Below are positions 1-64,000 of a DNA stretch of 64,000 nucleotides, one piece after another. The stretch is from Candidatus Scatonaster coprocaballi (GTDB lineage Bacteria > Bacillota > Clostridia > Saccharofermentanales > Saccharofermentanaceae). Made by a program: the position numbers and the translations under genes. The notes beneath the pieces were generated by a model that saw only the letters and a list, made by a program, of their open reading frames with translations, was not told where the DNA came from and did no database searches. The stretch is taken from the NCBI GenBank assembly GCA_018064475.1, contig JAGHVD010000013.1, forward strand, positions 9,206-73,205. The letters run 5' to 3'. How positions within the stretch are numbered: the stretch's first letter is position 1; every line of letters starts with the position of its first letter.

Positions 1-1419
1 CACCACGGAATCGAGTCCTATTATTGTGCGGAACGAATCAAGCGTGAAGCAGAATCCGGGGCAGTCCCATATCGCGAAGTCGCAATTCTCTACCGCATGA
101 ACTCGCTTTCGCGTACGATCGAGTCGGCGCTTCGCGAGAAAGGTGTGCCTTACCGCGTATATGGCGGCATGCGATTCTACGATCGTAAAGAGATCAAGGA
201 TGTACTGGCTTATCTACGACTGATTTATGCGGATGAAGATAACTATGCTTTCGAGCGAATCATCAACGTACCGAAGCGTGGAATCGGGGATGCAACTGTA
301 GAGAGAATCTTGGCCATCGCGGAAAGCGAACACACTACAGCGTTAGATGTATGCCGGAAGGCCGTGCAACATCCAGAATTGAGTCGCGCAGCAAGTAAAC
401 TGTACGATTTTGCGGTGCTGATTGAAGAAATGCGGCGAGTAATGCGTGAGAATCAAGCCTCTTTCTCTGAGTTTATCGAGTATGTGCAGGATAAATCCGG
501 AATGGTCAACGAGATCGTTGAGCAGCAGGAGAAGAAAGGTGAGATGGTTGACCGCGTGGAAAACCTCAAAGAACTCCTTTCCGAAGCAGTCGAGTTTGAG
601 ACACGTCGTAAGGCAGAGATCGAGCAGTCCATGAATCTGCCGGAAGCGGTTGACCCGAAGGAGGCAGAACTACTTGCGGACGAGCCGAACTTCGGGTCAG
701 ACCTGACCGGAATCTTGGGTGCTTATCTACAGAATGCTGCCCTATATTCTGAAGGCGATAATCAGGACGATTCAGAAGAATATGTGCGCCTGATGACCAT
801 TCATAGTGCGAAGGGCTTGGAGTTTACTTCAGTATATCTGGTAGGCGTAGATGAGACGATCTTCCCAAGTGCGCGTTCAGTTGACAGCGACGAGGTGGAG
901 GAAGAGCGCCGTCTGATGTATGTTGCGATTACGCGTGCCAAACGGAAATTGACCATAATATCTGCCAGAAGCCGTATGCTCTTTGGAAAGACCACAAACC
1001 TTCAGCCTTCTCGATTCTTGAAGGAGATTCCGAGAGAGTATTTGAACCCAATCGCGAACAAACGTCAGGAAGCACCGAAGGAGACCATGAATCCCAGATA
1101 TGCACGAGAAGGTGGATATCGGGATAGTTCAGGATATGATAGAAGCGGCAGCGTCGTAAGTTATGGCGGTTCAGCGTCTCAAGGTGCACCTGCTGAAAAA
1201 CCGTATATTCCGGTATTTCAGAAGAAACAGCCGGCGGCCTCCACATCGGATTTTACACCGGATTCAATCAGCAAGGGTATGCGTGTTACCCATCCTCGAT
1301 TCGGTGACGGTATCGTGGTTTCCTGCGAGAAAGTGGCCGGCGATGCGCTGGTATGTGTGGATTTTGACGGCATGAAGAAGAATATGCTTCTGAACAAGTC
1401 CGGACTGAAGAGAAGCTGA
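1..1419 (+). CDS. pcrA: ATP-dependent DNA helicase PcrA/UvrD family, C-terminal portion (5' end lies outside the window)
   Basis: The frame is open from base 1 (HHGIESYYCAERIK...). Helicase motif VI context is VAITRAKRKLTII. The C-terminal ...GMRVTHPRFGDGIVV... domain is typical of PcrA. Confidence 0.8.
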   Translation, partial: HHGIESYYCAERIKREAESGAVPYREVAILYRMNSLSRTIESALREKGVPYRVYGGMRFYDRKEIKDVLAYLRLIYADEDNYAFERIINVPKRGIGDATVERILAIAESEHTTALDVCRKAVQHPELSRAASKLYDFAVLIEEMRRVMRENQASFSEFIEYVQDKSGMVNEIVEQQEKKGEMVDRVENLKELLSEAVEFETRRKAEIEQSMNLPEAVDPKEAELLADEPNFGSDLTGILGAYLQNAALYSEGDNQDDSEEYVRLMTIHSAKGLEFTSVYLVGVDETIFPSARSVDSDEVEEERRLMYVAITRAKRKLTIISARSRMLFGKTTNLQPSRFLKEIPREYLNPIANKRQEAPKETMNPRYAREGGYRDSSGYDRSGSVVSYGGSASQGAPAEKPYIPVFQKKQPAASTSDFTPDSISKGMRVTHPRFGDGIVVSCEKVAGDALVCVDFDGMKKNMLLNKSGLKRS

Positions 1420-1514
1420 ACGATCACAAGGTACATAACGATTCTGTCACAGAAGGCATGTGTAGAACGTAAACGTGCTATACTGAAGAAGACAAGCGAA
1501 GGGAGGCGACACAT

Positions 1515-2744
1515 ATGGAGAAACAAGAACCGTCTTTGTTTGAGGAATTTCCAGCTGTTTTCTCACAGGTGGCAGCGCGGAGCGGCGTAGTTGACAATCC
1601 ACGTGAAAGGGAGATTCTGACGATTCTTCGAGATGAACGAGAGAAGAATCTATCACCATATGCATTTCGAACCAAAGATAGTCGTGGAAGACTCAAAGAA
1701 GAGGAACCATGTCTGGTTCGATCACCTTTCGAACGCGATACGGGACGAATCATCTATTCTCAGGCTTTCCGAAGATTGCGCCATAAGACGCAAGTATTCT
1801 TCAATGCCAAGAATGACCATATCTGTTCAAGAATTGAACATGTTATCTATGTGAAGTACATCGCGACGACGATTGCGCGAGCATTGAATCTAAATCTGGA
1901 TCTTGTGGAGGCGATTGCACTTGGACACGATCTGGGGCATGCGCCTTTCGGTCACACAGGCGAGAAAGTGCTCGATGCCTGTGCCAAGAAATACGATCCG
2001 GACATGATTTTCAGACATGAATTCCAGAGCCTTCGAGTAGTAGATATGCTGGAAGAACACGGTCACGGAAGACCGGAGGGCCTGAATCTGTCTTTCGAAG
2101 TACGAGATGGCATTGTTTCTCATTGCGGTGAGACATACAGCGAATACATTCTGGCGCCGAATCGTAATAAGCCGACAGATGTGCTTCTGGATCCGAAGAT
2201 TGCATTGAACTCGAAGCCGGCTACACTGGAAGGGTGTGTGGTCCGCATTTCAGATAAGATTGCATATATCGGACGTGATATTGAAGATGCCTGTCTGGCC
2301 GGCATTATGGAGATCGAGGATATTCCACCGGTCATTACATCTACGTTGGGAAGTACGAATTCCCAGATCATCAATACACTGGTTCGTGACCTGATTCACA
2401 ATAGCTTGGATCGAGACGAGATTCGCCTGTCCGACGAGGCCGGTGAAGCGATGAAAGAACTCTTGGAGGAGAATGTGGCTCGAATCTATCGGTCGGAGAA
2501 GATCCGCCGATACGAAGAAACCATGAAGAATGCGATCGAAGGACTTTTCGAAGCACTGATGGGCGCCATGGCGGATAAGGAGAAAGCGGAAAGATCGAAT
2601 AACCCTGTTTTCGAAGGGATGGCCAAGTATGCGAAAGACTATCCGATCAAGGATGCAAAGGATGTGCAGATGGTGGTGGACTATATTGCCGGCATGACGG
2701 ATTCATTCGCCACTTCGTGTTACGAGAACATCTACTGGATCTGA
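1515..2744 (+). CDS. dgt: dGTP triphosphohydrolase-like HD-domain phosphohydrolase
   Basis: HD motif in LGHDLGHAPFGHTGE. Length ~400 aa and the layout of dGTPase-like proteins. RBS GGGAGG upstream of the ATG. Confidence 0.75.
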   Translation: MEKQEPSLFEEFPAVFSQVAARSGVVDNPREREILTILRDEREKNLSPYAFRTKDSRGRLKEEEPCLVRSPFERDTGRIIYSQAFRRLRHKTQVFFNAKNDHICSRIEHVIYVKYIATTIARALNLNLDLVEAIALGHDLGHAPFGHTGEKVLDACAKKYDPDMIFRHEFQSLRVVDMLEEHGHGRPEGLNLSFEVRDGIVSHCGETYSEYILAPNRNKPTDVLLDPKIALNSKPATLEGCVVRISDKIAYIGRDIEDACLAGIMEIEDIPPVITSTLGSTNSQIINTLVRDLIHNSLDRDEIRLSDEAGEAMKELLEENVARIYRSEKIRRYEETMKNAIEGLFEALMGAMADKEKAERSNNPVFEGMAKYAKDYPIKDAKDVQMVVDYIAGMTDSFATSCYENIYWI

Positions 2745-2769
2745 TCGAGAAGAAGAAAAGGAAGAGAAA

Positions 2770-3381
2770 ATGGAAACAAACGATAGACAATACAATTTCT
2801 ATGCCATGCTGGACCGCATGCAGTATATCCAGCGTTGGGGCCTGATGCGAAATACGCGCCAGGAAAACTTGAAGGAACATAGCTTTGACGTGGCCGTTAT
2901 CGCACATGCATTGGTGTTGATCCACAACGAAATCCTGAAGAAAGAACCGATTGATCCGCTTCTGACGATGGCGGAAGCGTTGTATCACGATGTGTCGGAG
3001 ATCATCACGGGAGACTTACCGACACCAATCAAGTATAAGAATCGCGAATTGAAGACCGCATACAAGGCAGTGGAAGCACAGGCATCGGAAAGTTTGCTGT
3101 CATTGTTGCCGGATGAAATGCGAAATGAGTATCAGGCACTGCTCCTTCCGAACTTGGAAGACGAGAAGCGTAAGGAGATCCACCAGCTTGTGAAAGTGGC
3201 AGATCGACTGAGTGCATATCTCAAATGTCTGATGGAGGAGAAAGCCAATAATGACGAGTTCCGTTCAGCCAAAGAAAGTATTGAGACATCTATCCACGAC
3301 CTGAATTGCGAAGAAGCCGAATTCTATATGGCACATTTTGTTCCACCATATGGCATGACACTGGACGAAATCAGCAAGTAA
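2770..3381 (+). CDS. HD-domain 5'-deoxynucleotidase (YfbR-like)
   Basis: HSFDVAVIAHAL ... YHDVSEIITGDLPTPIKY fits the YfbR/HD hydrolase signature. About 200 aa. Confidence 0.7.
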   Translation: METNDRQYNFYAMLDRMQYIQRWGLMRNTRQENLKEHSFDVAVIAHALVLIHNEILKKEPIDPLLTMAEALYHDVSEIITGDLPTPIKYKNRELKTAYKAVEAQASESLLSLLPDEMRNEYQALLLPNLEDEKRKEIHQLVKVADRLSAYLKCLMEEKANNDEFRSAKESIETSIHDLNCEEAEFYMAHFVPPYGMTLDEISK

Positions 3382-3391
3382 AGGAAAGAAC

Positions 3392-5944
3392 ATGGGAGAT
3401 AAGTTCCGAAGATTATATATCGTGCTGGCTATTGTGGCCGGCATGCTGGGCGTAATCATCCTGATTGTTGTAAGTGGTGCACTGATCAGCCTACAGGGTG
3501 GAGCATCTTTATCACAAGAAGATAAGGATGCCATGTATCGCACGGCAGTACTTACGCATACTGAAGCTGCGTTGCCGTACTGGGAAAGAGAAGTCCAGTT
3601 GGGACATGTAGCCATCAGTGACTATGTGGAGAACCAGTTTACATCGCATCAGTATCTGCTTTCCGGTAAGGATGATGTTGCTTTCGCATCCGATCTAGCC
3701 TGCGTAGCGTATAACGATGCCTATGACACGGAAGAAATTGAAGAGTTGCTTCAAGATGCCTCGAGAAGGTATGTCATCGAACAGGTCATCAGTGGCGTGG
3801 ATGAATCCTATGCCCCCATCAACGGGTTCAAAGAGAAGATGGCTACGAGTTGCAGTGATATTGTGGTGAGAAGCCCCCTTGAAAATGAAGAAGGATATGC
3901 GTTCGGTATTCGTAGGATCGAGGGCACAATGGAAGTCGAAGGCAAGGAGATGCGCGCGGACTTCTTTGTAGACCAGTCTTTGCGACCGAGTGAAATATAT
4001 GTACCGCAGACATCCGGGCAAGTTGACTTCACGATGGAGTGGAATACGAAGGGGGAGAATCCGGGCCAACATGAGGTCGTCATTCTTCTTCGTACTTCGG
4101 ATGGCCGTGGACAAGTCGTGACCGGAGGTGAGGTCACGATCCCTGCCTGCACGACGATTGAGAATGATACAGTCGTGCCGAGTTCTATTGTAGCGGGCAC
4201 ACAAGAGTCCTGGTATGAGATCAATGCCGAGAATCGTGATGTATATGTAAACATACTAGAGGCTTCTATAGACATCTCTGCGTCACTCTATGATCGCTTC
4301 GGAAATCTGGTCGGTTCCAATGACTTGAGTAACGTGGATTACGAAGTGTTGCGCGGAAAGTGCCAGCTTCAAGACACAGAGGTTCGGATGGATGAATACG
4401 ATGAGACCGCAAATGAATTCTTCATCCGCGTGAGAAGAAGTGAACACGCGGCACCATCTGTTGCGGAGATCTCATATGTGATGGTTCAGTCGAAAGAAGT
4501 AGCTACCTCGGAGAACACAGGCTATCTGGCGATCCTGAGTGATGTTGGACCGGTACCGACTCCGAGACCTACGACTTCAGTATCGGACGATGAATTGAAT
4601 GCCGTCGTGCAGTGTGTGGATGAGAGTGGCCGCGTGTTGGAACTGACACGCTCCAGCCTTTCATTTGTGCCGCTGAACGGATTCCTGACGGAACTTGATT
4701 TTATCAACGGAGAGGACGAAGTCCTGCCCATCTATCCGGAGTTCTCCATGGATACCTACGACTACGCGCTGGTTGGCGATTCGTTCGAGAAAATAGGTGT
4801 TCGGTATACATCTGTGGAAGGCTATGCATCGAAGATCGGCGTGGAGAATACGTCCTTGTTCGATCCCATACCGGGTGAACTCCAGACTGTTCGTACGCAA
4901 GAAGGCCGCAACGAGGTAGTGGTTACCGTGCTCTCCATAGATGGCTCGAAGCGGACATACACACTTCATCTTCTACAAGGTCAGGACGCAGAGGGTTTCC
5001 GTAGTGCGACGATGTCACAGTTCCCGCAGTCCTACAGCGATGGTTTGTGGCTCCTACACTGCCTGCATCCGAATTATCAGTTCGAAGCCTACCACGTCAA
5101 CACTACTTTCGCAGAAGTGTTGGAGAATGAGGATCATGGCAGCCGTAGTCTTGCAAGTTCATACTACAATCCGTCTTGGGTGAAGAAGAATAGCCCAGTA
5201 TACGATGGAAGTTCGTGGAAAGCCGCCAAACCCGAGGTGATTGCTTATTTCTTGGATCCCAGAAATTTCCTGACGCCAACCGGTATTTTCCAGTTCGAGA
5301 AATTGTCCTTCGATGACCGTGTGCATACGATCGACGGAATCAATATCATGATCCGTAATTCTTTCATGAACGAAGAAGATCCGCCTTATGCACAGATTCT
5401 GTTGAAGGCCGGTAAAGAAGCGAATGTATCGCCGTATTTCCTGACAAGTCGTATTATCCAAGAGATGGGACGTGATGGCGAATCAGAACTGGCCCATGGC
5501 ACATTACCGGGTTACGAGGGATATTATAACTTCTACAATATCGGCTCCACACCTGATCCAGAAGTGAAGAACGGTGCTCGAATCAATGGCGCGAAGTATG
5601 CAAAGTATGGTTCGGAACCGCAGAAGAAGGAGATTACGCCGGAGGAAGAAGCGCTTCTTCTTCCGTGGACAACACCGGAAAAAGCCATCTGTGGCGGTGC
5701 ACTTTGGATTGCACGAAGCTACATCGAGATCGGTCAGGATACGCTTTATTTCCAGAAATTCGACATCGTTGAGAATGAGGATGGGCTGTATCAACACCAA
5801 TATGCACAGAATATTTCTATGGCTTCCAATGAAGGTGTTCGGTACTATAACGCATATGCATCACAGGATATGTTGGAGTCTTCGTTCGTCTTTGTCATCC
5901 CGGTTTATGAAGATATGCCGAACGATTATGGCAAAATACCGTAA
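3392..5944 (+). CDS. membrane-anchored extracellular protein with a C-terminal glucosaminidase-type (cell-wall hydrolase) domain
   Basis: N-terminal TM helix (LYIVLAIVAGMLGVIILIVV). The C-terminal region (...SPYFLTSRIIQEMGRDG...GYYNFYNIGSTPD...) resembles mannosyl-glycoprotein endo-beta-N-acetylglucosaminidase domains. The family assignment rests on motif memory only. Confidence 0.45.
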   Translation: MGDKFRRLYIVLAIVAGMLGVIILIVVSGALISLQGGASLSQEDKDAMYRTAVLTHTEAALPYWEREVQLGHVAISDYVENQFTSHQYLLSGKDDVAFASDLACVAYNDAYDTEEIEELLQDASRRYVIEQVISGVDESYAPINGFKEKMATSCSDIVVRSPLENEEGYAFGIRRIEGTMEVEGKEMRADFFVDQSLRPSEIYVPQTSGQVDFTMEWNTKGENPGQHEVVILLRTSDGRGQVVTGGEVTIPACTTIENDTVVPSSIVAGTQESWYEINAENRDVYVNILEASIDISASLYDRFGNLVGSNDLSNVDYEVLRGKCQLQDTEVRMDEYDETANEFFIRVRRSEHAAPSVAEISYVMVQSKEVATSENTGYLAILSDVGPVPTPRPTTSVSDDELNAVVQCVDESGRVLELTRSSLSFVPLNGFLTELDFINGEDEVLPIYPEFSMDTYDYALVGDSFEKIGVRYTSVEGYASKIGVENTSLFDPIPGELQTVRTQEGRNEVVVTVLSIDGSKRTYTLHLLQGQDAEGFRSATMSQFPQSYSDGLWLLHCLHPNYQFEAYHVNTTFAEVLENEDHGSRSLASSYYNPSWVKKNSPVYDGSSWKAAKPEVIAYFLDPRNFLTPTGIFQFEKLSFDDRVHTIDGINIMIRNSFMNEEDPPYAQILLKAGKEANVSPYFLTSRIIQEMGRDGESELAHGTLPGYEGYYNFYNIGSTPDPEVKNGARINGAKYAKYGSEPQKKEITPEEEALLLPWTTPEKAICGGALWIARSYIEIGQDTLYFQKFDIVENEDGLYQHQYAQNISMASNEGVRYYNAYASQDMLESSFVFVIPVYEDMPNDYGKIP

Positions 5945-6025
5945 AAGATTTGCGAATGCATGGGCTTTCCTTTATAATGCAGGCAGATATATCGAAAAGA
6001 ACAGACATTGGGTGCTGCATTACAT

Positions 6026-7504
6026 ATGAGAAAACAATTCATGAAAACGACGGGGAAAGTCTTACTTTCTCTTTGCCTTACGCTGATATTTATTCTACTG
6101 CCGTTGCAGACAAATCGTGCAGCAGGTGGTGTCACGGTGAATCTTGCTTTCCGCGAAGCTTCGGCTCAGCAAGGTGAGGTCGTCACTTTGAATGTAAGCT
6201 TCAGTACGTTCCCGTCCATTACACGATTCGGACCGATTGAAGTTGGTTACGATGCGGGTGCGCTGGAACTTCAGGATGTGACGATTGGAAGAGACTTGCA
6301 TGGCTTCAAGCTGGATTACGAGATGGCTGAAAGCGGCGCTGCAGTGGTTTTCTCAGCGGTAAATGAGAAAGAAGAGGAGTCGATCCTTCAGAACTCGACG
6401 GGTGAGAATACGGATCAGACGACTCCCGGTACGCCAACGACTAATGTATTTTCCAGTGATAGCTCGGTTGTAGTTGCATCCATCCGTTTCCTTGTAAAAC
6501 CAGAAGCAAGAGGCGAAGTGAAAGCATGGCTGGGAAGCATCTCCGGACTTCGGGACAGTGCACTGGAGAGCGTCGTGGCCGGAGCAGGAACCGGTGCATC
6601 TTTCATCGTACAGGCCATGGTGTCTTCCGAAGCAACACTGTCATCACTGTCGGTGGGATCTTTCGCCATCGAGCCGGAATTCGATCCAGGTATTTTTTCC
6701 TATAAGATGACGGTGTCAAAGAATGTGACTGATGTGACGATCCATGCAGTCGCCTATAACCTGAATTCCAAAGTGACCATTGAAGGTGAATCCAATCTCG
6801 TGATCGGCAATAATACTGCATCGGTGACGGTAACGGCAGAAGATGGTGAGAACGTCAAGGTCTATACGATCGAGATCTATCGTTCCGATGCGCTTCTGGT
6901 CGAAAATATTCAGTTCGAGGACAAGGATGGACAGAAGTACTTCTTCTCCTCGTTCCCGGAGAAACTTGTCATTCCGAGTGAATTCTACCAATCCACATGT
7001 TATGTGGATGGCAACGAAGTGCCATGCTTCCGCCGGGACGGTGTGCTGAGTGTTCTGCTATATTGCCGCAAAGAGGCCTCAAGATCAGAGCTTTATATCT
7101 ATAACCAAGAGACGGACACCATGCGCCGATATGAACCGGGCAAGATGATCTTGCGTTCATCGGCCGTCCTGACCGTGGTGGAGAAACCAACGGGCGTGAT
7201 GATTCCGGAAGGATTTGTGGCCGGCAAAGTGACGTATGGTTCTGGCGAGATCGATGGTTATATCTCTGAGAAGGATTCTACGCGTATTGTGTATCTGCAG
7301 TCAGAAGATGGCAATGCGAGGTTTTATGTGTTGGAATCTTCCGGGGAAGTTTACCCATATCGCGTGCCGAAGAACAACAGTAGACTGTTTTTGTATTTGT
7401 GCATTGTTTGTGCTAGTATAGCGGTGGTCGAAGCGCTGATCATCGGTTATCTGGTATATCGAAGAAGAGCGTATCGCCGTAAGGTAAATCCGAAGAGAGT
7501 CTGA
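6026..7504 (+). CDS. cell-surface protein with a cadherin-like beta-sandwich domain and a C-terminal TM anchor
   Basis: Signal peptide (MRKQFMKTTGKVLLSLCLTLIFILL). The LSSLSVGSFAIEPEFDPGIFSYKMTV...VTIHAVAYN block is typical of the clostridial cadherin-like domain. A TM helix plus basic tail (YRRRAYRRKVNPKRV) closes the protein. Confidence 0.5.
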   Translation: MRKQFMKTTGKVLLSLCLTLIFILLPLQTNRAAGGVTVNLAFREASAQQGEVVTLNVSFSTFPSITRFGPIEVGYDAGALELQDVTIGRDLHGFKLDYEMAESGAAVVFSAVNEKEEESILQNSTGENTDQTTPGTPTTNVFSSDSSVVVASIRFLVKPEARGEVKAWLGSISGLRDSALESVVAGAGTGASFIVQAMVSSEATLSSLSVGSFAIEPEFDPGIFSYKMTVSKNVTDVTIHAVAYNLNSKVTIEGESNLVIGNNTASVTVTAEDGENVKVYTIEIYRSDALLVENIQFEDKDGQKYFFSSFPEKLVIPSEFYQSTCYVDGNEVPCFRRDGVLSVLLYCRKEASRSELYIYNQETDTMRRYEPGKMILRSSAVLTVVEKPTGVMIPEGFVAGKVTYGSGEIDGYISEKDSTRIVYLQSEDGNARFYVLESSGEVYPYRVPKNNSRLFLYLCIVCASIAVVEALIIGYLVYRRRAYRRKVNPKRV

Positions 7505-7515
7505 GGAATTTGTGA

Positions 7516-8079
7516 ATGAGTGAGAATGTTGAACCATCCGGATTGAAGAAACTGATGAGAAACAAGAAGATCCAGGAACTTTTCTGGTATTTTGTGTTTG
7601 GTGTATTGACGACGATTGTTAACTTGGTGGTATTTGCGATACTGGATAAGTTGATCGGTGCACACTGGGAAGTGAAGATCATCCGCTGGAACATCGACCT
7701 GTTCACCGTGTTCATCAATGTTGTAGCATGGGTGGCCGCCATTGTCTTTGCGTACGTCACCAACAAGCTCTTCGTCTTCCACACAAAGGGAAACATCAAG
7801 AAAGAGTTTATCAGCTTCGTAGTGGCACGACTCTTTACTTTCTTTGCATTCGAAGTTGGCCTGTTCACACTGGGCCTGATGGTCATGGAGAACTCTTTCA
7901 ATATGCCGGCAGAAGATCTGCTCATCAACTGCTTCGGCTTCGAAGTAACCAATAAATACATCGTCAAAATGTTCATCGCAGTATTCGTAGTCGTTGCGAA
8001 CTATGTGTTCAGTAAGCTCTTCATCTTCAAGAAGAAAGATGAGCAGAAGGTTGAAGAGAAGATCGAGAAAGAGGCGTAA
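7516..8079 (+). CDS. GtrA-family polysaccharide biosynthesis membrane protein
   Basis: Small 4-TM protein. The N-terminal YFVFGVLTTIVNLVVFAIL block is characteristic of GtrA. Confidence 0.7.
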   Translation: MSENVEPSGLKKLMRNKKIQELFWYFVFGVLTTIVNLVVFAILDKLIGAHWEVKIIRWNIDLFTVFINVVAWVAAIVFAYVTNKLFVFHTKGNIKKEFISFVVARLFTFFAFEVGLFTLGLMVMENSFNMPAEDLLINCFGFEVTNKYIVKMFIAVFVVVANYVFSKLFIFKKKDEQKVEEKIEKEA

Positions 8080-8085
8080 GACGAC

Positions 8086-9510
8086 ATGGTTGATCTCAAC
8101 GCGCCGGCATTCCTCCAGAGTGCCAACAAATTTGGAATCAAGCTGGGCTTGGAACGTATGCAGGCCCTCCTTCTGAAATTAGGAAATCCGGAAAAATCAC
8201 TTCATGCGTATCACATTGCCGGTACGAACGGCAAAGGGTCGGTCAGCGCGTATTGCGCGTCCATGCTGGCCTGGGATGGCAAGAAAGTCGGACTATATAC
8301 TTCCCCATTCTTGGAGCGTTTCTCAGAAAGGATCCGCGTGCTGGATGGACGGGAAGGACTGCTTACCTGGGAACAAGACGATACCTATGGGGAGATCGAT
8401 GCGAAGCGTCTCTCGGAACTCTCGGATCTTGTGGAGTCCAAGGTAGCGGAACTGATTGCTGAAGGACAGGAACACCCAACCGAGTTCGAGCTCGTGACGG
8501 CGGTGGCTTTCTTATATTTCAAAGAACAGCAGTGTGACGCAGTGGTACTGGAGACAGGCCTTGGCGGAAGACTGGATTCAACGAACGTAATCGAGCAGCC
8601 CGCTGCAACCATCATCACGGCACTGGGCTACGATCACATGGATCGCTTGGGCGATACCCTCGGGAAAATCGCCGGCGAGAAGGGCGGCATCATCAAGGAA
8701 GGTTGCCCGGTATTTGCTATCGATACTCATCAGTCCGCGGTAGAAGCCGCGGATGCGGAAGAAGCCAAGCAGGTCATAGAAGATATCGCCGCTTCTAAAC
8801 ATGCACCACTGACCTGGGTGCCGGTCCATGCAGCCGAGCGGACCAGCCAGAACCTGAACGGACAGATTTTTACTTATGAGGGGAAAACCTACAATATTCG
8901 CATGCACGGTGGTTATCAGCTGGATAATGCGACATTAGCGCTGACCGCCATGAAGGACTTCGTCTCACAAGAAGCGCGACAGGAAGGACTTGCCCATACC
9001 ATGTGGAAGGGACGCCTGGAAGCCATCTCCCAGCAGCCGACCATCATCCTGGACGGCGCACATAACCCACAAGGTATCACGTCATTCGTTGCTTTTACCG
9101 ACGAGATGGAAACACTCAAAGATCTTCCCCCGTGTGAAGTGATTATGGGCGTCATGGCGGACAAAGATGTCACGCAGATGCTCTCGATCCTAGTCGAGAA
9201 CTGGAACGTGCCGTTGGGTAGAATTACCCTAGTGACGCCACATCAGAAACGGGCCATGCCGGCGCAGGAACTCCGGGACGCATGGGAGCAGACTTTGCGG
9301 AATGGTTTTGCGTTTTACAATTCCAGTTCGTGTATGTATAATGCTAGGGAAAAACTGATTGTGGTGGAAGAATCCGAGGTCGCCTGCCGAAATGCAGTAG
9401 ACCGCGCGATCCGCACCGGTGCACCGATCTACATGATCGGCTCCCTCTATCTTCTTGGCGAAGCGAGAGGCGTCATCTTAGATGCACTGCACCAACACGG
9501 TCTGAAGTAA
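8086..9510 (+). CDS. folC: bifunctional folylpolyglutamate synthase / dihydrofolate synthase (Mur ligase family)
   Basis: P-loop HIAGTNGKGSV. Mur-ligase central and C-terminal domain organisation. Confidence 0.8.
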   Translation: MVDLNAPAFLQSANKFGIKLGLERMQALLLKLGNPEKSLHAYHIAGTNGKGSVSAYCASMLAWDGKKVGLYTSPFLERFSERIRVLDGREGLLTWEQDDTYGEIDAKRLSELSDLVESKVAELIAEGQEHPTEFELVTAVAFLYFKEQQCDAVVLETGLGGRLDSTNVIEQPAATIITALGYDHMDRLGDTLGKIAGEKGGIIKEGCPVFAIDTHQSAVEAADAEEAKQVIEDIAASKHAPLTWVPVHAAERTSQNLNGQIFTYEGKTYNIRMHGGYQLDNATLALTAMKDFVSQEARQEGLAHTMWKGRLEAISQQPTIILDGAHNPQGITSFVAFTDEMETLKDLPPCEVIMGVMADKDVTQMLSILVENWNVPLGRITLVTPHQKRAMPAQELRDAWEQTLRNGFAFYNSSSCMYNAREKLIVVEESEVACRNAVDRAIRTGAPIYMIGSLYLLGEARGVILDALHQHGLK

Positions 9511-9532
9511 GGAAAAAGACAGGACAGCACAT

Positions 9533-10546
9533 ATGGATTGGAAAACAGCAGGACAGACAATACCGGAAATCACCATCCGTGACTTGGTTGTTTTCCGTCT
9601 CCCACCGGAGGAGGCGGAGCAGCTCGCGCACCAGTACAATCGTGCGGTCTTTAACATCAATAACGATGGCGCAGATGTGGCCATCATCTCCCTGAAGAAG
9701 ATCATCACGGATCACCCGGACTGGGGCGAAGCTTCGTTACTGTTCGGTATCTGCGTGGCCCAGTGCGGCGAGTATCACAGATCGTTGGCCTGCTTCGAGC
9801 ACGCCCTGACCTGTGGCCTTCATTCCCAGTCCATGACGGAGCTTGCGCAGTTCTGTCTGGCCCAAGCCAAGACGGATTCGGATAAGGCGCAGAATGAAGC
9901 AGAGAAGAAAACATCTGAAGAATCTCCGTTAAAAGCACTGTCCACGTCCATTATGCGTCAGGAGTCGCCGATGGTGGCAGAGGCAGAGAACCGCGAACGC
10001 ATTCACGTGCAGGCGCCGATCCTCATCAAGGCGCCGAAGAAGCCGAGAAAGAGAAGGATTGCGACAGAGAAAGAGATTCGCGATGCACTGGCCCAGTCGA
10101 CCTCGTCAAATGGTGAGATCCCGGATGAAGAGATCAATGTAGATTTCCCCAAGACACCGGCCGAGAAAATGCGAACGACCTTGATCGTACTGGCTGTCAT
10201 TGCCGTACTGGTCGGACTGTTTTTCCTGGTTCGCTACGTCATTCTTCCTATATTCGACCGATCTGAAGCGAAGACGAATGAGAAGAAGATAGAATATTTG
10301 GAAGAAGCGCTCGCGGCGCACAAAGATGAGCCTGTTATCGCAGAGATCCTGGCGGGTTACCAACAAGAATTTGCCGAGGACGACGATACTGCAACGTCCA
10401 CTACAGAAACTTCTGTAGATGCGGAGACCACGACCACCGCAGAGACGACTACCGCAGAGACGACTACCGCGGACACGCCCGCGGAAACGACGGCAGAAGA
10501 TACTACCCCCGCAGACACCGTGGCAGACACTGCGAGTGAGACTTGA
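9533..10546 (+). CDS. hypothetical bitopic membrane protein with an N-terminal TPR-like region and a Thr/Glu/Ala-rich low-complexity C-terminal tail
   Basis: Single TM helix (LIVLAVIAVLVGLFFLV). The C-terminus is ETTTAETTTAETTTADTPAETTAEDTTPADT. Confidence 0.5.
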   Translation: MDWKTAGQTIPEITIRDLVVFRLPPEEAEQLAHQYNRAVFNINNDGADVAIISLKKIITDHPDWGEASLLFGICVAQCGEYHRSLACFEHALTCGLHSQSMTELAQFCLAQAKTDSDKAQNEAEKKTSEESPLKALSTSIMRQESPMVAEAENRERIHVQAPILIKAPKKPRKRRIATEKEIRDALAQSTSSNGEIPDEEINVDFPKTPAEKMRTTLIVLAVIAVLVGLFFLVRYVILPIFDRSEAKTNEKKIEYLEEALAAHKDEPVIAEILAGYQQEFAEDDDTATSTTETSVDAETTTTAETTTAETTTADTPAETTAEDTTPADTVADTASET

Positions 10547-10585
10547 TATAACGCATTCAATACATAGAAGAGGAGTGATTGTTCT

Positions 10586-12088
10586 ATGATGTACATGAGC
10601 ACAAGAGGATATGAGAAGAAGTTTACGGCTTCCGAAGCAATTAAGCAGGGTATTGCACCGGACGGCGGTCTGTTCGTACCGGAATCGATCCCACAATTAA
10701 GCAAGGAAGAGATCATGTCCATGACCGAGATGACTTACCCGCAGATTGCGGCAACTGTCCTCTCCAAGTTCTTGACGGATTTTACTTACGATGAACTCCT
10801 CGACTACACCCAGCAGGCCTATAGCGAAGAGAAGTTCGGTGAAGTTCCGGCTCCGCTGGTTCAGCTCAATAAGTACAACCCGAGAGAATATATGCTCGAA
10901 CTGTGGCATGGTCCGACGGCGGCCTTCAAGGATATGGCGTTGCAGCTTCTGCCACACCTCATGACTGCTTCGTCCAGAAAAACAGGCGAGAACAGAAAGA
11001 TCTGTATCCTGACTGCAACTTCCGGTGATACAGGTAAGGCGGCCCTTGAAGGATTCAAGGATCTTCCGGGTACAGAAGTTATTGTATTCTATCCGTCTGA
11101 AGGCGTATCCGACGCACAGAAACAGCAGATGATCACGACAGAAGGTAAGAACGTCCATGTTGTCGCAGTCAATGGTTGCTTCGACGATGCCCAGTCCGGC
11201 GTGAAGGCCATCTTCGGTGACCCGTCTGTGGCAGAGATCCTGAATAATCAGGGTTGCGTGCTGTCTTCTGCGAACTCCATCAACTGGGGCCGTCTGGTAC
11301 CTCAGATTGCGTACTATGTAGCTTCTTACGTGGAACTCCTGAAGAGAGAGGACTTTGTGTTCGGTGAACGAATGAATGTCGTCGTACCGACCGGTAACTT
11401 CGGCAACATCTTAGCCGCTTGGTATGCGAAGAAGATGGGTATCCCGATGAAGAAGCTCATCTGCGCATCCAACAAGAATAAGGTACTGTCCGACTTCTTT
11501 AGAAGCGGCACCTACGATCGCAACCGTGAGTTCTATAAGACCAATTCTCCATCCATGGATATCCTCATCTCCAGCAACTTGGAGCGTCTGCTCTTCGAGG
11601 TGACTGGTAAGGATGCAACGAAGACTGCAAAGTGGATGGAAGAACTGAAGACCAAGGGTGAGTATTCTGTCGACCCAGAGACACTCCATGTACTCCAGAC
11701 GACCTTTGTAGGTGGTTTTGCCGACGAAGCAGGAATCGTAAAGACCATTCGCGATGTCTATGACCGCTGTGACAACGTAGTGGATACCCATACTGCTGTA
11801 GGCTTCAATATCTACGGCCGTTACTACCAGAGATCCGGCGATGAGACCAAGACCGTGTTCGTCTCTACGGCAAGTCCTTTCAAGTTCGCACCGGCAGTTA
11901 TGGATGCCCTCAACGGCGCAGGCTATAGCAACGGCCGCTCCAATGAGGTCATCACCAACGAACTCTCCGAAGAAAGCGGACTTCCGATCCCAGCAGGCCT
12001 CAAGGACATCAACAAGAAGCCAGTCCTCCATAACCTTCTCATCGAGAAAGAGGACATGAGACAGACCGTACTGGATCTTCTAAAGTAA
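10586..12088 (+). CDS. thrC: threonine synthase (long form)
   Basis: N-terminus MSTRGYEKKFTASEAIKQGIAPDGGLFVP and PLP-lysine context FKD. Length 500 aa. Confidence 0.85.
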   Translation: MMYMSTRGYEKKFTASEAIKQGIAPDGGLFVPESIPQLSKEEIMSMTEMTYPQIAATVLSKFLTDFTYDELLDYTQQAYSEEKFGEVPAPLVQLNKYNPREYMLELWHGPTAAFKDMALQLLPHLMTASSRKTGENRKICILTATSGDTGKAALEGFKDLPGTEVIVFYPSEGVSDAQKQQMITTEGKNVHVVAVNGCFDDAQSGVKAIFGDPSVAEILNNQGCVLSSANSINWGRLVPQIAYYVASYVELLKREDFVFGERMNVVVPTGNFGNILAAWYAKKMGIPMKKLICASNKNKVLSDFFRSGTYDRNREFYKTNSPSMDILISSNLERLLFEVTGKDATKTAKWMEELKTKGEYSVDPETLHVLQTTFVGGFADEAGIVKTIRDVYDRCDNVVDTHTAVGFNIYGRYYQRSGDETKTVFVSTASPFKFAPAVMDALNGAGYSNGRSNEVITNELSEESGLPIPAGLKDINKKPVLHNLLIEKEDMRQTVLDLLK

Positions 12089-12133
12089 GCTTCTCTGAAA
12101 ACGATTCCAAGAACAGCAACCTGTTCCCTCCTT

Positions 12134-12167
12134 GCTCAGACAACATTTCGCTTCGCGAAATGAACTC
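12134..12167. repeat. left copy of a ~38-bp inverted repeat flanking the AT-rich island; it carries an internal 8-bp hairpin (catttcgc ttc gcgaaatg)
   Basis: ctcagacaacatttcgcttcgcgaaatgaactcg. The reverse complement of 13962..14000 matches it at about 92%. Confidence 0.6.
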
Positions 12168-12458
12168 GCAAATGAGAGAACAGGTTGCTGATCTTTGCCA
12201 CTCGTTCCTAGCCTCGCTGTACATGGTAAAATAACCTTGGCCGGTTCGGTGAGAGGGTGGGCTACATGACTATACTTTCCCAAGAAACCTTCTCATAGCA
12301 ATCCACCATTCATCGAGGTCCAAGATTTGTTCTGTTTACAGAAGTAACTTCTTATAGCAATGCAGTATAGCAAGTGCTTCCACCATCAGATTTTCGAGAA
12401 ATCCTTCATCTCGAAACAATAAGCAGTATATGAGTATGGAGATTTTTACTATGTTAAG

Positions 12459-13067
12459 GTGTACGATCATCCAACTATGAATGAGCAGAAAAATCCTAGT
12501 TATGGAGGAGACCAGGATTGGTTTACCGCACTTGGTGTTGAACAAGATAGTAAAAACTCGTTGATTGATGAAAATGGTTGTGGAGTAATAGCTTTGACTG
12601 ATTTGGTTCTGTACGATATGGTTCGAAATAGAGATGTTAGTTTTGCTGATTACTATGAACTAACTCGTTATACAGCAGATTTGATGATGTTTTCATTTTT
12701 CACACTAGGAACCTTGTTTACAGCGATTTGTCTTCGAATAAATTTAATGTCACTAGTAGAAAAAGGAGAACTAGTATGGGCGTCGGCGCAATTTGTAGAT
12801 AGGGACTCCGCGGCCTTTGCCTTGACGTCAATAACTGAAATGATGAGCGATTCTGAGTATGGACTTCGTAGCGTCAGTCTAGCAAGAGGTCACTACTTTA
12901 ATATCACAGGACTCGTGTATGATAAAATAGCGGATGAAGTATATTTGAGAGTTTCAAATGGAGGCATTGAAGAGTATATTCTTTTTTCGGAATATATTGA
13001 TTTGATAGAGAATAGGAGCCATAGTTGGGATGTTCTTGGCTGGGCGAATTTAATAATATGTTATTAA
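12459..13067 (+). CDS. hypothetical protein, possibly a papain-fold (C39-like) cysteine peptidase domain
   Basis: Visibly AT-rich gene. NGCGVIALTDLVLY resembles the C39/papain-like catalytic Cys context, with a downstream His (ARGHYFN). No recognisable homolog otherwise. Confidence 0.4.
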   Translation: MYDHPTMNEQKNPSYGGDQDWFTALGVEQDSKNSLIDENGCGVIALTDLVLYDMVRNRDVSFADYYELTRYTADLMMFSFFTLGTLFTAICLRINLMSLVEKGELVWASAQFVDRDSAAFALTSITEMMSDSEYGLRSVSLARGHYFNITGLVYDKIADEVYLRVSNGGIEEYILFSEYIDLIENRSHSWDVLGWANLIICY

Positions 13068-13095
13068 GAGCTTCTAGATACAGAAGGAGACGCAT

Positions 13096-13884
13096 ATGAA
13101 GAAAACTAGGGTAGTTGTCTGCGTAATATTCGCAGTATTGTTGATATCATTTTCACTCTTTGTTTATAGAACTACACGCAATCCCTTTCCGGAAGAGAAA
13201 CGTGAGGCGGATGCATTATATGCGGAACTTCAGAGTATTGAATGTACTCAAGAATACAAAAGATGGGATGAAAAATACATAGCATCTGGGGAACAGATAT
13301 GTATCTGCCTATGGGGAGATTGTGATTTGCAAGACATATTTGAAATCTCAGAACGAGCGAACGAATATCTTGAAACTCATCCAGATTCAATCATTAATAC
13401 GAGAAATATGGGGGTGTGCATAGAATTTTTCGATCATGAACCGAGCAGACATGATTATGAACGATATCGTTATTATGCCTGTGTGACGAAGAATCCAGAT
13501 GATGCGTTGATTAGTGAATTTGATATGAAAGCTTCGGCACCAGTAGAAGTGACAGATTTCCGTAATTGCTCGGTTCCATATAACCGAATCGGATTAACAT
13601 ATGCAGCTGATTTTCGCGATTCAGAAGCGTTGTTGACTGTTGAGGGATTAACAATGGTAGCTGTTCATTATGAAGTAGGATGTTCGAAAGAAGACATGTT
13701 GAGGGTCTTACAGGAAGTATGCTACTACGATGAACACGATATAAATCTCGATTTTTCTTTCGGATTTGGAGTTGGATCCGATGCCGAATTAGAAAGAATA
13801 TACAACGATTTTGTAAAAGCCCATGCAGATTATAAGGTGTTTCAGGATGAGAATGGGGAGTTGTTCTTATACGATGAGAACTGA
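13096..13884 (+). CDS. hypothetical membrane-anchored/secreted protein
   Basis: N-terminal signal/TM (VVVCVIFAVLLISFSLFVY). AT-rich. RBS GAAGGAGA upstream. Confidence 0.45.
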   Translation: MKKTRVVVCVIFAVLLISFSLFVYRTTRNPFPEEKREADALYAELQSIECTQEYKRWDEKYIASGEQICICLWGDCDLQDIFEISERANEYLETHPDSIINTRNMGVCIEFFDHEPSRHDYERYRYYACVTKNPDDALISEFDMKASAPVEVTDFRNCSVPYNRIGLTYAADFRDSEALLTVEGLTMVAVHYEVGCSKEDMLRVLQEVCYYDEHDINLDFSFGFGVGSDAELERIYNDFVKAHADYKVFQDENGELFLYDEN

Positions 13885-13952
13885 GTGACTACGCCTAAAA
13901 AGGGTGGAGGTGCTTCTCGAGCCCCCGAGAATCATAAGTAAAGAAAGAAAAC

Positions 13953-14017
13953 CGTCTCCGACACGAGTTTCATTTTGCGAAGCAAAATGTTGTCTGAGTG
14001 TAGGAGACGATTTTTTC
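13953..14017. terminator. bidirectional rho-independent terminator; its stem includes the right copy of the inverted repeat
   Basis: Outer stem cgtctcc...ggagacg around inner hairpin cattttgc gaa gcaaaatg. T-runs follow on both strands (attttttct on +, gttttctttcttt on minus). It sits between the convergent genes 13096..13884 (+) and prfC (-). Confidence 0.65.
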
Positions 14018-14048
14018 TGCCTTAGGATAAGGTGCGATCGAGAAGGAA

Positions 14049-15662
14049 TCAGCGTTCGTGGATGTCATCCAGTCTGAGTCCTTCGTTATGCTCGAGTGCC
14101 CAGGAGATGGCCCATTCGGATTCGAAGAGGACGACCGGCATCTCGTCGCGGTCGAGGACCAGCATGGAGGTGGAGGTGAGTGTCAGCTTCGAGAAGTCGA
14201 TGTCGACGGACTCGTCCTGCTTGTTGCACCAACGTGCGAAGCGGTAGTTGAGATTGCTTCGAAGGATCTCGACGCCATACTCGGTGAGGAGACGATGTTC
14301 CAGAACTTCGAACTGTAGGACACCGACCACGCCCATGATGTAGGTCTCGGTACCGATGCCCGGCTGCTTGTAGAGCTGTACAGCACCTTCTTCGGAGAGC
14401 TGTTCAATACCCTTGAGGAACTGCTTTCTCTTCATGGAATCCTTAGGCTGTACCCGTGCGAAATGCTCCGGCGGGAAGACTGGTATGTTAGCGAAGTTGA
14501 AGTTCTTCGAGGAAGTGGTGACAGTATCGCCGATACGGAAGACACCTGGGTCGAAAAGACCGATGATGTCGCCTGCATACGCATCTTCGACAATGGTACG
14601 ATCCTGTGCCATGAACTGCTGCGGCTGGGCAAGCGTGATCTTCTTACCACTACGGATGTGCTTCACGGTCATGCCTTTCTCGAATTTGCCGGAGCAGATT
14701 CTCATGAAGGACATGCGGTCGCGGTGATTCGGGTCCATGTTGGCCTGAATCTTAAATACGAAGCCGGAGAAGAAATCTTCTGTCGGAGCGATGGTGCCCT
14801 CGGAAGAGTCGTGACTCTGCGGCCCCGGTGCAATCTCCAGAAACTTCTTCAGGAAAGGTTCGACGCCGAAGTTCGTGATGGCGGATCCGAAGAATACCGG
14901 AGTCAGTTCACCACTAAGGATCTTCTCGAGATCGAATGGGTCACCCGCCATGTCCAGAAGTTCGATGTCGTTCTTCAGTGTGTCGTAGTGATGCTGACTT
15001 AGGATCTTGCGAAGCGCCTCTTCATCGTTGATGCCGGCACTGATGGACTTGACCATGGAAGCACCGTGGTCCTTGGTCTCGTTGTCAAAGAGCAATACTT
15101 CTTCAGATTCACGAACGTATACGCCCTGGAAATCACCATCTGTACCGATCGGCCAGTTGATTGGTGTGGAACGGATGCCGAGTACTTTCTCCAATTCGTC
15201 AATCAGATCGAACGGATTCTTCGCCGCACGGTCCATCTTGTTGATGAATGTGAATATCGGAATACCACGCTTCCTACAAACTGTGAAGAGCTTGATGGTC
15301 TGGGCCTCGACACCTTTCGCACCGTCAAGAAGCATGACAGCGGCATCGGCGGCACAGAGTGTACGGTATGTATCTTCGGAGAAGTCTTGGTGACCAGGGG
15401 TGTCTAGGATGTTGATGCAGTATCCGTCGTAGTTGAACTGCATGACGGAAGAGGTGACGGAAATACCACGCTGTTTCTCAATCTCCATCCAGTCGGAAGT
15501 TGCGTGATGTGCAGCCTTACGAGCTTTGACGGAACCGGCCATGTGAATGGCACCGCCGTAAAGAAGAAGCTTCTCGGTCATGGTCGTCTTACCGGCGTCA
15601 GGGTGCGAGATGATCGCAAACGTGCGGCGACGAGAGATTTCATTTGTTACTGATTCGTCCAT
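14049..15662 (-). CDS. prfC: peptide chain release factor 3 (GTPase)
   Basis: RRRTFAIISHPDAGKTT G1 motif, DTPGHQDF G3 motif. Start chosen at MDESV behind an AGGAAGG RBS. The longer ORF begins 8 codons upstream. Confidence 0.85.
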   Translation of the reverse strand: MDESVTNEISRRRTFAIISHPDAGKTTMTEKLLLYGGAIHMAGSVKARKAAHHATSDWMEIEKQRGISVTSSVMQFNYDGYCINILDTPGHQDFSEDTYRTLCAADAAVMLLDGAKGVEAQTIKLFTVCRKRGIPIFTFINKMDRAAKNPFDLIDELEKVLGIRSTPINWPIGTDGDFQGVYVRESEEVLLFDNETKDHGASMVKSISAGINDEEALRKILSQHHYDTLKNDIELLDMAGDPFDLEKILSGELTPVFFGSAITNFGVEPFLKKFLEIAPGPQSHDSSEGTIAPTEDFFSGFVFKIQANMDPNHRDRMSFMRICSGKFEKGMTVKHIRSGKKITLAQPQQFMAQDRTIVEDAYAGDIIGLFDPGVFRIGDTVTTSSKNFNFANIPVFPPEHFARVQPKDSMKRKQFLKGIEQLSEEGAVQLYKQPGIGTETYIMGVVGVLQFEVLEHRLLTEYGVEILRSNLNYRFARWCNKQDESVDIDFSKLTLTSTSMLVLDRDEMPVVLFESEWAISWALEHNEGLRLDDIHER

Positions 15663-15813
15663 TTTCATACCTTCCTGATTGGTCACAATAGCAAAATACG
15701 ATATAATAGTAGTGTCGCTTCAAGGGATGAGGTATATATACCTATAACCCTACTAAAGAAGCCACAATATTATATCAGCCTTGCAGGTTTCAGGCAAGGA
15801 AAAGAGGTGACTC

Positions 15814-16659
15814 ATGGCCGGAAAAAACGAGAGCGATGTGCGATTGGCGGTGCTGATCGACGCGGACAATATTTCTGCCACATATATCAAGCCCATGATG
15901 CTGGAGATCGCACGCTACGGCAACCCCACGATCAAGCGAATTTACGGAGACTGGACGAAGCCACAGCTGGGCCCTTGGAAGCAGGTGCTCCTGGATAACG
16001 CAATCTCCCCGGTGCAGCAGTTCGGCTACACCAGCGGCAAGAATGCGACCGATTCATCCCTGATCATCGACGCGATGGACATCCTCTACACGGAACAAGT
16101 GGACGGATTCTGCCTCGTCAGCAGTGACAGTGATTTTACCAGATTGGCAACAAGATTAAGAGAGGCGGGCAAGATTGTCTATGGCATCGGCGAGAAGAAG
16201 ACGCCGACGGCTTTCGTAGCGGCCTGCGACCGTTTTCTGTTCCTGGAGATCCTGGCACCGAAGGCGAAGAAAGATAAACGTGATTCGGCAAAAGCACCCA
16301 AGTCTGTGGGTGAGGCCCCATCTGAGGGGAAGAATGCGAATGCCGAGCCTGCGACCGGAAGCGCAGGCGGAAAGGACAACGCAGACCGAGTCATTCTGGA
16401 CATCGACGATGTGACATATGACCTGATTGCAGGTTCGATCTCAGATCTGGCCGATGAAGACGGATGGGTATTCTTAGGAGATCTCGGTAACCTGATCAAT
16501 AAGAAGAGCCCGTCTTTTGACTCGCGAAATTTCGGCTATCCCAAGATGAGTAAATTCATGCAGTCACTGGGTTTTGTGGAATGCGAGCGACGAACAAATG
16601 AGAAAAATCCGCAGGTGAAGCTATTCTACGTGCGGAATAAGGAGGAGAATTCAAATTGA
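15814..16659 (+). CDS. NYN (LabA-like) domain protein with a C-terminal OST-HTH/LOTUS domain
   Basis: AVLIDADNISATY...GKNATDSSLIIDAMD...VSSDSDF is the NYN core. The C-terminal DEDGWVFLGDLGNLINKK...FGYPKMSKFMQSLGFVE looks LOTUS-like. Confidence 0.65.
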   Translation: MAGKNESDVRLAVLIDADNISATYIKPMMLEIARYGNPTIKRIYGDWTKPQLGPWKQVLLDNAISPVQQFGYTSGKNATDSSLIIDAMDILYTEQVDGFCLVSSDSDFTRLATRLREAGKIVYGIGEKKTPTAFVAACDRFLFLEILAPKAKKDKRDSAKAPKSVGEAPSEGKNANAEPATGSAGGKDNADRVILDIDDVTYDLIAGSISDLADEDGWVFLGDLGNLINKKSPSFDSRNFGYPKMSKFMQSLGFVECERRTNEKNPQVKLFYVRNKEENSN

Positions 16660-18161
16660 ATCGAAGCGCAGGTATTTTATTACATATTACATCTTTGCCG
16701 GGTGAATTCGGCATTGGTGGATTCGGCAAAGAAGCAATTGACTTTGCCAAGAAATTGAAGGAAGCGGGCATGGGATACTGGCAGGTACTGCCGTTTACCA
16801 ATCCGGGTTCTGGTGACTCACCGTATCAGAGCGACTCGGCTTTCGCCGGAAGTCCGCTGATCATCGACCCGGTGGATCTAAAGAAGCGTGGTCTTCTGTC
16901 CGAACAGGAACTCAACGACTGTAAGTATCCGGGTACCTGCTATAGTGTTGACTATGGCTGGGTCCGCGAGAACCGTATGCAGATGCTCCGCCGTGCTTAC
17001 CAGAAAGTAAACGACGAACTACGCACGAAGATGAGTGATTTTGCCAACGAGAATCCTTGGGTCAAGGATGTGTCCGTGTTCCAGGCCATCAAGGAGACCG
17101 AGGGACAGAAGGCATGGTGGGACTGGAGCAGCAAGGCGCTTCAGAAGCACGATGCCAAGGCTGTGGATGCATTCGTGAAAGCGAATCAGGACATCTGTGA
17201 TTTCTATCTATTTATCCAGTATATCTTCTACGATCAGTGGGCAACCCTGAAGGCGCAGATCAATGAGATCGGCATCCAGGTAATCGGTGATATTCCGATC
17301 TATGTATCCGGCGATAGCTGTGATGTTTGGGCGAACCGTGCTCTCTATCAGACGAATAAGGACGGATCCTTCAAGAGTGTGGCAGGCGTACCGCCGGATT
17401 ATTTCTGTGAGGATGGCCAGCTATGGGGTAATCCGGTCTATGACTGGGATGCACACGAGAAAGAGGACTATGCTTGGTGGATCAGCCGTCTGCGTCAGAA
17501 CTTCAAGCTCTATGACGTGGTCCGCATTGACCATTTCCGCGGTTTCTCCCGTTACTATTCTTGTGATGCAGATGCCGAGAATGCACGAAACGGTAAGTGG
17601 AATCCGGGTCCGGGCATGAAGCTCTGGAACCGCATCTTCAAGGAATTCGGCAGACATCCGGCCATCTTCGCCGAGGATCTGGGCGAGACGGATGCGGAAC
17701 TGGAGGCTTTCCTGAAAGAGACGGAACTTCCGACTATGAAAGTACTGCAGTTCGGTATGGTCCCGCATGATGACAGTAAACACATGCCGCATAACTACCC
17801 GGAGAACTGTGTAGCCTATACCGGCACGCACGATAACAACACGTTGCTGGGATGGCTCTGGGAAGCCTCCGAACAGGATCGTGCTTTCGCGTTGGATTAC
17901 TGCCGTTTCCAGGGGAATAACTGGGGCGACGGTGGTGTGCAGGCACCGGCTTGCCGAGCGATGTTGACGACCGTGTGGGCCTCTGCTGCGCGTCTGGCGA
18001 TTGCACCACTTCAGGACATCATGGGATTCGGTTCCGATACCCGTATGAATGCACCGGGTACCCCGACGGGCCAGTGGAGAATCCGCTTCGGCGCAGACTC
18101 GATCAACCAGATGGATACCAAGTGGCTGGCGAAGCTGAACTGGGTGTATAAACGATTTTAA
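16656..18161 (+). CDS. malQ: 4-alpha-glucanotransferase (amylomaltase, GH77)
   Basis: N-terminus RSAGILLHITSLPGEFGIGGFG is the hallmark of MalQ. TTG start behind AAGGAGGAG. Overlaps the stop of the preceding gene. Confidence 0.85.
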   Translation: MNRSAGILLHITSLPGEFGIGGFGKEAIDFAKKLKEAGMGYWQVLPFTNPGSGDSPYQSDSAFAGSPLIIDPVDLKKRGLLSEQELNDCKYPGTCYSVDYGWVRENRMQMLRRAYQKVNDELRTKMSDFANENPWVKDVSVFQAIKETEGQKAWWDWSSKALQKHDAKAVDAFVKANQDICDFYLFIQYIFYDQWATLKAQINEIGIQVIGDIPIYVSGDSCDVWANRALYQTNKDGSFKSVAGVPPDYFCEDGQLWGNPVYDWDAHEKEDYAWWISRLRQNFKLYDVVRIDHFRGFSRYYSCDADAENARNGKWNPGPGMKLWNRIFKEFGRHPAIFAEDLGETDAELEAFLKETELPTMKVLQFGMVPHDDSKHMPHNYPENCVAYTGTHDNNTLLGWLWEASEQDRAFALDYCRFQGNNWGDGGVQAPACRAMLTTVWASAARLAIAPLQDIMGFGSDTRMNAPGTPTGQWRIRFGADSINQMDTKWLAKLNWVYKRF

Positions 18162-18165
18162 TAAC

Positions 18166-18209
18166 GGGCGCCTGTGAAGCCACAAAGTAGGCTGCGCAGG
18201 CGCTTTTTC
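18166..18209 (+). terminator. rho-independent terminator downstream of malQ
   Basis: gggcgcctg ... caggcgc stem followed by ttttt. Confidence 0.55.
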
Positions 18210-18227
18210 TCAGAAGGAGACAGCCAT

Positions 18228-19745
18228 ATGGAGAAGTACATGCTTTCAATCGATCAGGGAACGACCAGTTCCCGTGCCATGATCTTTCGTAAAGACGGCA
18301 CATGCGTGGCGTCGGCACAGGAAGCTTTTACCCAGCATTTCCCAAAACCGGGCTGGGTGGAACACGATCCGGAGGACTTGTGGCAGACTGTCTGCAACTG
18401 CATCCGACAGGCCTTGGCGAAGGCCAATATTAAGCCGGGTGAGATCATGGGCATCGGTATCACGAACCAGCGTGAGACAACGATTCTGTGGGAGAAGAAC
18501 ACGGGCCGGCCGGTGTACCACGCAATCGTGTGGCAGTGTAGAAGAACCGCGCCACTGGTTGAGAAAATGAAAGAAGCCGATCCGGATTTTGCAAATAAGA
18601 TCCTGGAGAAGACCGGACTTGTGCCGGACGCGTATTTCTCGGCGACGAAGATTCAGTGGATCTTAGAAGAAGTACCGGGTCTGAAGGCCCGAGCCGGACG
18701 TGGCGAGATCCTCTTTGGAACGGTCGACAGCTGGATCCTATATCGTCTGACCGACGGAAGATCTCATGCGACAGATTATTCCAATGCTTCCCGTACGATG
18801 CTCTTTAACATTCAGAACTTAGCCTGGGACGAGGAACTCTGCCAGTATTTCCACATCCCTTCCTGCATGCTTCCGAAAGCATTGCCCGGCGCATCCGAGT
18901 TCGGATATGTAGCCCCAGGCATTCCTGGACTGGAGGCCATTGCCGGCGTTGGTATTTACGGCATCCTCGGCGACCAGCCTGCGGCCCTCTTCGGTCAGAC
19001 CTGCTTTGCCAAGGGTGACATCAAGAATACCTACGGCACGGGCTGCTTCACGCTCATGAATGTAGGCGAAGAGCCAATCGTGTCGAAGCAAGGACTGGTC
19101 ACTTCCGCAGCGTGGTCCATCGACGGACACACGACCTATGCGCTCGAAGGAAGTGTTTTTAACGGCGGTTCTACGATTCAATGGCTCCGGGATGAATTGA
19201 AGATCATCGACCATGCGTCCGACTGCGATGTACTGGCCGAGACGGTCGAAGATAATGCGGGGGTCTACCTGGTGCCGGCATTTAGCGGACTTGGCGCGCC
19301 GTACTGGGATATGTATGCACGTGGCGCCATCCTCGGTCTGACACGCGGTACGACCAAGGCGCACATTGCCCGTGCAGCACTGGAGGGCATCGCGTATCAG
19401 GTATACGATCTAGTGAATCTGATGCAAGAAGAGGCGCAATGCAAGATCACGAAGTTGAAAGTCGACGGCGGCGCCAGCGTCAGCCGGTTCATGATGCAGT
19501 TCCAGTCCGATATTCTCGGATGTGAAGTCGATCGCGCTGCGGAACGAGAGACCACCTCGCAAGGCGTAGCTTACCTGGCCGGGTTGTGCTGCGGATACTG
19601 GCAGGACATTTCCGAACTCTCCGCGTTGCGGCACTGCGACGTGTGTTTCGCGCCGACCATGCCGGAGGAACAGCGCAAGAGACTTCTGACGAATTGGAAG
19701 AAAGCCGTATCCCGTGCAGCGGCTTGGGAGGAGAAGTCCACGTGA
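18228..19745 (+). CDS. glpK: glycerol kinase
   Basis: MEKYMLSIDQGTTSSRAMIF N-terminal ATPase motif. RBS GAAGGAGA is 7 nt upstream of ATG 18228. The listed ORF start at 18174 lacks an RBS. Confidence 0.9.
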   Translation: MEKYMLSIDQGTTSSRAMIFRKDGTCVASAQEAFTQHFPKPGWVEHDPEDLWQTVCNCIRQALAKANIKPGEIMGIGITNQRETTILWEKNTGRPVYHAIVWQCRRTAPLVEKMKEADPDFANKILEKTGLVPDAYFSATKIQWILEEVPGLKARAGRGEILFGTVDSWILYRLTDGRSHATDYSNASRTMLFNIQNLAWDEELCQYFHIPSCMLPKALPGASEFGYVAPGIPGLEAIAGVGIYGILGDQPAALFGQTCFAKGDIKNTYGTGCFTLMNVGEEPIVSKQGLVTSAAWSIDGHTTYALEGSVFNGGSTIQWLRDELKIIDHASDCDVLAETVEDNAGVYLVPAFSGLGAPYWDMYARGAILGLTRGTTKAHIARAALEGIAYQVYDLVNLMQEEAQCKITKLKVDGGASVSRFMMQFQSDILGCEVDRAAERETTSQGVAYLAGLCCGYWQDISELSALRHCDVCFAPTMPEEQRKRLLTNWKKAVSRAAAWEEKST

Positions 19746-20671
19746 ACGCACTCTATGTCGTCTTTATCAAGATCGTCGTGGCTGTGCTCCTCGGCTTCAT
19801 CCTCCGGAAATGCAAGGTCATTAACGAGGAGATGCAGAAGGGTCTTTCCGACATGCTCGTGAAAGCTTTCCTGCCATTTTCTATCTTAGCTTCTGCCAAT
19901 TATGAAAAATCACCCGACTTGGGTCGAGCTATGCTGGCGGTGTTGGTCGGGGGGCTGGTTTTCTATGCGGTAGCGCTCGTCTCGATGCGGCTACTCAGTA
20001 AGAAATTGTCGATCTCAGACAAAGAGAAAAGAATTTTTGTGACCATGACGACTTTCGCGAATACCGGCTTTGTGGGATTTCCGATCATGACGGCACTCTA
20101 TGGAAGCGAAGGCCTTCTGCTGGCCGTAGTCTATAACATGGTCTATAACCTCTACATGTACACGTACGGACTCCATCTGATCAGCGGGAAGAAAGGCGAT
20201 CTTCGTGGACTTCTGTTCCAACCGGTCAATATTGCATCTTTGCTAGCAATCGTATTCTTCATCTCGCCGATTACTTTCCCAAACTATGTGACGGAATCGG
20301 TGGACCTGATTGCGGCGGTCACTGTGCCTTTGTCCATGATCATTATCGGATCCAATCTGGCGGCCATGCCGTTTGTCACGGTTTTGAGTGATGTGAAGTC
20401 CTACTTGGTTTCCCTGATGCGCCTTCTGGTGCTTCCTGGGGTCTGCCTAGGTGTGGTATATGTGTTGTATCGGACTTTCTCTATGGCGCCGACGACAGCC
20501 TCGGTCATTGTACTGATGGGGGCACTGCCATGCGGTTCCTTGAATGTGATTTTCTCGGAGAAATATGATTGCGCACCGGAATATGCCGCGCGCGCAACGG
20601 TACAGAGCATGATGCTATGCGCGGTCACGATTCCGTTGATGGTTTTCCTCTGTTCAAAACTTTTTGTGTGA
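19742..20671 (+). CDS. AEC (auxin efflux carrier / malate permease-like) family transporter
   Basis: GTG start overlaps the glpK stop (gTGA). Polytopic membrane protein with an AEC-like two-repeat layout. Confidence 0.65.
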   Translation: MNALYVVFIKIVVAVLLGFILRKCKVINEEMQKGLSDMLVKAFLPFSILASANYEKSPDLGRAMLAVLVGGLVFYAVALVSMRLLSKKLSISDKEKRIFVTMTTFANTGFVGFPIMTALYGSEGLLLAVVYNMVYNLYMYTYGLHLISGKKGDLRGLLFQPVNIASLLAIVFFISPITFPNYVTESVDLIAAVTVPLSMIIIGSNLAAMPFVTVLSDVKSYLVSLMRLLVLPGVCLGVVYVLYRTFSMAPTTASVIVLMGALPCGSLNVIFSEKYDCAPEYAARATVQSMMLCAVTIPLMVFLCSKLFV

Positions 20672-20675
20672 GAAA

Positions 20676-21768
20676 TTAAGAAACGTTTCCGGCCTTGCCA
20701 GGCTCAGCGGACACATCTTGGGTGGTGCGGATCCAGTAATTCTCGTTATAGATGTTATCCAGCTCGCTGAAATAAGTCTGCTCGTAGACACCACCATCGG
20801 CTAGAATCGTACGACGAGAAGGCTCGTTGTCTGTGTGACAGACGACGAGGACTTTCGAGTGTCCGAGGAGCTTGGAGTAAGGAAGCGCCATGGCCAGGAT
20901 CCTCTTGCCGTATCCGCGACGACGTTCAGAAGGACGCACGGAGTAAGAGATATGTCCACCATGCTTGGACATGTAGTCGTTCAATTCGTGTTTGACTTCA
21001 ATCATGCCGACAGGGATACCATCGGACATACGGAAAGCGACGAAAGCTGTTGTCGGCATATAGTAGGATGGCGCAGTCTTACGAGAACGGAGCGACTCTA
21101 CAAACGGAAACCACTCCGCGATATCGTCGAAAGAATGCAATAGGGCAGAACCAATAATGTTCTCCTCTCCCCAAGAGATGTACTCATCGCGGAAGTCTTC
21201 CATCTCTTCTGCAAAGTCCAGAGAGGGGGCTGTGAGGATGATGGCATCGTCGGGTACATAGGCAATACAGGTCATCGGGTCCGAGAAGTCGAATTCGTAG
21301 ACTTCATAAGGCGCATTCGGCATGTGACCCACAACAAAGAGCGTGTTGCGCTCCGGCTGGTATTCGGCGCCGCACCATATGAAGTCAGTCTGTGTCTCGA
21401 AAGCTTCGTCCGAATAATAGCGGTGTTCGTTCAACGTGTTCAGGTTAAATATAGAGAATCCGAAGCGGTCCCGACGGAACACATAATAGAGGTTGCCGTC
21501 GCGATGCTGAATCATCTCACTCAATGGATGATCACAGTCCAGACAGTCGTAACTCAAGAGCAATTTGTGATCCGGTGCAAACAAAGAGAAATGTCCGGCC
21601 AGACGTTCTTCACCGTCCAATTCACCCTCATAGAAGTCACAAAGAAGAGAATAGCCATTAGGAAAATAACCCTCCTCCTTGGAACGATGGTTCTCAGCAC
21701 GGAAGAGGATCTCAGACTGCTTCTTATATTGTTCCGCATATTCGAATGAAAATGCGACGTTTCTCATA
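20676..21768 (-). CDS. hypothetical protein with a C-terminal GNAT N-acetyltransferase domain
   Basis: C-terminal ...RRRGYGKRILAMAL... is the acetyl-CoA binding motif A of GNATs. Start chosen at MRNVAF behind AAAGG. The longer ORF to 21911 lacks an RBS and would overlap the divergent gene. Confidence 0.55.
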
Positions 21769-21893
21769 CTAATACCTTTTTTGCCCCGACACGACTGCTT
21801 TTTTAAAACAAAACAAGTGTAGCATAATGAGAGATAATTGACAATCTGAAGAAGCGATTTTATATTATATAGTGAAATAGGAGGGCTATACTC

Positions 21894-24800
21894 ATGGAAA
21901 TAGCGTTTCACTGCCCCAATTGCTCGGCAGATCTAATATACGATGAGTCTAAGAAATATACATGTTGCTTCTGTCATACGGTGCTTACGCCGAAAGACGA
22001 GGTACTTGAACTTGAGGGTGGATATTACGTCGGTGATGCATGGAATGCAAGTTTGTACCATGGTTATCGTTGTGAGAATTGTAGTAGTGAATTCATTGCA
22101 AAAGAGTCGAATCATGTTGACTGCCCGATCTGTGCAAGCAGTTCGGTGAAGGATCTCGGCGCAGAAATCGGTGCAATGCCGAGAAGAGCCATTCCATTTA
22201 CACAGACCAAGGCCCAGGCCGAAGAAGTGTTCCTGGATTATATCCGTAACAATTCTGTTGTGGGTAAGATCATGGCGACGGAAGAGAATGCGTCGTTGCT
22301 TCGCCAAGTATATGTTCCAATGTGGGTCTTTAATTACGAAGTGATTGCGAATGTTCGTCTGAATGCGAACATTCGAAACAAAGCCAATGAGTCGACAACG
22401 ATTATGGGTTTCAATGTCCCAGGACAGATTATGGAGAGATTATCTCCAATCCGCTCTTCAATTTCGCGTTTCCAGCAGAATCGCAAAGGCGGCAAGGATA
22501 TGAGCGATATGCCTACCGAATATACAACTGGCGGTGTGCTTTCTTGGCAGGGGATTCCTTTCGATGCATCCGGAGTGCTGCCACCAACTGTGATGACGGC
22601 TTTGCAACCATATGACCATGCGAAGTTGGCAAAACTCAATGAACGTATTCTAGGCAATGCACCGATCCTTGCACTGACAAAGGATCCAATTGCCTCGATG
22701 GAAGAATTTATGGAGCGCATCAAGAAGTGGACACGTCAGATGATCATGGATGCCCATGCGGCTTCCTATGAGATTGTTCATTTCTCCGATAAGACAGATT
22801 ATCCGCTGGGTATCGGTGAACTGGTGCTTTTCCCAATTTGGTTCATGAAGTCTGAATACGAAGGTAGAGAATTCTTCTTTGCCATGAATGGTCAGAACGG
22901 CGAGGTAGAAGCCAAGATTCCAATGGCCAAGATGTCGAAGAAGTCCAATACGATCTCTTACCAGCAGTACTGGGACAAGGAACGCTGTGCAGCACTTCAA
23001 GATACACACTTTGAGTTCAACATACATGATCCGAATATTGAAATCCTGGATTACTCGTTCTTCGAGAAGCCGAAGAATTCTCGCGTGACGGCAGATGGCA
23101 GCAATGTGACGCCTAAAGGTGCAAGCCTTGATGATGTTCTGCCTGAAGAACCGGTAGAAGAGAAACCCAAGACCCCGGCGAAGACAGGACTTGAGGTGGA
23201 GAACCTAAGAACAGATAAGAAACTGACGAAGGAAGAAGAAGCCAAGCGTGCACGTGAAGTAACGGCCCGTCTGCGTGTTGCAGCCAAGGAGACACCGAAG
23301 GGTGATATGTCTGCAGCGGCAGAAGCGCCAAGTTGGGCGAAGGCGGTTACACCACCACCGGCTATGTCAAGTTCCAACCGTCCGGCTGCCAGAACATTGA
23401 AGCCGGCTGCAGAGCGTCCTGTCAGCAAAATCGCTGCTGCCAATAAGCCGATCTGGGAGAGAACGGAAGAAGAGGAAGAAGTGCTCAATAGTAAGCCGTT
23501 GACGTTGGCGGATCGCATTGCACAGACGAAGAATGTTGAGCCATCGTTCCCAGTAGAAGAGGCCCCTCAGCAAGAGATGGCAAGCCGTGGCATTGTTGCG
23601 GAAGTTGCGGCAATGAGGGAAGATAGAACTTCTGCGGAAGAGTATGAGGTACAGGCGAATACAATTGATTCTTCTGAAGACATCTACGAAGTACCGATGA
23701 CTACGGATCGCTTTGATGAGGAAGCTTATCAGGAGATCCCAATGCCAAAGGCTTATGTGGAGCAACCGGAAGAGAAGGAAGACGAATCCATTGTTGAGCC
23801 TCAAGAAGTGCCGGTCGATCAGACTTCAGAGAATGAGGATGAGGAGCTTATCTCAAATATTACATTCTCCTTCCCGAAGAAGAAGAAGTCTATGTATAGT
23901 GGAGAGCCGACCATGTCTGGTTCATCGATTCCGCGTCGCAACGAAGCAGAACCGGAAAAACCAAAGGGAATGGCAATCATGAATTCTGAGTACGAGTCCG
24001 GAATTCTGCCTAGCGGTTCACTTCACCGTGAAGAAGACGACGAAGTACGTGAAATCACGCCGAAGTTGAACGCGACAGAGAACTATATCGGTACAGATAA
24101 GAATGACCGCCCGCTTGCATCTCGCCCTGTAGCACCGCTTGCAAAACAGCGTGGCGATGTCTATGTAGAAGAAGTAGAAGTACATCCTGAGTTGGATGAG
24201 AACAATCGTCCGCTGGCCAAGAGACCGCCGGCCCCGTTGGCAAGAGTGACGGATGTAGAGCCAAGCTTGGAGTATTTGGCGGAACAGCCGCTGGATGATG
24301 ATATTCACCAGATGCCTTCCATTGAGAAACAGAAGTCCAGATGGGGTGACATGCCGCAGGCCGCTGAGACGCCAGCATGGGCCAAGCCACAGCAACCACA
24401 GCGCGCTACTCGTGATGATCGAGGGACTGCTTCCCGTGATGAGCGAATGACAGCTAGAATGGCTTCTCCGCGTGAGCGAGTCAGAAGACCTTCTCGTGAA
24501 GAACTGATGGCACAAGATCGTGCGCGTACAGAAAGTGCTGCGGCCCGTATGGGTGTGGATCTTCCTGAGAAAAAGCCACTAACAAGACCGGGTACAACTG
24601 CCCAGAATATGGGTCGCCCCGGTTCAAATCTGGATAAAGATGAGACCATGCGTGCTTCTCGCCCGGCATATATGGCTGCAGTAGAACAGCCGAAGGCAGT
24701 CGAGGAGTCACCGGAGGAAGAGGAAGTACGTCCGATTTCTTCCGCATTCCGTCCGGCAAATCGCCCCGCGTCAAACGCTTCCGAGGAGAGTCGCCCTGTA

Positions 24801-25808
24801 GCAGGCCGTCCGGGATCTGCTCGCCCTTCCGTTGCCAAAGAACCTCAGCAGAAGAGAGTACCGATTTGGGAACGTATGCCTGAGAATGATGGCTCAAGAC
24901 CACAGTGGGCAGCTACAACTGCTTATGAAGATGAACGCCCGAGAGGCTCGTTGTCTAAGCCGGCAGGACAGGTAATCGATGTAGAGAAGCCCAGAACCAG
25001 ACCTTCTGTGTGGAGACCGGATCCGGATGCTTCCGTCAAGGAAGTGCTACCGGGAAGCTTCAGTAGTGATGAAGGAGAAGTCCGTGAGGTTCCGCTACGC
25101 AGAGAAAGTGAAGAACCAAGAGAAGTGCCAGTGCGCCGTTCTTTTGTTGAACGTCAGGCCGTAGCGGAGAAGTCTTCTTCCAACGAAGAAGTAGAGGAGA
25201 TCATCCCACAGGTGAAGAAGCCGACGCGCCCTACTTCCGGTATTGAGGTAGAGATACCAAGCATTCCGAAGAAACAGCCACAGGTGATTCCTGTTGAAGA
25301 AGATGACGAGCTGGAGAAAAAACAGGAGTCTGTACTGGTGGAGCGAGTGGAGGCACCGGTTGAACAGCCAGTAGCACCAGTCGAGACCCCAGTCGTGCCG
25401 GAGAATCCAGTGAATGAACGCCCGCGTACTTTTGCCCAGCGTCGTCAGATGGAAGAAGAAGAGAGAAGACGTCAGATTCAGAGTTCTTTCGGAACAACGA
25501 ATACTCGTCCGGGTGCAAGCGCGCGCGCCGCAGCTTTCCAGCAGGAAGAGGAACAGCCGATCAACCGTACATTCGAGTCGACACAGTTTGAGAACAAACC
25601 TTCCGTAGTGGCTTCTTTGGATCAGTTACCACAGCCACTGGACGATGACAGCATTCATCATCTGGCGAAAGACGATAGCGTGCCGGCGCTCGCACGAGAG
25701 GTTGACCGTGTTCGCGATGGCGTGAAAGAAAGCGAGAAGAACGCACAGAGAGCGATTCGTGATCTTCCAGATTACGATCCAGACGGACCGAGTCCTTTCC
25801 GGAGATAA
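21894..25808 (+). CDS. uncharacterised zinc-ribbon family protein, paralog P1 (1304 aa): N-terminal CxxC zinc ribbons plus conserved core, then a ~900-aa E/P/R/A-rich low-complexity region and the C-terminal DLPDYDPDGPSPFRR tail
   Basis: CPNCSADL...CCFCHTV and CENCSS...CPICAS ribbons. Conserved blocks AIPFTQTKAQAEEVF, QVYVPMWVFNY and LFPIWFMKSEYEGREFFFAMNGQNGEV are shared with P2, P3 and P4. RBS AGGAGGG upstream. Confidence 0.7.
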   Translation: MEIAFHCPNCSADLIYDESKKYTCCFCHTVLTPKDEVLELEGGYYVGDAWNASLYHGYRCENCSSEFIAKESNHVDCPICASSSVKDLGAEIGAMPRRAIPFTQTKAQAEEVFLDYIRNNSVVGKIMATEENASLLRQVYVPMWVFNYEVIANVRLNANIRNKANESTTIMGFNVPGQIMERLSPIRSSISRFQQNRKGGKDMSDMPTEYTTGGVLSWQGIPFDASGVLPPTVMTALQPYDHAKLAKLNERILGNAPILALTKDPIASMEEFMERIKKWTRQMIMDAHAASYEIVHFSDKTDYPLGIGELVLFPIWFMKSEYEGREFFFAMNGQNGEVEAKIPMAKMSKKSNTISYQQYWDKERCAALQDTHFEFNIHDPNIEILDYSFFEKPKNSRVTADGSNVTPKGASLDDVLPEEPVEEKPKTPAKTGLEVENLRTDKKLTKEEEAKRAREVTARLRVAAKETPKGDMSAAAEAPSWAKAVTPPPAMSSSNRPAARTLKPAAERPVSKIAAANKPIWERTEEEEEVLNSKPLTLADRIAQTKNVEPSFPVEEAPQQEMASRGIVAEVAAMREDRTSAEEYEVQANTIDSSEDIYEVPMTTDRFDEEAYQEIPMPKAYVEQPEEKEDESIVEPQEVPVDQTSENEDEELISNITFSFPKKKKSMYSGEPTMSGSSIPRRNEAEPEKPKGMAIMNSEYESGILPSGSLHREEDDEVREITPKLNATENYIGTDKNDRPLASRPVAPLAKQRGDVYVEEVEVHPELDENNRPLAKRPPAPLARVTDVEPSLEYLAEQPLDDDIHQMPSIEKQKSRWGDMPQAAETPAWAKPQQPQRATRDDRGTASRDERMTARMASPRERVRRPSREELMAQDRARTESAAARMGVDLPEKKPLTRPGTTAQNMGRPGSNLDKDETMRASRPAYMAAVEQPKAVEESPEEEEVRPISSAFRPANRPASNASEESRPVAGRPGSARPSVAKEPQQKRVPIWERMPENDGSRPQWAATTAYEDERPRGSLSKPAGQVIDVEKPRTRPSVWRPDPDASVKEVLPGSFSSDEGEVREVPLRRESEEPREVPVRRSFVERQAVAEKSSSNEEVEEIIPQVKKPTRPTSGIEVEIPSIPKKQPQVIPVEEDDELEKKQESVLVERVEAPVEQPVAPVETPVVPENPVNERPRTFAQRRQMEEEERRRQIQSSFGTTNTRPGASARAAAFQQEEEQPINRTFESTQFENKPSVVASLDQLPQPLDDDSIHHLAKDDSVPALAREVDRVRDGVKESEKNAQRAIRDLPDYDPDGPSPFRR

Positions 25809-25821
25809 AGATCAATAAAGT

Positions 25822-27399
25822 ATGGAACACGCATGTTTTTGTCCCAGTTGCAGAGCAGAAATTATCCTCAATCAAGAGGAGATTTCTGCTTGCTGCTTTT
25901 GCGGAAAGAATCTAGAGGAATATACGAATCTTGAAAGTCAGCAAATTCTGGGAAGTTTCTTCGTACGAGAGGTGAACGGTTCAGAAAGGGAAACTGCGAT
26001 ATGCAGAAGCTGTCAGCGGACGATGATACTTCCGTCCACAGGAGGCTTACGCCCCAAAGTTTGCTTGTATTGTGGTGCACCAGATCTCTCATTTTCTTCA
26101 CAGCAAGTAACCTTACCGAATGAAGAGATCATGATTCCGTTTTCTGTTTCTAGAGAAGAAGCGGTTAAGACTTTTCAATCTGCGGTTCGTCATGACAGAA
26201 AGATTCTGGGCGGGTATACTTCTAAAACTAATCTTGAATCGATCACCCCAGTATACGTACCGTGCTTCTTTTTCAATTACCATGTATACGCCTCTGCCAT
26301 TCTGAGCGTCGTTCCGCGTGTGAAGGACGTCCGTGAGAATACAATTGGTAGCCGTATTTTTAGTGCGCTGGTGATGGAAGAGATCAACTTCAATTTGGAG
26401 CGGACTTCCAATGTTGCCCAGCCATATGACAAGAATACAGGTGGGGAAATGGCGTGGAAAGATATTCCCATTTTGGCAAGTACTGCCATTAGCCGTGAGC
26501 GCTTCTTTCAAATCTCACCGTTTTCCACCAAGAAACTGGGGGGGACGAAGACAGCGGTAGAGAAGCAACTGAGTGAGCAAGCCGTGATCTGTGCGCTGGA
26601 ACGTTCACCGGAAGAAATCACGAAAACCCTTCAGATGCTTGTTCGAGATTTTGTAAAAGAGTGCTTGGTGACGAATAATCTTGATCATTTCAAGATTACT
26701 TCTTTTGTGGATCAGACAGACTATCCGATGCCCGTCGGCCAGATGGTCTATGTACCAGTGTGGTGCGTGAAGATTCGAAAGAAGAACCAGTGTTTCAGCT
26801 GGTATATGAATGCGGTCTCCGCACAATTCTCACAAGCAGGTGTGGAGGAAAAAGACGAATCCATTTCTGTGCAGACATCTGCGCTTGAAGAAATGAGGAA
26901 GAAACGCATTAAGAAATTTTCTGAGGCTGATTTCCAGAAGAACAATCGACCGTTCAACTATCGTACCTATATGGTCGATGAGATGGCCTCAGCCATTTCT
27001 GCCGAGATGAAATTGAACGAGTGCGCCGCAGATAAGTCTCTTCTTCATCTGGAACGTACGACTCGCAGAAACATGAAGGAAATCACGGTGCCGATCGTGT
27101 CCTATGGATATCAGGCCGAAGCAGAAGAAGCGGTTAAGCGCGCGAAGATGGAACCGCTTCCAAGTAGCCCAGTAGAACTTCCTTCTACCCACTCGTATCT
27201 GTATACGATGAAAGAAGAGTCGATGAAGCGTTCTTTGGGACGAGGACAGCGGCTTCCTGAGAAACCGATGGATCGTCGTGTGGGAAATGAACACGAGTTC
27301 GATAACCAGGATAACTCCCATGAGTATATTGCCAAAGAACTCGGACTTGCCGATATCCCAGAGTATGATCCCAATGGACCGAATCCTTTCAAAAAATAG
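25822..27399 (+). CDS. uncharacterised zinc-ribbon family protein, paralog P2 (525 aa), with C-terminal DIPEYDPNGPNPFKK tail
   Basis: CPSCRAE...CCFCGK and CRSCQR...CLYCGA ribbons. Conserved blocks MIPFSVSREEAVKTF, VYVPCFFFNY and YVPVWCVKIRKKNQCFSWYMNAVS. The C-terminal tail motif matches that of P1. Confidence 0.7.
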   Translation: MEHACFCPSCRAEIILNQEEISACCFCGKNLEEYTNLESQQILGSFFVREVNGSERETAICRSCQRTMILPSTGGLRPKVCLYCGAPDLSFSSQQVTLPNEEIMIPFSVSREEAVKTFQSAVRHDRKILGGYTSKTNLESITPVYVPCFFFNYHVYASAILSVVPRVKDVRENTIGSRIFSALVMEEINFNLERTSNVAQPYDKNTGGEMAWKDIPILASTAISRERFFQISPFSTKKLGGTKTAVEKQLSEQAVICALERSPEEITKTLQMLVRDFVKECLVTNNLDHFKITSFVDQTDYPMPVGQMVYVPVWCVKIRKKNQCFSWYMNAVSAQFSQAGVEEKDESISVQTSALEEMRKKRIKKFSEADFQKNNRPFNYRTYMVDEMASAISAEMKLNECAADKSLLHLERTTRRNMKEITVPIVSYGYQAEAEEAVKRAKMEPLPSSPVELPSTHSYLYTMKEESMKRSLGRGQRLPEKPMDRRVGNEHEFDNQDNSHEYIAKELGLADIPEYDPNGPNPFKK

Positions 27400-27404
27400 A
27401 AGAA

Positions 27405-27436
27405 GAGAGGGTGCCTCAAATGATGAGACACCCTCT
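27405..27436 (+). terminator. hairpin downstream of P2, possible terminator
   Basis: agagggtgcctcaaatgatgagacaccctct perfect stem. There is no clear T-run after it. Confidence 0.35.
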
Positions 27437-27505
27437 TCTAATACTCGAGGTCAGATTCCTTCACCACAATGATCCATGCGAATCAAAGAGGATAAGAAAC
27501 ACGCA

Positions 27506-28195
27506 TTAGAGTAGTCCTTCTGGATTTGGGAAGTCGGCTTCGTCCATGAAATCCAAGAACTCATCGTAAACATCGCTGCCGCAACTTCCTGTATAGAACA
27601 CGTAGTACACCAAGGTGCCACTTACCTTGAGATAGACGATATCGCAACCATTGCCCTCGTCAGAGCGCTGGATCGCCAAGTACTCATCCTCTGCGTCATC
27701 GTCAACGGCCCATTCGTGGTCGGTAAAAGCGGCGTCAAGTTGCTCCATGCGTTCTTCCGAAAACAGATTATCTTGGCATTCCTCAAGATAACCGTCATAG
27801 TAATCCTGGGCGAGGTCTTTGTTCTCTAAATCAAAAACGGCAGCCATAATACCATGATTATCCTCGATTTTGTAGAAGAGTGTGACGCCCTCCAAATCGC
27901 CTGCTTCTGCACACTGAAGAGTCAATTCGTATCCTTCGGCTTCACTAGAAGAAAAGACACAATATACACCGTCTTCAAATCCATCCGCATCGATATCTCC
28001 TTGGCGAAATGCTTTGCGCTGCTTACTGTTGGCTTTCTCTGCGCCACAGGCTTCTTTGGCAGCGTTGGTAAATTTCTTGGAAGCCTTACTATACTTGCTT
28101 CCCCCAATGCTGAAAGAGAAGGAACATCCTGTAGCACCGACGATCATCGTAGCGACCATGCCCAGTGCGAGAAGTTTAGTCTTGATATTTTTCAT
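27506..28195 (-). CDS. hypothetical lipoprotein
   Basis: Start chosen at MKNIK behind GGAGGA. Lipobox IVGATGC. Acidic extracellular domain. Confidence 0.55.
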   Translation of the reverse strand: MKNIKTKLLALGMVATMIVGATGCSFSFSIGGSKYSKASKKFTNAAKEACGAEKANSKQRKAFRQGDIDADGFEDGVYCVFSSSEAEGYELTLQCAEAGDLEGVTLFYKIEDNHGIMAAVFDLENKDLAQDYYDGYLEECQDNLFSEERMEQLDAAFTDHEWAVDDDAEDEYLAIQRSDEGNGCDIVYLKVSGTLVYYVFYTGSCGSDVYDEFLDFMDEADFPNPEGLL

Positions 28196-28396
28196 CTTGT
28201 TTTCCTCCAAATAAATGATGTGTTTTTCCTGTTGCCTATTTCGTCAACAATAAGTAGACGAACGTGAGAACCAATCTGTTGCATAGTGAATTCTCTGTGA
28301 AATGAGCCGTCTTCTTAGTAATCGTAGATAAGAAGAGCTGTCTCGTGTATGCACGACGAGACAGTTCTTCTTCCTTTATAGTGAGTGAGGAACTCA

Positions 28397-29761
28397 TTAT
28401 TCTTTCCAGATGATTTCGCCGTTCGAGGCAATGACATCGCGGTACCAATAACCGGAATCCTTGATGGTACGAACCTGGGTCTGGTAGTTCACGTGAACAA
28501 GACCGAATCTCGCACTGTAACCAATGCCCCATTCGAAGTTGTCCATGAATGACCAATAGATATAGCCGACCAGCGGAATATTCTCTTTTGAAGCTCGGTA
28601 GTAACCACGCAGATATCGCGTGGTGTAGTCAATTCTCTGCGGGTCGTGCACCTTGCCGTCCAGGAATACATAGTCGGTGTTGGCACAGCCGTTCTCTGTA
28701 ATGAGGACCGGAAGTTGATATCTCTCGTAGAAGAATCTTGCAGACCAATAGAGCGCATCCGGCGTGATCGGCCAGTTGATGGCAGTGATCGGCTCTCCGA
28801 CTAGACCATTCTTGGCATCGGTTGCGGCGATATCTGTCTCGTCACGCGACGCATTATAGATGTTGCATCCATAGAAATCCAAGGGGGAACGGATAATCGA
28901 CCATTCCTCTTCGGTGAAATCCGGTATGAGATCTCCGAAGAATTCCTTCGCACCATCCGGGAACTTACCGAGACAAATTGGATCGGCCCACCATGAATTC
29001 GAGAAGAGATACCCATCCGGATTGAATGCGAAAGACTTCTTTCTTGCTTCCTCGATGGCCTCAGCGGATTCGTTGTCCGGGATAAACGTTGGACCTGTGG
29101 GGGCAAACCCGATCTTCGAAGACTGCTTGGCATACTCACGAATCGTGCGTACAGCATGACCATGCGCTAGGAATACATGCTTCGACATGAGAATAACATC
29201 ACGATCACATAACTTGAGAAATGGAGCATGCACACCTGTGTAGCATCCAAGACCGATAAAAATCTGTGGTTCATTGATGGTGATCCAGTACTTCACGCGA
29301 TCAGAAAGTGCGTCAACGATGATCTTCGTATAACGTTCAAACCATGTTACGATATCTGGATTCAACCATCCACCGCGATCATGGATCGCCTGTGGAAGAT
29401 CCCAATGGTACAAAGTAATCATCGGCTCGACACCGTTGGCCAGAAGTTCGTCTACCAGATCAGAATAGAAAGCCAGTCCCTTCGGATTCACTTCGCCGAA
29501 ACCATCCGGAATCACGCGTGACCAACTGATGGAGAAGCGGTAAGCTTTCACACCAAGTTCTTTGAGAAGCGCAACGTCTTCCTTCATGTGATGATAATGA
29601 TCACAGGCAATATCACCTGTATCATGCTGTTTCACCGGTGACTGCCGGGAGTGGGTATATGTGTCCCAGATGGATGGGCCTTTGCCATCTTCATTCCAGG
29701 CTCCTTCGACCTGATACGAAGCACCGGCCACACCCCAAATGAAATCTTTGGAAAAAGCCAT
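28397..29761 (-). CDS. bglA: GH1 beta-glucosidase / 6-phospho-beta-glucosidase
   Basis: N-terminus FIWGVAGASYQVEGAW. Catalytic ITENG motif (LITENGCA). Length 454 aa. RBS AGGAGGA. Confidence 0.85.
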   Translation of the reverse strand: MAFSKDFIWGVAGASYQVEGAWNEDGKGPSIWDTYTHSRQSPVKQHDTGDIACDHYHHMKEDVALLKELGVKAYRFSISWSRVIPDGFGEVNPKGLAFYSDLVDELLANGVEPMITLYHWDLPQAIHDRGGWLNPDIVTWFERYTKIIVDALSDRVKYWITINEPQIFIGLGCYTGVHAPFLKLCDRDVILMSKHVFLAHGHAVRTIREYAKQSSKIGFAPTGPTFIPDNESAEAIEEARKKSFAFNPDGYLFSNSWWADPICLGKFPDGAKEFFGDLIPDFTEEEWSIIRSPLDFYGCNIYNASRDETDIAATDAKNGLVGEPITAINWPITPDALYWSARFFYERYQLPVLITENGCANTDYVFLDGKVHDPQRIDYTTRYLRGYYRASKENIPLVGYIYWSFMDNFEWGIGYSARFGLVHVNYQTQVRTIKDSGYWYRDVIASNGEIIWKE

Positions 29762-29951
29762 ACTGCTGTCCTCCTATAGGGTTAAGAAGTAGGGATCATG
29801 TATTTAAATCACCATTTTGAGTATAACAAAACGATGCGGAAAAATATAACAGTTTTCATGCTCAAAATAGCATTTTCATGCTTTAAAATATCTGCTTTTC
29901 GGGGCAAATTCGAGCAAACCGACTTGCGCGAAGAAACTTTCGCAATTTTGA

Positions 29952-29960
29952 TATTTGATA
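29952..29960 (+). promoter_or_regulatory. candidate extended -10 promoter element (TGgTATAAT) for the GT4 gene
   Basis: tggtataat lies 28 nt upstream of the ATG. No convincing -35 at 17-bp spacing. Confidence 0.3.
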
Positions 29961-29987
29961 TGGTATAATCGGCAAGGGGGGGAGAGG

Positions 29988-31406
29988 AGAAAATATATGA
30001 ATATTGCGATTATCACTGACACATATTTTCCGGATATCAATGGCGTGACATCTTCTATTTACACGCTGGCGATTGCACTTCGTAAGAAGGGTCATCGTGT
30101 ATATGTCTTTGCTGCCTCAGAGAACAATTCTCCGATTATCCGACGTGTGAGTAAACATCCGCCAGTATTTCGTATCCCAAGTATCCCGATGGTACTGGTT
30201 CGTCCATATCGCACGACCATGCCGGTTTCTTTCCGAACGGCTCGAATCCTGAAAAGATTAAAGATCGATATCATCCACACGCAGACGGAATTCTCCATGG
30301 GCTTCGTAGGCTTGTCCGCCGGCGTGGCTTGCCACCTTCCTGTTGTACACACCTACCATACAATGCTGGAAGATTATACGCACTATATACTAAATGGTAA
30401 GGTGACCGGCATTATTACTCCGGAATTGGCACAGAAATTTAGCAAAGTCTTCTGTAATAAGCCTACCGGACTCATCGTGCCGACTGAGAAGGTGAAGAAC
30501 AGCCTTCAGGAATACGGCGTGAAGAAGCCGATCTATGTGATCCCGACAGGCATTAATCTTGAACCGTTCCGTAAAGAGAATTTCGATCCAGATGAGATCG
30601 CTGCACTGCGCGAGAAATTCGGCATTCGTCCGGACGATAAGATCCTGTTAAGCTTAGGACGTGTTGCGAAAGAGAAGAGCATCAATCGAATCATTGAACA
30701 GATGCCGCTGATCGTGAAGAAGATGCCGGAAGTCAGACTTCTGATTGTCGGAGACGGCCCGGCACTTCCTGAATTGAGAGAACTTGCAGAACGACGAAAA
30801 GTTACGGATAACGTGATTTTTGCCGGTGCGGCGCCCTATTCGGAGATCGGTAAATACTATCAACTGGGTGATGTGTTCATCTCTTGCTCGACTTCCGAGA
30901 CACAGGGATTGACCTACTATGAAGCGATGGCAGCCGGACTTCCGGTCATCGCGAAGAAAGATGATGCAGTCAGCGCATTGTTCGAAGATGGCGTGAACGC
31001 AAGACTCTTCCCGAAAGAAGATGAGATCCCGAACATCGTGGAGGAGATCCTCTCCGATCCGGTCGTGGCAGCTCGATACTCTCAAAATGCAGCAAACACG
31101 GTTACCACATACTCTGCGGAGACTTTTGCCAATCGAGTAGAAGAAGCATATCAGAATGCCATCGCACGTTATGTGCGGCAGAAGGCAGTGAAGCGTTCAC
31201 AACTCGGCAAATTGCATCTCTCGAAGAAGTATAAGAACACGAAGCTTCGCCCACCGGAGGAGGATAAGCACTTCCTCAAGGAAGAAGCAGAGAATAAACA
31301 CGGCGCACTAAACAGTGTCAAACACGCGGTAGCGAGTAACGCGCGCAAAGCCTACAAAGCGGCGAATCGCTATGCGCATCTTATTCGTCTTGGGAAGAAG
31401 AATTAA
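29988..31406 (+). CDS. GT4-family glycosyltransferase (glycolipid/diacylglycerol glycosyltransferase-like)
   Basis: MNIAIITDTYFPDINGVTSS N-terminus of GT-B GT4 enzymes. The EX7E region is FISCSTSETQGLTYYEAMAAGLPVI. Start at ATG 29988 behind GGAGAGGAG. Confidence 0.8.
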   Translation, partial: RKYMNIAIITDTYFPDINGVTSSIYTLAIALRKKGHRVYVFAASENNSPIIRRVSKHPPVFRIPSIPMVLVRPYRTTMPVSFRTARILKRLKIDIIHTQTEFSMGFVGLSAGVACHLPVVHTYHTMLEDYTHYILNGKVTGIITPELAQKFSKVFCNKPTGLIVPTEKVKNSLQEYGVKKPIYVIPTGINLEPFRKENFDPDEIAALREKFGIRPDDKILLSLGRVAKEKSINRIIEQMPLIVKKMPEVRLLIVGDGPALPELRELAERRKVTDNVIFAGAAPYSEIGKYYQLGDVFISCSTSETQGLTYYEAMAAGLPVIAKKDDAVSALFEDGVNARLFPKEDEIPNIVEEILSDPVVAARYSQNAANTVTTYSAETFANRVEEAYQNAIARYVRQKAVKRSQLGKLHLSKKYKNTKLRPPEEDKHFLKEEAENKHGALNSVKHAVASNARKAYKAANRYAHLIRLGKKN

Positions 31407-33066
31407 CCTCGTGAATAATGGAGCGAGCAGAAGAGGAAGAATCAGTTTTGGCATTTGCCTTCTCCTCTTTCGCGAAAGACGCGGCTTGCGCATCTCTCAT
31501 CAATGTCGGTACGCTGAAGAAATATCCTTGTAAGCAGTCGACGCCGGCCTCGGTGCAAGCTCTGGCTTCCATGATGTTCTCTATGCCTTCTGCAACGGTG
31601 CGAATCCCATTCGCGTGCGCGAATGAAGCAATGCTCCGAACCATGGCCAGTCCTCGTTCTTGTCCCACATGGGAGGTGATCCTACGACCGATCTTAATTA
31701 CGTCGATCGGAATATCACCTTGAATGGCAATGGCAGAGAACAGTGGACTTAGGTAATCAAACGCGATGTGGATATTGTGCTTGTGAATAAACTTCAGATT
31801 CTCTCGGATGCTGGAAATGTCTTCTGTACTATCACCGGTGATCTCAATCATGATACGATCCGGATCTATCCCAGAGAGTTCAATGGTACGCACGAATTCC
31901 AGGACGCTCTTCTCAGAAAGATTGGAAGCTGAATAATTGACACTGAAACGATTTGAGGCATTCGCAGGTAACGAAGCATAACGCAGGGCTTCCTCCGTCA
32001 TGAACATGGTCAGCTTATGAAGACAGGAAGTCTTCGCCAGAATCGGAACGAATTCTTCGGCAGTCATTCTTGAACCGTCATCACGGATCCACTTGGCAAA
32101 AATCTCGACACCAACAGCTTCGTGCGTCTCGGCATCGTGGATGGTCTGATAGGAGGCTTGTACAAGTCCCTTCTCTATGGCGCTGGAGAATTCACTTGCA
32201 ATGCTGACGGTTCCACGATAGTACTCCAGCATCGCATCGTTATATCGGCTGATATCTTGTTCTTTCAAGTAAGAATAGCGAAGCGCGATGGTTGCATGTC
32301 GCATACCTTCTGAGAGATTTTCTTTCTGGCGAACAACTGTGAAACCGATACGGAATGAAATATAGATCGTAATCTTGTCGACAGTCAGGAGAACACCATT
32401 CAAATTCTGGAGCGCAGCCAGAATATTCTCCAGACTCTCCTCGCTGGAGAAATGCTTCACGGTAATGGCGAAATTCAGATCCGCCCCTTTGAAAAGCACC
32501 GCATTCGGATAGGGCTTGAGCAGTTCCGTCAACTCCTCGGCGATACGCTTCACGGTGTTCTGGTAGAAATCACCGCCGAATAGACCGCGGATATCCCCGT
32601 CTTCGTTGAAGGTGAGCATCATGATCGAAAGTGCACCATTGGATGGAATCTCAGAGTCGGCGATGCAACTGAAATTCTTCAGGTCTGTCAGCGGGTCATG
32701 TGTGGCTATGTACTCGAAATGTCGCTCGTTCTTGCGTGTTTTGGAAGAGATCCAGGCCACTACGCTGGCGAGAAGAATATAGATGCCCATGCGTACAAGC
32801 CACGATAGACCGGTAACGTGACCGGAAATGATGTAGTCCATAATTGGTCCGAGAAGAAGACCACTGAGTGTTGCGAAGAAAACACTATGGATCAGCGGCG
32901 TCGTTATGGCGGTCAGCATGACCGGAACCATGATGATATTGGCATATACACTTGGTCCGCCGCCGGTCACACAGACAAGGTGCGCAACGGCCGCGGCAAG
33001 AATGTAGTTTAGGGGAATGAAAACATAGAGAAAAGAGGATCTATGAAATGTTCGATCGTTACTCAT
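31381..33066 (-). CDS. polytopic membrane protein with a degenerate GGDEF-like region and a C-terminal EAL (c-di-GMP phosphodiesterase) domain
   Basis: N-terminal TM helices. EAL-domain blocks are ...DYLSPLFSAIAIQGDIPIDVIKIG... and ...NGIRTVAEGIENIMEARACTEAGVDCLQGYFFS. Start at MSNDRTF behind GGAGA. The 3' end overlaps the convergent GT4 gene by 26 bp. Confidence 0.7.
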   Translation of the reverse strand: MSNDRTFHRSSFLYVFIPLNYILAAAVAHLVCVTGGGPSVYANIIMVPVMLTAITTPLIHSVFFATLSGLLLGPIMDYIISGHVTGLSWLVRMGIYILLASVVAWISSKTRKNERHFEYIATHDPLTDLKNFSCIADSEIPSNGALSIMMLTFNEDGDIRGLFGGDFYQNTVKRIAEELTELLKPYPNAVLFKGADLNFAITVKHFSSEESLENILAALQNLNGVLLTVDKITIYISFRIGFTVVRQKENLSEGMRHATIALRYSYLKEQDISRYNDAMLEYYRGTVSIASEFSSAIEKGLVQASYQTIHDAETHEAVGVEIFAKWIRDDGSRMTAEEFVPILAKTSCLHKLTMFMTEEALRYASLPANASNRFSVNYSASNLSEKSVLEFVRTIELSGIDPDRIMIEITGDSTEDISSIRENLKFIHKHNIHIAFDYLSPLFSAIAIQGDIPIDVIKIGRRITSHVGQERGLAMVRSIASFAHANGIRTVAEGIENIMEARACTEAGVDCLQGYFFSVPTLMRDAQAASFAKEEKANAKTDSSSSARSIIHEVNSSSQDE

Positions 33067-33192
33067 GGCCAAATCTCCAAAAAACTTTTATCGATAGTAT
33101 TATAACACCGATGGCCGCTGATCCTGACGATGATTTGACTTTATTTATAATATATCGATAATTGTATGTATTGAAAAGAAGGGAGAAGAAGG

Positions 33193-34725
33193 ATGCATAA
33201 GCAGTGGTTCCAGTCGTTATTGATGCGTCGCGCGGTGATCATACTGATCCTGTTAGTTGAGATTGCGTCGTTTATTTTCCTTTGCGAAGCTGGAACGATC
33301 TACTCCGATGTGGCAGCCATCCTGTTCCGTATTATTTCCATTATCGTAGCGCTCTATGTTGTCAGCAAGAACGATAAAGGCGGCTACCGTCTGATATGGG
33401 TATTCCTGATCCTGATGTTTCCGGCCTTTGGCGGTGTGCTCTACGTATTCATCAACTCTCAGATGAGTACCAACTACTATGCGAAGAATCTTGGCGATAT
33501 TCTTCAGAATACTGCACACGAATTTCCGCAGAAACCATCCGTCCGAGAAGCGCTGGCTACGACTTACCCCAATTATTTGAAGAACGTATCCTATCTGGAA
33601 CGGATGAATTTCCCAATATATCAAAATACAGAAGTGACCTATCTCTCGCCGGGTGAGAAATTCTGGCCGGTATTCCTCGAGAAGCTCCAGACGGCGGAGA
33701 AGTATATCTTTCTGGAATATTTCACGATCGGTGAAGGCAAGTTCTGGAATTCGGTGCTGGACATTCTGAAAGAGAAGGTCCAGCAGGGCGTACGGGTCTG
33801 CATCATGTACGATGACATGGGCTGTTTCCTAAGTATCCCGTCTGACTATCCGAAATACTTACGGTCACTGGGCATTGAATGCAAGGTGTTCAATTCTTTC
33901 CGCCCTTTCTTTACGACGATTCAGAATAACCGTGACCACCGGAAAATCACCTCCATCGATGGTAAGATTGCGTTCTGTGGTGGCCTGAATCTGGCGGACG
34001 AGTACGTAAATGAGAAAGAACGCTTCGGCTACTGGAAGGACTCGGCCGTCATGCTGGAAGGTGAAGCAGCATGGAGTCTGACCGGATTCTTCTTGCAGAT
34101 GTGGAGTGGTATCTCTGAACAGGTCGAGTCTTTCGACAAGTATTATCCTTGGAAAGAAGAACCATGTAAGATCCAATGTGATGGTTTCGTACAGCCATAT
34201 AACGATATTCCGATCGATAACGAACATGTAGGTGAGAGTGTCTACATGAACATGATCACTTCTGCGGAGAAGTCGATCTATATCAGCACCCCGTACCTGA
34301 TCCTCGATACGGATATGATCGAAGCCCTGTGTCTTGCAGCCAAGAGCGGAATCGATGTCCGTATCGTGACACCGAGTAAGTACGACAAGTGGATGATCCA
34401 TCAGGCGACAAGATCTTACTACCGTGAATTGGTCCGGGCAGGTGTACGGATCTATGAATACACCCCTGGATTCATGCACTCCAAGACGGTGGTTGTCGAT
34501 GACAAAGAAGCCATCGTAGGTTCCGTCAACTGGGACTACAGAAGTCTCTATCTGCACTTTGAGTGCGCGGCCTGGATGTGCAACAACGATGCGGTACACG
34601 ATGTCTATGCGGATCTTGTGAAATCATTTGAAGAATCGAACGAGATCCTTCCGGGCGAACTGAACTACCATCGTATCTGGAGTTTGTTCCGCTTGATCCT
34701 GCGCTTGATCTCGCCAATTCTGTAA
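33193..34725 (+). CDS. cls: cardiolipin synthase (phospholipase D superfamily)
   Basis: Two HKD motifs: HRKITSIDGKIAFCGGLNLAD and HSKTVVVDDKEAIVGSVNWDYRS. Two N-terminal TM helices. Confidence 0.85.
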   Translation: MHKQWFQSLLMRRAVIILILLVEIASFIFLCEAGTIYSDVAAILFRIISIIVALYVVSKNDKGGYRLIWVFLILMFPAFGGVLYVFINSQMSTNYYAKNLGDILQNTAHEFPQKPSVREALATTYPNYLKNVSYLERMNFPIYQNTEVTYLSPGEKFWPVFLEKLQTAEKYIFLEYFTIGEGKFWNSVLDILKEKVQQGVRVCIMYDDMGCFLSIPSDYPKYLRSLGIECKVFNSFRPFFTTIQNNRDHRKITSIDGKIAFCGGLNLADEYVNEKERFGYWKDSAVMLEGEAAWSLTGFFLQMWSGISEQVESFDKYYPWKEEPCKIQCDGFVQPYNDIPIDNEHVGESVYMNMITSAEKSIYISTPYLILDTDMIEALCLAAKSGIDVRIVTPSKYDKWMIHQATRSYYRELVRAGVRIYEYTPGFMHSKTVVVDDKEAIVGSVNWDYRSLYLHFECAAWMCNNDAVHDVYADLVKSFEESNEILPGELNYHRIWSLFRLILRLISPIL

Positions 34726-34895
34726 GCCAGTAATTCTGAGTTTTCATCTTTTTTGTAAACAAGTACAAAGCCTGATTTATCTATGTTCTGAACGTGATAG
34801 AATGAGGGTATCGGTGGAGGTGCTTCTACCATATATCACCGATAAGACAAGATAGATCCAACAAAGATTTCGTTTATGAACATGGGAGACAGATT

Positions 34896-36368
34896 ATGCT
34901 GGAAAATGCTTACTTAAATGAGAAACCCGAGAAAGATATACTAAAGGCTCGCCTGAAAGAGCAGGAAGACGTACTGTACTACAGTTTGCAGAAACTGAAA
35001 GAGAAGAAGATTCCGGTCGTGGTAGTCGTAGAAGGCTGGGGAACGGCCGGCAAGGGTACACTGATCGGAAATGTCATCAACAACATCGACCCACGTTTCT
35101 ATAACGTGGCGACTTTCGATATGCCGACAGATCTTGAGAAGAGAAAGCCGTTCTTGTGCCGTTACTTCGAGGCTTTGCCGGAGGCAGGCAAGTTCCGCTT
35201 CTATAACACCAGCTGGATGAACGAAGTAGTCATCGACCGCCTCAAGGGTGATCTCAGCGATTCAGAGTACGAACAGCGCATCGACAGTATCCGCCGCTTC
35301 GAGCGTCAGCTCACAGATAACGGATATCTTGTGCTGAAGTTCTTCATGCACATCTCGAAGGGTGAACAGAAGGATCGAATCAAGGAACTTCAGTCCACGA
35401 AGGATACGAAGTGGCGTGTCAGCAAGAGTGACCTGTGGCAGAATGCCCACTACGACGAATGCGCGAAGATCATTGAGAAGTATCTCGAAGACACGAACGC
35501 CTCCACCGCGCCTTGGTATATTGTCGATGCGAAGTCGGAGAAATGGACCGAACTCCAGGTATTGGATCGCTTGAATGAAGGGATCGAGATTGCTTTGCAG
35601 AATCAGTCCCAGGCTGTTCCACTTCTTCAGAACACGTTCCCACTTGTGAAGATGCCGAAGTTGAAGGATGTTTCGTTGGAAGGCGTTGAGCTCACCGAGG
35701 AAGAGTATAAGGAGAAACTGAATGCATTGCAGGATCGCCTTTCCGAACTGCATAACCGTCTCTACAGAAAGAGAGTGCCACTGATTATCGCATATGAAGG
35801 TTGGGATGCAGCAGGAAAGGGTGGAAATATCAAGCGCATCACCGAGGCGTTGGATCCACGCGGTTACGAAGTGCATCCGATTGCCAGCCCGGAACCTCAT
35901 GAGAAGGCTCGCCATTATCTGTGGCGTTTCTGGACGAGATTGCCGAAGGACGGTCATGTGGCCATATTCGACCGTACCTGGTACGGCCGTGTCATGGTGG
36001 AACGTCTCGAAGGTTTCTGCTCGGAGAATGACTGGAAACGTGCCTATAACGAGATCAATGAATTTGAGAAAGAACTGACCGATTGGGGCGCGGTCATCAT
36101 CAAGTTCTGGGTGCAGATCGACAAGGACACCCAGTTAGAACGCTTCACCGAGCGTCAGAATACACCGGAGAAACAGTGGAAGATCACCGATGAAGACTGG
36201 CGTAATCGTGAGAAGTGGGATGTCTACGAGACCGCGATCAATGAGATGATCAGAAAGACCAGTACGAAATTCGCACCGTGGCACATCCTCGAATCCGTCG
36301 ATAAGAAATACGCACGAATCAAGGCACTTCAAATCATCGTCGATGAGCTGGAGAAACGACTGAAATAA
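34896..36368 (+). CDS. ppk2: two-domain polyphosphate kinase 2 (polyphosphate:AMP/ADP phosphotransferase)
   Basis: Tandem PPK2 domains with Walker A-like VVVVEGWGTAGKGT and IIAYEGWDAAGKGGNI. Confidence 0.8.
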   Translation: MLENAYLNEKPEKDILKARLKEQEDVLYYSLQKLKEKKIPVVVVVEGWGTAGKGTLIGNVINNIDPRFYNVATFDMPTDLEKRKPFLCRYFEALPEAGKFRFYNTSWMNEVVIDRLKGDLSDSEYEQRIDSIRRFERQLTDNGYLVLKFFMHISKGEQKDRIKELQSTKDTKWRVSKSDLWQNAHYDECAKIIEKYLEDTNASTAPWYIVDAKSEKWTELQVLDRLNEGIEIALQNQSQAVPLLQNTFPLVKMPKLKDVSLEGVELTEEEYKEKLNALQDRLSELHNRLYRKRVPLIIAYEGWDAAGKGGNIKRITEALDPRGYEVHPIASPEPHEKARHYLWRFWTRLPKDGHVAIFDRTWYGRVMVERLEGFCSENDWKRAYNEINEFEKELTDWGAVIIKFWVQIDKDTQLERFTERQNTPEKQWKITDEDWRNREKWDVYETAINEMIRKTSTKFAPWHILESVDKKYARIKALQIIVDELEKRLK

Positions 36369-36443
36369 CTATCTATTCATTCCCTCGTGTCATCATGATG
36401 CGAGGGAATTTTTATGCCATTTGCAAGGCGGACCAAAGAAGAA

Positions 36444-36692
36444 TTACGCTTCTTCGGATGAATGATCATGCGCCAGAATAACCGGATTTTTAAGGTCAGT
36501 AAGTGGGGTGTCGCGTTTGGCATCATCGATGTAGTGCGTGAAGTGGGTCTTCCCTAAACCGAAATGATGGAGCGTCGCTTTGCTATCCCCTAGGTTGTTC
36601 GATTTGTGGAGTAAGTAAGCCAAAATCGTGAGCGCAATACTGACACCCATTACAAGTCCGAATAGTATAGATATAGCAATCTTCCAAGACAT
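36444..36692 (-). CDS. small single-pass membrane protein S1, partner of zinc-ribbon paralog P3
   Basis: TM helix, then LLHKSNNLGDSKATLHHF and NPVILAH. Strong RBS GGAAGGAGAA inside the 3' end of the upstream gene. Paralogous to 37753..38073. Confidence 0.6.
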   Translation of the reverse strand: MSWKIAISILFGLVMGVSIALTILAYLLHKSNNLGDSKATLHHFGLGKTHFTHYIDDAKRDTPLTDLKNPVILAHDHSSEEA

Positions 36693-36694
36693 AC

Positions 36695-37762
36695 TTACGC
36701 TTCTCCTTCCTGACGATTGTTGACATACTCATGTAGAGGGTTCGCGCAAGTGCGGCGGATGGAAGCGATGATTCTTCGAATCTTCCTTGCGCTGAGTATG
36801 ATGTACCCAATCACGACCAGAAAAAATGCTGTAATATATCCACTAAACGCGCCAAGTAGATCTCGCTTTTGAATGGAGAGAACACCCCAAGAAATAAAGA
36901 AGCAAATGATTGAGAAGCAGAGCGTCAGCGCGACCATAAGTAGCCAGAAACGCTTCTTGTCCCATGGCAAGCCGGCAACTACTTTGCCGGTTTGGCCATT
37001 TACGATGAGCGTATACGGCTGATCCTGATATCGGATCGTTAGAAACCATGCTGGAAGCAAGACAATCTTGAGTGGATCATATATTTCCGCACGGTAGCGT
37101 TCGGCGACGATAACTGGTTTCGGAGCCCCTTCGATGCTTTCTGCAATCGATCTGTTATAGGCATCTCGTGCTTGGGATTTTGCAATTTCCTTTGCATCTT
37201 CGATCTGCATGTCGGGCATATCCGCATAGTGCCCGACGAGATAGTTCTCATTAAAATCCTCCAGTTTCTCAAGATGGTAAGGCTCAATGCGCTGGGACAG
37301 CTCATTATCTATGACCTTCGAAGCATCCGTTGTCACATTCGGCATGGATGCGTAAGCGGAACGTAAGCGATAAGGATTGTCTTTCTGTGAAGCGCAGAAG
37401 AGTATGGAAGAATCGTATTCCACATGTGACACATAGTAGGGGATGTAGATACTCCGCAACTGTTCCGACTGGATTTTCTTGATTTCTTTCGGAATGAAGC
37501 ATCCTTGGTGGAGTCGCTCCGTGACAAGCTTCAGTGCTTTTTCCTTTGTCACGGTAAAAGGAAGGATAGAATCCGGCCGCCTCATTTTGCCAATACGAGA
37601 GAACAGAAGGGTAGGGTTTCCACAGTATATGCAGAACGTGGAAACTTCGGTATCTGTAACAGAAATCTCGGCGCCACAGGCACTGCAAGCATAGAAGTTT
37701 ACATCTAGAAACTCGTAGATAAGTCTTCCTGCACAATTTTTACATGTTTTATTCATTCCCAT
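36695..37762 (-). CDS. uncharacterised zinc-ribbon family protein, paralog P3 (355 aa), C-terminal double TM anchor
   Basis: CKNCAGRLIY...CSACGAEI and FCIYCGNP ribbons. Conserved blocks ILPFTVTKEKALKLV, SIYIPYYVSHVEY and LLPAWFLTIRYQDQPYTLIVNGQTGKV. Two C-terminal TM helices. Confidence 0.7.
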   Translation of the reverse strand: MGMNKTCKNCAGRLIYEFLDVNFYACSACGAEISVTDTEVSTFCIYCGNPTLLFSRIGKMRRPDSILPFTVTKEKALKLVTERLHQGCFIPKEIKKIQSEQLRSIYIPYYVSHVEYDSSILFCASQKDNPYRLRSAYASMPNVTTDASKVIDNELSQRIEPYHLEKLEDFNENYLVGHYADMPDMQIEDAKEIAKSQARDAYNRSIAESIEGAPKPVIVAERYRAEIYDPLKIVLLPAWFLTIRYQDQPYTLIVNGQTGKVVAGLPWDKKRFWLLMVALTLCFSIICFFISWGVLSIQKRDLLGAFSGYITAFFLVVIGYIILSARKIRRIIASIRRTCANPLHEYVNNRQEGEA

Positions 37763-38073
37763 CTTCTCCGATGACGTGCTTCATGGCTCTCTGATGATTG
37801 GAGAGCTTGTTCACTTTGCTTCTTGGCCGCTATTTCCTCCCGATGTGCGAGAATGATCGGGTTAGAAGTAGGGGGAAGCGGCGTGGAGTCCGGATTAATA
37901 TTGTTCCAGGATTTCCGCCCCTGAAAATGACCTTGATCCGAGAAATCAGCCAATCCCGCTCTTGAGTCACCAAAATTATTGGAACGTTCGAGCAAGGAAG
38001 CAACGATATAAAGCGCAAGACCAATGCCTAATGGGATGGCAAAAAGTAAAGCGAGTACCATTTCTACACTCAT
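37753..38073 (-). CDS. small single-pass membrane protein S2, partner of zinc-ribbon paralog P4
   Basis: Start at MSVEMVLALLF behind GGAGA. TM helix, then LLERSNNFGDSRAGLADF and NPIILAH. Paralogous to S1. Confidence 0.6.
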   Translation of the reverse strand: MSVEMVLALLFAIPLGIGLALYIVASLLERSNNFGDSRAGLADFSDQGHFQGRKSWNNINPDSTPLPPTSNPIILAHREEIAAKKQSEQALQSSESHEARHRRRWE

Positions 38074-38074
38074 G

Positions 38075-39271
38075 TTAGTCTCCTTTCTGTCTCTTACTGA
38101 CGAAAGAGATGAGAGAATTCTCTGTGACACGTGAAATAGAAGCCAAGACTTTGCGGATCTTACTGATACCAGCAGAGAATGCAGCCACAATGGCGGCTAT
38201 GATCAGGCCGATGAGTTTGCCTTTTGTTTTGCTGGAGTTCCGCGTGTGCTTGGCATGGACAAGTACATAGAATAGTCCATAGAAGATGAACGTGGCTGCT
38301 ACGGCAAATACGATGGAGAGTAACACGACCAAGGCGACAAAAATTGCTTTGTTCCATGGCATGCCGCCGACGGTTTTGCCGGTCTGACCATTTACGACGA
38401 TGGTGTATGGCTTATCTTTGTACCGGAGTGTCAAGAACCATGCCGGGAGCATGACCAGCTTCGGTTCCTCGTAGATCTCGCCTGCAAATACATTACGGTA
38501 GAAATGGGCATTCGAGCCAAATTCCGAGAGAACTTTCTCATCCACCGCTTCGTGTGCACGCTGCTTGGCCATTTCCTTCGCTTCGAGACGATTGATATCC
38601 GCTTGGTCAGAATAGAAACCAAGGAGATAGTTCTCGTTGAATTCTTCAAGTTCTTTCAGACGATAAGGCTCTACTCTTTGTGAAAGATTGTCAGAGAGCA
38701 TGGTGGAGGCATCCGTAGACACGTAGGGCATCGATGCGTATCCAGCGCGTATATGATAGTGCGTGCTACTTCTTTTGCCATTTGAAGTGGTCACGGCAAC
38801 GACTACTCTGGAATCCGTCTCAACCTTCGTTACATAGTACGGAATATAGATTCCACGCATCATCTCAGGTTCGAAGTTCTTGATGGACCTAGGTACGAAG
38901 AATCCCTTATTTAGATGTTCGCGTACGGATCGAAGCGCGTCTTCTTTGGAAATGGTAAAAGGCAGGATGGCATCCGGCTTCTTCATCTTTCCTACACGGG
39001 ATAAGATGACATTCGGATTTCCACAGTAGATACAGAAAGTCGACGCTTCTGTGTCGGTTACAGAAATCTCAGCACCGCACGAACTACAAGCGAAGATGTT
39101 CACATCGAGCATCTCGTCTTCTAGGTTGTCGGAATTCTTATCGTCTGTTGAAGAAGACAAGTTCTCATAGGCACTGATTGGAAAGATCGTGCCGCAGCTT
39201 CCACAAGACAGACCGTGCTTCTGGACATCATAGATGAGTCTGCCGGCGCAATTTTTGCAATTTCGAATCAC
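38075..39271 (-). CDS. uncharacterised zinc-ribbon family protein, paralog P4 (398 aa), C-terminal double TM anchor
   Basis: GTG start behind AGGAGGAT. CKNCAGRLIY...CGSCG and CSSCGAEI / FCIYCGNP ribbons. Conserved blocks ILPFTISKEDALRSV, GIYIPYYVTKVE and MLPAWFLTLRYKDKPYTIVVNGQTGKT. Two C-terminal TM helices. Confidence 0.7.
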   Translation of the reverse strand: MIRNCKNCAGRLIYDVQKHGLSCGSCGTIFPISAYENLSSSTDDKNSDNLEDEMLDVNIFACSSCGAEISVTDTEASTFCIYCGNPNVILSRVGKMKKPDAILPFTISKEDALRSVREHLNKGFFVPRSIKNFEPEMMRGIYIPYYVTKVETDSRVVVAVTTSNGKRSSTHYHIRAGYASMPYVSTDASTMLSDNLSQRVEPYRLKELEEFNENYLLGFYSDQADINRLEAKEMAKQRAHEAVDEKVLSEFGSNAHFYRNVFAGEIYEEPKLVMLPAWFLTLRYKDKPYTIVVNGQTGKTVGGMPWNKAIFVALVVLLSIVFAVAATFIFYGLFYVLVHAKHTRNSSKTKGKLIGLIIAAIVAAFSAGISKIRKVLASISRVTENSLISFVSKRQKGD

Positions 39272-39595
39272 TTTCTTATCCTCCTGAGTTGGAACACAGT
39301 GACTGTTCTTTTTAGTCAGAATGCTTCTTTAGGAATGAATTCCAATCGAATGATTCTATTATACAGTACTGCAAGTCGGATTCACGTGTCTTCTAATAGA
39401 AATATCCCGCGGATTGTGCAGAGAAGACAGGCAATAACAGAGGATAATTTGTTTGCTTCTGAAATCTTGAACCACAAGGAGAAATCCAAGTAGAAAACTT
39501 GAAACTTTGCCTGATTTCCATATAATAGATGTGTCGAATGATTAGATACATCTATTTCCATTTTACAATGTGAAATATACTTCAGGAGGAACATT

Positions 39596-41884
39596 ATGAT
39601 TTCATTACTTGATTCCGGCGCATACTTGCTGCACGGTACAGAGATCATTCCGGACAATCACGAAGCGGCTGCTGCGATTGCTGCGAAGACCGGTAAGTCG
39701 ATCACCAAAGAAGAAGCAAAGAAAGAGACCATTGCCTATGGTATTTTGCAGAGCCACAATACTTCCGGCAACATGGACAAGCTCAAGATCAAGTTTGATA
39801 AGCTGACCTCCCACGATATTACTTTCGTTGGTATTATCCAGACTGCTCGTGCTTCCGGACTGACGAAGTTCCCGGTTCCGTACGTGCTGACCAACTGCCA
39901 CAACTCTCTTTGTGCAGTCGGTGGTACCATCAACGAAGATGACCACATGTTTGGCCTTTCCTGTGCGAAGAAGTACGGTGGTGTATATGTACCACCGCAT
40001 CAGGCTGTTATCCATCAGTTTGCACGTGAGATGCTGGCCGGTGGCGGCAAGATGATCCTCGGTTCTGACTCCCACACCCGTTATGGTGCACTGGGTACCA
40101 TGGCAATGGGTGAAGGTGGTCCGGAATTGGTCAAGCAGCTTCTCTGCCAGACATATGACATCAACATGCCGGGTGTAGTGGCTATCTACCTCAAGGGTGC
40201 ACCGATGAAGGGCGTGGGTCCACAGGACGTAGCCCTTGCAATCATTGGCGCTGTTTTTGCCAACGGATATGTAAAGAATAAGGTCATGGAGTTTGTAGGT
40301 CCTGGTGTAGCATCCCTAAGTACTGACTTCCGTATCGGTGTGGATGTTATGACCACAGAGACCACCTGCCTGTCTTCCATTTGGCAGACCGATGACGAGG
40401 TGAAGGGCTTCTACGAGACACACGGACGTGTCGATGAGTACAAAGAACTCAATCCGGGCGAAGTGGCTTACTACGATGGCGTCGTAGAGATTGACCTGTC
40501 CACGATCAAGCCAATGATCGCTATGCCGTTCCACCCAAGTAACACCTATACGATCGAAGACCTGAAGGCGAACCTCGACGACATCCTGAACGATGTAGAG
40601 AAGCGTGCGAAAGTTTCACTTGGTGACGCTGTGGATTTCTCTCTGAGAAGCAAGGTAAGAAATGGTAAGCTGATGGTCGACCAGGGTGTAATCGCAGGAT
40701 GCGCCGGCGGTGGATTCGAGAACATCTGCGCAGCGGCAGATATCCTCAAGGGTAAGTACATCGGAAGCAACGAGTTTACATTGAACGTATATCCGGCTTC
40801 CATGCCTGTATATATGGAACTGGTTCGTAACGGTTGTGCAGCGACCATCATGGAGACAGGTGCCATCATCAAGACCGCTTTCTGCGGACCGTGCTTCGGT
40901 GCAGGTGATACACCGGCCAACAATGCATTCAGTATCCGTCACTCTACGAGAAACTTCCCGAACCGTGAAGGTTCCAAGCTCCAGAATGGTCAGATCTCTT
41001 CTGTTGCACTTATGGATGCACGTTCGATCGCCGCAACGGCAGCGAACCAAGGCGAGTTGACCGCAGCAACCGAATTCGACGGTGAGTTCGGCAAGTACAA
41101 GTACTTCTTCGATTCGAAGATTTATGAGAACCGCGTATTCGATTCCAAGGGCGTCGCAGATCCAGATCACGAGATCCACTTCGGCCCGAACATCAAGGAC
41201 TGGCCGGCTATGGTTGCTCTGACCGATAACCTGGTTCTGCGTTGTGTCTCCGAGATCCACGATCCGGTTACCACGACCGATGAGTTGATCCCGTCCGGTG
41301 AGACTTCTTCCTTCCGTTCCAACCCGCTGGGTCTGGCTGAGTTTACACTGAGCCGTAAGGATCCGGAGTATGTGGGCCGTGCGAAGGAGATTCAGAAGAT
41401 CGAGAAGAGCCGTGAAGCAGGCGAGAAGCTCTGCGAGCTTTACCCGGAATTCCACGAAGTGATGGCGACGATCAAGAAGGATTTCCCAGATGTTTGTGGC
41501 AAGAACACCGGTATCGGTTCTACCATCTTCGCTGTGAAGCCAGGTGACGGTTCCGCCCGTGAGCAGGCTGCTTCCTGCCAGAAAGTGCTCGGCGGATGGG
41601 CGAACATTGCAAACGAGTACGCAACCAAGCGTTACAGAAGCAACCTCATCAACTGGGGTATGTTGCCGTTCCTCATCAAGGAGGGAGAACTCCCGTTCAA
41701 GAAGATGGATTACATCTTCATCCCAGGTATCCGTGAAGCGGTCGAGAACAAGACGGAGATCATCAAGGCCTATGCAGTCGGCGCAGACGGACTCAAGGAG
41801 TTCGAGCTGACACTGGGTGAACTGACCGATGAAGAGCGTCAGATCATCCTCAAGGGTTGCCTCATCAACTACAACCGCGTGTAA
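39596..41884 (+). CDS. aconitase-family Fe-S hydro-lyase (putative aconitate hydratase)
   Basis: Cluster-ligand/active-site motifs [15 protein letters not shown] and [15 protein letters not shown]. 762 aa single chain. RBS AGGAGGA. Confidence 0.75.
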
Positions 41885-41913
41885 GTCAAATAAATCATTT
41901 GTAATCTAGAAGC

Positions 41914-41962
41914 AGGGATTGCCTCAAAAGTGAATTCTTCACAAAGAGACAATCCCTTTTCT
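41914..41962 (+). terminator. structured terminator-like hairpin downstream of the aconitase-family gene
   Basis: agggattg ... caatccct outer stem with inner gtgaa ttc ttcac hairpin, followed by tttt. Confidence 0.45.
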
Positions 41963-42092
41963 ACGCTCTAGGACGAACTCGGCCTGCGGTTCGTAATCCG
42001 CCTTGCTAATCCACCCGTCGCATGCCCCCAGCACTTGAGCAGAACTCCAGATTAACCAAAACTTGCTTAAATCACTTGCATTTAGTCGCGTT

Positions 42093-42199
42093 TCAGCTCA
42101 TCAGCCTTGAGACGTGGAGCATGTCGTAAATTTCATGAGACCCTTCGCCATAGTCGCCCAATGGATTCTCATCACCGGAGGTGAACAGAATAGACTCGT
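42093..42199 (-). pseudogene. remnant of the 3' end of an alpha/beta-hydrolase gene (divergent paralog of 45530..46474)
   Basis: The minus-strand translation is RKNESILFTSGDENPLGDYGEGSHEIYDMLHVSRLMS. It aligns with KNKPILLISGDEDPVGDYGEGPQEIYDKL of the intact hydrolase. An in-frame stop lies immediately upstream, so only about 36 codons survive. Confidence 0.45.
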
Positions 42200-42356
42200 T
42201 CTTTCTCACTTATTCCCCAGACAAGTCTTTCTTCCGAGGAAGAAACCTTGAGCTTGATGCTTGAAGCGCTGTACAGAATGAGACAAAAAGTAAAGAAGAC
42301 TTGCATTTTGAAAAAAAAAAAATAGAATTATAGAAGTTTGATTTGGGAGGATGACT

Positions 42357-43214
42357 ATGAACAAGAGAATTAAGAATGCGGTGATATGTGGCTTGGTAGC
42401 GTTAGTTACTTTTGTGAACTCAGTTTCGATGATGAAATCACAGAAACAGGCAGCGACGACGACTTACAATCAAGACAAAGTGAAAAGTAACATTTACGCA
42501 CAAGCGAAAGTTGTATGGGATATAGAAGCCGATATTACAGTGAGTGAAAAGAGCGATAAAACAGTTAGTTATAAGAAAAATACTTGGTATCAGGGTATGC
42601 CATATACTCAGTTAGCAGATTATTCGCTGAAAGACTTTGCTTCCTGTTGTTGTATGCATAATGTGCAACGTAGTAAGGTGACTGAAACTAACCTGCTGAG
42701 TAGAAGTTATTTAGTTCAAATTGATCTCAGAAAGTTTGATGGTTGCAAAAATCTAAGAATAGGCAACGACTGTTCGACTGCTGTAGCTGTAGCATGGAGA
42801 TCCTGTAACAATTCTTTACGGATTGAAGATATTGATACTTCCACATTCTTAAGTTGTGCAAAGAGTGGTAGTTATAGCACCTACCATTTGAAAACAGTTG
42901 GGGGCTATAGTATTGGTTCATATACTGATACAAAATCATTTTTGAGCAAAAATGAAAATAAGAGTATAATAAAAAACTGTTATGCTAAACTCAAAATTGG
43001 TGATGCCGTATTCTATAGATCTGGTGGCAAAGGGCACGCTATGATGGTAGTGGCTACCGGAAGCAATTGTGTTTATGTAATTGAACAGTGTGGCCTCAGC
43101 GATAAAAGAACAGTACAACGAACATCATGGGAAGTTGAGAAAAAGTACACATACGATGATCTTATTAAAAGTGGATATCTACCAATTTATAGTACTGATG
43201 TGAGGAAGTCATGA
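42357..43214 (+). CDS. hypothetical secreted protein, possible papain-fold cysteine peptidase/amidase
   Basis: AT-rich. N-terminal signal peptide. Candidate Cys (NDCSTAVAVAW) and His (GGKGHAMMVVATG) pair. RBS GGGAGG. Confidence 0.45.
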   Translation: MNKRIKNAVICGLVALVTFVNSVSMMKSQKQAATTTYNQDKVKSNIYAQAKVVWDIEADITVSEKSDKTVSYKKNTWYQGMPYTQLADYSLKDFASCCCMHNVQRSKVTETNLLSRSYLVQIDLRKFDGCKNLRIGNDCSTAVAVAWRSCNNSLRIEDIDTSTFLSCAKSGSYSTYHLKTVGGYSIGSYTDTKSFLSKNENKSIIKNCYAKLKIGDAVFYRSGGKGHAMMVVATGSNCVYVIEQCGLSDKRTVQRTSWEVEKKYTYDDLIKSGYLPIYSTDVRKS

Positions 43215-45517
43215 GCGAGAGCAACATGAAACGAAAATTAGCCGTTGGGCTAGTCATCATTATGCTATTGGGTATATTGCCTAGTTGCTCACTCTCTCAG
43301 AGCAAGCGTGAGGTCGGAAATGGGGACTCGAGTAAGGAAATGTCACTCTCTATTTCTCAAAGCAATCTTTCCGAGCAGTATTTTCAAGCCGTAGATATGA
43401 TAAGTGGCGTGGACCAAGCAGATACTGCACACAGAATTCTGGGTGCCGCTTTGTCAGCAAACGAGGAGTTTCTCTTTGTTTCATCTGACGAGTGTATCTC
43501 GGTCGAACGGTATGATCAAGAGGGATTGTTTATTTCTAGTTTCTCACAAGAGACTCCATATGTGTATGACAATGGAGGTCGAGGTTTCTACGAAGAAGGA
43601 CGACTGTTTTTTGCCGGATTCTTTGGGCCGATGATGGATGTGTATGAAGTGAATCTGGAGAAAGAGGAAATGAGTAACATCATCCATGTTGATTTGTCGA
43701 AGGATGTTGAGCAACAAGGCTTTTTTCTTAGAGTAATTGGTTTTCGTCATTCTGTTGTATATGCGATGGTGTTGAATGACTTTGGACAAGTAATGATTGG
43801 CTACAGCATTGAAACAGGAGAAGAAGTTTTCCGAACGAAATCGGGTATATCTGGAAACAAGTTCTTCTGGATTCAGGATCAGTTATATGCCTATAATACT
43901 GAAAGAATGCCTAAACAACTTTGGCAAGTTGATGCTGATGGGCAAGGCTCACAAATTCAGAACGAGCAGGACAATGTGAAGTGGGAGGAGTTCTGTTTTG
44001 AAAATGGGAGACAGTTAGTCAGGGATACGGATGGTATTTGGTTCTTTGATGAACGGGGCGTACTTACAAATCTTGTTTCGTTTGCGAATTCCGAGGTGAA
44101 TAGTACGATGCTACTTTCGAATGCTTGTTTTGCAGTTTCTAATCAACTTGACCGCGTGGTACTCTTTGATATCGAAGGAAGAGCGAGTCTTCTGTTTCCT
44201 GGGGAGGGCGACGCGAAAGATAAACAGACGTTGACGCTTGCTTGTGTGGATGCCTCGGGTTCAGAATGGTTGAATTGGGCAATCTATAAGTTCAATAAAG
44301 AGAATGAAGATTACAGAATCGTCTTGAAAGATTATTATTGTTCTATTGATGAGACGAAGTACTTGGATGAAGATGGTGATGTCGATTACTCTGCGGTATA
44401 TGATGCTTCGGAAGAATTGCTTTGGAAGGATGTGGTTTCCGGCCAAGGACCGGATCTGATTCTTCGAGAGAATGGAATCGGGGATAAGATAGGTTCTGCT
44501 TATTTGGACAATTGTGGTTTTATTCAGGATTTGTACCCCCAGTGGTGTGAAGAGAGCGAGGAGTGGAAACAACAGTTTATGTCCCCACTATTTACGCAGG
44601 TTCAGCAACAAGGCAGACTGATGAGTGTGCCAATCGGTATGATGCTCATGTCGGTTGAACTCAATTCGAGATGTGCATTGAGCGAGTGTGGAACGTACAA
44701 AGATACATATAACTATCTTGAAAGTGCATCTGATATTCGCTTCCTTACATGGACGACGAAGGAAGCGTACTTGAAGAAGATGCTTGCGATGGATATGGAT
44801 AGTTTTGTAAATCGAGATCTCAATCAAGCAAATTTCGATAGCGAAGCATTTCAGTACTTACTTTGTCTTTGTAACGAGTATTGTATGTCAAACGAAGAGG
44901 CTGAGATGATTTACGATGAATCAATCATGTTATTCCGAGAGTCGGTAGATGGAGAAGGAGGGAACAACTACCTGACTTATACATATCGACCGATAACAAA
45001 TACTGAGAAACGCAAGAGTGAAACAGGTGTAGTGAGTGGGTATCCTATGGGCCACGAGTGTGACGCATGTGTCGATTATTCCTATCTGATTTCTATTTCA
45101 TCTGCATGCCGGAATAATGTGGCGGCATGGGACTTTATCAAGTACATGTTAAGTGAAGAAGTCCAAAGATACACACCGGATTGGCTTGGTTGCCCTTATT
45201 CACCAATGGTGCGGCGAGATGTTCTTTCTGAGATGATGGATTGCTATGAACATCCGGAAGATCATATGGATTATTGGGATGCTGGTGGTGAATGGGATAG
45301 TGATGTTCTAGGACTGAACAGCTATTCAGAAGATGAGATACAAAGTTTCTTGGATTTCTTTGATTCAACACATCACTTTTACTATTATGATATAGAAATC
45401 ATCGATATAGTGTTGGAAGAATCTGCCCATTATTTCTCAGGAAATAAAGATATGGATAGTGTTGTGCAAACGATAAACAATCGGGTCCAAGTGGTATTGG
45501 ACGAACGTGATTCGTAA
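43211..45517 (+). CDS. large hypothetical lipoprotein with a solute-binding-protein-like C-terminal region
   Basis: Lipobox LLGILPSCS. The C-terminal AAWDFIKYMLSEEVQ block is typical of family-1 extracellular solute-binding proteins. AT-rich. Distant paralog of 56558..58951. Confidence 0.5.
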   Translation: MSESNMKRKLAVGLVIIMLLGILPSCSLSQSKREVGNGDSSKEMSLSISQSNLSEQYFQAVDMISGVDQADTAHRILGAALSANEEFLFVSSDECISVERYDQEGLFISSFSQETPYVYDNGGRGFYEEGRLFFAGFFGPMMDVYEVNLEKEEMSNIIHVDLSKDVEQQGFFLRVIGFRHSVVYAMVLNDFGQVMIGYSIETGEEVFRTKSGISGNKFFWIQDQLYAYNTERMPKQLWQVDADGQGSQIQNEQDNVKWEEFCFENGRQLVRDTDGIWFFDERGVLTNLVSFANSEVNSTMLLSNACFAVSNQLDRVVLFDIEGRASLLFPGEGDAKDKQTLTLACVDASGSEWLNWAIYKFNKENEDYRIVLKDYYCSIDETKYLDEDGDVDYSAVYDASEELLWKDVVSGQGPDLILRENGIGDKIGSAYLDNCGFIQDLYPQWCEESEEWKQQFMSPLFTQVQQQGRLMSVPIGMMLMSVELNSRCALSECGTYKDTYNYLESASDIRFLTWTTKEAYLKKMLAMDMDSFVNRDLNQANFDSEAFQYLLCLCNEYCMSNEEAEMIYDESIMLFRESVDGEGGNNYLTYTYRPITNTEKRKSETGVVSGYPMGHECDACVDYSYLISISSACRNNVAAWDFIKYMLSEEVQRYTPDWLGCPYSPMVRRDVLSEMMDCYEHPEDHMDYWDAGGEWDSDVLGLNSYSEDEIQSFLDFFDSTHHFYYYDIEIIDIVLEESAHYFSGNKDMDSVVQTINNRVQVVLDERDS

Positions 45518-45529
45518 TGGTTGCTGTAT

Positions 45530-46474
45530 TCATCCTGGGGATACTTTACGGGCGAAGTTGTCGATGAGATAGGCGGCTAGACGCTCATAGACGGCGTCGC
45601 GACCAATCTCGTTATGAGGTTCGTGACGCATGCCGTGACGGATGTCGAGCGTGACCTTGTCCTGACCTGCGGCCTGAAGTTTGTCATAGATCTCCTGCGG
45701 TCCTTCTCCATAGTCACCGACCGGATCCTCGTCGCCGGAAATTAGAAGGATTGGCTTATTCTTCGGAATCGAGCCGTACCACTCATCACTGTTGCATGCG
45801 CGAAGCATGTGGAACAGGTCGATATACGCGGAGTGGGTGAAAGTAAATGTGCAGAACGGGTCGCCAGAATACTTCTTGACGATCTCTTTGTCATAGGAGA
45901 GCCAGTCCGAAGCGGAGAACGGCTCGGCGATACGCTTCATATACTGTTTGTTGATGGTTCTTGAGATCAGCTTGGCGGGCTTCTTCTCTCGTACGAAGAA
46001 GCGTTGGAATTTCGCAAGCGCGATAAGTAGGCCGACCAGAGAATTGTTGCGGGCTGTACCGGAGAGGATAATGCCGTCACAATCGTCGCCGTACTGGGTA
46101 AACCAGTTCCGCGTGATGAAAGAACCCATAGAATGCCCAAGTACGATATATGGCTTCCCAGGATAGAGGCTCATCATGATGCGGTGAAGCTTCTCCACAT
46201 CTTCCACGAGATATCTGTCCCCGTCGTTCTTGCCGAAGTAGCCGAACGTATCGTGCTCGCCGACACTTTGACCATGTCCGAGGTGATCTTCGCCACAAAC
46301 CACGAAGCCCTTGTCGGCGAGATGTTCGGCTAGTTCCTCATAACGTCCCATGTATTCGCACATGCCGTGAACGATCTGCACGACGCCGCGCGCTGGAACG
46401 GAAGGAGCCCAGGTGAAATATGTGATTTCGGTTGTTCCATTACTGCTGGTAAAAGTACTCTTCTGCATGGCCAT
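45530..46474 (-). CDS. alpha/beta hydrolase (lysophospholipase / monoacylglycerol lipase-like)
   Basis: Nucleophile elbow GHSMGS. 314 aa. HGxxEYxGRY-type N-terminal block. Confidence 0.75.
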   Translation of the reverse strand: MAMQKSTFTSSNGTTEITYFTWAPSVPARGVVQIVHGMCEYMGRYEELAEHLADKGFVVCGEDHLGHGQSVGEHDTFGYFGKNDGDRYLVEDVEKLHRIMMSLYPGKPYIVLGHSMGSFITRNWFTQYGDDCDGIILSGTARNNSLVGLLIALAKFQRFFVREKKPAKLISRTINKQYMKRIAEPFSASDWLSYDKEIVKKYSGDPFCTFTFTHSAYIDLFHMLRACNSDEWYGSIPKNKPILLISGDEDPVGDYGEGPQEIYDKLQAAGQDKVTLDIRHGMRHEPHNEIGRDAVYERLAAYLIDNFARKVSPG

Positions 46475-46748
46475 GGATAAGTCCTCTTTCGTGTTCGTAG
46501 CCTGTGCCTCGCACGGACTGATATTGTTTACATTATACCCTTAATACAGAGTAACCTCTATATTTTTCAGAAGGAATCGTTCTCGAGATATGCGAAGACG
46601 AACGCTCGAAGAGAAAGCAAGTGCTTTTCCCGACGATACAGCGGAATAGAACTTCTATTTTGGTAAAACCATCGCTCGAACTTTCTTGACGGTCATGTGA
46701 CCGTGTGATAAGATTGTGCCAAGATTACGATTGAAAGGAGGATGGATC

Positions 46749-47276
46749 ATGGGTGTGATGCTTCCCGGTACATTTATCGAAGTTTCACCGGAGAAATTGA
46801 AGAACGTGGATGAGATCCTTTCGCCAATGTTTCTTCTGGAAGGTATGCAGCTTCGACAGATCACGCAGTTGCTCGGTGTGGAAGCGCACACGGTACAGAA
46901 TTGGGTGAAGCGCGGATTCGTAGAATCACCGGTTCGCAAGATGTACGACCGAGATCGTTTTGTCAGGCTGGCGTTGCTGAATTACTTGAAAGACGTTTTC
47001 TCGTTGGAAGGAATTCTCGAGATACTGAGCATGGCCGGGCACCAGGATAACGAAGTGTACAAAGCGTTCTGCGCATTGATGGCACTTGCTCCGGTAGACC
47101 CGATCCGAGCGGAGACGAAACTGAATGACATCATCGATCGGGCGGTGGAAAATGGTGATTTCAATTACCAGCAGACATCGAAGCAACAGGTCGCGAAGAT
47201 GATGACGATCCTGTACACCGCACATTTATCAATCGTAATGAAGAAGGAAGCCGAACGGCTCTTGCAAGAGATTTGA
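46749..47276 (+). CDS. DUF1836-like HTH domain protein
   Basis: ...MQLRQITQLLGVEAHTVQNWVKRGFVESPVRKMYDRDRFVRLALLNYLKDV... fits the DUF1836 signature as I recall it. Start at MGVML behind AAAGGAGG. Confidence 0.45.
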   Translation: MGVMLPGTFIEVSPEKLKNVDEILSPMFLLEGMQLRQITQLLGVEAHTVQNWVKRGFVESPVRKMYDRDRFVRLALLNYLKDVFSLEGILEILSMAGHQDNEVYKAFCALMALAPVDPIRAETKLNDIIDRAVENGDFNYQQTSKQQVAKMMTILYTAHLSIVMKKEAERLLQEI

Positions 47277-47289
47277 AAAGAGGAACATT

Positions 47290-48336
47290 ATGAAATTCTT
47301 AATGGATTGGTTTGAAGCGTTGAATCTGCCTGAACAGATTTTTGCCTGCATCGCAGTTGCATTTAGCGTTCTTCTGATTTTACAGTTTGTACTGCTTATG
47401 ATCGGCGCGGCGTCCCACGCAGGCGATATGGATGGTCACGATATGGGTGGCGGCGATGGTCACGACTTCGGTCACGGCCACGACATGGGTCACGATGTCG
47501 GTCATGACATGGGCCATGATATTGGACATGATATTGGACACGATGTCGGCCACGACTTTGGCCATGATGTCGGCCATAGTATCGGACATGGCGATTTCGG
47601 TCAACCACATGGTGACTTCGGTCACGACGCGGGTCACGATTTCGGCCATGATGTGGGTCACGATATTCATCAAGAAATATTGACGCATGATGGATCTTAC
47701 GATTACAATCATGATATGGACGCCGGCCACGATCACATCGGCCATGTCGCGCACGAGTTTGCCGAGATTCAGGACGGAATCGTGGTGGATGTTCATAGCG
47801 GTGATATCTACTTGGCTGAGGCGCTCCCTCATGTACCGATGGTCAACGGACCGGACGTAGGTATTCCGGATCAGGATCTTCCGGATGGAAGAACATACGT
47901 GGACAGAGCAGACCATGTACATGGTTCGGGATTCAGACTCTTTACGATGCAGGGTATCATTGCATTTTTCTGCATCTTCGGTTGGTCGGGACTCCTGTTC
48001 CTGAAGGGCGGATTACCCGTCTGGGGCGCAAGCCTTCTTGCATTTGTCTGCGGCTTTGCCGCACTGTTCCTGATGGGACTGGCGCTTTGGGGCATGCAGA
48101 AGATCCAATCGGATGGAACATTGAATGTGAAATACGCGCTGGGCCGTTCCGGAGAAGTGTACATTCCGATTCCGGGACAGCGCAAAGAACCCGGCAAAGT
48201 GATGGTAGAAGTCCAGGACCAGCTGATGGAATTTGAGGCGGTCACGGACGAGGATGAGAAGATCCCCACCGGTACACAGGTGACGGTGATCGGTATAACA
48301 AAGGGTACAACACTGATTGTGACCAAACATAGTTAA
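47290..48336 (+). CDS. NfeD-like membrane protein (stomatin/flotillin partner) with an internal His/Asp-rich (GHDx)n repeat
   Basis: N-terminal TM. About 20 consecutive G-H-D-[MVIF] units. A second TM pair. C-terminal OB-fold NfeD block (...GRSGEVYIPIPGQRKEPGKVMVEVQDQLMEFEAV...TQVTVIGITKGTTLIV). Sits immediately upstream of a flotillin gene. Confidence 0.65.
   Translation: MKFLMDWFEALNLPEQIFACIAVAFSVLLILQFVLLMIGAASHAGDMDGHDMGGGDGHDFGHGHDMGHDVGHDMGHDIGHDIGHDVGHDFGHDVGHSIGHGDFGQPHGDFGHDAGHDFGHDVGHDIHQEILTHDGSYDYNHDMDAGHDHIGHVAHEFAEIQDGIVVDVHSGDIYLAEALPHVPMVNGPDVGIPDQDLPDGRTYVDRADHVHGSGFRLFTMQGIIAFFCIFGWSGLLFLKGGLPVWGASLLAFVCGFAALFLMGLALWGMQKIQSDGTLNVKYALGRSGEVYIPIPGQRKEPGKVMVEVQDQLMEFEAVTDEDEKIPTGTQVTVIGITKGTTLIVTKHS
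47434..47665 (+). repeat. imperfect 12-bp tandem repeat encoding the (G-H-D-x)n tract
   Basis: ggtcacgatgtc / ggtcatgacatg / ggccatgatatt ... repeated about 19 times in frame. Confidence 0.7.
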
Positions 48337-48355
48337 TTATAGGAGGAAGTTGAAA

Positions 48356-49876
48356 ATGCCATTTGAAGTAATTTGCTTAATTGTTGTGATTGCTGTTCTG
48401 GTATTTACGTTGTTTCTGATTTTCTTGTCTAGGTACAGAAAATGTCCGTCTGACCGTATCATGGTCATCTACGGTAAAGTTGGTAAGAATGCCGACGGAA
48501 CCGCACGCTCATCCAAGTGTATTCATGGTGGTGCGGCATTCGTATGGCCGGTCATTCAGTCCTATCAGTATTTGGACTTGACCCCAATCTCCATCGCTGT
48601 CGATCTTCGTTCTGCACTTTCCCGTCAGAACATCCGTATCGACGTACCGTCTATCTTTACAGTAGGTATTTCGACAGAACCCGGTGTCATGCAGAACGCT
48701 GCTGAGCGTCTCCTCGGCCTCAAGCTTTCTGAGATTCAGGAACTTGCGAAGGATATCATCTTCGGTCAGCTCCGTCTGGTTATCGCGACCATGGATATCG
48801 AGGAGATCAACACCGACCGTGATAAGTTCCTCGAGGCTGTTTCCAGAAACGTGGAGACAGAGTTGAAGAAGATCGGTCTTCGTCTGATCAACGTAAACGT
48901 TACAGATATCAGCGATGAGTCCGGATACATCAGCGCACTTGGTAAGGAAGCTGCTGCAAAGGCAATCAACGACGCGAAGAAGAACGTTGCGGAGAAAGAA
49001 AGAGACGGTTCTATCGGTGAGGCTTTGGCCCAGAAGGATCAGCGTATCCAGGTTGCATCTGCAAACTCCATGGCTATCCAGGGTGAGAACCAGGCAAAGA
49101 TTGAAGTTGCAAATTCTGAGGCTGTACGTCGTGAGAAAGCCGCTGAGGCGATGAGACTTGCTACCGCAGCTGAGAAAGTTCAGGCAGCTAAAGCACTTGA
49201 AGAAGCATACGCAGCAGAGAAGGAAGCTGAGCTTTCCCGTTCCGCTCGTGAGAAGGCTACCCTCGAAGCCGACGTTATCGTTAAGGCTGAGATCAGTAAG
49301 CGAGAGATGGAACTTGCTGCGGAGGCACAAGCTGAGAAGATCAGAAGACAGGCAGCCGGTGAAGCAGACGCGATCTACGCGAAGATGGAAGCTGAAGCTC
49401 GTGGTATGCAGGAGATCTTGACCAAGCAGGCTGCGGGTTTCGAGAAGATCGTTGCAGCAGCCGGTGGTAATGCTAAGGATGCAATGATGCTCATGTTGGC
49501 AGACAAGATGGAGCAGCTCATGAAGATCCAGGTAGAAGCAATCCGCGATCTGAAGATCGACAAGGTTACTGTTTGGGACAGCGGCGCAGGTGCCGGTGGA
49601 GATGGCAAGAGCTCTACCGCAAACTTCATCTCCGGTCTCATGAAGAGTGTCCCGCCGATGAACGAGATTTTCGAGATGGCTGGTATGCAGTTGCCGGATT
49701 ACCTCGGTAAGAAGATGGGAGACTCTGCAGAAGTTGCAGAAACTGCTGAACCGGAGAAGACCGAAACTTATGAAGCGAAGGCTGACGTAGCCGTTGCACC
49801 GGTAGTAGACACCGATTCGGAAACAGGAGCTGAGGTAGTGAGTGCCAAGGATATTACTCCTTATAACGGGTATTAA
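48356..49876 (+). CDS. floT: flotillin-like SPFH/band-7 protein (FloT/YuaG-like)
   Basis: N-terminal membrane hairpin. SPFH domain. Long Ala/Glu-rich coiled coil (AEAMRLATAAEKVQAAKALEEAYAAEKEAEL). About 507 aa. ATG 48356 behind AGGAGG. Confidence 0.8.
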   Translation: MPFEVICLIVVIAVLVFTLFLIFLSRYRKCPSDRIMVIYGKVGKNADGTARSSKCIHGGAAFVWPVIQSYQYLDLTPISIAVDLRSALSRQNIRIDVPSIFTVGISTEPGVMQNAAERLLGLKLSEIQELAKDIIFGQLRLVIATMDIEEINTDRDKFLEAVSRNVETELKKIGLRLINVNVTDISDESGYISALGKEAAAKAINDAKKNVAEKERDGSIGEALAQKDQRIQVASANSMAIQGENQAKIEVANSEAVRREKAAEAMRLATAAEKVQAAKALEEAYAAEKEAELSRSAREKATLEADVIVKAEISKREMELAAEAQAEKIRRQAAGEADAIYAKMEAEARGMQEILTKQAAGFEKIVAAAGGNAKDAMMLMLADKMEQLMKIQVEAIRDLKIDKVTVWDSGAGAGGDGKSSTANFISGLMKSVPPMNEIFEMAGMQLPDYLGKKMGDSAEVAETAEPEKTETYEAKADVAVAPVVDTDSETGAEVVSAKDITPYNGY

Positions 49877-49972
49877 TGTGACGGACTTGCTTCATTGAAG
49901 CACGAAAACTTAGCAAATGTGACACAAGGAGTTGCTCTTCGGAGCAGCTCCTTTTCACATGGAAAGAATGGA

Positions 49973-51076
49973 TCAGTGACGCATCCGAAGGGTAAGAAGG
50001 ACCAGTAGCTTGATGGTCTCGTTGATGCGGGCGCGGGACTGACCATCCATCGAACGGGTCGCGTCTACGATATAGCCGACGCGTGTAGCCCAGGAGTCCT
50101 CCGGGCTGAAGAGGTTGTTGGCGCCGGATGAGGTGGCAATGCGATAGAGCATCTCGACAAAGGCTTCGCGTTCTTCGTAGTTGATGCTGCCTAGCCACTG
50201 ATTTACTGCGGCAATACGAGTCTGTGCACTGCGGTTCCATTCTGGAACATAATCGAAGTCATCGGTTCCGACTTCCCAGGTAAAAGGACTGTGTTGCGTG
50301 AGCCAGAGTGCGTGGTTGGCGATGAAGCGTGTGCCGGGTGCGCTCTGGAGAAGCATGCCGACGAAAGAGGCGGAAGGTACGAGGTGGTATACGCGATCTG
50401 CGATGGCCTTATAGGCCTCGGTCTCGGATAGGTTGAAAGAGAAGCCCGGACCGTCGAAGGAATAGACACCTAAGATTCGTTCTTTGATGGAGTCTTTGCA
50501 TTCTGTCGCCGCGTAGATGGACAGGTTGCCGCCTTTGGAATGTCCGCCGATATAGAACCGCGTGGAAGGGGCCATCTCCTGTGCGAGGTAATTCAGATAG
50601 CGAGAAGCTTGTTCCTGAGAAGGGATCGGATATTTATAAGCGAGCTGGAAGTCTTCTTTCCAGCCGATGAGGGTGCCGTCGGTGCCGCGAAAAGCGACGT
50701 AGCAAATGTTGTCCGGCATATGGAAGCATACCGCGGCGAACTGGATCTCTTCCGATGCTTTTGTATGGGCACAAAGGTGAGAGACGGAGACATTTCTGAA
50801 GCGGCGACTCAGTCGAAGCGTGTCGATGAGCTTCATGTTCTTGGACGTGTCGGCTGCATATTGGCCGAAGAGTGGCATTTCGTCCGTTCTTGGCATCTCG
50901 TGTAGGAACATGGAATCGGAAAGACGATAAGGCCATTCCTGTGTCCAAATATTCGGAAGCAGATATTCCCACTGGAAGTAGGTGGCTTCGGCGTAAATGA
51001 GTGCGTCGATGGCATTGAAAGGAAACTCATCGAAAGTGCGCTGTTCATTCCGTGCATACTCTAGGATCGACTTCAT
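49973..51076 (-). CDS. DUF2974 (Mbeg1-like) lipase-fold alpha/beta hydrolase
   Basis: YVAFRGTDGTLIGWKEDF and GGHSKGGNLSIYAA are lipase class 3-like motifs. Start at MKSILEY behind AAAGGAGA. The longer listed ORF lacks an RBS. Confidence 0.6.
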   Translation of the reverse strand: MKSILEYARNEQRTFDEFPFNAIDALIYAEATYFQWEYLLPNIWTQEWPYRLSDSMFLHEMPRTDEMPLFGQYAADTSKNMKLIDTLRLSRRFRNVSVSHLCAHTKASEEIQFAAVCFHMPDNICYVAFRGTDGTLIGWKEDFQLAYKYPIPSQEQASRYLNYLAQEMAPSTRFYIGGHSKGGNLSIYAATECKDSIKERILGVYSFDGPGFSFNLSETEAYKAIADRVYHLVPSASFVGMLLQSAPGTRFIANHALWLTQHSPFTWEVGTDDFDYVPEWNRSAQTRIAAVNQWLGSINYEEREAFVEMLYRIATSSGANNLFSPEDSWATRVGYIVDATRSMDGQSRARINETIKLLVLLTLRMRH

Positions 51077-51289
51077 CGTTGGCGTGTCTCCTTTCTCTGT
51101 TCGAATCGATTCATAACAAGTACATTCTATCACAATGGAAAGAAAGGCATGATGATGAAAAAACCTAACGAAACCTTCATAGTTTTTTAATAGATGCAGA
51201 AGTAAAATAAACATGAGCGTGTGAAGGGGGGAAGTCACATGCAAGGAACAAGAGGATGATTAGCTTGATGATTTGGGAAGGAGCCCGAT

Positions 51290-53164
51290 ATGCCTTGGGG
51301 GATGGAATATTCTTATGAGTTTCCGATATGCGCAGCAGTCTTGCTGTCTGTTCTGCTGATTCATTTCTTCAGCAAACGACAGCTTCCGCTTATCCGCAAC
51401 CGGATTTTTACCGCGGCGATTCTGCTTTCTTTCGTGGATGCGATAATGTGTTTGGCCGTGGTTGCCGTACATCGCAACATAGACCGGTTGCCGAAATTAT
51501 TCTGTGACGCTGTGTCGGCCATCTATTTGCTGACACATGTGGGGGCGGTCTTGCTCTCGACTTTCTGTGCGGTGTATGCATTGGTAAGAAGGAAGAAGAG
51601 AGAATCTTCCGGCGTAGTCCTCATCGGCGGCGGTTTCGGCATATGTTCTTTTGCCATATTGGCTACGCAGATCATGCGGCCGACATGGTTCATCTCGTCT
51701 TTTGCCATCGTTGCTGCGATGCTGATTGCTTCGCTTGTCCTGCAACGCCCGGAGAACATGATCGATCATCTGACGGGACTTCTTAACCTTGAGGCGATGA
51801 TGGCCTATACGGATGAACTGATTGCACGCAAGGTACGGTACTATGTCATCGTTGTCAAAGTTGAGAATATCCGACGGATCAACTCGATATTCGGTTATGC
51901 AGTAGGTAACTTAACCATGCGTAGTGTGGCAGATTATCTGTCCACCTTCTCACCCGATCTGAAGGAACGCTCCAGACTTCGTCGTCAGAAGACACCGAGC
52001 AGCCCGGATACAAGAAAGCGTGCTGCCGCCGCAGATGCAAGAAAACTGGAACGTACACTTCCTGCAGCTTGGGCCTTCCGTCTGATGAGCAACCAGTTCG
52101 CAGTCGTCAGTACTTCCATCTTTACTCATGAGTCACTTCTGCGGACGATTCAGACGCGCTTCGATGAGCCGTGGCACATCCGTGGACTGGAGATCACCCT
52201 GATGGATACGGTAGCCGAGATGACCGAGACGGGTTCTTTTGCCACTGGAGAAGACTTATATCGTGTGGTCGAGATCATGATGCCGTCACTGCCGAAGGGC
52301 GATATGGTGACATTGAGTGACAAAGCTTTGGCGAAGTTTAACCGTGCGATCGAGATGGAGAGTGCGCTGGAACAGGCCATATCGACACAGAGCTTGCAGG
52401 TTGAGTTCCAGCCGATCTGCGCGGCCCGAAGTGGTGAGGTGAAGTTCGTGGAAGCGCTGGCACGATTCAAACATGAGAAATGGGGAATGGTGCCGCCTTC
52501 TGAATTTATCCCGATTGCGGAGAAACGTGGACTTGTGGCACAGATCGATGAATTTGTTCTGCGCCGTTCGTGCGAATGGTTGAAGCAGACGGAGAAGATG
52601 GAACTCGGCGTACAGTCGGTACATATCAATGTTTCGGTTTCCGAGATGGCCAGCCAGTCTTTCCCGCTTAAAGTGTGTGAGATCCTAGATGAGTATGGGA
52701 TTGAGCGGACGCAGATCGTATTCGAGATCGAGGAGTCTGCGATGATGACTTCGCTGAACTTGCTTCTTCCCAATCTAGAGCAGATGGCGGCTATGGGCTT
52801 TACGTTCGTTGTGGATAATATGAGCATTGTACAGGCGAGCATCGGACATCTGACGGTGCTGCCGTTCTCACAGGTGAAGTTCAATCGTCATACGCTGGAG
52901 GCGGCCGAGACTTCGCCGAAGGATAAGATGCTGTTCGAGAACCTGATCGATCTTCTGCGGAAGATGGAAGTCCAGACCGTGGTGATTGGCGTGGAGACAG
53001 GCGAACAACTGGATATGGTCGTGGAGAGCAGTGCGGACTTCGTACAAGGTTTCTACTACGCTTCTCCGATGAGCGGTGAGGCTTGTGTCGAATTCATTAA
53101 GAATGAGAGCAGCCTGCGAGAGCGCCGTCCGACCAAGCGTGAATTCATCGTTGTGACGGAGTAA
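51290..53164 (+). CDS. membrane protein with a degenerate GGDEF-like domain and an EAL (c-di-GMP phosphodiesterase) domain
   Basis: Five or six N-terminal TM helices. EAL-domain blocks are ...LQVEFQPICAARSGEVKFVEALARFKHEKWGMVPPSEFIPIAEKRGL... and ...QTVVIGVETGEQLD.... No intact GG[DE]EF motif seen. Confidence 0.7.
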   Translation: MPWGMEYSYEFPICAAVLLSVLLIHFFSKRQLPLIRNRIFTAAILLSFVDAIMCLAVVAVHRNIDRLPKLFCDAVSAIYLLTHVGAVLLSTFCAVYALVRRKKRESSGVVLIGGGFGICSFAILATQIMRPTWFISSFAIVAAMLIASLVLQRPENMIDHLTGLLNLEAMMAYTDELIARKVRYYVIVVKVENIRRINSIFGYAVGNLTMRSVADYLSTFSPDLKERSRLRRQKTPSSPDTRKRAAAADARKLERTLPAAWAFRLMSNQFAVVSTSIFTHESLLRTIQTRFDEPWHIRGLEITLMDTVAEMTETGSFATGEDLYRVVEIMMPSLPKGDMVTLSDKALAKFNRAIEMESALEQAISTQSLQVEFQPICAARSGEVKFVEALARFKHEKWGMVPPSEFIPIAEKRGLVAQIDEFVLRRSCEWLKQTEKMELGVQSVHINVSVSEMASQSFPLKVCEILDEYGIERTQIVFEIEESAMMTSLNLLLPNLEQMAAMGFTFVVDNMSIVQASIGHLTVLPFSQVKFNRHTLEAAETSPKDKMLFENLIDLLRKMEVQTVVIGVETGEQLDMVVESSADFVQGFYYASPMSGEACVEFIKNESSLRERRPTKREFIVVTE

Positions 53165-53170
53165 AACCAA

Positions 53171-53233
53171 CACACGATATCGCATAGAGGTCGCATAGAG
53201 GTCACACAGAGGTCGCACCCACACGATATCGCG
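53171..53233. repeat. small composite repeat: an 11-bp tandem unit (cgcatagaggt, 3 copies, third degenerate) flanked by a 13-bp direct repeat cacacgatatcgc
   Basis: Read directly from the sequence. Confidence 0.7.
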
Positions 53234-53266
53234 CAGGACATATCATTATTGCGTATCATGAAGAAA

Positions 53267-53297
53267 GGGATGCCTCGAGTTGTTCTCGAGACATCCC
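53267..53297. terminator. bidirectional terminator between the EAL gene (+) and the aquaporin gene (-)
   Basis: gggatgcctcgag ttgtt ctcgagacatccc perfect 13-bp stem. T-rich on both sides. Confidence 0.55.
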
Positions 53298-53343
53298 TCA
53301 TTGTTTCTACGTAAGATTGAGTAGAAGCACTAGCCCGCAGGAA

Positions 53344-54021
53344 TTACTTCTTGGCGGATGATTCTGCCGGATCGAGGAAACGGTAGATGATTGCTGCGAG
53401 TGCTGCGCCGAAGAGCGGTGCTACGATGAACACCCATACGTTCTGGAGTGCGTCGCCACCAACTACCAGAGCCGGTCCGATGGATCTTGCCGGGTTAACA
53501 GATGTGCCGGTGAAAGCGATACCCAGGATGTGAACCAGTGTCAGGGAAAGGCCGATGACCAGACCTGCGATCTTACCGTTCTCTACCTTGGAAGTTACGC
53601 CCAAGATAGCCAGTACGAATACGAAAGTCAGGATAATCTCGATGCCGAGTGACTTCGGAACACTATCGAGGTAGAGACCATTGGTACCCAGACCGGTTTC
53701 CTTGTCAACGAAAGCGGCAAGGAGATAAGCACCACCTACAGCGCCGACAACCTGGGAGCACATGTAAAGAAGCATATCTTTCAAAGAAATCTTCTTGTTG
53801 ATGAACATGGCCAGAGACACTGCTGGGTTGATGTGGCATCCGGATACGTTACCGATGGAGTAAGCCATGGCTACGATGACAAGACCGAAGGCCAGTGCTG
53901 TCAGCGCGTAAGCACCAGGGTTGCTAACAGAACAACCTGTCACGGCAGCTGTGCCGCATCCGAAGAATACCAGTACGAATGTACCGATGATCTCAGCGAT
54001 GTATTTTTTCAATGAATCCAT
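53344..54021 (-). CDS. glpF: MIP-family aquaporin / glycerol uptake facilitator
   Basis: Two NPA boxes (HINPAVS and SVNPARS). Six TM helices. 225 aa. Confidence 0.8.
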   Translation of the reverse strand: MDSLKKYIAEIIGTFVLVFFGCGTAAVTGCSVSNPGAYALTALAFGLVIVAMAYSIGNVSGCHINPAVSLAMFINKKISLKDMLLYMCSQVVGAVGGAYLLAAFVDKETGLGTNGLYLDSVPKSLGIEIILTFVFVLAILGVTSKVENGKIAGLVIGLSLTLVHILGIAFTGTSVNPARSIGPALVVGGDALQNVWVFIVAPLFGAALAAIIYRFLDPAESSAKK

Positions 54022-54137
54022 AAGAAGTACCTCCTGTATTTTTTAGATTCTACTTATAGTATAACATTATCAGGTTACAAGTCTGCTATGCATGATATAA
54101 TCAATTTGCAAACAATTCATAACGTGGGGGAAAATAA

Positions 54138-54788
54138 ATGCTCGACTATATTACCATTAACGACCATAGCAGTATCCGAATCGAAGCGGAGAGAATCCTA
54201 TACTTCGATCCATTCCGATTCAATGCGGATTTCCAGCCACATGATGCGGATGTGATCTTTGTGACACACGATCACTTCGACCACTATTCGCCGGAAGATA
54301 TTGCAAAAATACTCAAGGATGAGACGCAATTTGTTGCGCCGACATCGACGGCGGCGCTGATTGCGGAAGCATTCCCGCAGTTTGCTTCGCAGATCATTGC
54401 GGTAAAACCTGGCGATACGCTTCAGGTTGCAGGCATCGATGTGGAGGTTGTGGCTGCCTATAATCCTACGAAAGAACAGTTCCATCCTAAACGTGAGAAC
54501 TGGGTAGGATATGTCGTTACGGCCGAAGGAAAGCGTCACTATATCTGTGGAGATATGGATGTGACCGAAGAGGGAAAGAATGTGAAGTGTGATGTGCTGC
54601 TTCTTCCTGTCGGTGGCACGTATACCATGGATGCGAAGGAAGCAATCGAACTTGTTTCCGCGATCCAACCGGCTTATGCGATTCCGACACACTACGGAGA
54701 AGTTGCAGGCGGCGAAGCATGCGGAAGTGTTTTTGCCGAAGAAATAAGTAAAGCAGGGCTGGCAACGGAAGTTGTGATGAAGCTCTGA
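54138..54788 (+). CDS. MBL-fold metallo-hydrolase
   Basis: HDHFDH metal-binding motif. About 216 aa. Confidence 0.65.
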   Translation: MLDYITINDHSSIRIEAERILYFDPFRFNADFQPHDADVIFVTHDHFDHYSPEDIAKILKDETQFVAPTSTAALIAEAFPQFASQIIAVKPGDTLQVAGIDVEVVAAYNPTKEQFHPKRENWVGYVVTAEGKRHYICGDMDVTEEGKNVKCDVLLLPVGGTYTMDAKEAIELVSAIQPAYAIPTHYGEVAGGEACGSVFAEEISKAGLATEVVMKL

Positions 54789-54849
54789 GGGGAACGCCTA
54801 ATCGGAGCGCGCCAACCCAATCAGGATCGACCTGAATCAATTAGAAGAA

Positions 54850-56247
54850 GTGAGTGAAATGAGTATCAATCAGAAAGAAACGGCTTTCCCGGATTTCGAT
54901 AATCGGAAGGTTTTCTACCGCACGCTTTGCAAGCTGACCTTGCCGATCGTGTTCCAATATTTCATGTCGTCGCTGGTCTCGGCTTCCGATGCTTTCATGC
55001 TGGGATTTCTGGACCAGACGTCGTTGTCTGCGGTGTCCCTTGCGGGCCAGGTAGGATTCGTATACTACCTGTTCGTCAACACGTTCCTGACGGGCGCGAT
55101 GGTGCTGGGCGCACAGTACTGGGGCAAGAAAGAGGGCAAGACACTCGAGGATGTACTGGGCGTCGTGATGCGCTACAATCTGATTTCCGGCTTCGTCTTT
55201 ATGATGGCCTCTTTGTTGTGTCCAGCGATGCTGATGCGTGTATTCACCAATGATCCGGCTTTGATCGATGGTGGAATCAGATACCTGCGAATCGTCGCGA
55301 TCAGCTACTTCACCATTGGCTATACCGATACCTATCTCTGCTTCATGAAGATCTGCGAGAAGACGATGTTAAGTACGGTCATCTCCTCCATCGGCGTTGT
55401 TGTAAATATCATCCTCAACGGCCTTCTGATCTTCGGAATTGGGCCGTTCCCGAAGATGGGCATCCGCGGTGCGGCCTTGGCGACCGTGCTGGCCCGTGCG
55501 CTGGAATTGGTAATGGTCTTCGTCTCCGTAAAGAAGGGGGATGTGGTGAAATTCCGTCTCAAGAAACTGATCGTGCTGAGCAAGAAGTACATCCACAAGG
55601 ATTTCTGGAAATATTCCTTCCCGGTCATGATCAATCAGTTCGGCTGGGGTGGTGGTATGACCATGTATTCGGTCATCATGGGCCACTTAGGCACGGACGC
55701 AACGGCGGCGAACTCCATCTCCTCCATCGTGCGTAGTATCATCGCAAGTGTATGCTGGGGCCTTGGAACCGGTGCAAGTATTATCATCGGAAAGATGCTG
55801 GGCGCCGGCGAACTGGAGAAAGCGAAGAAGACCGGAGGCAGATTCGTGCGTCTTTCCTTGCTGATCGGTGTGGCAAGCGGTGTGGTCGTGCTTGCTGTGA
55901 CCCCGCTTGTTCTAATGATGCCGACGGATATGAGTGCGGTGGCCCATGGCTATCTGAAGTGGATGCTCCTGATGGGCGGCTACTACATTATCGGAAACTC
56001 CCTGAATTCCACAATCATCGGCGGTATTTTTCCCGCGGGCGGCGACACGAAGTTCGGCATGATCTGCGACTGCGTAACACTGTGGTGCGTGGTCGTGCCA
56101 ATCGGACTTCTGGCTGCTTTTGTCTGGGAACTCCCGGTTGTGGCCGTGGCGGCACTCCTAACCTTGGACGAGTTCGTCAAGATCCCGGCCGTGTACATCC
56201 ACTATATGAAGTACAAGTGGGTGAAGAACATCACGCGCGACGAATGA
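54850..56247 (+). CDS. MATE-family efflux transporter
   Basis: 12-TM protein, about 460 aa, with the typical MATE two-repeat layout. The start is uncertain between GTG 54850 and ATG 54859. Confidence 0.75.
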   Translation: MSEMSINQKETAFPDFDNRKVFYRTLCKLTLPIVFQYFMSSLVSASDAFMLGFLDQTSLSAVSLAGQVGFVYYLFVNTFLTGAMVLGAQYWGKKEGKTLEDVLGVVMRYNLISGFVFMMASLLCPAMLMRVFTNDPALIDGGIRYLRIVAISYFTIGYTDTYLCFMKICEKTMLSTVISSIGVVVNIILNGLLIFGIGPFPKMGIRGAALATVLARALELVMVFVSVKKGDVVKFRLKKLIVLSKKYIHKDFWKYSFPVMINQFGWGGGMTMYSVIMGHLGTDATAANSISSIVRSIIASVCWGLGTGASIIIGKMLGAGELEKAKKTGGRFVRLSLLIGVASGVVVLAVTPLVLMMPTDMSAVAHGYLKWMLLMGGYYIIGNSLNSTIIGGIFPAGGDTKFGMICDCVTLWCVVVPIGLLAAFVWELPVVAVAALLTLDEFVKIPAVYIHYMKYKWVKNITRDE

Positions 56248-56557
56248 CGTGCAACTAATATTCTGCGCCGCCTAGATCCCCGAAGTTTCCGTATAATTTC
56301 CACGCTTCTGCCCATCCGTGGAAAAAATATGGAAAAACTCCGGCCGCGCCGTAAAAAATCGCAAAAAACTTCAAACTACGCTTATATCAAAGGTTAACAC
56401 AAAGCCTTCTAAGAAGAGCAAGAAGTTATTCCGAAAATGACCAGACTATTCGTTCATTGAAAATATTAATTTCTAGGTGACCGAAATGTCATTTTTCTTT
56501 TACAGTGCATTTGTACAATGATGGTAATAAACGATGTTTGATTCGGAGGTACATACG

Positions 56558-58951
56558 ATGAAACGATCGGCACGGACATGCCTGGCAACAGCACTTGTTG
56601 CGTCGATGGTGTTATCCGCCACGGCTTGTAAGAAGAAAGAAGACGGGAAAAAGACAAAAAAAGGCGCACAACAGCTCGTTGCGGAGAGTGACCCGTATTT
56701 CAATGTGGAGGAGCAAAAGCTGGACTTGCCGACTGACGCGGACAAGCAGGTAGCCAGTATCGACATCAGTCGGGTAAAGATCGCAAATGGGACGATCCTG
56801 ACGGAGTACCGGATCAGTTATATTATGCCGGAAGATGTGCAGAGCGAATACACAGAGGCAATGAACAGCTGGTCGGTCGATACCATGCAGAAGATTGAAG
56901 ACGAATATATGCCGGTTGGATTGGCGATGTTCAGTCTGGATGGCCAGTGCAAAGCAGATATGAGACTGCCCGGCGCGACTATGATCAATGATTCGACGAT
57001 TGATTCGAATGGGGAGTGCCTTGCTTTGGCACAGACTGGAGCGGGAACTACGTTCTATCGTTTTTCTTCAGAAGGAAATCCGGAAACGAACTGGAGCCTT
57101 CGTGGTGAGTATTATTCGATCAATCAGATCCTTGGACTTCCGAATGGGGAAGTGTTGCTTGCTGATGAGACAAAAGTGGAGAAGTTCAATGATGCCGGTG
57201 AATCGCTTGGGACATTCGATCTTGGTGTGATTGGTGGGAAAACCGTGATGGCCGGTGATACCGTATATGTTCAAACCGCCGTGAATGAGCAGACCGGGGA
57301 GGAGCATCTTTGCTACATCCAGGAGTTGGATACCACGCAACTTACATTGAAGGGAGAGAAGAAAAAGGTCAATGCGGATGCACTGGAATCGTCTTCTTTT
57401 TCCAATGGGACAAGTTATATTTCCAATCTGAATGGTATCGAAAAAGTCGATATTGAGAGCAATGTCAGAGAATCACTCTTGGCATGGAGCAGTACAGATG
57501 TCAACTATGCCAATATGACACGTGGTGCACTGGAAGTGGTTTCCAATGACGAAATCTATGTGATCAGTACGAAGTACAAGAAAGATCTGAAGACAGCGAG
57601 ATTTTCAAGTGAAGTGTCAGTGATGCATCTGACTCGGGCCCAGAGCAATCCACATGCCGGGAAACCTTATATTGAAGTCGCTTCTTTCGGTATACCGGCT
57701 TCTGATTTTGTCGACTACATTGTGGAATACAATCTGCGGGCAGACAGTATGGCTCGCGTGCGTTTGCATGATTATTCGGATGAAGTGGAGGCCGGCTCCG
57801 GCAGCAAGCAGGACTTTGTCGAGAAGTACTATTTTGAACTGCTTAGCGGCAATTCAGCGGATATTCTTTGCAATTTCTCAGAATTCAGTCAGTTCAACAC
57901 CGAGGATGTGCTGGTTGACCTGAATACCTTTATAGATGGGGACAAAGGCCTGAACCGGGATGAGTATTTTGACAATGTTTTCCGTGCTTTTGAGACGGAC
58001 GGCAAACTCTTTCAGATCCCAGTCAGTTTTGAAGTGCAGGGATTACTGGGAAACAAGGAATTGATCGGAGATCGGACGGGATGGACCTATTCGGAATTCC
58101 AAGATGTGGTCGATCAAATACCTGAAAATGTTTCGGCAATCGATGATATGTTGTACGATGAGCTTCTTGATATGCTGTTGAGCGTGAACATAGATCAGTA
58201 TATCGATTACGGGAAGAAGGAAGTACACTTTGATTCGGCGGATTTTAAACAGGCACTGGAAATTACGAAAGCATACGGTCTGGCTGTTCTGCCCGAACCG
58301 GATCCGTCAAATCAGGTAATCGTGGTTGACGGTGAAGATCTGTCGGATGACTTTTTCGGTACAAGTCTGTATCAGGAACGTTTTGAGCAGCGCATGCTGG
58401 CACTGACTGACACGACTGTCAGTGATATTGAAGATTATTCGGAACAGACTGCAATCTGTGATGGAAATGCAATCGTGATCGGCATGCCTTCTCCAGATGG
58501 GAATGGCCTTGCTGCCGCGCAGAGAATGTCCCTGGCTATTTCCGCAGCTTCACCGAACCAGGAAGCAGCCTGGGATTTTATCCGCCATATGTTCGATGAA
58601 GAAACGCAGTATCGGTATGTGCCGTCCATGGAGGGAATTGCCATGAACCGCAAGGCATTTGAGCGGATCACCAATGAGCGGGCAGAAGGTATCAATCAGG
58701 AACATCAGAATATGGAAGATCACCCGGAACAGTACTTCGGAATGGAACCTGTTCCAGCGGTTTCTGACGCATGTAAGGCAGACTACCGCTCATTGGTTGA
58801 ACGTGTTGGCACGGTACAGGCTTCCGACATGTCTGTCATGGCGGTGATCCAGGAAGAAGCAGCGGCTTATTTTGCCGGTCAGCGTACACTGGATGAGGTA
58901 TGTAAAAACATTCAGGACCGTACACGTACGATCGTGCATGAACGAGGATGA
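56558..58951 (+). CDS. large hypothetical lipoprotein with a solute-binding-protein-like C-terminal region
   Basis: Start MKRSAR behind GGAGG. Lipobox LSATAC. C-terminal AAWDFIRHMFDEETQ block. Distant paralog of 43211..45517. Confidence 0.55.
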   Translation: MKRSARTCLATALVASMVLSATACKKKEDGKKTKKGAQQLVAESDPYFNVEEQKLDLPTDADKQVASIDISRVKIANGTILTEYRISYIMPEDVQSEYTEAMNSWSVDTMQKIEDEYMPVGLAMFSLDGQCKADMRLPGATMINDSTIDSNGECLALAQTGAGTTFYRFSSEGNPETNWSLRGEYYSINQILGLPNGEVLLADETKVEKFNDAGESLGTFDLGVIGGKTVMAGDTVYVQTAVNEQTGEEHLCYIQELDTTQLTLKGEKKKVNADALESSSFSNGTSYISNLNGIEKVDIESNVRESLLAWSSTDVNYANMTRGALEVVSNDEIYVISTKYKKDLKTARFSSEVSVMHLTRAQSNPHAGKPYIEVASFGIPASDFVDYIVEYNLRADSMARVRLHDYSDEVEAGSGSKQDFVEKYYFELLSGNSADILCNFSEFSQFNTEDVLVDLNTFIDGDKGLNRDEYFDNVFRAFETDGKLFQIPVSFEVQGLLGNKELIGDRTGWTYSEFQDVVDQIPENVSAIDDMLYDELLDMLLSVNIDQYIDYGKKEVHFDSADFKQALEITKAYGLAVLPEPDPSNQVIVVDGEDLSDDFFGTSLYQERFEQRMLALTDTTVSDIEDYSEQTAICDGNAIVIGMPSPDGNGLAAAQRMSLAISAASPNQEAAWDFIRHMFDEETQYRYVPSMEGIAMNRKAFERITNERAEGINQEHQNMEDHPEQYFGMEPVPAVSDACKADYRSLVERVGTVQASDMSVMAVIQEEAAAYFAGQRTLDEVCKNIQDRTRTIVHERG

Positions 58952-59080
58952 TCTGTATCGTTATATTTGCGGTAGAAATTCTACGCCAAATCCTTTGAGT
59001 GAATTGACAGAAACCGCAAGGGGGAGTATAGTTTATCCAATAATCATAGAAAATGACGTGGAAGAGAAGAGTACTTTCTG

Positions 59081-59318
59081 AAACCCGATACAGAGAATCC
59101 GGCTGGCTGAGAGCGGAGCGGCAATTTCTGGAAGGAACATGGTCTCGGAGTCGCAGGGGCGAGTGATTATCATTAGGTCCTGCCGGGTACACCCGTTACA
59201 GTGTGAGGCTGTCGATTGATTTCCGCAGCCAGTGAGGCATAGTAATATGCGAAGTAAAGTGGTACCACGAAGTTTCGGCTCTCGTCTTTATGCAGAATAA
59301 GGACGAGGGCTTTTTTGT
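59081..59318 (+). ncRNA. T-box riboswitch leader upstream of metG (candidate AUG specifier)
   Basis: AGAGA-like motif (cagagaa) near the 5' end. Candidate specifier AUG in gaaggaacAUGg. T-box consensus-like aaAGTGGTACCACGaag at 59254..59275. The terminator stem ctcgtc...gacgag is followed by tttttt at 59311. Confidence 0.5.
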
Positions 59319-59428
59319 AGTGTATAACGATGTTACAAATATCGGGATACCACCGCTTAGATGTCCGGTAGATGAAACGGAAACGTTACGTTCTTTGAAC
59401 AAAATAAGTTCTTTTACAGGAGGGCGTT

Positions 59429-61495
59429 ATGGATAAGAAACCTTATTACATTACCACAGCCATTGCCTATACATCGGGCAAGCCGCACATCGGAAACACG
59501 TATGAAGCTGTTCTGGCGGACAGTATCGCTCGTTTTAAGAGATATCAGGGCTACGATGTATTCTTCCAGACCGGTACAGATGAACACGGTCAGAAGATCG
59601 AAGAGAAGGCGAAGCAGGCTGGTATCACACCGAAGGAATTCGTGGATGGTGTTTCCGGTGAGATCAAGAGCATCTGGGACCTGATGGGGACGAGCTACGA
59701 CAAGTTCATCCGTACCACTGATGCGGACCACGAAGCCCAGATTAAGAAGATCTTCAAGAAGATGTACGACAAGGGCGACATCTACAAGAGTGAGTACGAA
59801 GGTATGTACTGCACACCTTGTGAGTCTTTCTGGACGGAGTCTCAGCTGGTGAATGGCAAGTGCCCGGACTGTGGCCGTGACGTGAAGCCGGCGAAGGAAG
59901 AAGCGTATTTCTTCCGTATGAGCAAGTATGCTCCACGCCTGATTGAGCACATCAACAACCACCCGGAGTTCATTCAGCCGGTCAGTCGTAAGAATGAGAT
60001 GATGAACAACTTCCTGCTTCCGGGACTTCAGGATCTGTGCGTATCCCGTACTTCTTTCACATGGGGTATTCCGGTAGATTTCGACCCGAAGCACGTTGTA
60101 TATGTATGGCTGGATGCACTTTCCAACTATATCACCGGTATCGGTTACGATGCAGACGGTAATTCCACCGAGCAGTTCAAGAAATACTGGCCGGCAGATC
60201 TGCACCTGATCGGTAAGGACATCATCCGTTTCCATACTATTTACTGGCCGATCTTCCTCATGTCCCTGGATATTCCGCTGCCGAAGCAGGTGTTCGGACA
60301 TCCGTGGCTGCTGCAAGGCGGTGAGAAGATGAGTAAGAGCCGTGGTAACGTACTCTATGCCGATGATCTTGTGAGCATTTTCGGTGTGGATGCAGTGCGT
60401 TACTTCGTTCTGCACGAGATGCCTTTCGAGAATGATGGTGTCATTACTTGGGAATTGGTCGTCGAGCGCACGAATTCTGATCTGGCCAACACCCTCGGAA
60501 ACCTTGTAAATCGTACGATCTCGATGAGCAACAAGTACTTCGACGGCGTGGTGAAGTCCACGGGCGTTACCGAGGATGTGGACGCAGACTTGAAGGCAGT
60601 TGTTACTGCTACAAGAGATAAGGTGGTCGAGAAGATGGATGCCCTGCGTGTGGCAGATGCGATCTCCGAGATCTTCACGCTTTTCAAGCGTTGTAACAAG
60701 TACATCGATGAGACCACACCGTGGCTCTTGGCGAAGGACGAGGCGAAGGCTGACCGTCTTTCTGAAGTGCTCTATAACCTGACCGAGTCCATCATGATCG
60801 GTGCCAGCCTGCTGGAGAACTTTCTGCCGGATACGGCGAAGAAGATTGCTGCACAGCTGAATGCTGAACTTCGTTCTTACGACGATGCGGCGACCTTTGG
60901 TCTGTACACAAGCGGAAACAAAGTCACCGCGACACCGGAGATCCTGTTCGCAAGAATGGATTGGAAGGAGATCGAGCCTGTCACATTGCAGATTCAGGAG
61001 AAGCAGCGGGCTGAGTACGAAGAAGAGCAGAGAAGACTGGGCCTTGCTGAGGGCGAGGGCGCTGCGGCTGCTGCTTCCGGTGCGACAGATGCGCCGGCAG
61101 CAAAAGATGCTGCACAGGCTGATGCAGGCGAAGGCGACGAGAGCCGTTTCATTGATCTGGAAGCAAAAGAAGAGATCACTTACGATGATTTCGCCAAGAT
61201 GCAGTTCCAGGTTGGTGTGATCCAGAAGTGCGAGGAAGTTCCGAAGTCCAAGAAACTTCTGTGCTCCCAGGTAAAGGTCGGCAGCAAGACACTGCAGATC
61301 GTTTCTGGTATCAAGAAGGCGTACAGCCCGGAACAGATGGTAGGTAAGCACGTCATGGTGCTCGTAAACCTGAAGCCGGCTACACTGGCAGGACTGAAGT
61401 CTGAGGGCATGCTCCTTTGCGCAGAAGATGAGAACGGTGCACTGGCACTGATGACACCAGACAGCTTCATGCCGAGCGGATCTGAGATCTGCTGA
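59429..61495 (+). CDS. metG: methionine--tRNA ligase with a C-terminal tRNA-binding (EMAP/Trbp111-like) domain
   Basis: HIGN class-I motif (YTSGKPHIGNTYEAV), KMSKS motif, zinc knuckles CTPCES...CPDCG. Confidence 0.9.
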   Translation: MDKKPYYITTAIAYTSGKPHIGNTYEAVLADSIARFKRYQGYDVFFQTGTDEHGQKIEEKAKQAGITPKEFVDGVSGEIKSIWDLMGTSYDKFIRTTDADHEAQIKKIFKKMYDKGDIYKSEYEGMYCTPCESFWTESQLVNGKCPDCGRDVKPAKEEAYFFRMSKYAPRLIEHINNHPEFIQPVSRKNEMMNNFLLPGLQDLCVSRTSFTWGIPVDFDPKHVVYVWLDALSNYITGIGYDADGNSTEQFKKYWPADLHLIGKDIIRFHTIYWPIFLMSLDIPLPKQVFGHPWLLQGGEKMSKSRGNVLYADDLVSIFGVDAVRYFVLHEMPFENDGVITWELVVERTNSDLANTLGNLVNRTISMSNKYFDGVVKSTGVTEDVDADLKAVVTATRDKVVEKMDALRVADAISEIFTLFKRCNKYIDETTPWLLAKDEAKADRLSEVLYNLTESIMIGASLLENFLPDTAKKIAAQLNAELRSYDDAATFGLYTSGNKVTATPEILFARMDWKEIEPVTLQIQEKQRAEYEEEQRRLGLAEGEGAAAAASGATDAPAAKDAAQADAGEGDESRFIDLEAKEEITYDDFAKMQFQVGVIQKCEEVPKSKKLLCSQVKVGSKTLQIVSGIKKAYSPEQMVGKHVMVLVNLKPATLAGLKSEGMLLCAEDENGALALMTPDSFMPSGSEIC

Positions 61496-61572
61496 GTGCA
61501 GCTGTGATGAGCGCAGTGCTTGGATTGGGGTTTCCTGAGAACGGCGCAACGCGAACGAAATGAAACGCGGAG

Positions 61573-61911
61573 ATGAAATTGAATCAGCATCTGGACGCTT
61601 GGAAAGCATGTTTCAAATACCCATGTCCTAGAATCGATCTGTCCAAACTTCGACAGAAAGCCCAGTCGGCCGTGATTACTAAGGAAGTCTACGATAGTCT
61701 TGTGCCACTATCGAACAAGCATCCAGTTACGAATCCCAATCCTTACAAAGGCATCGCTTTTCGCTCGAAGTCTGAACGGGAGATGGCGGAGTATTTGGAT
61801 TCAGTAGGCATTGAGTACAAATATGAGCCGCTCATGCATATTGGCGCCGAGAACATTGTTATTAAACAGGAAGAAGAGGTCGGAAGTGGCAACGCTCCTT
61901 CCAAAAGATAA
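61573..61911 (+). CDS. short ORF resembling the N-terminal part of a phage-type (DUF1064-like) small nuclease; possibly a truncated remnant
   Basis: ...YKGIAFRSKSEREMAEYLDSVGIEYKYEPL... resembles the G-I-x-F-D/R-S-K-x-E block of DUF1064-like proteins. The ORF ends prematurely and has no good RBS. Confidence 0.25.
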   Translation: MKLNQHLDAWKACFKYPCPRIDLSKLRQKAQSAVITKEVYDSLVPLSNKHPVTNPNPYKGIAFRSKSEREMAEYLDSVGIEYKYEPLMHIGAENIVIKQEEEVGSGNAPSKR

Positions 61912-62105
61912 GAGACGGCTCTTTCTAATGAAAATCGTTTGCCGTGAAAAACACCTCAAAATGGAAGATTTCATCGATTTTTCTTTCTTTTGGTATGAAA
62001 TGTAATTGTAATAATGACGATTCTGTTGTAGAATTTTATCGGTGCGATTTTGTGCACAATTTCATTAACAATCCCCATTCGGGGAAAATATAGGAGGATT
62101 TTAAC

Positions 62106-63139
62106 ATGGCAGTTAAAGTTGCAATCAATGGTTTTGGTCGTATCGGCCGTCTTGCTTTCCGCCAGATGTTCGGCGCTGAGGGTTATGAGGTAGTTGCTAT
62201 CAACGATCTTACAAAGCCTTCTATGCTTGCTCATCTTCTGAAGTATGACACAGCTCAGGGCGGTTACGCTGGCGTTTTCGGCGAGAACAAGCACACAGTA
62301 TCCGCTGATGACGAAGCAAACACAATCACAGTAGACGGTAAGACTCTGAAGATCTACAAAGAGTCCGATGCTAACAATTGCCCTTGGGGTGAGCTCGGTG
62401 TAGACGTAGTTCTCGAGTGCACAGGTTTCTATACATCTAAGGAGAAGTCCCAGGCTCATATCAATGCTGGTGCAAAGAAGGTTGTTATCTCTGCTCCTGC
62501 TGGAAACGATCTCCCGACAATCGTTTACAACGTTAACCACACAACACTGACAGCTGATGACAAGATCATCTCTGCTGCTTCTTGCACAACAAACTGCTTG
62601 GCTCCAATGACAAAGGCTCTCAATGATTACGCTGCTATCCAGAGCGGTATCATGACAACTGTTCACGCTTACACAGGTGACCAGATGATCCTCGACGGCC
62701 CGCAGAGAAAGGGTGACCTCCAGAGAGCAAGAGCTGGTGCTGCAAACATCGTTCCGAACTCCACAGGTGCTGCTAAGGCTATCGGTCTTGTTATCCCTGA
62801 GCTCAACGGTAAGCTCATCGGCGCTGCTCAGCGTGTTCCTACACCAACAGGTTCTACAACAATCCTGCACGCTGTTGTTAAGGGTGAGGTACAGTTGATG
62901 GTATCAACGCTGCTATGAAGGCTGCTACAAACGAGTCTTTCGGTTACACAGAAGAGAAGCTCGTTTCTTCTGACATCATCGGTATGAAGTTCGGTTCTCT
63001 CTTCGATGCTAACCAGACAATGGTTGCTAAGATGGATGACGGCAACTCCCTCGTACAGGTTGTTTCCTGGTACGACAACGAGAACTCCTACACATCTCAG
63101 ATGGTTCGTACAATCAAGTACTTCGCAGAGCTCGGCTAA
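62106..63139 (+). pseudogene. gap: glyceraldehyde-3-phosphate dehydrogenase interrupted by a single-base frameshift near 62893-62898
   Basis: N-terminal NAD motif [10 protein letters not shown], active site SCTTNCLAP. The frame breaks after VKGEV. Restoring one A in gaggtaAcagttgat gives ...[21 protein letters not shown]..., continuous with ORF 62915..63139 (...[24 protein letters not shown]). Confidence 0.8.
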
Positions 63140-63225
63140 TTCTTACCGATACTTGCAAGTGCTGGTTGCCGGAAGTTCACTTCCGGGGATCCTCGCAAAA
63201 ACGACAAACAGAAAACTCGCTCGGA

Positions 63226-63249
63226 TGCAAATCCGGGCGAGTTTTTTTC
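63226..63249 (+). terminator. rho-independent terminator downstream of gap
   Basis: tcgctcgga tgcaaa tccgggcga stem followed by gttttttt. A second hairpin ccggaagt tcac ttccgg lies at 63169..63186. Confidence 0.65.
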
Positions 63250-63323
63250 TATGCGCTAGAAGCACTTCTATACGGTAAAAACACTCCTGAGCGGTAGAAG
63301 CACTTTCAAATACGTGGTTTGGA

Positions 63324-63716
63324 TTACATCATGCCGCCAAAGTCGTTGAAGTCATCGTTGGAAGGTTGTTCCCAGATGGGACGAGTGGCGGTTGGAATCT
63401 CGTCGATTGGGGTTACCGGAGCATTCTTGTTGTTGGGATTGATGTATTTCTCGGGAACAAGTCTTCTGGACATGTCGTCCAAACCTTCCTTCTGGATTGC
63501 AGTCGTGAGTGGCTTGAAAGCCTGTATACTGTCATTTTCGGAAGAATGTTCCGCAGAGGGGGCTTCCTGAACGTTCGACTGAATCGGCACATAGCAAGAT
63601 ACTAGGTCTCTGGAGTCTTTCGGGATTGCGTTGATTTGGTAAGAGGAGAACTCTTCATCCTGTAGCAGGACACTGAAGGTCTCTTCAGCATAAATCAGAC
63701 TTTCAGGGATAGGCAC
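63324..63716 (-). CDS. hypothetical acidic protein
   Basis: Open frame only. No recognisable motif. Confidence 0.3.
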   Translation of the reverse strand: MPIPESLIYAEETFSVLLQDEEFSSYQINAIPKDSRDLVSCYVPIQSNVQEAPSAEHSSENDSIQAFKPLTTAIQKEGLDDMSRRLVPEKYINPNNKNAPVTPIDEIPTATRPIWEQPSNDDFNDFGGMM

Positions 63717-63737
63717 ATTGTCTTCCTGAAAATAAAT

Positions 63738-63941
63738 CTATACTTCGAAAGAGTCATGTATAAGCCCGTCTATGAGGGCGTTCTTGTCAAAGCTGTTGTG
63801 GCGTTTAACAAGCGCGGAGAGGAGAAAGAATACGGCGGTAGCAGCAATCATGGTGCCGATGGCGATGTCGCAGATCCAGATAAACATATCGCTTACCATC
63901 CTCGTATTATTAGATTTGTAGTTTTTATAGACCCTCATCAA
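63738..63941 (-). CDS. hypothetical small membrane protein
   Basis: Single TM segment (GTMIAATAVFFLLSALV). Open frame only. Confidence 0.25.
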   Translation of the reverse strand: MMRVYKNYKSNNTRMVSDMFIWICDIAIGTMIAATAVFFLLSALVKRHNSFDKNALIDGLIHDSFEV

Positions 63942-64000
63942 GGTCGTATAATTGCTAACAGACGCTGTGGATTAGTCTTCACCTCCTAACGCTTTGACGT

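What the first reader, a model, noticed from the sequence alone, without database searches (positions are those of the whole stretch)
12100..14017. AT-rich ~1.8-kb island with two hypothetical genes bounded by ~38-bp inverted repeats that each contain a hairpin
Between thrC and prfC the composition drops visibly to AT-rich. Two unrecognised genes sit there: a 202-aa protein with a papain/C39-like NGCGVIAL Cys context, and a 262-aa signal-anchored protein. The segment is bracketed by ctcagacaacatttcgcttcgcgaaatgaactcg (12134..12167) and, in inverted orientation, cacgagtttcattttgcgaagcaaaatgttgtctgagtg (13962..14000). That is roughly 92% identity over about 37 nt with one indel. Each copy is nested within a longer palindrome: cagcaacctgttc...gaacaggttgctg on the left, cgtctcc...ggagacg on the right. 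The right copy doubles as the bidirectional terminator for prfC. This looks like a small mobile or cassette-like insertion with terminal inverted repeats, or a pair of dispersed REP-like palindromic elements that captured foreign DNA. No transposase or integrase is present.
Basis: seen in the sequence. Interest (0 to 1): 0.65.

Follow-up and report, generated by a model that had tools for sequence, protein, structure and literature searches.

The report
Decayed accessory genes between twin terminators
The AT-rich stretch is a half-deleted, horizontally acquired two-gene module sitting in a variable spot between thrC and prfC. Its "terminal inverted repeats" are a 35-base hairpin motif capping the two flanking terminators; the motif also occurs at other genes in related bacteria, so this is not a transposon-like cassette.

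Summary
A 30-nt, 93% inverted repeat (12135-12164 / 13969-13998) brackets a segment of about 39% GC. Each copy sits at the apex of a different long hairpin.

The mobile-cassette reading does not hold.
- The right copy (E_R) is the ancestral apical motif of the prfC terminator. Orthologous copies occur in six related species, including one with an empty 135-nt thrC-prfC spacer.
- The left copy (E_L) is a lineage-specific second copy. Similarity stops at the ~35-nt core.
- E-like cores also cap terminators at two unrelated loci in related genomes (L070, L071).
- The same gene module at other loci (L064, L074) has no E.

Across species the thrC-prfC spacer runs from 20 nt to 6.8 kb and carries unrelated cargo, so it is an accessory-gene hotspot.

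"ORF1" is a pseudogene fragment. It is the last ~200 codons of a ~1250-aa secreted CBM_2/TSP3 protein with a C-terminal papain-fold, C39-like domain. It lacks the 5' ~3 kb and has a 102-nt internal deletion. ORF2 is that protein's conserved lipoprotein-like partner.

E is best described as a low-copy, REP-like, structured terminator-apex element. Stem covariation is strong and the loop bases TCA.AC / AACTCG are invariant. How it spreads is unknown. Interest is modest.

The parts
10586..12088 (+). thrC (threonine synthase), the left core gene of the convergent pair
   Evidence: Pfam Thr_synth_N, PALP and THR4_C. The thrC/prfC pair is convergent in relatives down to about 60% ThrC identity.
12109..12195 (+). 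Left composite hairpin, 22 nt after the thrC stop: a unique outer stem carrying the E_L core at its apex. It is the likely thrC terminator, with a weak T-run.
   Evidence: Inverted repeat I2. RNA fold -45.6 kcal/mol, z -7.0. Model R1 scores 54.6 bits. Present in all same-species contigs (L001, L002, L005, L068). Absent from L010 because of a deletion.
12135..12168 (+). E_L: 34-nt core, CTCAGACAA + 8-bp stem / TTC loop + AACTCG. It has the same sense as the thrC transcript.
   Evidence: It differs from E_R by one compensatory base-pair change and one A indel. The sequences outside the core are not similar.
12196..12437 (+). Remnant of the upstream (promoter/leader) region of the large gene
   Evidence: 98-100% identical to L006 positions 1-264 and 434-479, which lie upstream of the intact 1258-aa gene.
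12438..12448 (.). Junction of the deletion that removed about 3.2 kb of the 5' part of the large gene; includes 9 nt of unknown origin
   Evidence: Alignment of the window with L006 and L069.
12449..13067 (+). 'ORF1' (ATG at 12477, 196 aa): 3' fragment of a gene for a ~1250-aa secreted CBM_2/TSP3 protein. It encodes a damaged papain-fold, C39_2-like C-terminal domain and is probably a pseudogene.
   Evidence: 44% identical to residues 1021-1258 of the L006 protein. 99% nt identity to L069 and 94% aa identity to P0004, which extend about 650 codons upstream. Family invariant Cys and His; 6 of 21 members give weak Peptidase_C39_2 hits. An AF2 model of family member P0010 has pLDDT 89.5, and its PDB fold matches are almost all papain-fold enzymes, all weak.
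12847..12851 (+). GCGAT microhomology at a 102-nt in-frame internal deletion, which removes the conserved '(G)KPVITS' strand of the domain
   Evidence: Window compared with L069. Protein alignment. P148 is invariant and V149 nearly invariant in the family.
13096..13884 (+). ORF2: 262-aa membrane-anchored or lipoprotein-like protein, the conserved downstream partner of the large gene. This allele is only 49% identical to the other allele in the species.
   Evidence: Only two 90%-identity clusters among 5.8 billion proteins. Homologues lie directly after the large gene in L006, L064 (33% identity, E 4e-47) and L074 (hhalign probability 96.8%). Lipobox-like N-termini in the homologues. The AF2 model is poor, pLDDT 55.6.
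13948..14014 (-). Right composite hairpin: bidirectional terminator of prfC and of ORF2, with an outer stem unrelated to the left one and T-runs on both strands
   Evidence: Inverted repeat I8. Folds -34.2 and -35.8 kcal/mol, z about -6. R1 scores 73.4 bits.
13964..13998 (-). E_R: 35-nt core with the same sense as the prfC transcript; the ancestral apical motif of the prfC terminator
   Evidence: Orthologous E-like cores after prfC in L010, L015, L016, L017, L019, L020 and L037. Stem covariation with invariant loop bases.
14049..15662 (-). prfC (peptide chain release factor 3), the right core gene
   Evidence: Pfam GTP_EFTU and RF3_C. The start at 15662 comes from ribosome-binding-site spacing and an exact protein match in public assemblies.

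Best explanation
The region consists of two convergent intrinsic terminators that enclose a decaying accessory locus in a gene-turnover hotspot. It has three layers.

(1) The thrC-> <-prfC spacer is a hotspot. In this rumen Oscillospiraceae lineage, different species carry nothing or unrelated cargo there.

(2) In this species group the cargo is an AT-rich, horizontally acquired two-gene module. The first gene encodes a ~1250-aa secreted protein with CBM_2 and TSP3 domains and a papain-fold, C39-like cysteine-peptidase domain at its C-terminus. The second encodes a lipoprotein-like partner (ORF2). In the window the large gene has lost its 5' ~3.2 kb and a further 102 nt, so 'ORF1' is a pseudogene fragment. 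ORF2 is still open.

(3) The 'terminal inverted repeats' are a discrete ~35-nt structured core (E). It has an 8-bp stem with a triloop, flanked by invariant unpaired bases TCA.AC(A) and AACTCG, and sits at the apex of two otherwise unrelated terminator hairpins. Each copy has the sense of the gene it follows. E_R is the ancestral prfC copy. E_L is a later copy placed in the hairpin after thrC.

E belongs to a low-copy family that caps terminators of other genes in related genomes. It therefore behaves like a REP-like extragenic element rather than the end of a transposon.

Shown: the anatomy, the orthology of E_R, the hotspot, the decay of the large gene, the independence of module and repeat, the stem covariation, and E-like cores at other loci.

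Inferred: that the hairpins terminate transcription; that E_L was copied from E_R or from a third copy; that the module arrived by recombination in the flanking core genes; and that the invariant loop bases are a recognition site, either for a mobilising enzyme or for an RNA- or DNA-binding protein.
For: Hotspot. The gap between the thrC and prfC stops ranges from 20-193 nt (L015, L018, L023, L024, L029, L035, L038, L040) to 0.7-6.8 kb. The cargo in the larger gaps is unrelated: acetyltransferase, GGDEF-EAL, ECF sigma factor with a DUF4179/DUF5643 protein, FtsX transporter with a histidine kinase, and a zinc-ribbon membrane protein.

Module and decay. L006 carries the intact 1258-aa gene plus an ORF2 allele between the same E_L and E_R. 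L069 carries the window's allele with the missing 102 nt, plus its own stop codon. L010 is a still more deleted version that has also lost E_L. The module's GC is about 0.39-0.42 against 0.52 in the flanks, in two different hosts. Between L010 and L005/L006 the island is 97-98% identical, while the adjacent thrC end is only 89-90% identical.

Repeat. E_R-like cores follow prfC in seven relatives, including the empty site in L015. On 10 sequences, 90.7% of cells are paired, 13 of 16 pairs change on both sides, and slid controls give 40-53%. Columns TCA.AC and AACTCG are invariant. Flanks outside the core are not similar (p 0.79 and 0.40). Covariance model R1 finds only the two copies in the window and only prfC-linked copies in 705 kb of related loci. 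Further E-like cores cap a hairpin after a 448-aa gene that reads as glutamate dehydrogenase by eye (L070), and sit in a different convergent spacer that is syntenic with window 54.9-62.6 kb (L071).

Indirect sign of a further copy. k=31 contigs from six samples stop at 13995-13998 coming from the island side, and contigs from two samples stop at 13970 coming from the prfC side. The overlap is 26 nt, which equals 2x30-34 and is what an exact 34-nt repeat elsewhere would produce. k=141 assemblies read through.

The module without E is seen in L064, L074 and L075.
Against: - The copy number of E within any one genome is unknown. Only 64 kb of the source genome was available, and it holds no copy other than the pair.
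- My first whole-genome scan used a wrong loop length, so its zero hits mean nothing.
- An exact E pattern found nothing in JGI metagenomes or viral contigs.
- The E alignment represents only about five independent lineages or loci, so conservation of the loop bases partly reflects shared descent.
- Termination was not measured. The simple terminator scan did not list either hairpin (by its stated criteria their nested stems fall outside its loop limit of 3-8 nt), and the T-run after the left hairpin is weak.
- How E_L arose is not shown.
- The contig-end argument could also reflect assembler behaviour or population heterogeneity at E_R.
- ORF1 could still be translated from ATG 12477 as a stand-alone protein.
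Confidence: 0.6

Rival explanations
1. Mobile cassette or non-autonomous transposon. E_L and E_R are terminal inverted repeats recognised by a transposase supplied in trans, and the whole segment moved into the thrC-prfC spacer as a unit.
For: A 30-35-nt inverted repeat at 93% identity brackets a compositionally foreign segment. Homologous modules sit at different chromosomal sites in other organisms.
Against: E_R-like cores are present in species without the module, including the empty 135-nt site in L015. The module at other sites (L064, L074, L075) has no E. E-like cores occur singly at other genes. There is no target-site duplication and no transposase. Allelic breakpoints lie inside the repeats. 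There are no matches to plasmids, phages or viral contigs.
Confidence: 0.05
2. Purely local origin. E is just the prfC terminator of this lineage, and E_L is a one-off inverted duplication of it, for example by template switching at a hairpin when the module was inserted. There is no dispersed family and no mobility. The similarity in L070 and L071 is distant common ancestry or coincidence.
For: Model R1 finds no further copies in the 64-kb window or in 705 kb of related loci outside the thrC-prfC spacer. Exact-pattern scans of JGI metagenomes and viral contigs were empty.
Against: L070 and L071 score 56-58 bits with R1. They share the invariant loop bases and the nested architecture, at loci unrelated to prfC. 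Similarity between E_L and E_R stops sharply at the core, which a segmental duplication would not require. The k=31 contig ends fit a third exact 34-nt copy.
Confidence: 0.2
3. Recombination sites. The two inverted E copies are substrates of a site-specific recombinase that inverts the intervening segment, or of an integrase that loads cargo next to E. That would explain the hotspot.
For: The repeats are inverted and flank a gene for a surface protein. Cargo turnover happens in this spacer. Contigs break at E_R.
Against: Every contig shows the same orientation, and k=31 contigs read through E_L without a break, which argues against an inverting population. Inverting a whole two-gene unit between two terminators would change nothing obvious. 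In other species the cargo lies on the thrC side, separated from E by other conserved hairpin remnants. No recombinase gene is adjacent.
Confidence: 0.05
4. Functional toxin-immunity (or protease-inhibitor) pair. ORF1 is an 'orphan' C-terminal toxin module and ORF2 is its immunity protein, kept as an active two-gene unit insulated by terminators.
For: The architecture (a large secreted protein with a variable C-terminal enzymatic domain, followed at 10-28 nt by a small gene) recurs in L006, L064, L074 and L075. Both genes have very divergent alleles (44-49% identity) inside 97-98% identical flanks.
Against: ORF1 lacks a conserved core strand (102-nt deletion) and has no secretion or anchoring part. 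L069 and L010 show independent inactivation. The ORF1 and ORF2 alleles are not co-inherited: L005 has a window-type ORF1 with the other ORF2 allele. There is no recognised toxin-trafficking domain and no PADLOC hit. ORF2 looks extracytoplasmic.
Confidence: 0.1

Closest known systems
REP / BIME elements and REPINs (repetitive extragenic palindromes mobilised by RAYT transposases; PMC3116915, PMC3337134)
   Same: E is a ~35-nt imperfect palindrome with conserved non-palindromic bases. It is extragenic, lies just after the 3' ends of genes, occurs at several unrelated loci in related genomes, and here forms an inverted pair.
   Different: Copy number appears low (none besides the pair in 64 kb). 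The two copies are 1.8 kb apart, not a tight REPIN doublet. Each core is nested singly in the apex of a unique outer stem. No RAYT gene was seen, though only 64 kb could be inspected. The host is an uncultured Clostridia lineage, not the proteobacterial and cyanobacterial genomes named in the abstract of PMC3116915.
Rho-independent (intrinsic) bidirectional terminators between convergent genes
   Same: The hairpins start within a few to about 35 nt of the stop codons of convergent genes. They are very stable, the right one has A/T-runs on both sides, and stem covariation shows the structure is maintained.
   Different: Ordinary terminators conserve structure, not sequence. Here 11-13 unpaired bases of an internal loop are invariant across species and loci, while both the inner and outer stems change.
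Chromosomal hotspots of horizontal gene transfer flanked by core genes (Oliveira et al. 2017, PMC5635113)
   Same: A single core-gene interval concentrates gene gain and loss. No mobile-element genes are present. The island is more similar between lineages than the flanking core gene, as expected for exchange by homologous recombination.
   Different: Nothing essential. This is an instance in an uncultured rumen lineage.
MITEs and composite transposons with terminal inverted repeats
   Same: Inverted repeats bracket an AT-rich segment that has no transposase.
   Different: There is no target duplication. One 'end' predates the insert. The repeats and the cargo occur independently of each other.
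Peptidase_C39_2 (PF13529) / clan CA papain-fold cysteine peptidases, such as staphopain with its staphostatin partner
   Same: The family has an invariant Cys (GCG motif) and His (GHY.T.TG motif). The model has a papain fold. A small partner gene lies immediately downstream.
   Different: Similarity to the Pfam model is below or at threshold. The domain sits at the C-terminus of a CBM_2/TSP3 surface protein. The partner is lipoprotein-like and has no detectable relatives of known function. The window copy is truncated.

Membership tests
Transposon / MITE bounded by terminal inverted repeats | Terminal inverted repeats at both ends | tested here: met
   30 nt at 93%, extending to about 35 nt with one indel.
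Transposon / MITE bounded by terminal inverted repeats | Target-site duplication directly outside the repeats | tested here: not met
   The sequences outside the cores are unrelated and show no direct repeat.
Transposon / MITE bounded by terminal inverted repeats | The empty site lacks the element's ends | tested here: not met
   The empty 135-nt spacer of L015, and six other relatives, carry an orthologous E core after prfC.
Transposon / MITE bounded by terminal inverted repeats | Ends and cargo travel together (same unit at other sites), or a transposase is present | tested here: not met
   The module occurs without E in L064, L074 and L075. E occurs without the module in L070 and L071. There is no transposase in the segment.
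REP / REPIN elements | Short imperfect palindrome with conserved non-palindromic bases, in extragenic positions | tested here: met
   A 34-35-nt core, an 8-bp stem, invariant TCA.AC and AACTCG, always located after stop codons.
REP / REPIN elements | Many dispersed copies within one genome | tested here: inconclusive
   Two copies in 64 kb, both at this locus. Four distinct loci across related genomes. Indirect sign of one more exact copy. The whole-genome scan was spoiled by a mis-specified pattern.
REP / REPIN elements | Closely spaced inverted doublet forming one hairpin (REPIN) | tested here: not met
   The copies are 1804 nt apart, and each is nested singly in its own outer stem.
REP / REPIN elements | Cognate RAYT (Y1 transposase) gene in the genome | not testable with these tools
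   Only the 64-kb window of the source genome is available.
Intrinsic terminator | Stable stem-loop directly after a stop codon, followed by a U-run | tested here: inconclusive
   Both hairpins are very stable and lie 22-35 nt after the stops. The right one has T-runs on both strands; the left one has only a weak T-run. The simple scan does not list them. No 3'-end data.
Integron cassette (attC) | attC sites in direct orientation with R''/R' core sites (GTTRRRY), and an integrase or attI nearby | tested here: not met
   By eye on the sequence: the copies are inverted, there is no GTTRRRY core, and no integrase gene is adjacent.
Peptidase_C39_2 / papain-fold cysteine peptidase (ORF1) | Match to the Pfam model above its gathering score | tested here: not met
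   ORF1 has no Pfam hit at E <= 1. Six of 21 family members give weak hits, the best being 23.0 bits against a cut-off of 24.
Peptidase_C39_2 / papain-fold cysteine peptidase (ORF1) | Conserved catalytic Cys and His on a papain fold | tested here: met
   This applies to the family, not to the window copy. Cys and His are invariant. The AF2 model of P0010 has pLDDT 89.5, and its PDB fold matches are almost all papain-fold enzymes, all weak (best E 2.3e-4, TM 0.44/0.55).
Peptidase_C39_2 / papain-fold cysteine peptidase (ORF1) | Complete domain in the window copy | tested here: not met
   A 102-nt in-frame deletion removes the conserved PV-containing strand, and the gene lacks its 5' ~3.2 kb.
Polymorphic toxin - immunity pair | Large secreted protein with a variable C-terminal enzymatic domain, followed by a small cognate gene | tested here: inconclusive
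   The architecture and allelic divergence fit. However, there is no known trafficking domain, the partner looks extracytoplasmic, and the alleles are not co-inherited.

The most novel reading that the evidence does not exclude
E, and a second motif F seen in the same spacer of sister species, would represent an undescribed class of miniature elements in rumen Oscillospiraceae. Under this reading they are copied specifically into the apical loops of existing terminator hairpins. That would explain a conserved ~35-nt core with invariant unpaired bases nested in unique outer stems at different genes. Alternatively, E is a conserved 3'-UTR RNA motif recognised by a dedicated protein. In either case the invariant internal loop is a specific recognition site, and the pair in this window records a recent local copying event.
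Probability: 0.25. Interest if true: 0.6.

Novelty: new member of a known kind. Interest (0 to 1): 0.35.

Why it matters
For annotation: 'inverted repeats around AT-rich genes' should not be read here as a mobile cassette. One of the two 'hypothetical genes' is a gene fragment and should be flagged as a pseudogene. The other belongs to a conserved two-gene module (a surface protein tipped with a C39-like peptidase, plus a lipoprotein) whose function is untested.

For biology: the thrC-prfC spacer is a clean example of a hotspot free of mobile-element genes in an uncultured rumen lineage. Intact, half-deleted and nearly erased states of the same locus co-exist in public metagenomes.

The part that may be new is the E core. 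A sequence-conserved internal loop inside otherwise free-evolving terminator hairpins, found at several genes, points to a specific recognition event, whether mobilisation or RNA/DNA binding. That is cheaply testable by scanning complete genomes and metatranscriptomes.

Tried and rejected
- the scan of GTDB genomes for E used the pattern ...GCNNNNGC..., but the loop is 3 nt. The zero hits are therefore meaningless and must not be read as absence. The correct pattern could only be run on JGI metagenomes (0 hits) and viral contigs (0 hits).
- Rfam: no family reached its gathering score anywhere in the window. Permissive scans of both hairpins gave only generic hairpin matches far below threshold, including CRISPR-DR63 at 17 of 37 bits on both copies. 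Rejected.
- No tRNA or tmRNA that could serve as an integration site.
- Pfam and NCBIfam on ORF1 and ORF2: nothing. PADLOC: nothing.
- A PDB sequence search with the family profiles found nothing meaningful.
- The AF2 model of ORF2 was too poor (pLDDT 55.6) to use for a fold search.
- Exact-protein look-ups with the wrong start codons failed.
- The R1 hit at 29843-29899 (17 bits) is an AT-rich divergent promoter region, not an E copy.
- I tested whether the E_L/E_R homology extends into the outer stems. It does not.
- Inversion of the segment was considered and rejected, because all contigs share one orientation and E_L is read through.
- An integron attC reading was rejected on orientation and sequence.
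Full report
**1. The observation**

- The repeat finder reports arms 12135-12164 and 13969-13998, 30 nt and 93% complementary, 1804 nt apart.
- With one A indel the match runs to the conserved ACTCG, so the cores are 12135-12168 (+) and 13964-13998 (-).
- A degenerate 29-mer matches only these two places in 64 kb and none in 100 shuffles.
- It is the best inverted repeat in the whole window.
- The two substitutions fall on the two sides of one base pair of the inner stem (CATTTCGC/GCGAAATG against CATTTTGC/GCAAAATG). By my own estimate, two random changes in 30 nt would do this about 1% of the time (1/29 x 1/3). Pairing has therefore been selected since the copies separated.
- Each core sits at the top of a longer palindrome with a different sequence: 12109-12133/12171-12195 on the left and 13948-13964/13998-14014 on the right.
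- The composite hairpins are very stable on either strand: -34 to -57 kcal/mol, z -5.9 to -7.0.
- GC is 0.37-0.41 between them and 0.50-0.55 outside.
- thrC and prfC are confirmed by Pfam.
- Relative to the transcripts of these two convergent genes, both cores have the same sense.

**2. The spacer is a hotspot, and the island is an insertion**

I fetched 54 loci encoding ThrC relatives. The convergent thrC/prfC pair is conserved down to about 60% ThrC identity. The distance between the two stop codons varies widely.
- Short spacers: 20-56 nt in L035, L038 and L040; 87-193 nt in L015, L018, L023 and L024.
- Long spacers: 0.7-2.8 kb in L011, L014, L016, L017, L019-L022, L025 and L037; 6.8 kb in L012.

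The cargo is unrelated from one species to the next: a maltose-acetyltransferase-like protein, a GGDEF-EAL protein, an ECF sigma factor next to a DUF4179/DUF5643 protein, FtsX permeases with a histidine kinase, and a zinc-ribbon membrane protein. L013, where no prfC lies within 7 kb, has a ricin/fn3 surface protein downstream of thrC.

None of the cargo proteins scanned with Pfam is a recombinase or transposase. This is the pattern described for chromosomal hotspots that lack mobile elements and turn over by recombination in flanking core genes (PMC5635113).

**3. What the two genes are**

ORF2 has only one other 90%-identity cluster among 5.8 billion proteins (P0002, 49% identity). Look-ups of contigs encoding these proteins recovered the same locus from other samples, with flanks 97-98% identical but different contents.
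- L005 has a 92%-identical ORF1 together with the P0002 allele of ORF2.
- L006 has, between the same E_L and E_R, an intact 1258-aa gene followed by P0002.

The 1258-aa protein has CBM_2 and bacterial TSP3 repeats. Its last 238 residues align with ORF1 at 44% identity.

An exhaustive HMMER search with ORF1 found 59 relatives. Many are C-terminal domains of proteins of about 840 to 1410 aa, several of which carry CBM_2, TSP3, DUF7305 or VWA domains. Others are stand-alone proteins of about 220-290 aa.

The family has invariant Cys (GCG) and His (GHY.T.TG) residues. Six of 21 members give weak Peptidase_C39_2 hits, the best at 23.0 bits against a cut-off of 24. An AF2 model of member P0010 (pLDDT 89.5) finds almost only papain-fold enzymes in the PDB, all weakly (best E 2.3e-4, TM 0.44/0.55).

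The window copy is a wreck.
- P0004 and L069 carry the window's own allele (94% aa, 99% nt). They extend about 650 codons further upstream and contain 102 nt that the window lacks.
- That deletion lies between two GCGAT repeats (12847-12851). It removes the conserved '(G)KPVITS' strand (P148 is invariant and V149 nearly invariant).
- Upstream, window 12196-12437 matches the leader region of the L006 gene. Homology then jumps at 12438-12448 to codon ~1010, so about 3.2 kb are missing.
- Even the codons before ATG 12477 (..KVYDHPT) are still the coding sequence of the large gene.

ORF1 is therefore a 3' fragment, most likely a pseudogene.

Decay is recurrent. L069 has a 660-nt deletion and a stop codon. 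L010, the closest species representative, keeps only 123 nt of the domain plus ORF2.

ORF2 is the conserved partner.
- A homologue lies 10-28 nt after the large gene in L006.
- In L064 it is 33% identical (E 4e-47), at an unrelated chromosomal site.
- In L074 hhalign gives 96.8% probability.
- In L075 a downstream gene is present but cut off.
- The homologues have lipobox-like N-termini.

ORF2's function is unknown. It has no Pfam, NCBIfam, PADLOC or PDB relatives, and the model is poor.

The module is AT-rich in both hosts examined: 0.39-0.42 against 0.52. Between L010 and L005/L006 the island is 97-98% identical, while the adjacent end of thrC is only 89-90% identical. Both facts fit horizontal exchange.

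**4. What the repeat is**

The sequence after the prfC stop codon in L010, L015, L016, L017, L019, L020 and L037 has the same architecture as E_R. Reading from the stop codon:
- an outer stem whose sequence differs between lineages;
- a short closing stem;
- the unpaired bases (C/T)TCA(G/A)ACA;
- an inner stem that covaries (CATTTTGC, TTTTTCGC, ATTTGCC, GTTTGC);
- a 3-4-nt loop;
- the unpaired bases (A)AACTCG;
- the return strands and a T-run.

L015 has this in an otherwise empty 135-nt spacer. E_R is therefore older than the island and cannot be the end of an inserted element.

On ten sequences, 90.7% of cells pair and 13 of 16 pairs show changes on both sides. Every shuffle and every slid register does far worse, at 40-53% paired (the earlier eight-sequence count is). 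Columns TCA.AC and AACTCG never vary.

E_L exists only in the window's species group (L001, L002, L005, L006, L068). L010 lacks it, but L010's deletion spans that position, so E_L may predate the split between the two.

Outside the ~35-nt core, the left and right hairpins are no more alike than shuffled sequences (p 0.79 and 0.40). The unit that was copied is the core, not the terminator.

A covariance model built from these sequences (R1) finds only the two copies in the window (73.4 and 54.6 bits). The next hit, at 17 bits, is not an E copy. In 705 kb of related loci it finds only the prfC-linked copies. E is therefore not a common terminator motif.

It is not locus-specific either. A general pattern run on JGI metagenomes found two more, scoring 56-58 bits with R1.
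- L070: the core caps a hairpin 45 nt after a 448-aa gene that reads as glutamate dehydrogenase by eye (no family scan was run).
- L071: the core lies in the convergent spacer between a 462-aa membrane-protein gene (MATE-like by eye; no family scan was run) and a gene on the other strand. L071 is syntenic with window 47.7-62.6 kb at 75-86% identity. At that position the window has 5.7 kb of extra genes and no E.

Each of these has its own outer stem.

Conversely, the gene module in L064, L074 and L075 has no E nearby. Repeat and cargo are independent.

There are no matches to plasmids, phages or viral contigs and no Rfam family.

**5. An indirect sign of further copies**

Six k=31 (Logan) contigs from six sequencing runs come from the island side and stop at 13995 (four contigs), 13997 or 13998. 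Two k=31 contigs from the prfC side stop at 13970. One run (SRR18398357) supplies a contig from each side.

The two sets overlap by 26 nt instead of the k-1 = 30 expected at a simple junction. That is exactly what an exact 34-nt repeat (13966-13999, essentially the E_R core) present elsewhere in the sample would give (2x30-34 = 26), because the 4-k-mer middle unitig is discarded.

k=141 assemblies and the MAGs read through (L003, L006, L007, L010). The k=31 contigs also read through E_L, whose core differs at the compensatory pair.

I take this as moderate evidence for at least one more E_R-type copy in these genomes. It also argues against an inverting population. It remains an inference; I could not retrieve the other copy.

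**6. Mechanism, with steps marked**

Shown:
- the spacer is a turnover hotspot;
- the island is a deletion derivative of a two-gene accessory module that also exists elsewhere without the repeats;
- E_R is ancestral at prfC;
- E is a discrete structured core found at several genes.

Inferred:
- The composite hairpins act as terminators that insulate the module from thrC and prfC. The right one is bidirectional; the left one has only a weak T-run and was not picked up by the simple scan.
- The module entered and is exchanged by homologous recombination in the flanking core genes.
- E_L was copied from E_R, or from a third copy, into the apex of the hairpin after thrC.
- The invariant internal-loop bases are a recognition site.

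Whether that recognition serves mobilisation (REP/RAYT-like; PMC3116915) or an RNA- or DNA-binding function cannot be decided here.

**7. Comparison with known systems**

- The closest analogues of E are REP elements: same size, an imperfect palindrome with conserved unpaired bases, and a position at the 3' ends of genes.
- Several REP features were not established. High copy number is unproven, the REPIN doublet structure is not met, and a RAYT gene could not be looked for.
- The single nesting of each core in a unique outer stem is unusual for REPs.
- Transposon or MITE membership fails on three of four defining features.
- An integron attC reading fails on orientation and sequence.
- The locus as a whole is an ordinary hotspot free of mobile elements.

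**8. Verdict**

The cassette interpretation is not supported, and the 'REP-like elements' alternative is partly supported. The island is ordinary: a decaying accessory locus. The E core is a small, possibly new family of terminator-apex elements. Overall interest is 0.35.

Noticed in passing
L013, L016, L017, L018, L020, L021, L024, L025: thrC-prfC spacers (e.g. L017 8534-8563, L018 8642-8671, L025 9576-9605): A second conserved terminator-apex motif, F (TCGCTGGTCCTCGGGC - loop - GCCCTGCGGAATCGCTC), is also nested in outer stems that differ between species. It occurs after thrC or after prfC, and once in the opposite orientation. It has the same design as E: a conserved asymmetric internal loop with variable stems.
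   Followed up: partly
L018 ~8560-8693 and L025 ~9500-9627 (after prfC): Only the 3' half of the E hairpin survives (..TTTGCGAAAAAACTCGCCGT.CAGATGTTTTTCTTT). The 5' half is replaced by an F hairpin, and the breakpoint lies in E's apical loop. This suggests that hairpin loops are the sites of rearrangement.
   Followed up: no
window 13966-13999; contigs L001, L002, L005, L008, L009, L069, L072, L073: All k=31 public contigs stop at the edges of the E_R core (13995-13998 from one side, 13970 from the other, 26-nt overlap), whereas k=141 contigs read through. This fits an exact 34-nt repeat elsewhere in the samples. The other copy was not found.
   Followed up: partly
L007 (ENA ERZ27234665 k141_201369), 1-1953: This MEGAHIT contig has a 141-nt terminal overlap, i.e. 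a circular path of 1812 nt. It joins window ~14290 (inside prfC, antisense) to ~12457 (the start of the ORF1 remnant). It could be a chimera, a tandem duplication or a circle; this is unresolved.
   Followed up: partly
window 42000-45520: A second AT-rich stretch (GC 0.37-0.43) holds a 287-aa secreted protein with Cys (GNDCSTAVA) and His (GKGHAMMVV) motifs at 42351-43214. It overlaps a 768-aa lipoprotein-like gene at 43211-45517. This may be another peptidase-plus-lipoprotein accessory pair.
   Followed up: no
window 56248-61970, compared with L071 14001-14196: In L071 the convergent spacer between the 462-aa membrane-protein gene (MATE-like by eye) and the 299-aa gene is about 200 nt and holds an E-like terminator. 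In the window the same spacer holds 5.7 kb with two large genes (56534-58951 +, 59414-61609 -) and no E. This looks like a second hotspot of the same kind.
   Followed up: partly
L010 8301-9798, compared with L005, L006 and the window: Between the L010 lineage and the window's species, the island remnant and the prfC 3' end are 96-98% identical, but the last 220 nt of thrC are only 89-90% identical. This points to recent exchange of the island side of the locus across lineages.
   Followed up: partly
L064 9300-9450: Downstream of the homologous module in L064, ahead of an ECF-transporter gene, lies a sequence that looks like an FMN riboswitch (..CAGGGCGGGGTGGAATTCCCCACCGGCGGT..). This was not checked against Rfam.
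   Followed up: no
window 13799-13884: The last ~28 codons of ORF2 are identical between the two 49%-identical alleles. The allelic breakpoint (~13799) therefore lies inside the gene, and the divergent part is a recombining cassette within a conserved frame.
   Followed up: partly

Follow-up and report, generated by a model that had tools for sequence, protein, structure and literature searches.

RNase E has a folded N-terminal domain followed by hundreds of disordered residues with microdomains and by a partner-binding site at its extreme C-terminus. In FtsZ (the C-terminal peptide) and SSB (the C-terminal tip), partners are docked by a short conserved peptide at the end of a disordered linker. 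Long disordered regions with conserved short motifs are standard in eukaryotic scaffolds; in bacteria they are rare and poorly studied. A membrane system also resembles the family described here: in B. subtilis, YdjG and YdjH form the membrane anchor that recruits the soluble YdjI/PspA (PMC8581546). YdjG is made up of two N-terminal zinc ribbons and then an uncharacterised alpha/beta domain, which has been described as YpeB-related and NTF2-like (10.1101/2020.09.24.301986).

We analysed a window of 64,000 nucleotides from Candidatus Scatonaster coprocaballi (GCA_018064475.1 JAGHVD010000013.1:9206-73205), which contains two adjacent genes, P1 and P2. The ORFs agree exactly with those given in the earlier note, and the features of the locus are as follows.

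21838..21866, + strand: promoter-like TTGACA-17-TATATT 5' of P1, 11 of 12 consensus positions (a consensus match only)
21880..21886, + strand: ribosome-binding site AGGAGGG, read in the sequence 7 nt ahead of the P1 start codon
21894..25808, + strand: P1 gene, a 1304-aa ORF with 21 distinct full-length orthologs
21894..22928, + strand: P1 core, residues 1-345, two zinc ribbons and then an alpha/beta domain
22953..23072, + strand: P1 post-core island, residues 354-393, strongly conserved
23073..25745, + strand: P1 disordered region (AlphaFold), residues ~394-1284, with ~20 conserved islands
25761..25805, + strand: P1 tail, residues 1290-1304, DLPDYDPDGPSPFRR, with D, P, G, P, P and F invariant
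25822..27399, + strand: P2 gene, a 525-aa ORF starting 13 nt past the P1 stop codon
25822..26856, + strand: P2 core, residues 1-345, two zinc ribbons and an alpha/beta domain
26857..27351, + strand: P2 C-terminal region, residues 346-510, low-confidence model, partly helical, with conserved islands
27352..27396, + strand: P2 tail, residues 511-525, DIPEYDPNGPNPFKK, with positions conserved across 33 sequences
27406..27436, no strand assigned: GC-rich hairpin of 13 pairs immediately past the P2 stop codon

P1 and P2 appear to form a two-gene operon, with the promoter-like site, the ribosome-binding site and the hairpin as its signals; the total of promoter-like sites across the region is not above that in shuffles. 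The hairpin is probably a bidirectional terminator that ends the operon. Synteny of the two genes extends to at least 22 genomes of related rumen or gut Clostridia and to every complete locus of the clade, a P2 ortholog (514-527 aa in the syntenic pairs) always lying immediately downstream of the P1 ortholog (1294-1443 aa). A search of a word-indexed protein database with the P1 N-terminus returned three matches, and the P1 orthologs were instead taken from the flanks of P2 loci. The 34 P2 orthologs are 36-98% identical, the full-length ones having 510-528 aa.

The earlier note had described P1 and P2 as paralogs of one zinc-ribbon family that lack transmembrane (TM) helices, and the comparisons bear this out. 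The two cores align over about 390 residues with 24% identity (E=1e-31), the quoted blocks falling opposite one another (AIPFT/MIPFS, VYVPMWVFNY/VYVPCFFFNY and FPIWF/VPVWC), and both proteins have a zinc-ribbon CxxC...CxxC pair at the N-terminus. The zinc ribbons of P1 comprise C7/C10/C24-C27 and C60/C63/C77/C80; in P2, C24, C27, C61, C64, C81 and C84 never vary, whereas C7 and C10 are almost invariant. The P1 core is mostly 66-72% identical to its orthologs (92-99% for the two closest) with a dN/dS of 0.03-0.05, and the AlphaFold block-mean pLDDT of the P2 core is mostly 80-94. The peak Kyte-Doolittle mean over 19 residues is 0.76 for P1 and 1.43 for P2, compared with 2.65 and 2.92 for the membrane paralogs. 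Beyond its core, P2 has conserved islands between residues 346 and 510 (KKRIKxF, NYRTYMxD, ADKSLLxLE, PIPSAPVPLPxxHSxLYxMKEE and RLPEKPxDRxVGNE).

The membrane paralogs, T1 and T2, lie within the same window, each with a small gene next to it.

38075..39271, - strand: T2, membrane paralog of 398 aa with zinc ribbons, core and two TM helices, without the YDPxGPxPF tail
37753..38073, - strand: small single-TM gene of 106 aa (MSVEMVLALLF...), tail-less, its start codon overlapping the T2 stop codon
36695..37762, - strand: T1, membrane paralog of 355 aa with zinc ribbon, core and two TM helices, tail-less
36444..36692, - strand: small single-TM gene of 82 aa, directly 3' of T1

The 82-aa and 106-aa genes are themselves paralogs, with the motifs SNNxGDSxA and NPxILAH common to both. 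More distant members of the family, which we call A-type, consist of two zinc ribbons, the alpha/beta core and a TM helix. By published architecture and gene context, the core family resembles YdjG of the pspA-ydjGHI operon: P1 and P2 have the two N-terminal zinc ribbons and an alpha/beta domain (as compared by published architecture), T1, T2 and the A-type relatives have a TM segment, and the family appears to work with a second membrane protein encoded alongside. The A-type P0037 is moreover followed by a TPM-domain (YdjH-like) gene, as ydjH follows ydjG; this distant relative is the only one with such a neighbour. P1 and P2 differ from YdjG in being TM-less, in carrying a tail not described for YdjG and in their surroundings, where the neighbour genes (GNAT acetyltransferase, GH1, GT4, EAL protein, PLD and PPK2) include no pspA, SPFH or TPM gene. 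Against Pfam, P1 and P2 score under the cut-offs, and for P1, P2, the membrane paralogs and the A-type and B-type proteins (the latter described below) Pfam and NCBIfam recognise generic zinc ribbons alone, the A-type relatives passing the Zn_Ribbon_TF cut-off of Pfam (33 versus 29 bits). A sequence-profile search of the PDB gave zinc-ribbon noise only (best E=0.03) and no solved structural relative of the core.

Both proteins close with the tail. It is found as a separate local match of 9 identical residues out of 17 (E=2e-4). When the C-terminal regions of P1 and P2 are compared profile against profile, nothing but the tail and the stretch leading into it aligns (probability 94%, E=1.4e-7), hhalign finding no homology past the tail. 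The alignment of homologous C-termini that the earlier note had called for shows the tail to be kept: its D, P, G, P, P and F never vary among 23 distinct tails of P1 type and 18 of P2 type, D511, P513, E514, D516, P517, G519, P520, P522 and F523 are invariant in 33 P2 sequences, and the core [LIM]Px[YF]DPxGPxPF[KRQ] remains near-invariant where P2 identity falls to 36%. The two types are distinguished by fixed differences, DPDGPSPF in P1 and DP[SAT]GPNPF in P2. The terminal basic pair is not conserved, as the usual ending among P1 orthologs is PFKPN(R) and PF can be followed by 1-10 residues (PFKK, PFKPNR, PFQKNIDSEKKE), even if the end is usually basic in P2 and in B-type proteins. In the reading of the tail as a docking motif, the motif is real and under strong selection, and its docking role is putative; the AlphaFold monomer model of P2 gives no confident docking of the tail (pLDDT ~52-57) on its own core. 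The D-I-P-x-F-L-R-type peptide of FtsZ is superficially like the beginning of the tail (D-[LI]-P-E-Y...) and is a lead only; the YDPxGPxPF consensus differs from it, being proline-rich and unlikely to be helical. The likeness to FtsZ and SSB is one of function and not of family membership. Two other roles were considered and rejected: a membrane-targeting amphipathic helix, since the tail is proline-rich and acidic and its B-type carriers are already membrane proteins, and a secretion signal, since the zinc ribbons put the core in the cytoplasm and the charge pattern of B-type proteins, given below, suggests the same for the tail.

We searched 1.84 billion representative proteins exhaustively for the tail with HMMER. 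Of the 19 matches obtained, four are repeat-protein artefacts and all genuine ones belong to the P1, P2 or B type. The tail was not found on several unrelated client proteins, the hallmark of a hub motif, in a search that is borderline for tail-only matches (B-type proteins score ~35 bits, E ~1e-3) and thus at a sensitivity limit where carriers among unrelated proteins could have escaped. A search of the word-indexed database with 42-aa tail segments returned four fragments and missed known orthologs, and was set aside as uninformative. In distant Clostridia, the tail is carried either by B, a membrane protein of small size, or by a fusion of A and B. B-type proteins have a cytoplasmic flexible linker that ends in D[LIM]PE[YF]DPxGPxPF[KR]; a positively charged segment that follows the last TM helix points to the cytoplasmic side for the tail. 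Among the L030-L036 loci, over which the coupling was counted (P0056 and P0057 fall outside it), the B gene overlaps the end of the A gene in L030 (twice), L031, L032, L034 (twice), L035 (twice) and L036, and A and B are fused in L033. In P1, P2 and these loci, the tail is thus in the same chain as an A-type core (P1, P2 and the L033 fusion) or in a gene overlapping that of one (L030-L032, L034-L036). It is not a general-purpose peptide: it is confined to this family system and probably originates from a small membrane partner protein.

The profile comparisons agree with this pattern. A-type membrane proteins match the P2 core over P2 residues 1-338 (probability 99.94%, E=7.7e-37), the match stopping where the TM helix of the A-type proteins starts, and the B tail matches the P2 tail (probability 97.4%, E=1e-11), homology between B-type proteins and P2 not extending past the tail in hhalign. 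Given the tail on B or on an A-B fusion in distant Clostridia, the likely ancestor is a two-part membrane A/B module, from which P1 and P2 would derive as cytoplasmic proteins without a TM helix. The change would have been from membrane-bound to soluble, a direction that rests on parsimony because just four independent B-type or fused lineages are sampled. The results also show the basic unit of the family, a core protein paired with a small membrane protein; the two can be joined in one chain, divided between two genes or released from the membrane. This poorly understood YdjG-like zinc-ribbon family gains a new testable feature, a conserved partner peptide.

Between its core and its tail, P1 has a disordered region of about 900 residues, which is unusually long for a bacterium. 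In the AlphaFold model its mean pLDDT is 45, with 754 of 960 residues below 50 and isolated helices only. Its composition is biased (residues 401-1285: E 14%, P 11%, A 10%, R 9% and S 8%), as stated in the earlier note, in which the label of low complexity was nevertheless overstated: the entropy is only moderately reduced (in windows of 40 residues, 3.46 versus 3.87 bits) and tandem repeats are absent from the DNA. The region is also more than the disordered linker that had been proposed, as it holds about 20 islands, several of them duplicated, in which the 21 orthologs share at least 80% identity. They include PSWAKAVTPPP (479-489), NKPiWE (517-522), NITFSFpKKK (655-664), GMaIMNSEY (692-700), RPLAxRPxAPLA (at 739 and 772), RWGDMPQAaETPaWAKPQ (816-833), VPIWERmP (989-996), QvIDVEKPR (1026-1034) and RPRTfAQRRQMEEEERRR (1176-1193). 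BLAST of P1 against itself gave no repeats. In a windowed BLOSUM scan, run for that reason, the duplicated motifs outscore every shuffle; the internal repeat RPLASRPVAPLA / RPLAKRPPAPLA is real, with a score of 49 where the best of 30 shuffles reaches 44. We may wonder whether such a region has no function or arose artificially, by the collapse or expansion of repeats or from an ORF that was fused or wrongly called, as its biased composition and many spurious opposite-strand ORFs could suggest. This reading has next to no chance and is already refuted: the region is one reading frame in 21 distinct sequences from independent assemblies, it evolves under purifying selection (dN/dS 0.10-0.18), it holds the conserved islands, and the P1 lengths of 1294-1443 aa and the repeat-free DNA show no change of length by repeat expansion. 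P1 is a clean natural example of such a bacterial scaffold-like region, with ~890 disordered residues, ~20 clade-wide islands and a terminal peptide that can be traced back to a small membrane partner.

We propose that in a rumen/gut lineage of uncultured Clostridia an A core and a B-type tail were joined in one soluble chain, and that this happened twice. The tail would be a family-specific docking peptide. As every tail comes with an A-type core, the most economical guess is that its receptor lies inside the system, which we take to be the likeliest case; it would then be an A-type core that the tail binds in trans. This contact would link P1, P2 and possibly the tail-less T1 and T2. With ~890 disordered residues and ~20 motifs between its core and its tail, P1 would be a multivalent scaffold, comparable to the C-terminal half of RNase E solely in its way of working. 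The two proteins are related neither in sequence nor in domains, P1 has no nuclease in its core, and its disordered region is the longer one. P2 would be a compact, fast-evolving partner. We lean slightly towards this explanation as a whole. The P2 core would be an awkward receptor, as it is hypervariable and the tail is invariant.

This last point fits a receptor outside P2, and the tail could instead recruit a conserved cytoplasmic partner that is not a family core, such as a chaperone, a protease adaptor, a cytoskeletal protein or an envelope-stress factor of PspA/SPFH type. B proteins would then carry the partner to the membrane, and P1 and P2 would bring it to the targets of their cores or of the P1 motifs. 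In B. subtilis, YdjI and PspA, both soluble, are indeed recruited by YdjG and YdjH (PMC8581546), the P2 model has no docking in cis, and the fixed differences between P1-type and P2-type tails can be read in the same way. Nevertheless, a hub-binding peptide is normally present on several unrelated clients and the exhaustive search found the tail in this system only, nor is any conserved neighbour gene common to the P1-P2, L030-L033 and L034-L036 loci; an external partner thus seems possible but rather unlikely. We give much less credence to a role of the tail in degradation or turnover, as with a C-terminal tag of basic ending that an AAA+ protease would recognise. ClpX recognition motifs with a basic C-terminus are established and the tail is at or near the C-terminus with a usually basic end in P2 and B-type proteins, but its conserved part is a 12-residue acidic, proline-rich core with variable terminal residues, and known degrons are shorter and need a free C-terminus.

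The variability of P2 calls for separate consideration. Its core is 55-75% identical in nucleotides to that of L005 within surroundings that are mostly 97-99% identical, and over 253 genome pairs the mean identity is 44% for the P2 core versus 77% for the P1 core. Judged from these alignments, the P2 core is fast-evolving, hypervariable and mosaic, recombining between strains. Such a swap for a saturated divergent allele would suit a conflict or defence-type system, with the P2 core as a diversifying recognition module and P1 as a scaffold or effector platform, and PADLOC matches P2 residues 7-113 to the candidate PDC-S64 (E=4.9e-5, 20.5 bits). This match is weak and confined to the zinc-ribbon region, as are those to PHROGs; the neighbours are housekeeping genes in stable clade synteny with no mobile-element or defence-island features, a scan of viral contigs gave no matches, and P1-P2 has no enzymatic effector domain, all of which makes a defence role very improbable. 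Somewhat less improbable, though still unlikely, is a cytoplasmic organiser of an undescribed kind, in which a membrane stress-anchor module was freed and a P1 scaffold and P2, linked by tail-core contacts, would build a condensate or assembly. P2 would be its hypervariable recognition subunit, with specificity reshuffled between strains by recombination. If true, this would make P1 a giant scaffold whose ~20 binding motifs drive assembly or condensation. Since the organisms are uncultured rumen bacteria, any impact of these findings depends on work in heterologous hosts or in vitro.

A YxxY[WM]xD motif of P1 is similar to YRTYMVD in P2 and to Y.TY[IV]D in B-type proteins. This likeness of juxtamembrane motifs is suggestive only, and is kept as a suggestion because hhalign extended no homology past the tail. 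The strongly conserved island at P1 residues 354-393 (IsYQQYWDKeRCAALqDTHFEFNIHDPnIEiLDYSFFEKP) sits where the membrane paralogs carry their TM helices.

On the best-supported reading, the C-terminal tail shared by P1 and P2, the two adjacent soluble zinc-ribbon paralogs, serves as a docking peptide specific to the family, and P1 acts as a motif scaffold. Both open reading frames lie where the earlier note had placed them; they are listed here with their flanking signals, the two membrane paralogs of the window (T1 and T2) and the small genes that accompany these.

21838-21866, near-consensus promoter-like site upstream of P1
21894..25808, forward strand, P1, ORF of 1304 aa with C-terminal end DLPDYDPDGPSPFRR
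25822..27399, forward strand, P2, ORF of 525 aa with C-terminal end DIPEYDPNGPNPFKK
27406-27436, 13-bp hairpin 3' of P2
36444..36692, reverse strand, small single-TM gene of 82 aa, 3' of T1
36695..37762, reverse strand, membrane paralog T1, 355 aa, with a hydrophobic C-terminal segment
37753..38073, reverse strand, small single-TM gene of 106 aa, overlapping and 3' of T2
38075..39271, reverse strand, membrane paralog T2, 398 aa, with a hydrophobic C-terminal segment

Over their first ~390 residues P1 and P2 are 24% identical (E = 1e-31), with the motif blocks quoted in the earlier note in register in the core alignment, and their tails form a local match separate from it. The reported lack of TM helices is confirmed by hydropathy: neither protein has a hydrophobic C-terminal segment (19-residue maxima of 0.76 and 1.43, compared with 2.65 and 2.92 for the two membrane paralogs). 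A ribosome-binding site (AGGAGG) is located upstream of P1, and 13 nt separate its stop codon from the start of P2. As called mechanically, the ORF of a GNAT acetyltransferase (20676..21911, reverse strand, 411 aa from a GTG) extends over the start codon of P1. Orthologs of this enzyme are 363-366 aa long, and the ATG at 21767 (MRNVAF...) is a better-fitting start; the two divergent genes would then be about 126 bp apart, with the promoter-like site of P1 in between.

Another 28 loci came from contigs with P2 orthologs and from a scan of species-representative genomes; almost all belong to uncultured Clostridia of the rumen or gut that carry the labels Oscillospiraceae, Ruminococcaceae, 'Mageeibacillus' or Clostridiales. 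At each complete locus a P1 ortholog is found immediately 5' of the P2 ortholog, and the surrounding housekeeping genes match those in the window. All 34 P2 relatives (36-98% identity; 510-528 aa when full-length) end in GL[AS]D[LIM]PE[YF]DPxGPxPF[KRQ] followed by 0-10 residues, and the consensus of the P1-type tail is [IM]R[GD]LP[DE][YF]DPDGPSPFK; neither type shows any variation at D, P, G, P, P and F, so that the tail is indeed kept in homologs. The terminal basic pair, which had been described as part of the conserved peptide, is not conserved among P1 orthologs, whose usual end is PFKPN(R). Six-frame translation of the window and of every locus retrieved places [YF]DPxGPxPF at P1- and P2-type C-termini only.

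Among 1.84 billion representative proteins, a HMMER search with a tail profile (no word filter) returned 19 matches at E ≤ 0.001. Four of these are repeat-protein artefacts; all the others belong to the P1 or P2 type or are small membrane proteins 161-173 aa long. In distant Clostridia (L030-L032 and L034-L036) the tail is the C-terminus of a small membrane protein, B, in which a variable linker joins it to the positively charged juxtamembrane segment that follows the hydrophobic helices. At the gene level, the B start codon overlaps the stop codon of an A-type gene, whose product combines two zinc ribbons and the core with a single TM helix. A and B form A-B-A-B tandem arrays in L030 (5983-9137), L034 and L035, and are fused in a single 529-aa ORF in L033 (5983-7572). 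In profile-profile comparisons the P2 tail matches the B tail (probability 97.4%, E = 1e-11) and residues 1-338 of the P2 core match A-type proteins (probability 99.94%, E = 7.7e-37), the latter match stopping at the start of the membrane helix. Judged from these two sequence matches, P1 and P2 are best read as A-core plus B-tail proteins without the membrane helices. We infer from its wider distribution that the membrane form is ancestral to the soluble one. A predicted protein of 44 aa (P0041, an ENA fragment) also ends in SPEYDPAGPNPFKKV; towards its N-terminus it bears no relation to P1, P2 or B-type proteins. A frameshift or a chimera at the end of a contig is the probable explanation.

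The two membrane paralogs of the window are without the tail, and their small partners are of a different type from B. Since each is followed by a small single-TM gene, the recurring unit of the family is a core protein with a small membrane partner. The region 36444-39271 (reverse strand) is a tandem array in which a membrane paralog and a small overlapping single-TM gene occur twice; the 106-aa and 82-aa genes have SNNxGDSxA and NPxILAH motifs in common and match nothing in any family library.

Along a shared 15.7 kb, identity between the window and a related contig, L005, is mostly 97-99%, but codons ~1-400 of P2 (window 25830-27029) show only 55-75% nucleotide identity, with synonymous sites and third codon positions mostly saturated, and the last ~100 codons are again 96-100% identical. 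Averaged across 253 genome pairs, the P1 core is 77% identical, the P2 core 44% and the C-terminal part of P2 58%. Both comparisons point to a P2 core that evolves fast and is exchanged by recombination, next to a fixed tail. The P1 and P2 trees conflict, the window and L005 being 99% identical in the P1 core and 61% in the P2 core. A second exception to the 97-99% stretch is a lipoprotein-like ORF just downstream of P2 (27506..28210, reverse strand, 234 aa). Its signal peptide has a GATGC lipobox, and Pfam gives no match; the ORF is 61-87% identical to L005 at the nucleotide level and missing from L001 and L003, two syntenic loci that are more distant.

A disordered region of ~890 residues is generally considered unusual in a bacterial cytoplasmic protein. 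In composition, residues 401-1285 of P1 favour E, P, A and R, with few aromatics. The possibility that this region is an assembly artefact is ruled out by the lack of tandem repeats in its DNA, by the steady length of P1 in independent assemblies (1294-1443 aa in 21 distinct orthologs) and by dN/dS values of 0.10-0.18 against two relatives (0.03-0.05 for the P1 core). The AlphaFold model of residues 345-1304, built on an alignment of P1-type sequences, has a mean pLDDT of 45, with 754 of 960 residues below 50 and isolated helices only (446-465, 868-884, 1180-1197, 1251-1257 and 1265-1289), as expected for the disorder proposed earlier. The proposal of a passive linker fares less well. Identity in the middle region is 34-48% in most orthologs (70% and 95% in the two closest strains), yet identity among the 21 orthologs reaches at least 80% at 28% of the positions, and these cluster as ~20 islands. 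Several are duplicated, namely RPLAxRPxAPLA (739 and 772), GDMxxAAExPxWAK (470 and 818) and [LV]PExPVxE[KR]P[KR]T (416 and 1168), and these three outscore 30 of 30 shuffles; PIWER also occurs twice in P1. Profile-profile comparison of the islands with the C-terminal region of P2 found nothing in common beyond the tail and a lead-in of ~20 residues. This predicted anatomy is that of a multivalent motif scaffold and not of a passive linker.

What would the tail bind? As it never occurs apart from an A-type core, the most economical receptor is one inside the system, putatively the A-type core itself bound in trans; such a contact could connect P1 and P2 with each other and with the membrane paralogs that have no tail. 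The chief alternative is that the tail binds a conserved external partner, as suggested by the hypervariability of the P2 core and by the AlphaFold model of P2, in which confidence is high for the core (block-mean pLDDT mostly 80-94) and low for residues 346-525, and the tail is not seen docked on the core in cis. Readings of the tail as a degron, or of the long P1 region as an artefact, are less likely. So is a defence role for P1-P2: residues 7-113 of P2 (window 25822-26160) match the PADLOC candidate defence family PDC-S64, but weakly (E = 4.9e-5, 20.5 bits) and through the zinc ribbons only, and no match was found in viral contigs. There is also a weak match of the 398-aa membrane paralog to HEC-08 (E = 0.0047); both matches probably reflect generic zinc-ribbon similarity.

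Zinc-ribbon membrane proteins like YdjG are already known as a family type. None of the family libraries and papers searched features the soluble tail-bearing pair, the tail or its derivation from a small membrane partner, or the giant disordered region of P1 with its many motifs. Nor do the libraries hold a curated family covering the P1/P2-type core, and a Foldseek search with the modelled core gave no match below E = 0.4, hence no convincingly similar solved structure. By published architecture rather than sequence comparison, the nearest named protein would be YdjG of B. subtilis, whose two zinc ribbons are accompanied by an NTF2-like domain related to YpeB and by a TM segment (10.1101/2020.09.24.301986); together with YdjH, it anchors the soluble YdjI and PspA to the membrane (PMC8581546). 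The gene order ydjG-ydjH has a parallel at P0037, a membrane protein related to P1 (E = 3e-16): the very next gene encodes a TPM-domain protein. In this YdjH-like arrangement (L037, 3840-8392), the A-type P0037 precedes a 433-aa TPM_phosphatase-domain protein and is itself preceded by a 681-aa protein without a Pfam domain.

Follow-up and report, generated by a model that had tools for sequence, protein, structure and literature searches.

A tandem clostridial gene module encoding YdjG/SamG-like zinc ribbon proteins and small single-pass membrane partners

Organization of the P4-S2-P3-S1 locus

The window analysed here, a stretch of 64,000 nucleotides from Candidatus Scatonaster coprocaballi, carries four co-directional, tightly packed genes on the minus strand at 36444-39271, in the order P4-S2-P3-S1. 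The P genes encode large zinc ribbon proteins (P) and the S genes small membrane proteins (S). The two further soluble paralogs of P which a preliminary description had reported nearby, P1 and P2, were confirmed at 21894-27399. The relevant features of the window are as follows.

38075-39271, minus strand: P4, YdjG/SamG-like protein of 398 aa (open reading frame and translation; GTG start, AGGAGG Shine-Dalgarno sequence)
37753-38073, minus strand: S2, small single-pass partner of P4, 106 aa (open reading frame, hydropathy, S-family alignment)
36695-37762, minus strand: P3, second YdjG/SamG-like paralog, 355 aa (353 aa from the start at 37756)
36444-36692, minus strand: S1, small single-pass partner of P3, 82 aa (open reading frame, hydropathy, S-family alignment)
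36379-36409, no strand assigned: G+C-rich hairpin with a 14-bp stem, then a T-run, between the convergent S1 and PPK2 genes (consensus scan, pattern match only)
39272-39595, minus strand: upstream intergenic region of 324 bp (sequence reading, pattern search, consensus scan)
21894-25808, plus strand: P1, soluble paralog of 1304 aa (tblastn with YdjG, E = 9e-23)
25822-27399, plus strand: P2, soluble paralog of 525 aa (against YdjG, E = 4e-10)
46716-49876: NfeD-flotillin operon (DUF1836/MerR, NfeD-like, Band_7), 9 kb from the P-S genes and a separate transcription unit

The tandem duplication of a two-gene module, as first described, was borne out. All four minus-strand reading frames exist, and the copies are similar in both positions: P4 and P3 share 43% identity (E = 6e-114), S1 and S2 approximately 40% (E ~ 1e-13). 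Copying of the P-S module as one whole unit is supported. The sequence blocks quoted for the family (ILPFT..,.IYIPYYV, LPAWFLT..VNGQTGK, LL..SNN.GDS and NP.ILAH) are found in both copies. The junction of P4 and S2 had been read as an ATGA-style overlap and is actually TAA-C-ATG, with a 1-nt spacer. The reported 10-nt overlap of S2 and P3 holds for the first ATG of P3; from the second ATG at 37756 the junction is an ATGA-type overlap. This second start gives a protein beginning with MNKTC..., which matches the start of the P3 ortholog.

The PPK2 gene is convergent to S1 and the aconitase gene divergent from P4, with which it shares the 324-bp intergenic region. The hairpin at 36379-36409 was called by the consensus scan on the plus strand only, where the T-run is located downstream of PPK2. 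Judged from its position, it is probably used on the minus strand as the terminator closing the P4-S2-P3-S1 unit. Upstream of P4, a TG-TATAAT element without a good -35 box is located at 39358-39365 on the minus strand and is a candidate for the P4 promoter by its sequence. A sigma-W-type promoter (TGAAAC-N16-CGTA) was absent from the P4 upstream region (39272-39595) in a pattern search, and no stress-type promoter was found upstream of P4.

Homology of the large proteins to YdjG/SamG

P4 consists of two zinc ribbons (C5, C8...C23, C26 and C62, C65...C80, C83), a core (approximately residues 88-306), a transmembrane (TM) hairpin (approximately 308-339 and 347-372, from hydropathy and an AF2 model) and a conserved basic C-terminal helix (..KRQKGD). 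The model has a pLDDT of 79.6 over its full length and of 89.7 within the core. Two C-terminal hydrophobic helices in each P and one N-terminal helix in each S, the topology given earlier, are borne out by hydropathy and the AF2 model. In P3, ribbon 2, core, TM hairpin and C-terminal helix are all intact while ribbon 1 is truncated. Relative to an 89%-identical ortholog (P0001, 391 aa), a 38-aa in-frame deletion takes out the second CxxC of this ribbon. The N-terminal CxxC...CxxC ribbon that had been ascribed to each large protein is thus complete in P4, but only half of it is kept in P3. The 391-aa ortholog is intact in the same operon of loci L096 and L098 and is split in locus L097. The deletion and the split gene indicate that P3 is decaying in some strains, so that at least the second P copy is dispensable. 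The conserved columns of P contain no catalytic-type residues besides the zinc ligands. Longer family members have only a long linker between the two ribbons; extra N-terminal domains were considered for these and excluded.

Searches of Pfam, NCBIfam, PADLOC and PHROGs gave weak zinc ribbon matches for P, those in Pfam being to TFIIB- and RNA-polymerase-type ribbons, and nothing for the core or S. No curated profile library recognizes either of the latter; the core had been left unassigned in the preliminary description as well. A profile search of PDB sequences with P retrieved the ribbons only. When the core was compared with PDB structures, the best matches were weak and included YpeB, YpmB and PepSY. 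The profile search revealed a large superfamily of 9631 clusters at 50% identity (E <= 1e-3).

The large protein is not of an uncharacterized family, as first thought, but a clear homolog of Bacillus subtilis YdjG (SamG). As the YdjG reference we used the protein encoded on a B. subtilis-type pspA-ydjGHI contig, which had been retrieved by means of a published ydjG primer. BLASTP of P4 against YdjG gave 26% identity over 318 aa (E = 6e-37), spanning both ribbons and the core, and a profile comparison by hhalign gave a probability of 100% (E = 1e-43, 313 columns). These alignments argue against a similarity restricted to the ribbons, both of which align residue for residue between P4 and YdjG. 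By tblastn, YdjG detects all four paralogs of the window (P3 with E = 2e-23) and P in 83 of 83 related loci, which with their 102 P copies formed our comparison set. Two ribbons (in P4), a YdjG-homologous central domain and a C-terminal TM anchor with the N-terminal bulk in the cytoplasm are present, and the homology identifies P4 and P3 as members of the YdjG/SamG family. YdjG has been described as having two zinc ribbons, a YpeB-related NTF2-like domain and a TM segment, and the weak fold matches of the P core to YpeB, YpmB and PepSY agree with this published relation to YpeB (PMC11237479).

In B. subtilis, YdjG resides in the membrane and, jointly with the TPM protein YdjH, brings YdjI (an SPFH protein) and PspA (ESCRT-III-like) to its inner side under envelope stress. 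For YdjG, the role of membrane anchor in the PspA-YdjGHI complex has been addressed by experiment, and genetics and microscopy in this organism are the sole source of the recruiting role and the stress phenotype of YdjG (PMC8581546; bioRxiv 10.64898/2026.02.06.704340). An SPFH gene adjoins the YdjG homolog in all five non-clostridial genomes which were inspected. By tblastn with YdjH, YdjI, PspA and three other SPFH proteins, we found no SPFH, TPM or PspA gene within 6 kb of P in the 83 loci, and no match in the window. Given this absence, the function carried over from B. subtilis may not hold. According to the preliminary description, a confident match to a family with a known partner would remove the novelty of the module. 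Such a match was found for P only, and S stays new. The novelty is therefore lowered, but it is not removed, as S and the loss of the SPFH, TPM and PspA partners are new.

The small partner S and its linkage to P

An S-like reading frame directly follows approximately 100 of the 102 P copies, at a spacing of -23 to +14 nt. Its presence after nearly every P in 83 loci is a pattern far beyond chance. When searched from the side of S, P was immediately upstream in four of four cases, so that adjacency in other genomes is near-universal in both directions. The two proteins also diverge together (mirror-tree r = 0.70 versus at most 0.13 in 300 permutations). Conserved adjacency and co-divergence confirm the coherent P-S unit that had been suggested. 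The pairs form tandem arrays, with seven copies in locus L065, at least four in L082 and three in L043. Butyrivibrio fibrisolvens is one of the carriers (locus L001). The P4-S2-P3-S1 block is missing from the syntenic position in locus L084. Close relatives inherit the operon stably, and its flanks consist of housekeeping genes.

As other potential partners, a MacB/FtsX-type ABC transporter (approximately 12 loci), GGDEF proteins, phenylacetate-CoA ligase and AraC regulators were considered; all represent sporadic lineage-specific synteny, and all were dropped. The NfeD-flotillin operon of the window was also rejected as a partner, since none of the 83 other loci has it close to P-S. IMG/VR viral contigs yielded no relatives. 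Matches in a 'phages' collection are to unannotated contigs which are Listeria, Enterococcus or 'Bacteriophage sp.' by label only.

S2 begins with an acidic or short N-terminus and continues with a TM helix, in which glycines follow the pattern G..xG.G.A. Next to the membrane comes the sequence LLERSNNFGDS, and the polar tail includes NPIILAH. The corresponding motifs of S1, to which the cluster P0319 is 98% identical, are LLHKSNNLGDS and NPVILAH. The N-terminal flanks of S are acidic and Lys/Arg residues follow the TM helix, while the conserved end of P is basic; S is predicted to be a membrane protein of N-out/C-in topology. It has no Pfam match and no extracytoplasmic domain. The tails are 52-387 aa long, hypervariable and disordered, and end in short conserved peptides which fall into recurring C-terminal classes (FKPL, FPRSF, RPLWEN..DDFSDF, WHK and NP.ILAH types). 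S1 and S2 of this window do not have the FKPL-type peptide.

Comparable tails occur in P1 and P2, where they are fused directly to the same YdjG-like core. This is a Rosetta-stone-like hint that core and tail work together. In P1, zinc ribbons and core (approximately residues 1-365) are followed by a tail of 939 aa that is acidic, rich in Pro/Ala/Glu and of low complexity, and that ends in DLPDYDPDGPSPFRR. P1 is related to the P-S module and lies outside it. P2 has the conserved C-terminal peptide GL(A/S)D(L/I/M)PE(Y/F)DPxGPxPFKK, which reads GLADIPEYDPNGPNPFKK in this genome, and a weak PADLOC match (PDC-S64, E = 5e-5) in its ribbon region. The P1-P2 synteny is kept in one genome, with a P2 of 44% identity.

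Proposed function and comparison with known systems

We consider the chances somewhat better than even that P4 and P3, as divergent members of the YdjG/SamG family, form together with S a sub-membrane scaffold for the handling of envelope stress. The earlier guess of a membrane stress or signalling system fits the YdjG homology. According to this proposal, the clostridial P would keep the cytoplasmic module of two ribbons and a YpeB/PepSY-related domain, anchored by a TM hairpin and a subsequent basic amphipathic helix. The tiny N-out/C-in S would be its obligate co-anchor in place of a TPM protein. We infer a physical contact in which the S helix, with its glycine-zipper-like pattern, may pack against the P hairpin, while the invariant juxtamembrane motif K/R-S-N-N-x-G-D-S of S may dock on P at its cytoplasmic part. 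Soluble client proteins could be recruited to the membrane by the tail of S, which is variable and disordered, with its short C-terminal peptides. Each P-S pair would represent a sub-membrane assembly platform involved in membrane or cell envelope maintenance or in signalling. Against this proposal stand the missing SPFH, TPM and PspA neighbours, the lack of similarity of S to the TM-plus-tail part of YdjH, the failure to find a stress-type promoter and the decay of P3 in some strains. The clostridial P variant with its TM hairpin, S, and the loss of the SPFH, TPM and PspA neighbours appear to be undescribed. S itself would be a previously undescribed small membrane protein which replaces the usual partners of P in rumen and gut Clostridia.

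A bolder form of this proposal is conceivable, although we regard it as doubtful. P-S would be an offshoot of YdjG independent of SPFH, TPM and PspA, with the core as a chassis and each S tail recruiting another client; the arrays would diversify the clients, and P1 and P2 would be the non-anchored counterpart. If true, such a modular adaptor array would be a new logic for organizing proteins at the bacterial membrane.

The end peptides can also be read differently. In what we hold to be an unlikely alternative, the P-S module organizes cell-wall synthesis or division spatially, the end peptides of S, P1 and P2 docking on a cytoskeletal or divisome hub in a manner similar to the C-terminal peptide of FtsZ. 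These three proteins have long disordered linkers with conserved end peptides, among which D-[ILV]-P-x-[FY]... and ...[PIV]-F-[KR]-[PKR] are candidate docking peptides; we presume a resemblance to the C-terminal peptide of FtsZ or the tip of SSB. In B. subtilis, ydjG and ydjH mutants, but not pspA and ydjI mutants, show bent or bulged cells and mislocalized peptidoglycan synthesis after alkaline shock (PMC8581546). However, clustering of neighbouring genes (916 open reading frames from 85 loci) revealed no recurrently linked division or cell-wall gene, and the lack of the FKPL-type peptide in S1 and S2 also argues against this alternative.

The same clustering bears on a role of the YdjG-like core as a chaperone adaptor or targeting factor which marks a membrane site or client for Hsp70-type chaperones. 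We consider this improbable; dnaK, dnaJ and grpE are absent near every one of the 85 loci. In its favour, the only strong non-bacterial fold matches are two giant-virus proteins, DnaJ-like by annotation alone (Yasminevirus A0A5K0UBJ7 with E = 1e-8 and a TM-score of 0.60 over 256 columns, and the Edafosvirus protein A0A3G4ZSZ8 with E = 6e-7), and chaperone-like assembly roles have been proposed for PspA-associated band-7 and TPM proteins (PMC11237479).

Tandem arrays, very variable S tails, the absence of the block from its syntenic position in L084 and the weak PDC-S64 match on the P2 ribbons might be expected of a conflict system, either for phage defence or exclusion or as the toxin/immunity-like pair suggested initially, with tails and arrays resulting from an arms race. 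We give this very little credence. There is no toxin, nuclease, protease or NTPase domain or other enzyme signature and there are no conserved catalytic-type residues; core and S belong to no PADLOC or PHROG family, and relatives on IMG/VR contigs were not found. The operon has housekeeping flanks and is stably inherited in close relatives, and P is homologous to the anchor of a housekeeping stress complex.

Least credible of all is a membrane-tethered regulator whose TFIIB-type ribbons bind DNA or RNA and relay a membrane signal to gene expression: the weak Pfam matches to TFIIB and RNA-polymerase-type ribbons, the description of this ribbon type as 'known to bind DNA' (PMC9239133) and the global transcriptional changes caused by unrestrained SamGH (bioRxiv 10.64898/2026.02.06.704340) are opposed by the generic use of zinc ribbons as protein-binding modules, by P3, which is without half of ribbon 1 in an otherwise intact reading frame, and by the lack of an HTH or a sigma/anti-sigma partner.

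Few parts of the Gram-positive PspA/SPFH envelope-stress machinery are as poorly understood as YdjG/SamG, whose central domain still lacks a Pfam model. The P of rumen and gut Clostridia, parted from all known partners and coupled to a co-evolving S, constitutes a natural minimal system. It could show what the YdjG-like core does and binds alone, and could be used to test whether SPFH/PspA recruitment is ancestral or was added later. Through the link to YdjG, thousands of gut and rumen metagenome proteins listed as 'hypothetical' or 'zinc ribbon' also gain an annotation.

The sub-membrane scaffold that we favour has its closest counterpart in YdjG itself. In YdjG as in P, two N-terminal zinc ribbons precede a homologous central domain and a C-terminal anchor; most of the protein is cytoplasmic, and a second membrane protein with which it works is encoded alongside. 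Common motifs are V/ILPF..sK.EA, Y(I/V)P(F/Y)W and LLP(V/A)W....NGQTGKV.G.P. In contrast to P with its TM hairpin and conserved basic helix, YdjG has one C-terminal TM segment, as do the homologs from Enterococcus, Vibrio and Comamonas. Its neighbours are PspA, a TPM protein and an SPFH protein, whereas that of P is S. Moreover, P-S pairs differ in being tandemly amplified and accompanied by soluble paralogs with disordered tails.

S holds the gene position of YdjH (SamH), the TPM-domain co-anchor encoded right after ydjG. The last TM helix of YdjH runs from outside to inside, and the low-complexity tail after it is all that YdjH exposes to the cytoplasm for contacts with YdjI and PspA. By prediction, S shares this topology. 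Some S tails end in ..FPRSF.., which recalls the ends of TPM proteins (..GSRGSF and ..GGRSF). Unlike YdjH, S lacks both a TPM domain and a signal peptide, and the K/R-S-N-N-x-G-D-S motif is particular to S. The possibility that S is a TPM-less YdjH was rejected, as hhalign against the TM-plus-tail part of YdjH and an Enterococcus TPM protein gave probabilities of 0.5-1.3%. The relation is one of analogy, homology not being demonstrated.

Two further systems resemble P-S in their design. PspB and PspC of Escherichia coli are small bitopic inner-membrane Psp proteins which act as a pair on the inner side of the membrane, where a soluble effector is recruited. They have no sequence or fold relation to P-S, and neither PspA nor PspF is encoded here. 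The SPFH-NfeD pairs (YuaF-FloT, QmcA-YbbJ), while not homologous to P or S, likewise couple a scaffold protein of the membrane to a membrane partner of its own.

The P4-S2-P3-S1 unit and the linkage of its gene families

The zinc-ribbon membrane proteins P4 and P3 (family P) and their small single-pass partners S2 and S1 (family S) are encoded by four co-directional genes at 36444-39271 on the minus strand, arranged in the order P4-S2-P3-S1:

38075-39271, minus strand: P4, 398 aa
37753-38073, minus strand: S2, 106 aa
36695-37762, minus strand: P3, 355 aa
36444-36692, minus strand: S1, 82 aa

Each gene is preceded by a Shine-Dalgarno-like sequence. P4 and P3 are 43% identical (E 6e-114), S1 and S2 approximately 40%, which bears out the duplicated gene pair of the preliminary description, and every motif quoted there was found in the unit. 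The ATGA-style overlap placed there between P4 and S2 does not exist, the two genes being separated by a 1-nt gap. It belongs to the S2/P3 junction, where the overlap is 10 nt, or the 4-nt ATGA if P3 starts at its second ATG; P3 and S1 are 2 nt apart.

Close relatives keep the four-gene operon between aconitase and PPK2. The block is absent from L084, a more distant genome sharing the flanking synteny. In comparison with an 89%-identical ortholog, a 38-aa in-frame deletion has removed the second half of zinc ribbon 1 from P3. The ortholog is intact (391 aa) in the related loci L096 and L098; in L097 it is broken up into ORFs of 184 and 216 aa. P3 looks like a gene under relaxed constraint.

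At 42351-45517 on the plus strand, in a stretch of 40% G+C, an ORF of 287 aa whose N-terminus resembles a signal peptide overlaps a second one of 768 aa; neither has a Pfam match. This block is probably a strain-specific insertion, since L096, a close relative, lacks it between its aconitase and alpha/beta-hydrolase genes. A second G+C dip (0.40 versus about 0.49 in the rest of the window) is found at 12001-14000.

A search with the P3 protein retrieved 567 relatives, every one from rumen or gut Clostridia (Saccharofermentans, Butyrivibrio, Lachnospiraceae and Ruminococcaceae/Oscillospiraceae MAGs). When 1.84 billion representatives were searched with a profile, 9631 clusters matched at E <= 1e-3, 2758 of them at E <= 1e-30; the P superfamily is therefore large. 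We fetched 80 genomic loci and inspected the DNA just 3' of each P copy. A small S-like ORF begins at -23 to +14 nt after P in about 100 of 102 copies; the N-terminal helix of these ORFs shows the pattern G..xG.G.A, and they share the motif L-x-[KR]-S-N-[ND]-x-G-[DN]-S. Adjacency in other genomes had been named beforehand as a check, and it was also found in the reverse direction: the S profile matched 195 small unnamed proteins, and in all four matches checked, each on a long contig, a P gene ends 1-3 nt before S. Over 90 pairs, P identity correlates with S identity (first 50 residues) at r = 0.70, compared with a maximum of 0.13 in 300 label permutations. P and S are thus obligately linked and co-diverge, as expected of the coherent two-gene unit that had been proposed.

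Tandem P-S arrays are common, with seven pairs in L065, at least four in L082 and three in L043. These head-to-tail arrays occur in Lachnospiraceae and Saccharofermentans MAGs, and the S proteins of the L065 and L082 arrays are just 54-62 aa long. At about 12 loci from two P-S subfamilies (among them L014, L019, L022, L024, L028, L035, L047, L052 and L054), a MacB/FtsX-type ABC transporter, consisting of an ATPase and a permease of about 790 aa, is encoded directly upstream of P-S; its gene order is unlike between the two subfamilies.

Homology of P to YdjG/SamG

By tblastn, P homologs (22-27% identity, E down to 5e-30, 78-92% coverage) were detected in plasmid and megaplasmid records of Enterococcus gallinarum, Vibrio coralliilyticus, Comamonas, Tsukamurella and Paracoccus. 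An SPFH-domain gene immediately precedes the P homolog in all five non-clostridial loci inspected, and the Enterococcus homolog is followed by a gene for a TPM-domain protein. This gene content is that of the Bacillus subtilis pspA-ydjGHI operon. The published ydjG forward primer (PMC8581546), used as a DNA pattern, led to a B. subtilis-type contig with pspA, ydjG, ydjH and ydjI.

P4 aligns with YdjG from residue 5 to 305, covering both ribbons and the entire core (BLASTP, 26% identity, E 6e-37). The P family profile matches YdjG with 100% probability in hhalign (E 1e-43, 313 columns). With YdjG as query, P4 (E 1e-34), P3 (2e-23), P1 (9e-23) and P2 (1e-8) were recovered from the window, and P was detected in all 83 loci. 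By sequence and architecture, P belongs to the YdjG/SamG family. The alignments demonstrate homology, at the sequence level, to an experimentally supported membrane co-anchor, so the label 'uncharacterised family' has to be dropped and P-S is no longer a categorical novelty.

YdjG and YdjH are interacting membrane proteins which YdjI (SPFH) and PspA require to form foci at the membrane; when they are lost, cells under alkaline shock show shape defects and mislocalised peptidoglycan synthesis (PMC8581546). In a 2026 preprint, where the proteins are renamed SamG, SamH and SamI, SamGH is proposed to sense stress as a membrane complex kept in check by SamI (bioRxiv 10.64898/2026.02.06.704340). The YdjG identity is useful for the annotation of thousands of gut and rumen proteins.

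Topology, tails and possible function

Hydropathy and the AlphaFold2 model agree on a cytoplasmic N-terminal bulk for P, then a TM hairpin and, at the C-terminus, a basic helix; for S, both give a single N-terminal helix. S is predicted to be N-out/C-in, because its helix has an acidic flank on the N side and basic residues directly after it, in the window as in homologs. Apart from two or three helices, everything is predicted to be cytoplasmic.

The S tails (52 to 387 aa) are mostly of low complexity and end in a few recurring peptides: ..D[IV]PLFKPL, ..FPRSFHDV, ..RPLWEN..DDFSDF.DM and ..N[IV]xWHK. NP[VI]ILAH is common to S1, S2 and their closest relatives. Some S tails end in ..FPRSF(HDV) (L026, L036, L051, L070), the cytoplasmic tails of the TPM co-anchors, YdjH (L093) and the Enterococcus TPM protein (L089), in ..GSRGSF and ..GGGRSF, and YdjG itself in ..GGGF. 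A C-terminal aromatic peptide may be shared by all three, a resemblance without statistical support.

The two soluble paralogs noted earlier are YdjG-like and were found side by side:

21894-25808, plus strand: P1, 1304 aa, soluble YdjG-like paralog
25822-27399, plus strand: P2, 525 aa, soluble YdjG-like paralog

Both have ribbons and core as in P, then a disordered segment (in P1, 939 aa, acidic and Pro/Ala/Glu-rich with 14% Glu and 11% Pro) and a conserved C-terminal peptide, DLPDYDPDGPSPFRR in P1 and DIPEYDPNGPNPFKK in P2. The P2 peptide, GL[AS]D[LIM]PE[YF]DPxGPxPFKK, is nearly invariant among 34 P2 homologs. Synteny of the pair, flanking genes included, extends to L084, where P2 is 44% identical. 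The fusion of a comparable tail to the same core in P1 and P2 hints that core and tail act together.

P and S would form a heteromeric membrane complex in which the juxtamembrane motif of S touches the cytoplasmic part of P and the tail of S brings in soluble clients. By analogy with YdjGH, we somewhat favour a scaffold with a role in envelope maintenance or signalling, and the possible membrane-stress role suggested earlier fits the YdjG homology. That the tail peptides link P-S to cell-wall synthesis or division is doubtful. A chaperone link is rather improbable; it is prompted by the core model, for which BFVD gives strong fold matches only to two proteins of giant viruses, both annotated 'DnaJ-like subfamily C member 3' (Yasminevirus A0A5K0UBJ7, E 1e-8, TM-score 0.60; Edafosvirus A0A3G4ZSZ8, E 6e-7). 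These annotated matches suggest putative J-domain fusions of a YdjG-like fold outside bacteria. The conserved columns of P include no catalytic-type residues. A conflict or toxin-immunity system, as once considered, is very unlikely, as P and S have no effector domain, core and S match no defence model, and no relatives were found on IMG/VR viral contigs. Least probable of all is a membrane-tethered nucleic-acid-binding regulator.

Comparison with the YdjG system

YdjG and its proteobacterial, actinobacterial and enterococcal homologs have one C-terminal TM helix, whereas the clostridial P proteins are anchored by a TM hairpin, to which a basic helix of conserved sequence is added (...K.R.V..SI..T....L..FV.KRQ.G). 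As a system, YdjG is marked by linked SPFH, TPM and PspA genes, which P lacks: homologs of YdjH/TPM, YdjI/SPFH and PspA are found neither beside the module in the window nor within 6 kb of P in 83 loci. P-S is useful for learning how YdjG-like proteins act apart from SPFH and PspA. An operon at 46716-49876 (plus strand) encodes DUF1836/MerR-like, NfeD-like (348 aa) and FloT-like Band_7/SPFH (508 aa) proteins. Its distance to the P4 operon is 9 kb in the window and about 6 kb in L096; we regard it as a separate unit, and it is not near P-S in the 83 other loci.

S matched no database family. It mirrors the C-terminal part of YdjH in its gene position right after a ydjG-like gene, its out-to-in helix and its low-complexity cytoplasmic tail; homology to YdjH was not supported by profile comparison (probability about 1%). 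Small single-pass partners may exist beyond Clostridia, because an S-like 144-aa ORF lies directly downstream of SPFH and YdjG-like genes in Tsukamurella (L094, 4589-5023); its N-terminus is short, and a single TM helix is followed by ..LVRNSRRQ.. and a polar tail.

No description of the clostridial variant was found in the literature mentioning YdjG, YdjH or YdjI, of which coverage was incomplete. P agrees with YdjG in sequence and architecture and departs from it in gene linkage, so P-S is a variant rather than an orphan family: in Clostridia, a YdjG-like chassis has a different anchor together with a new mini-partner dedicated to it, tends to be amplified in tandem and comes with soluble paralogs that carry tails.
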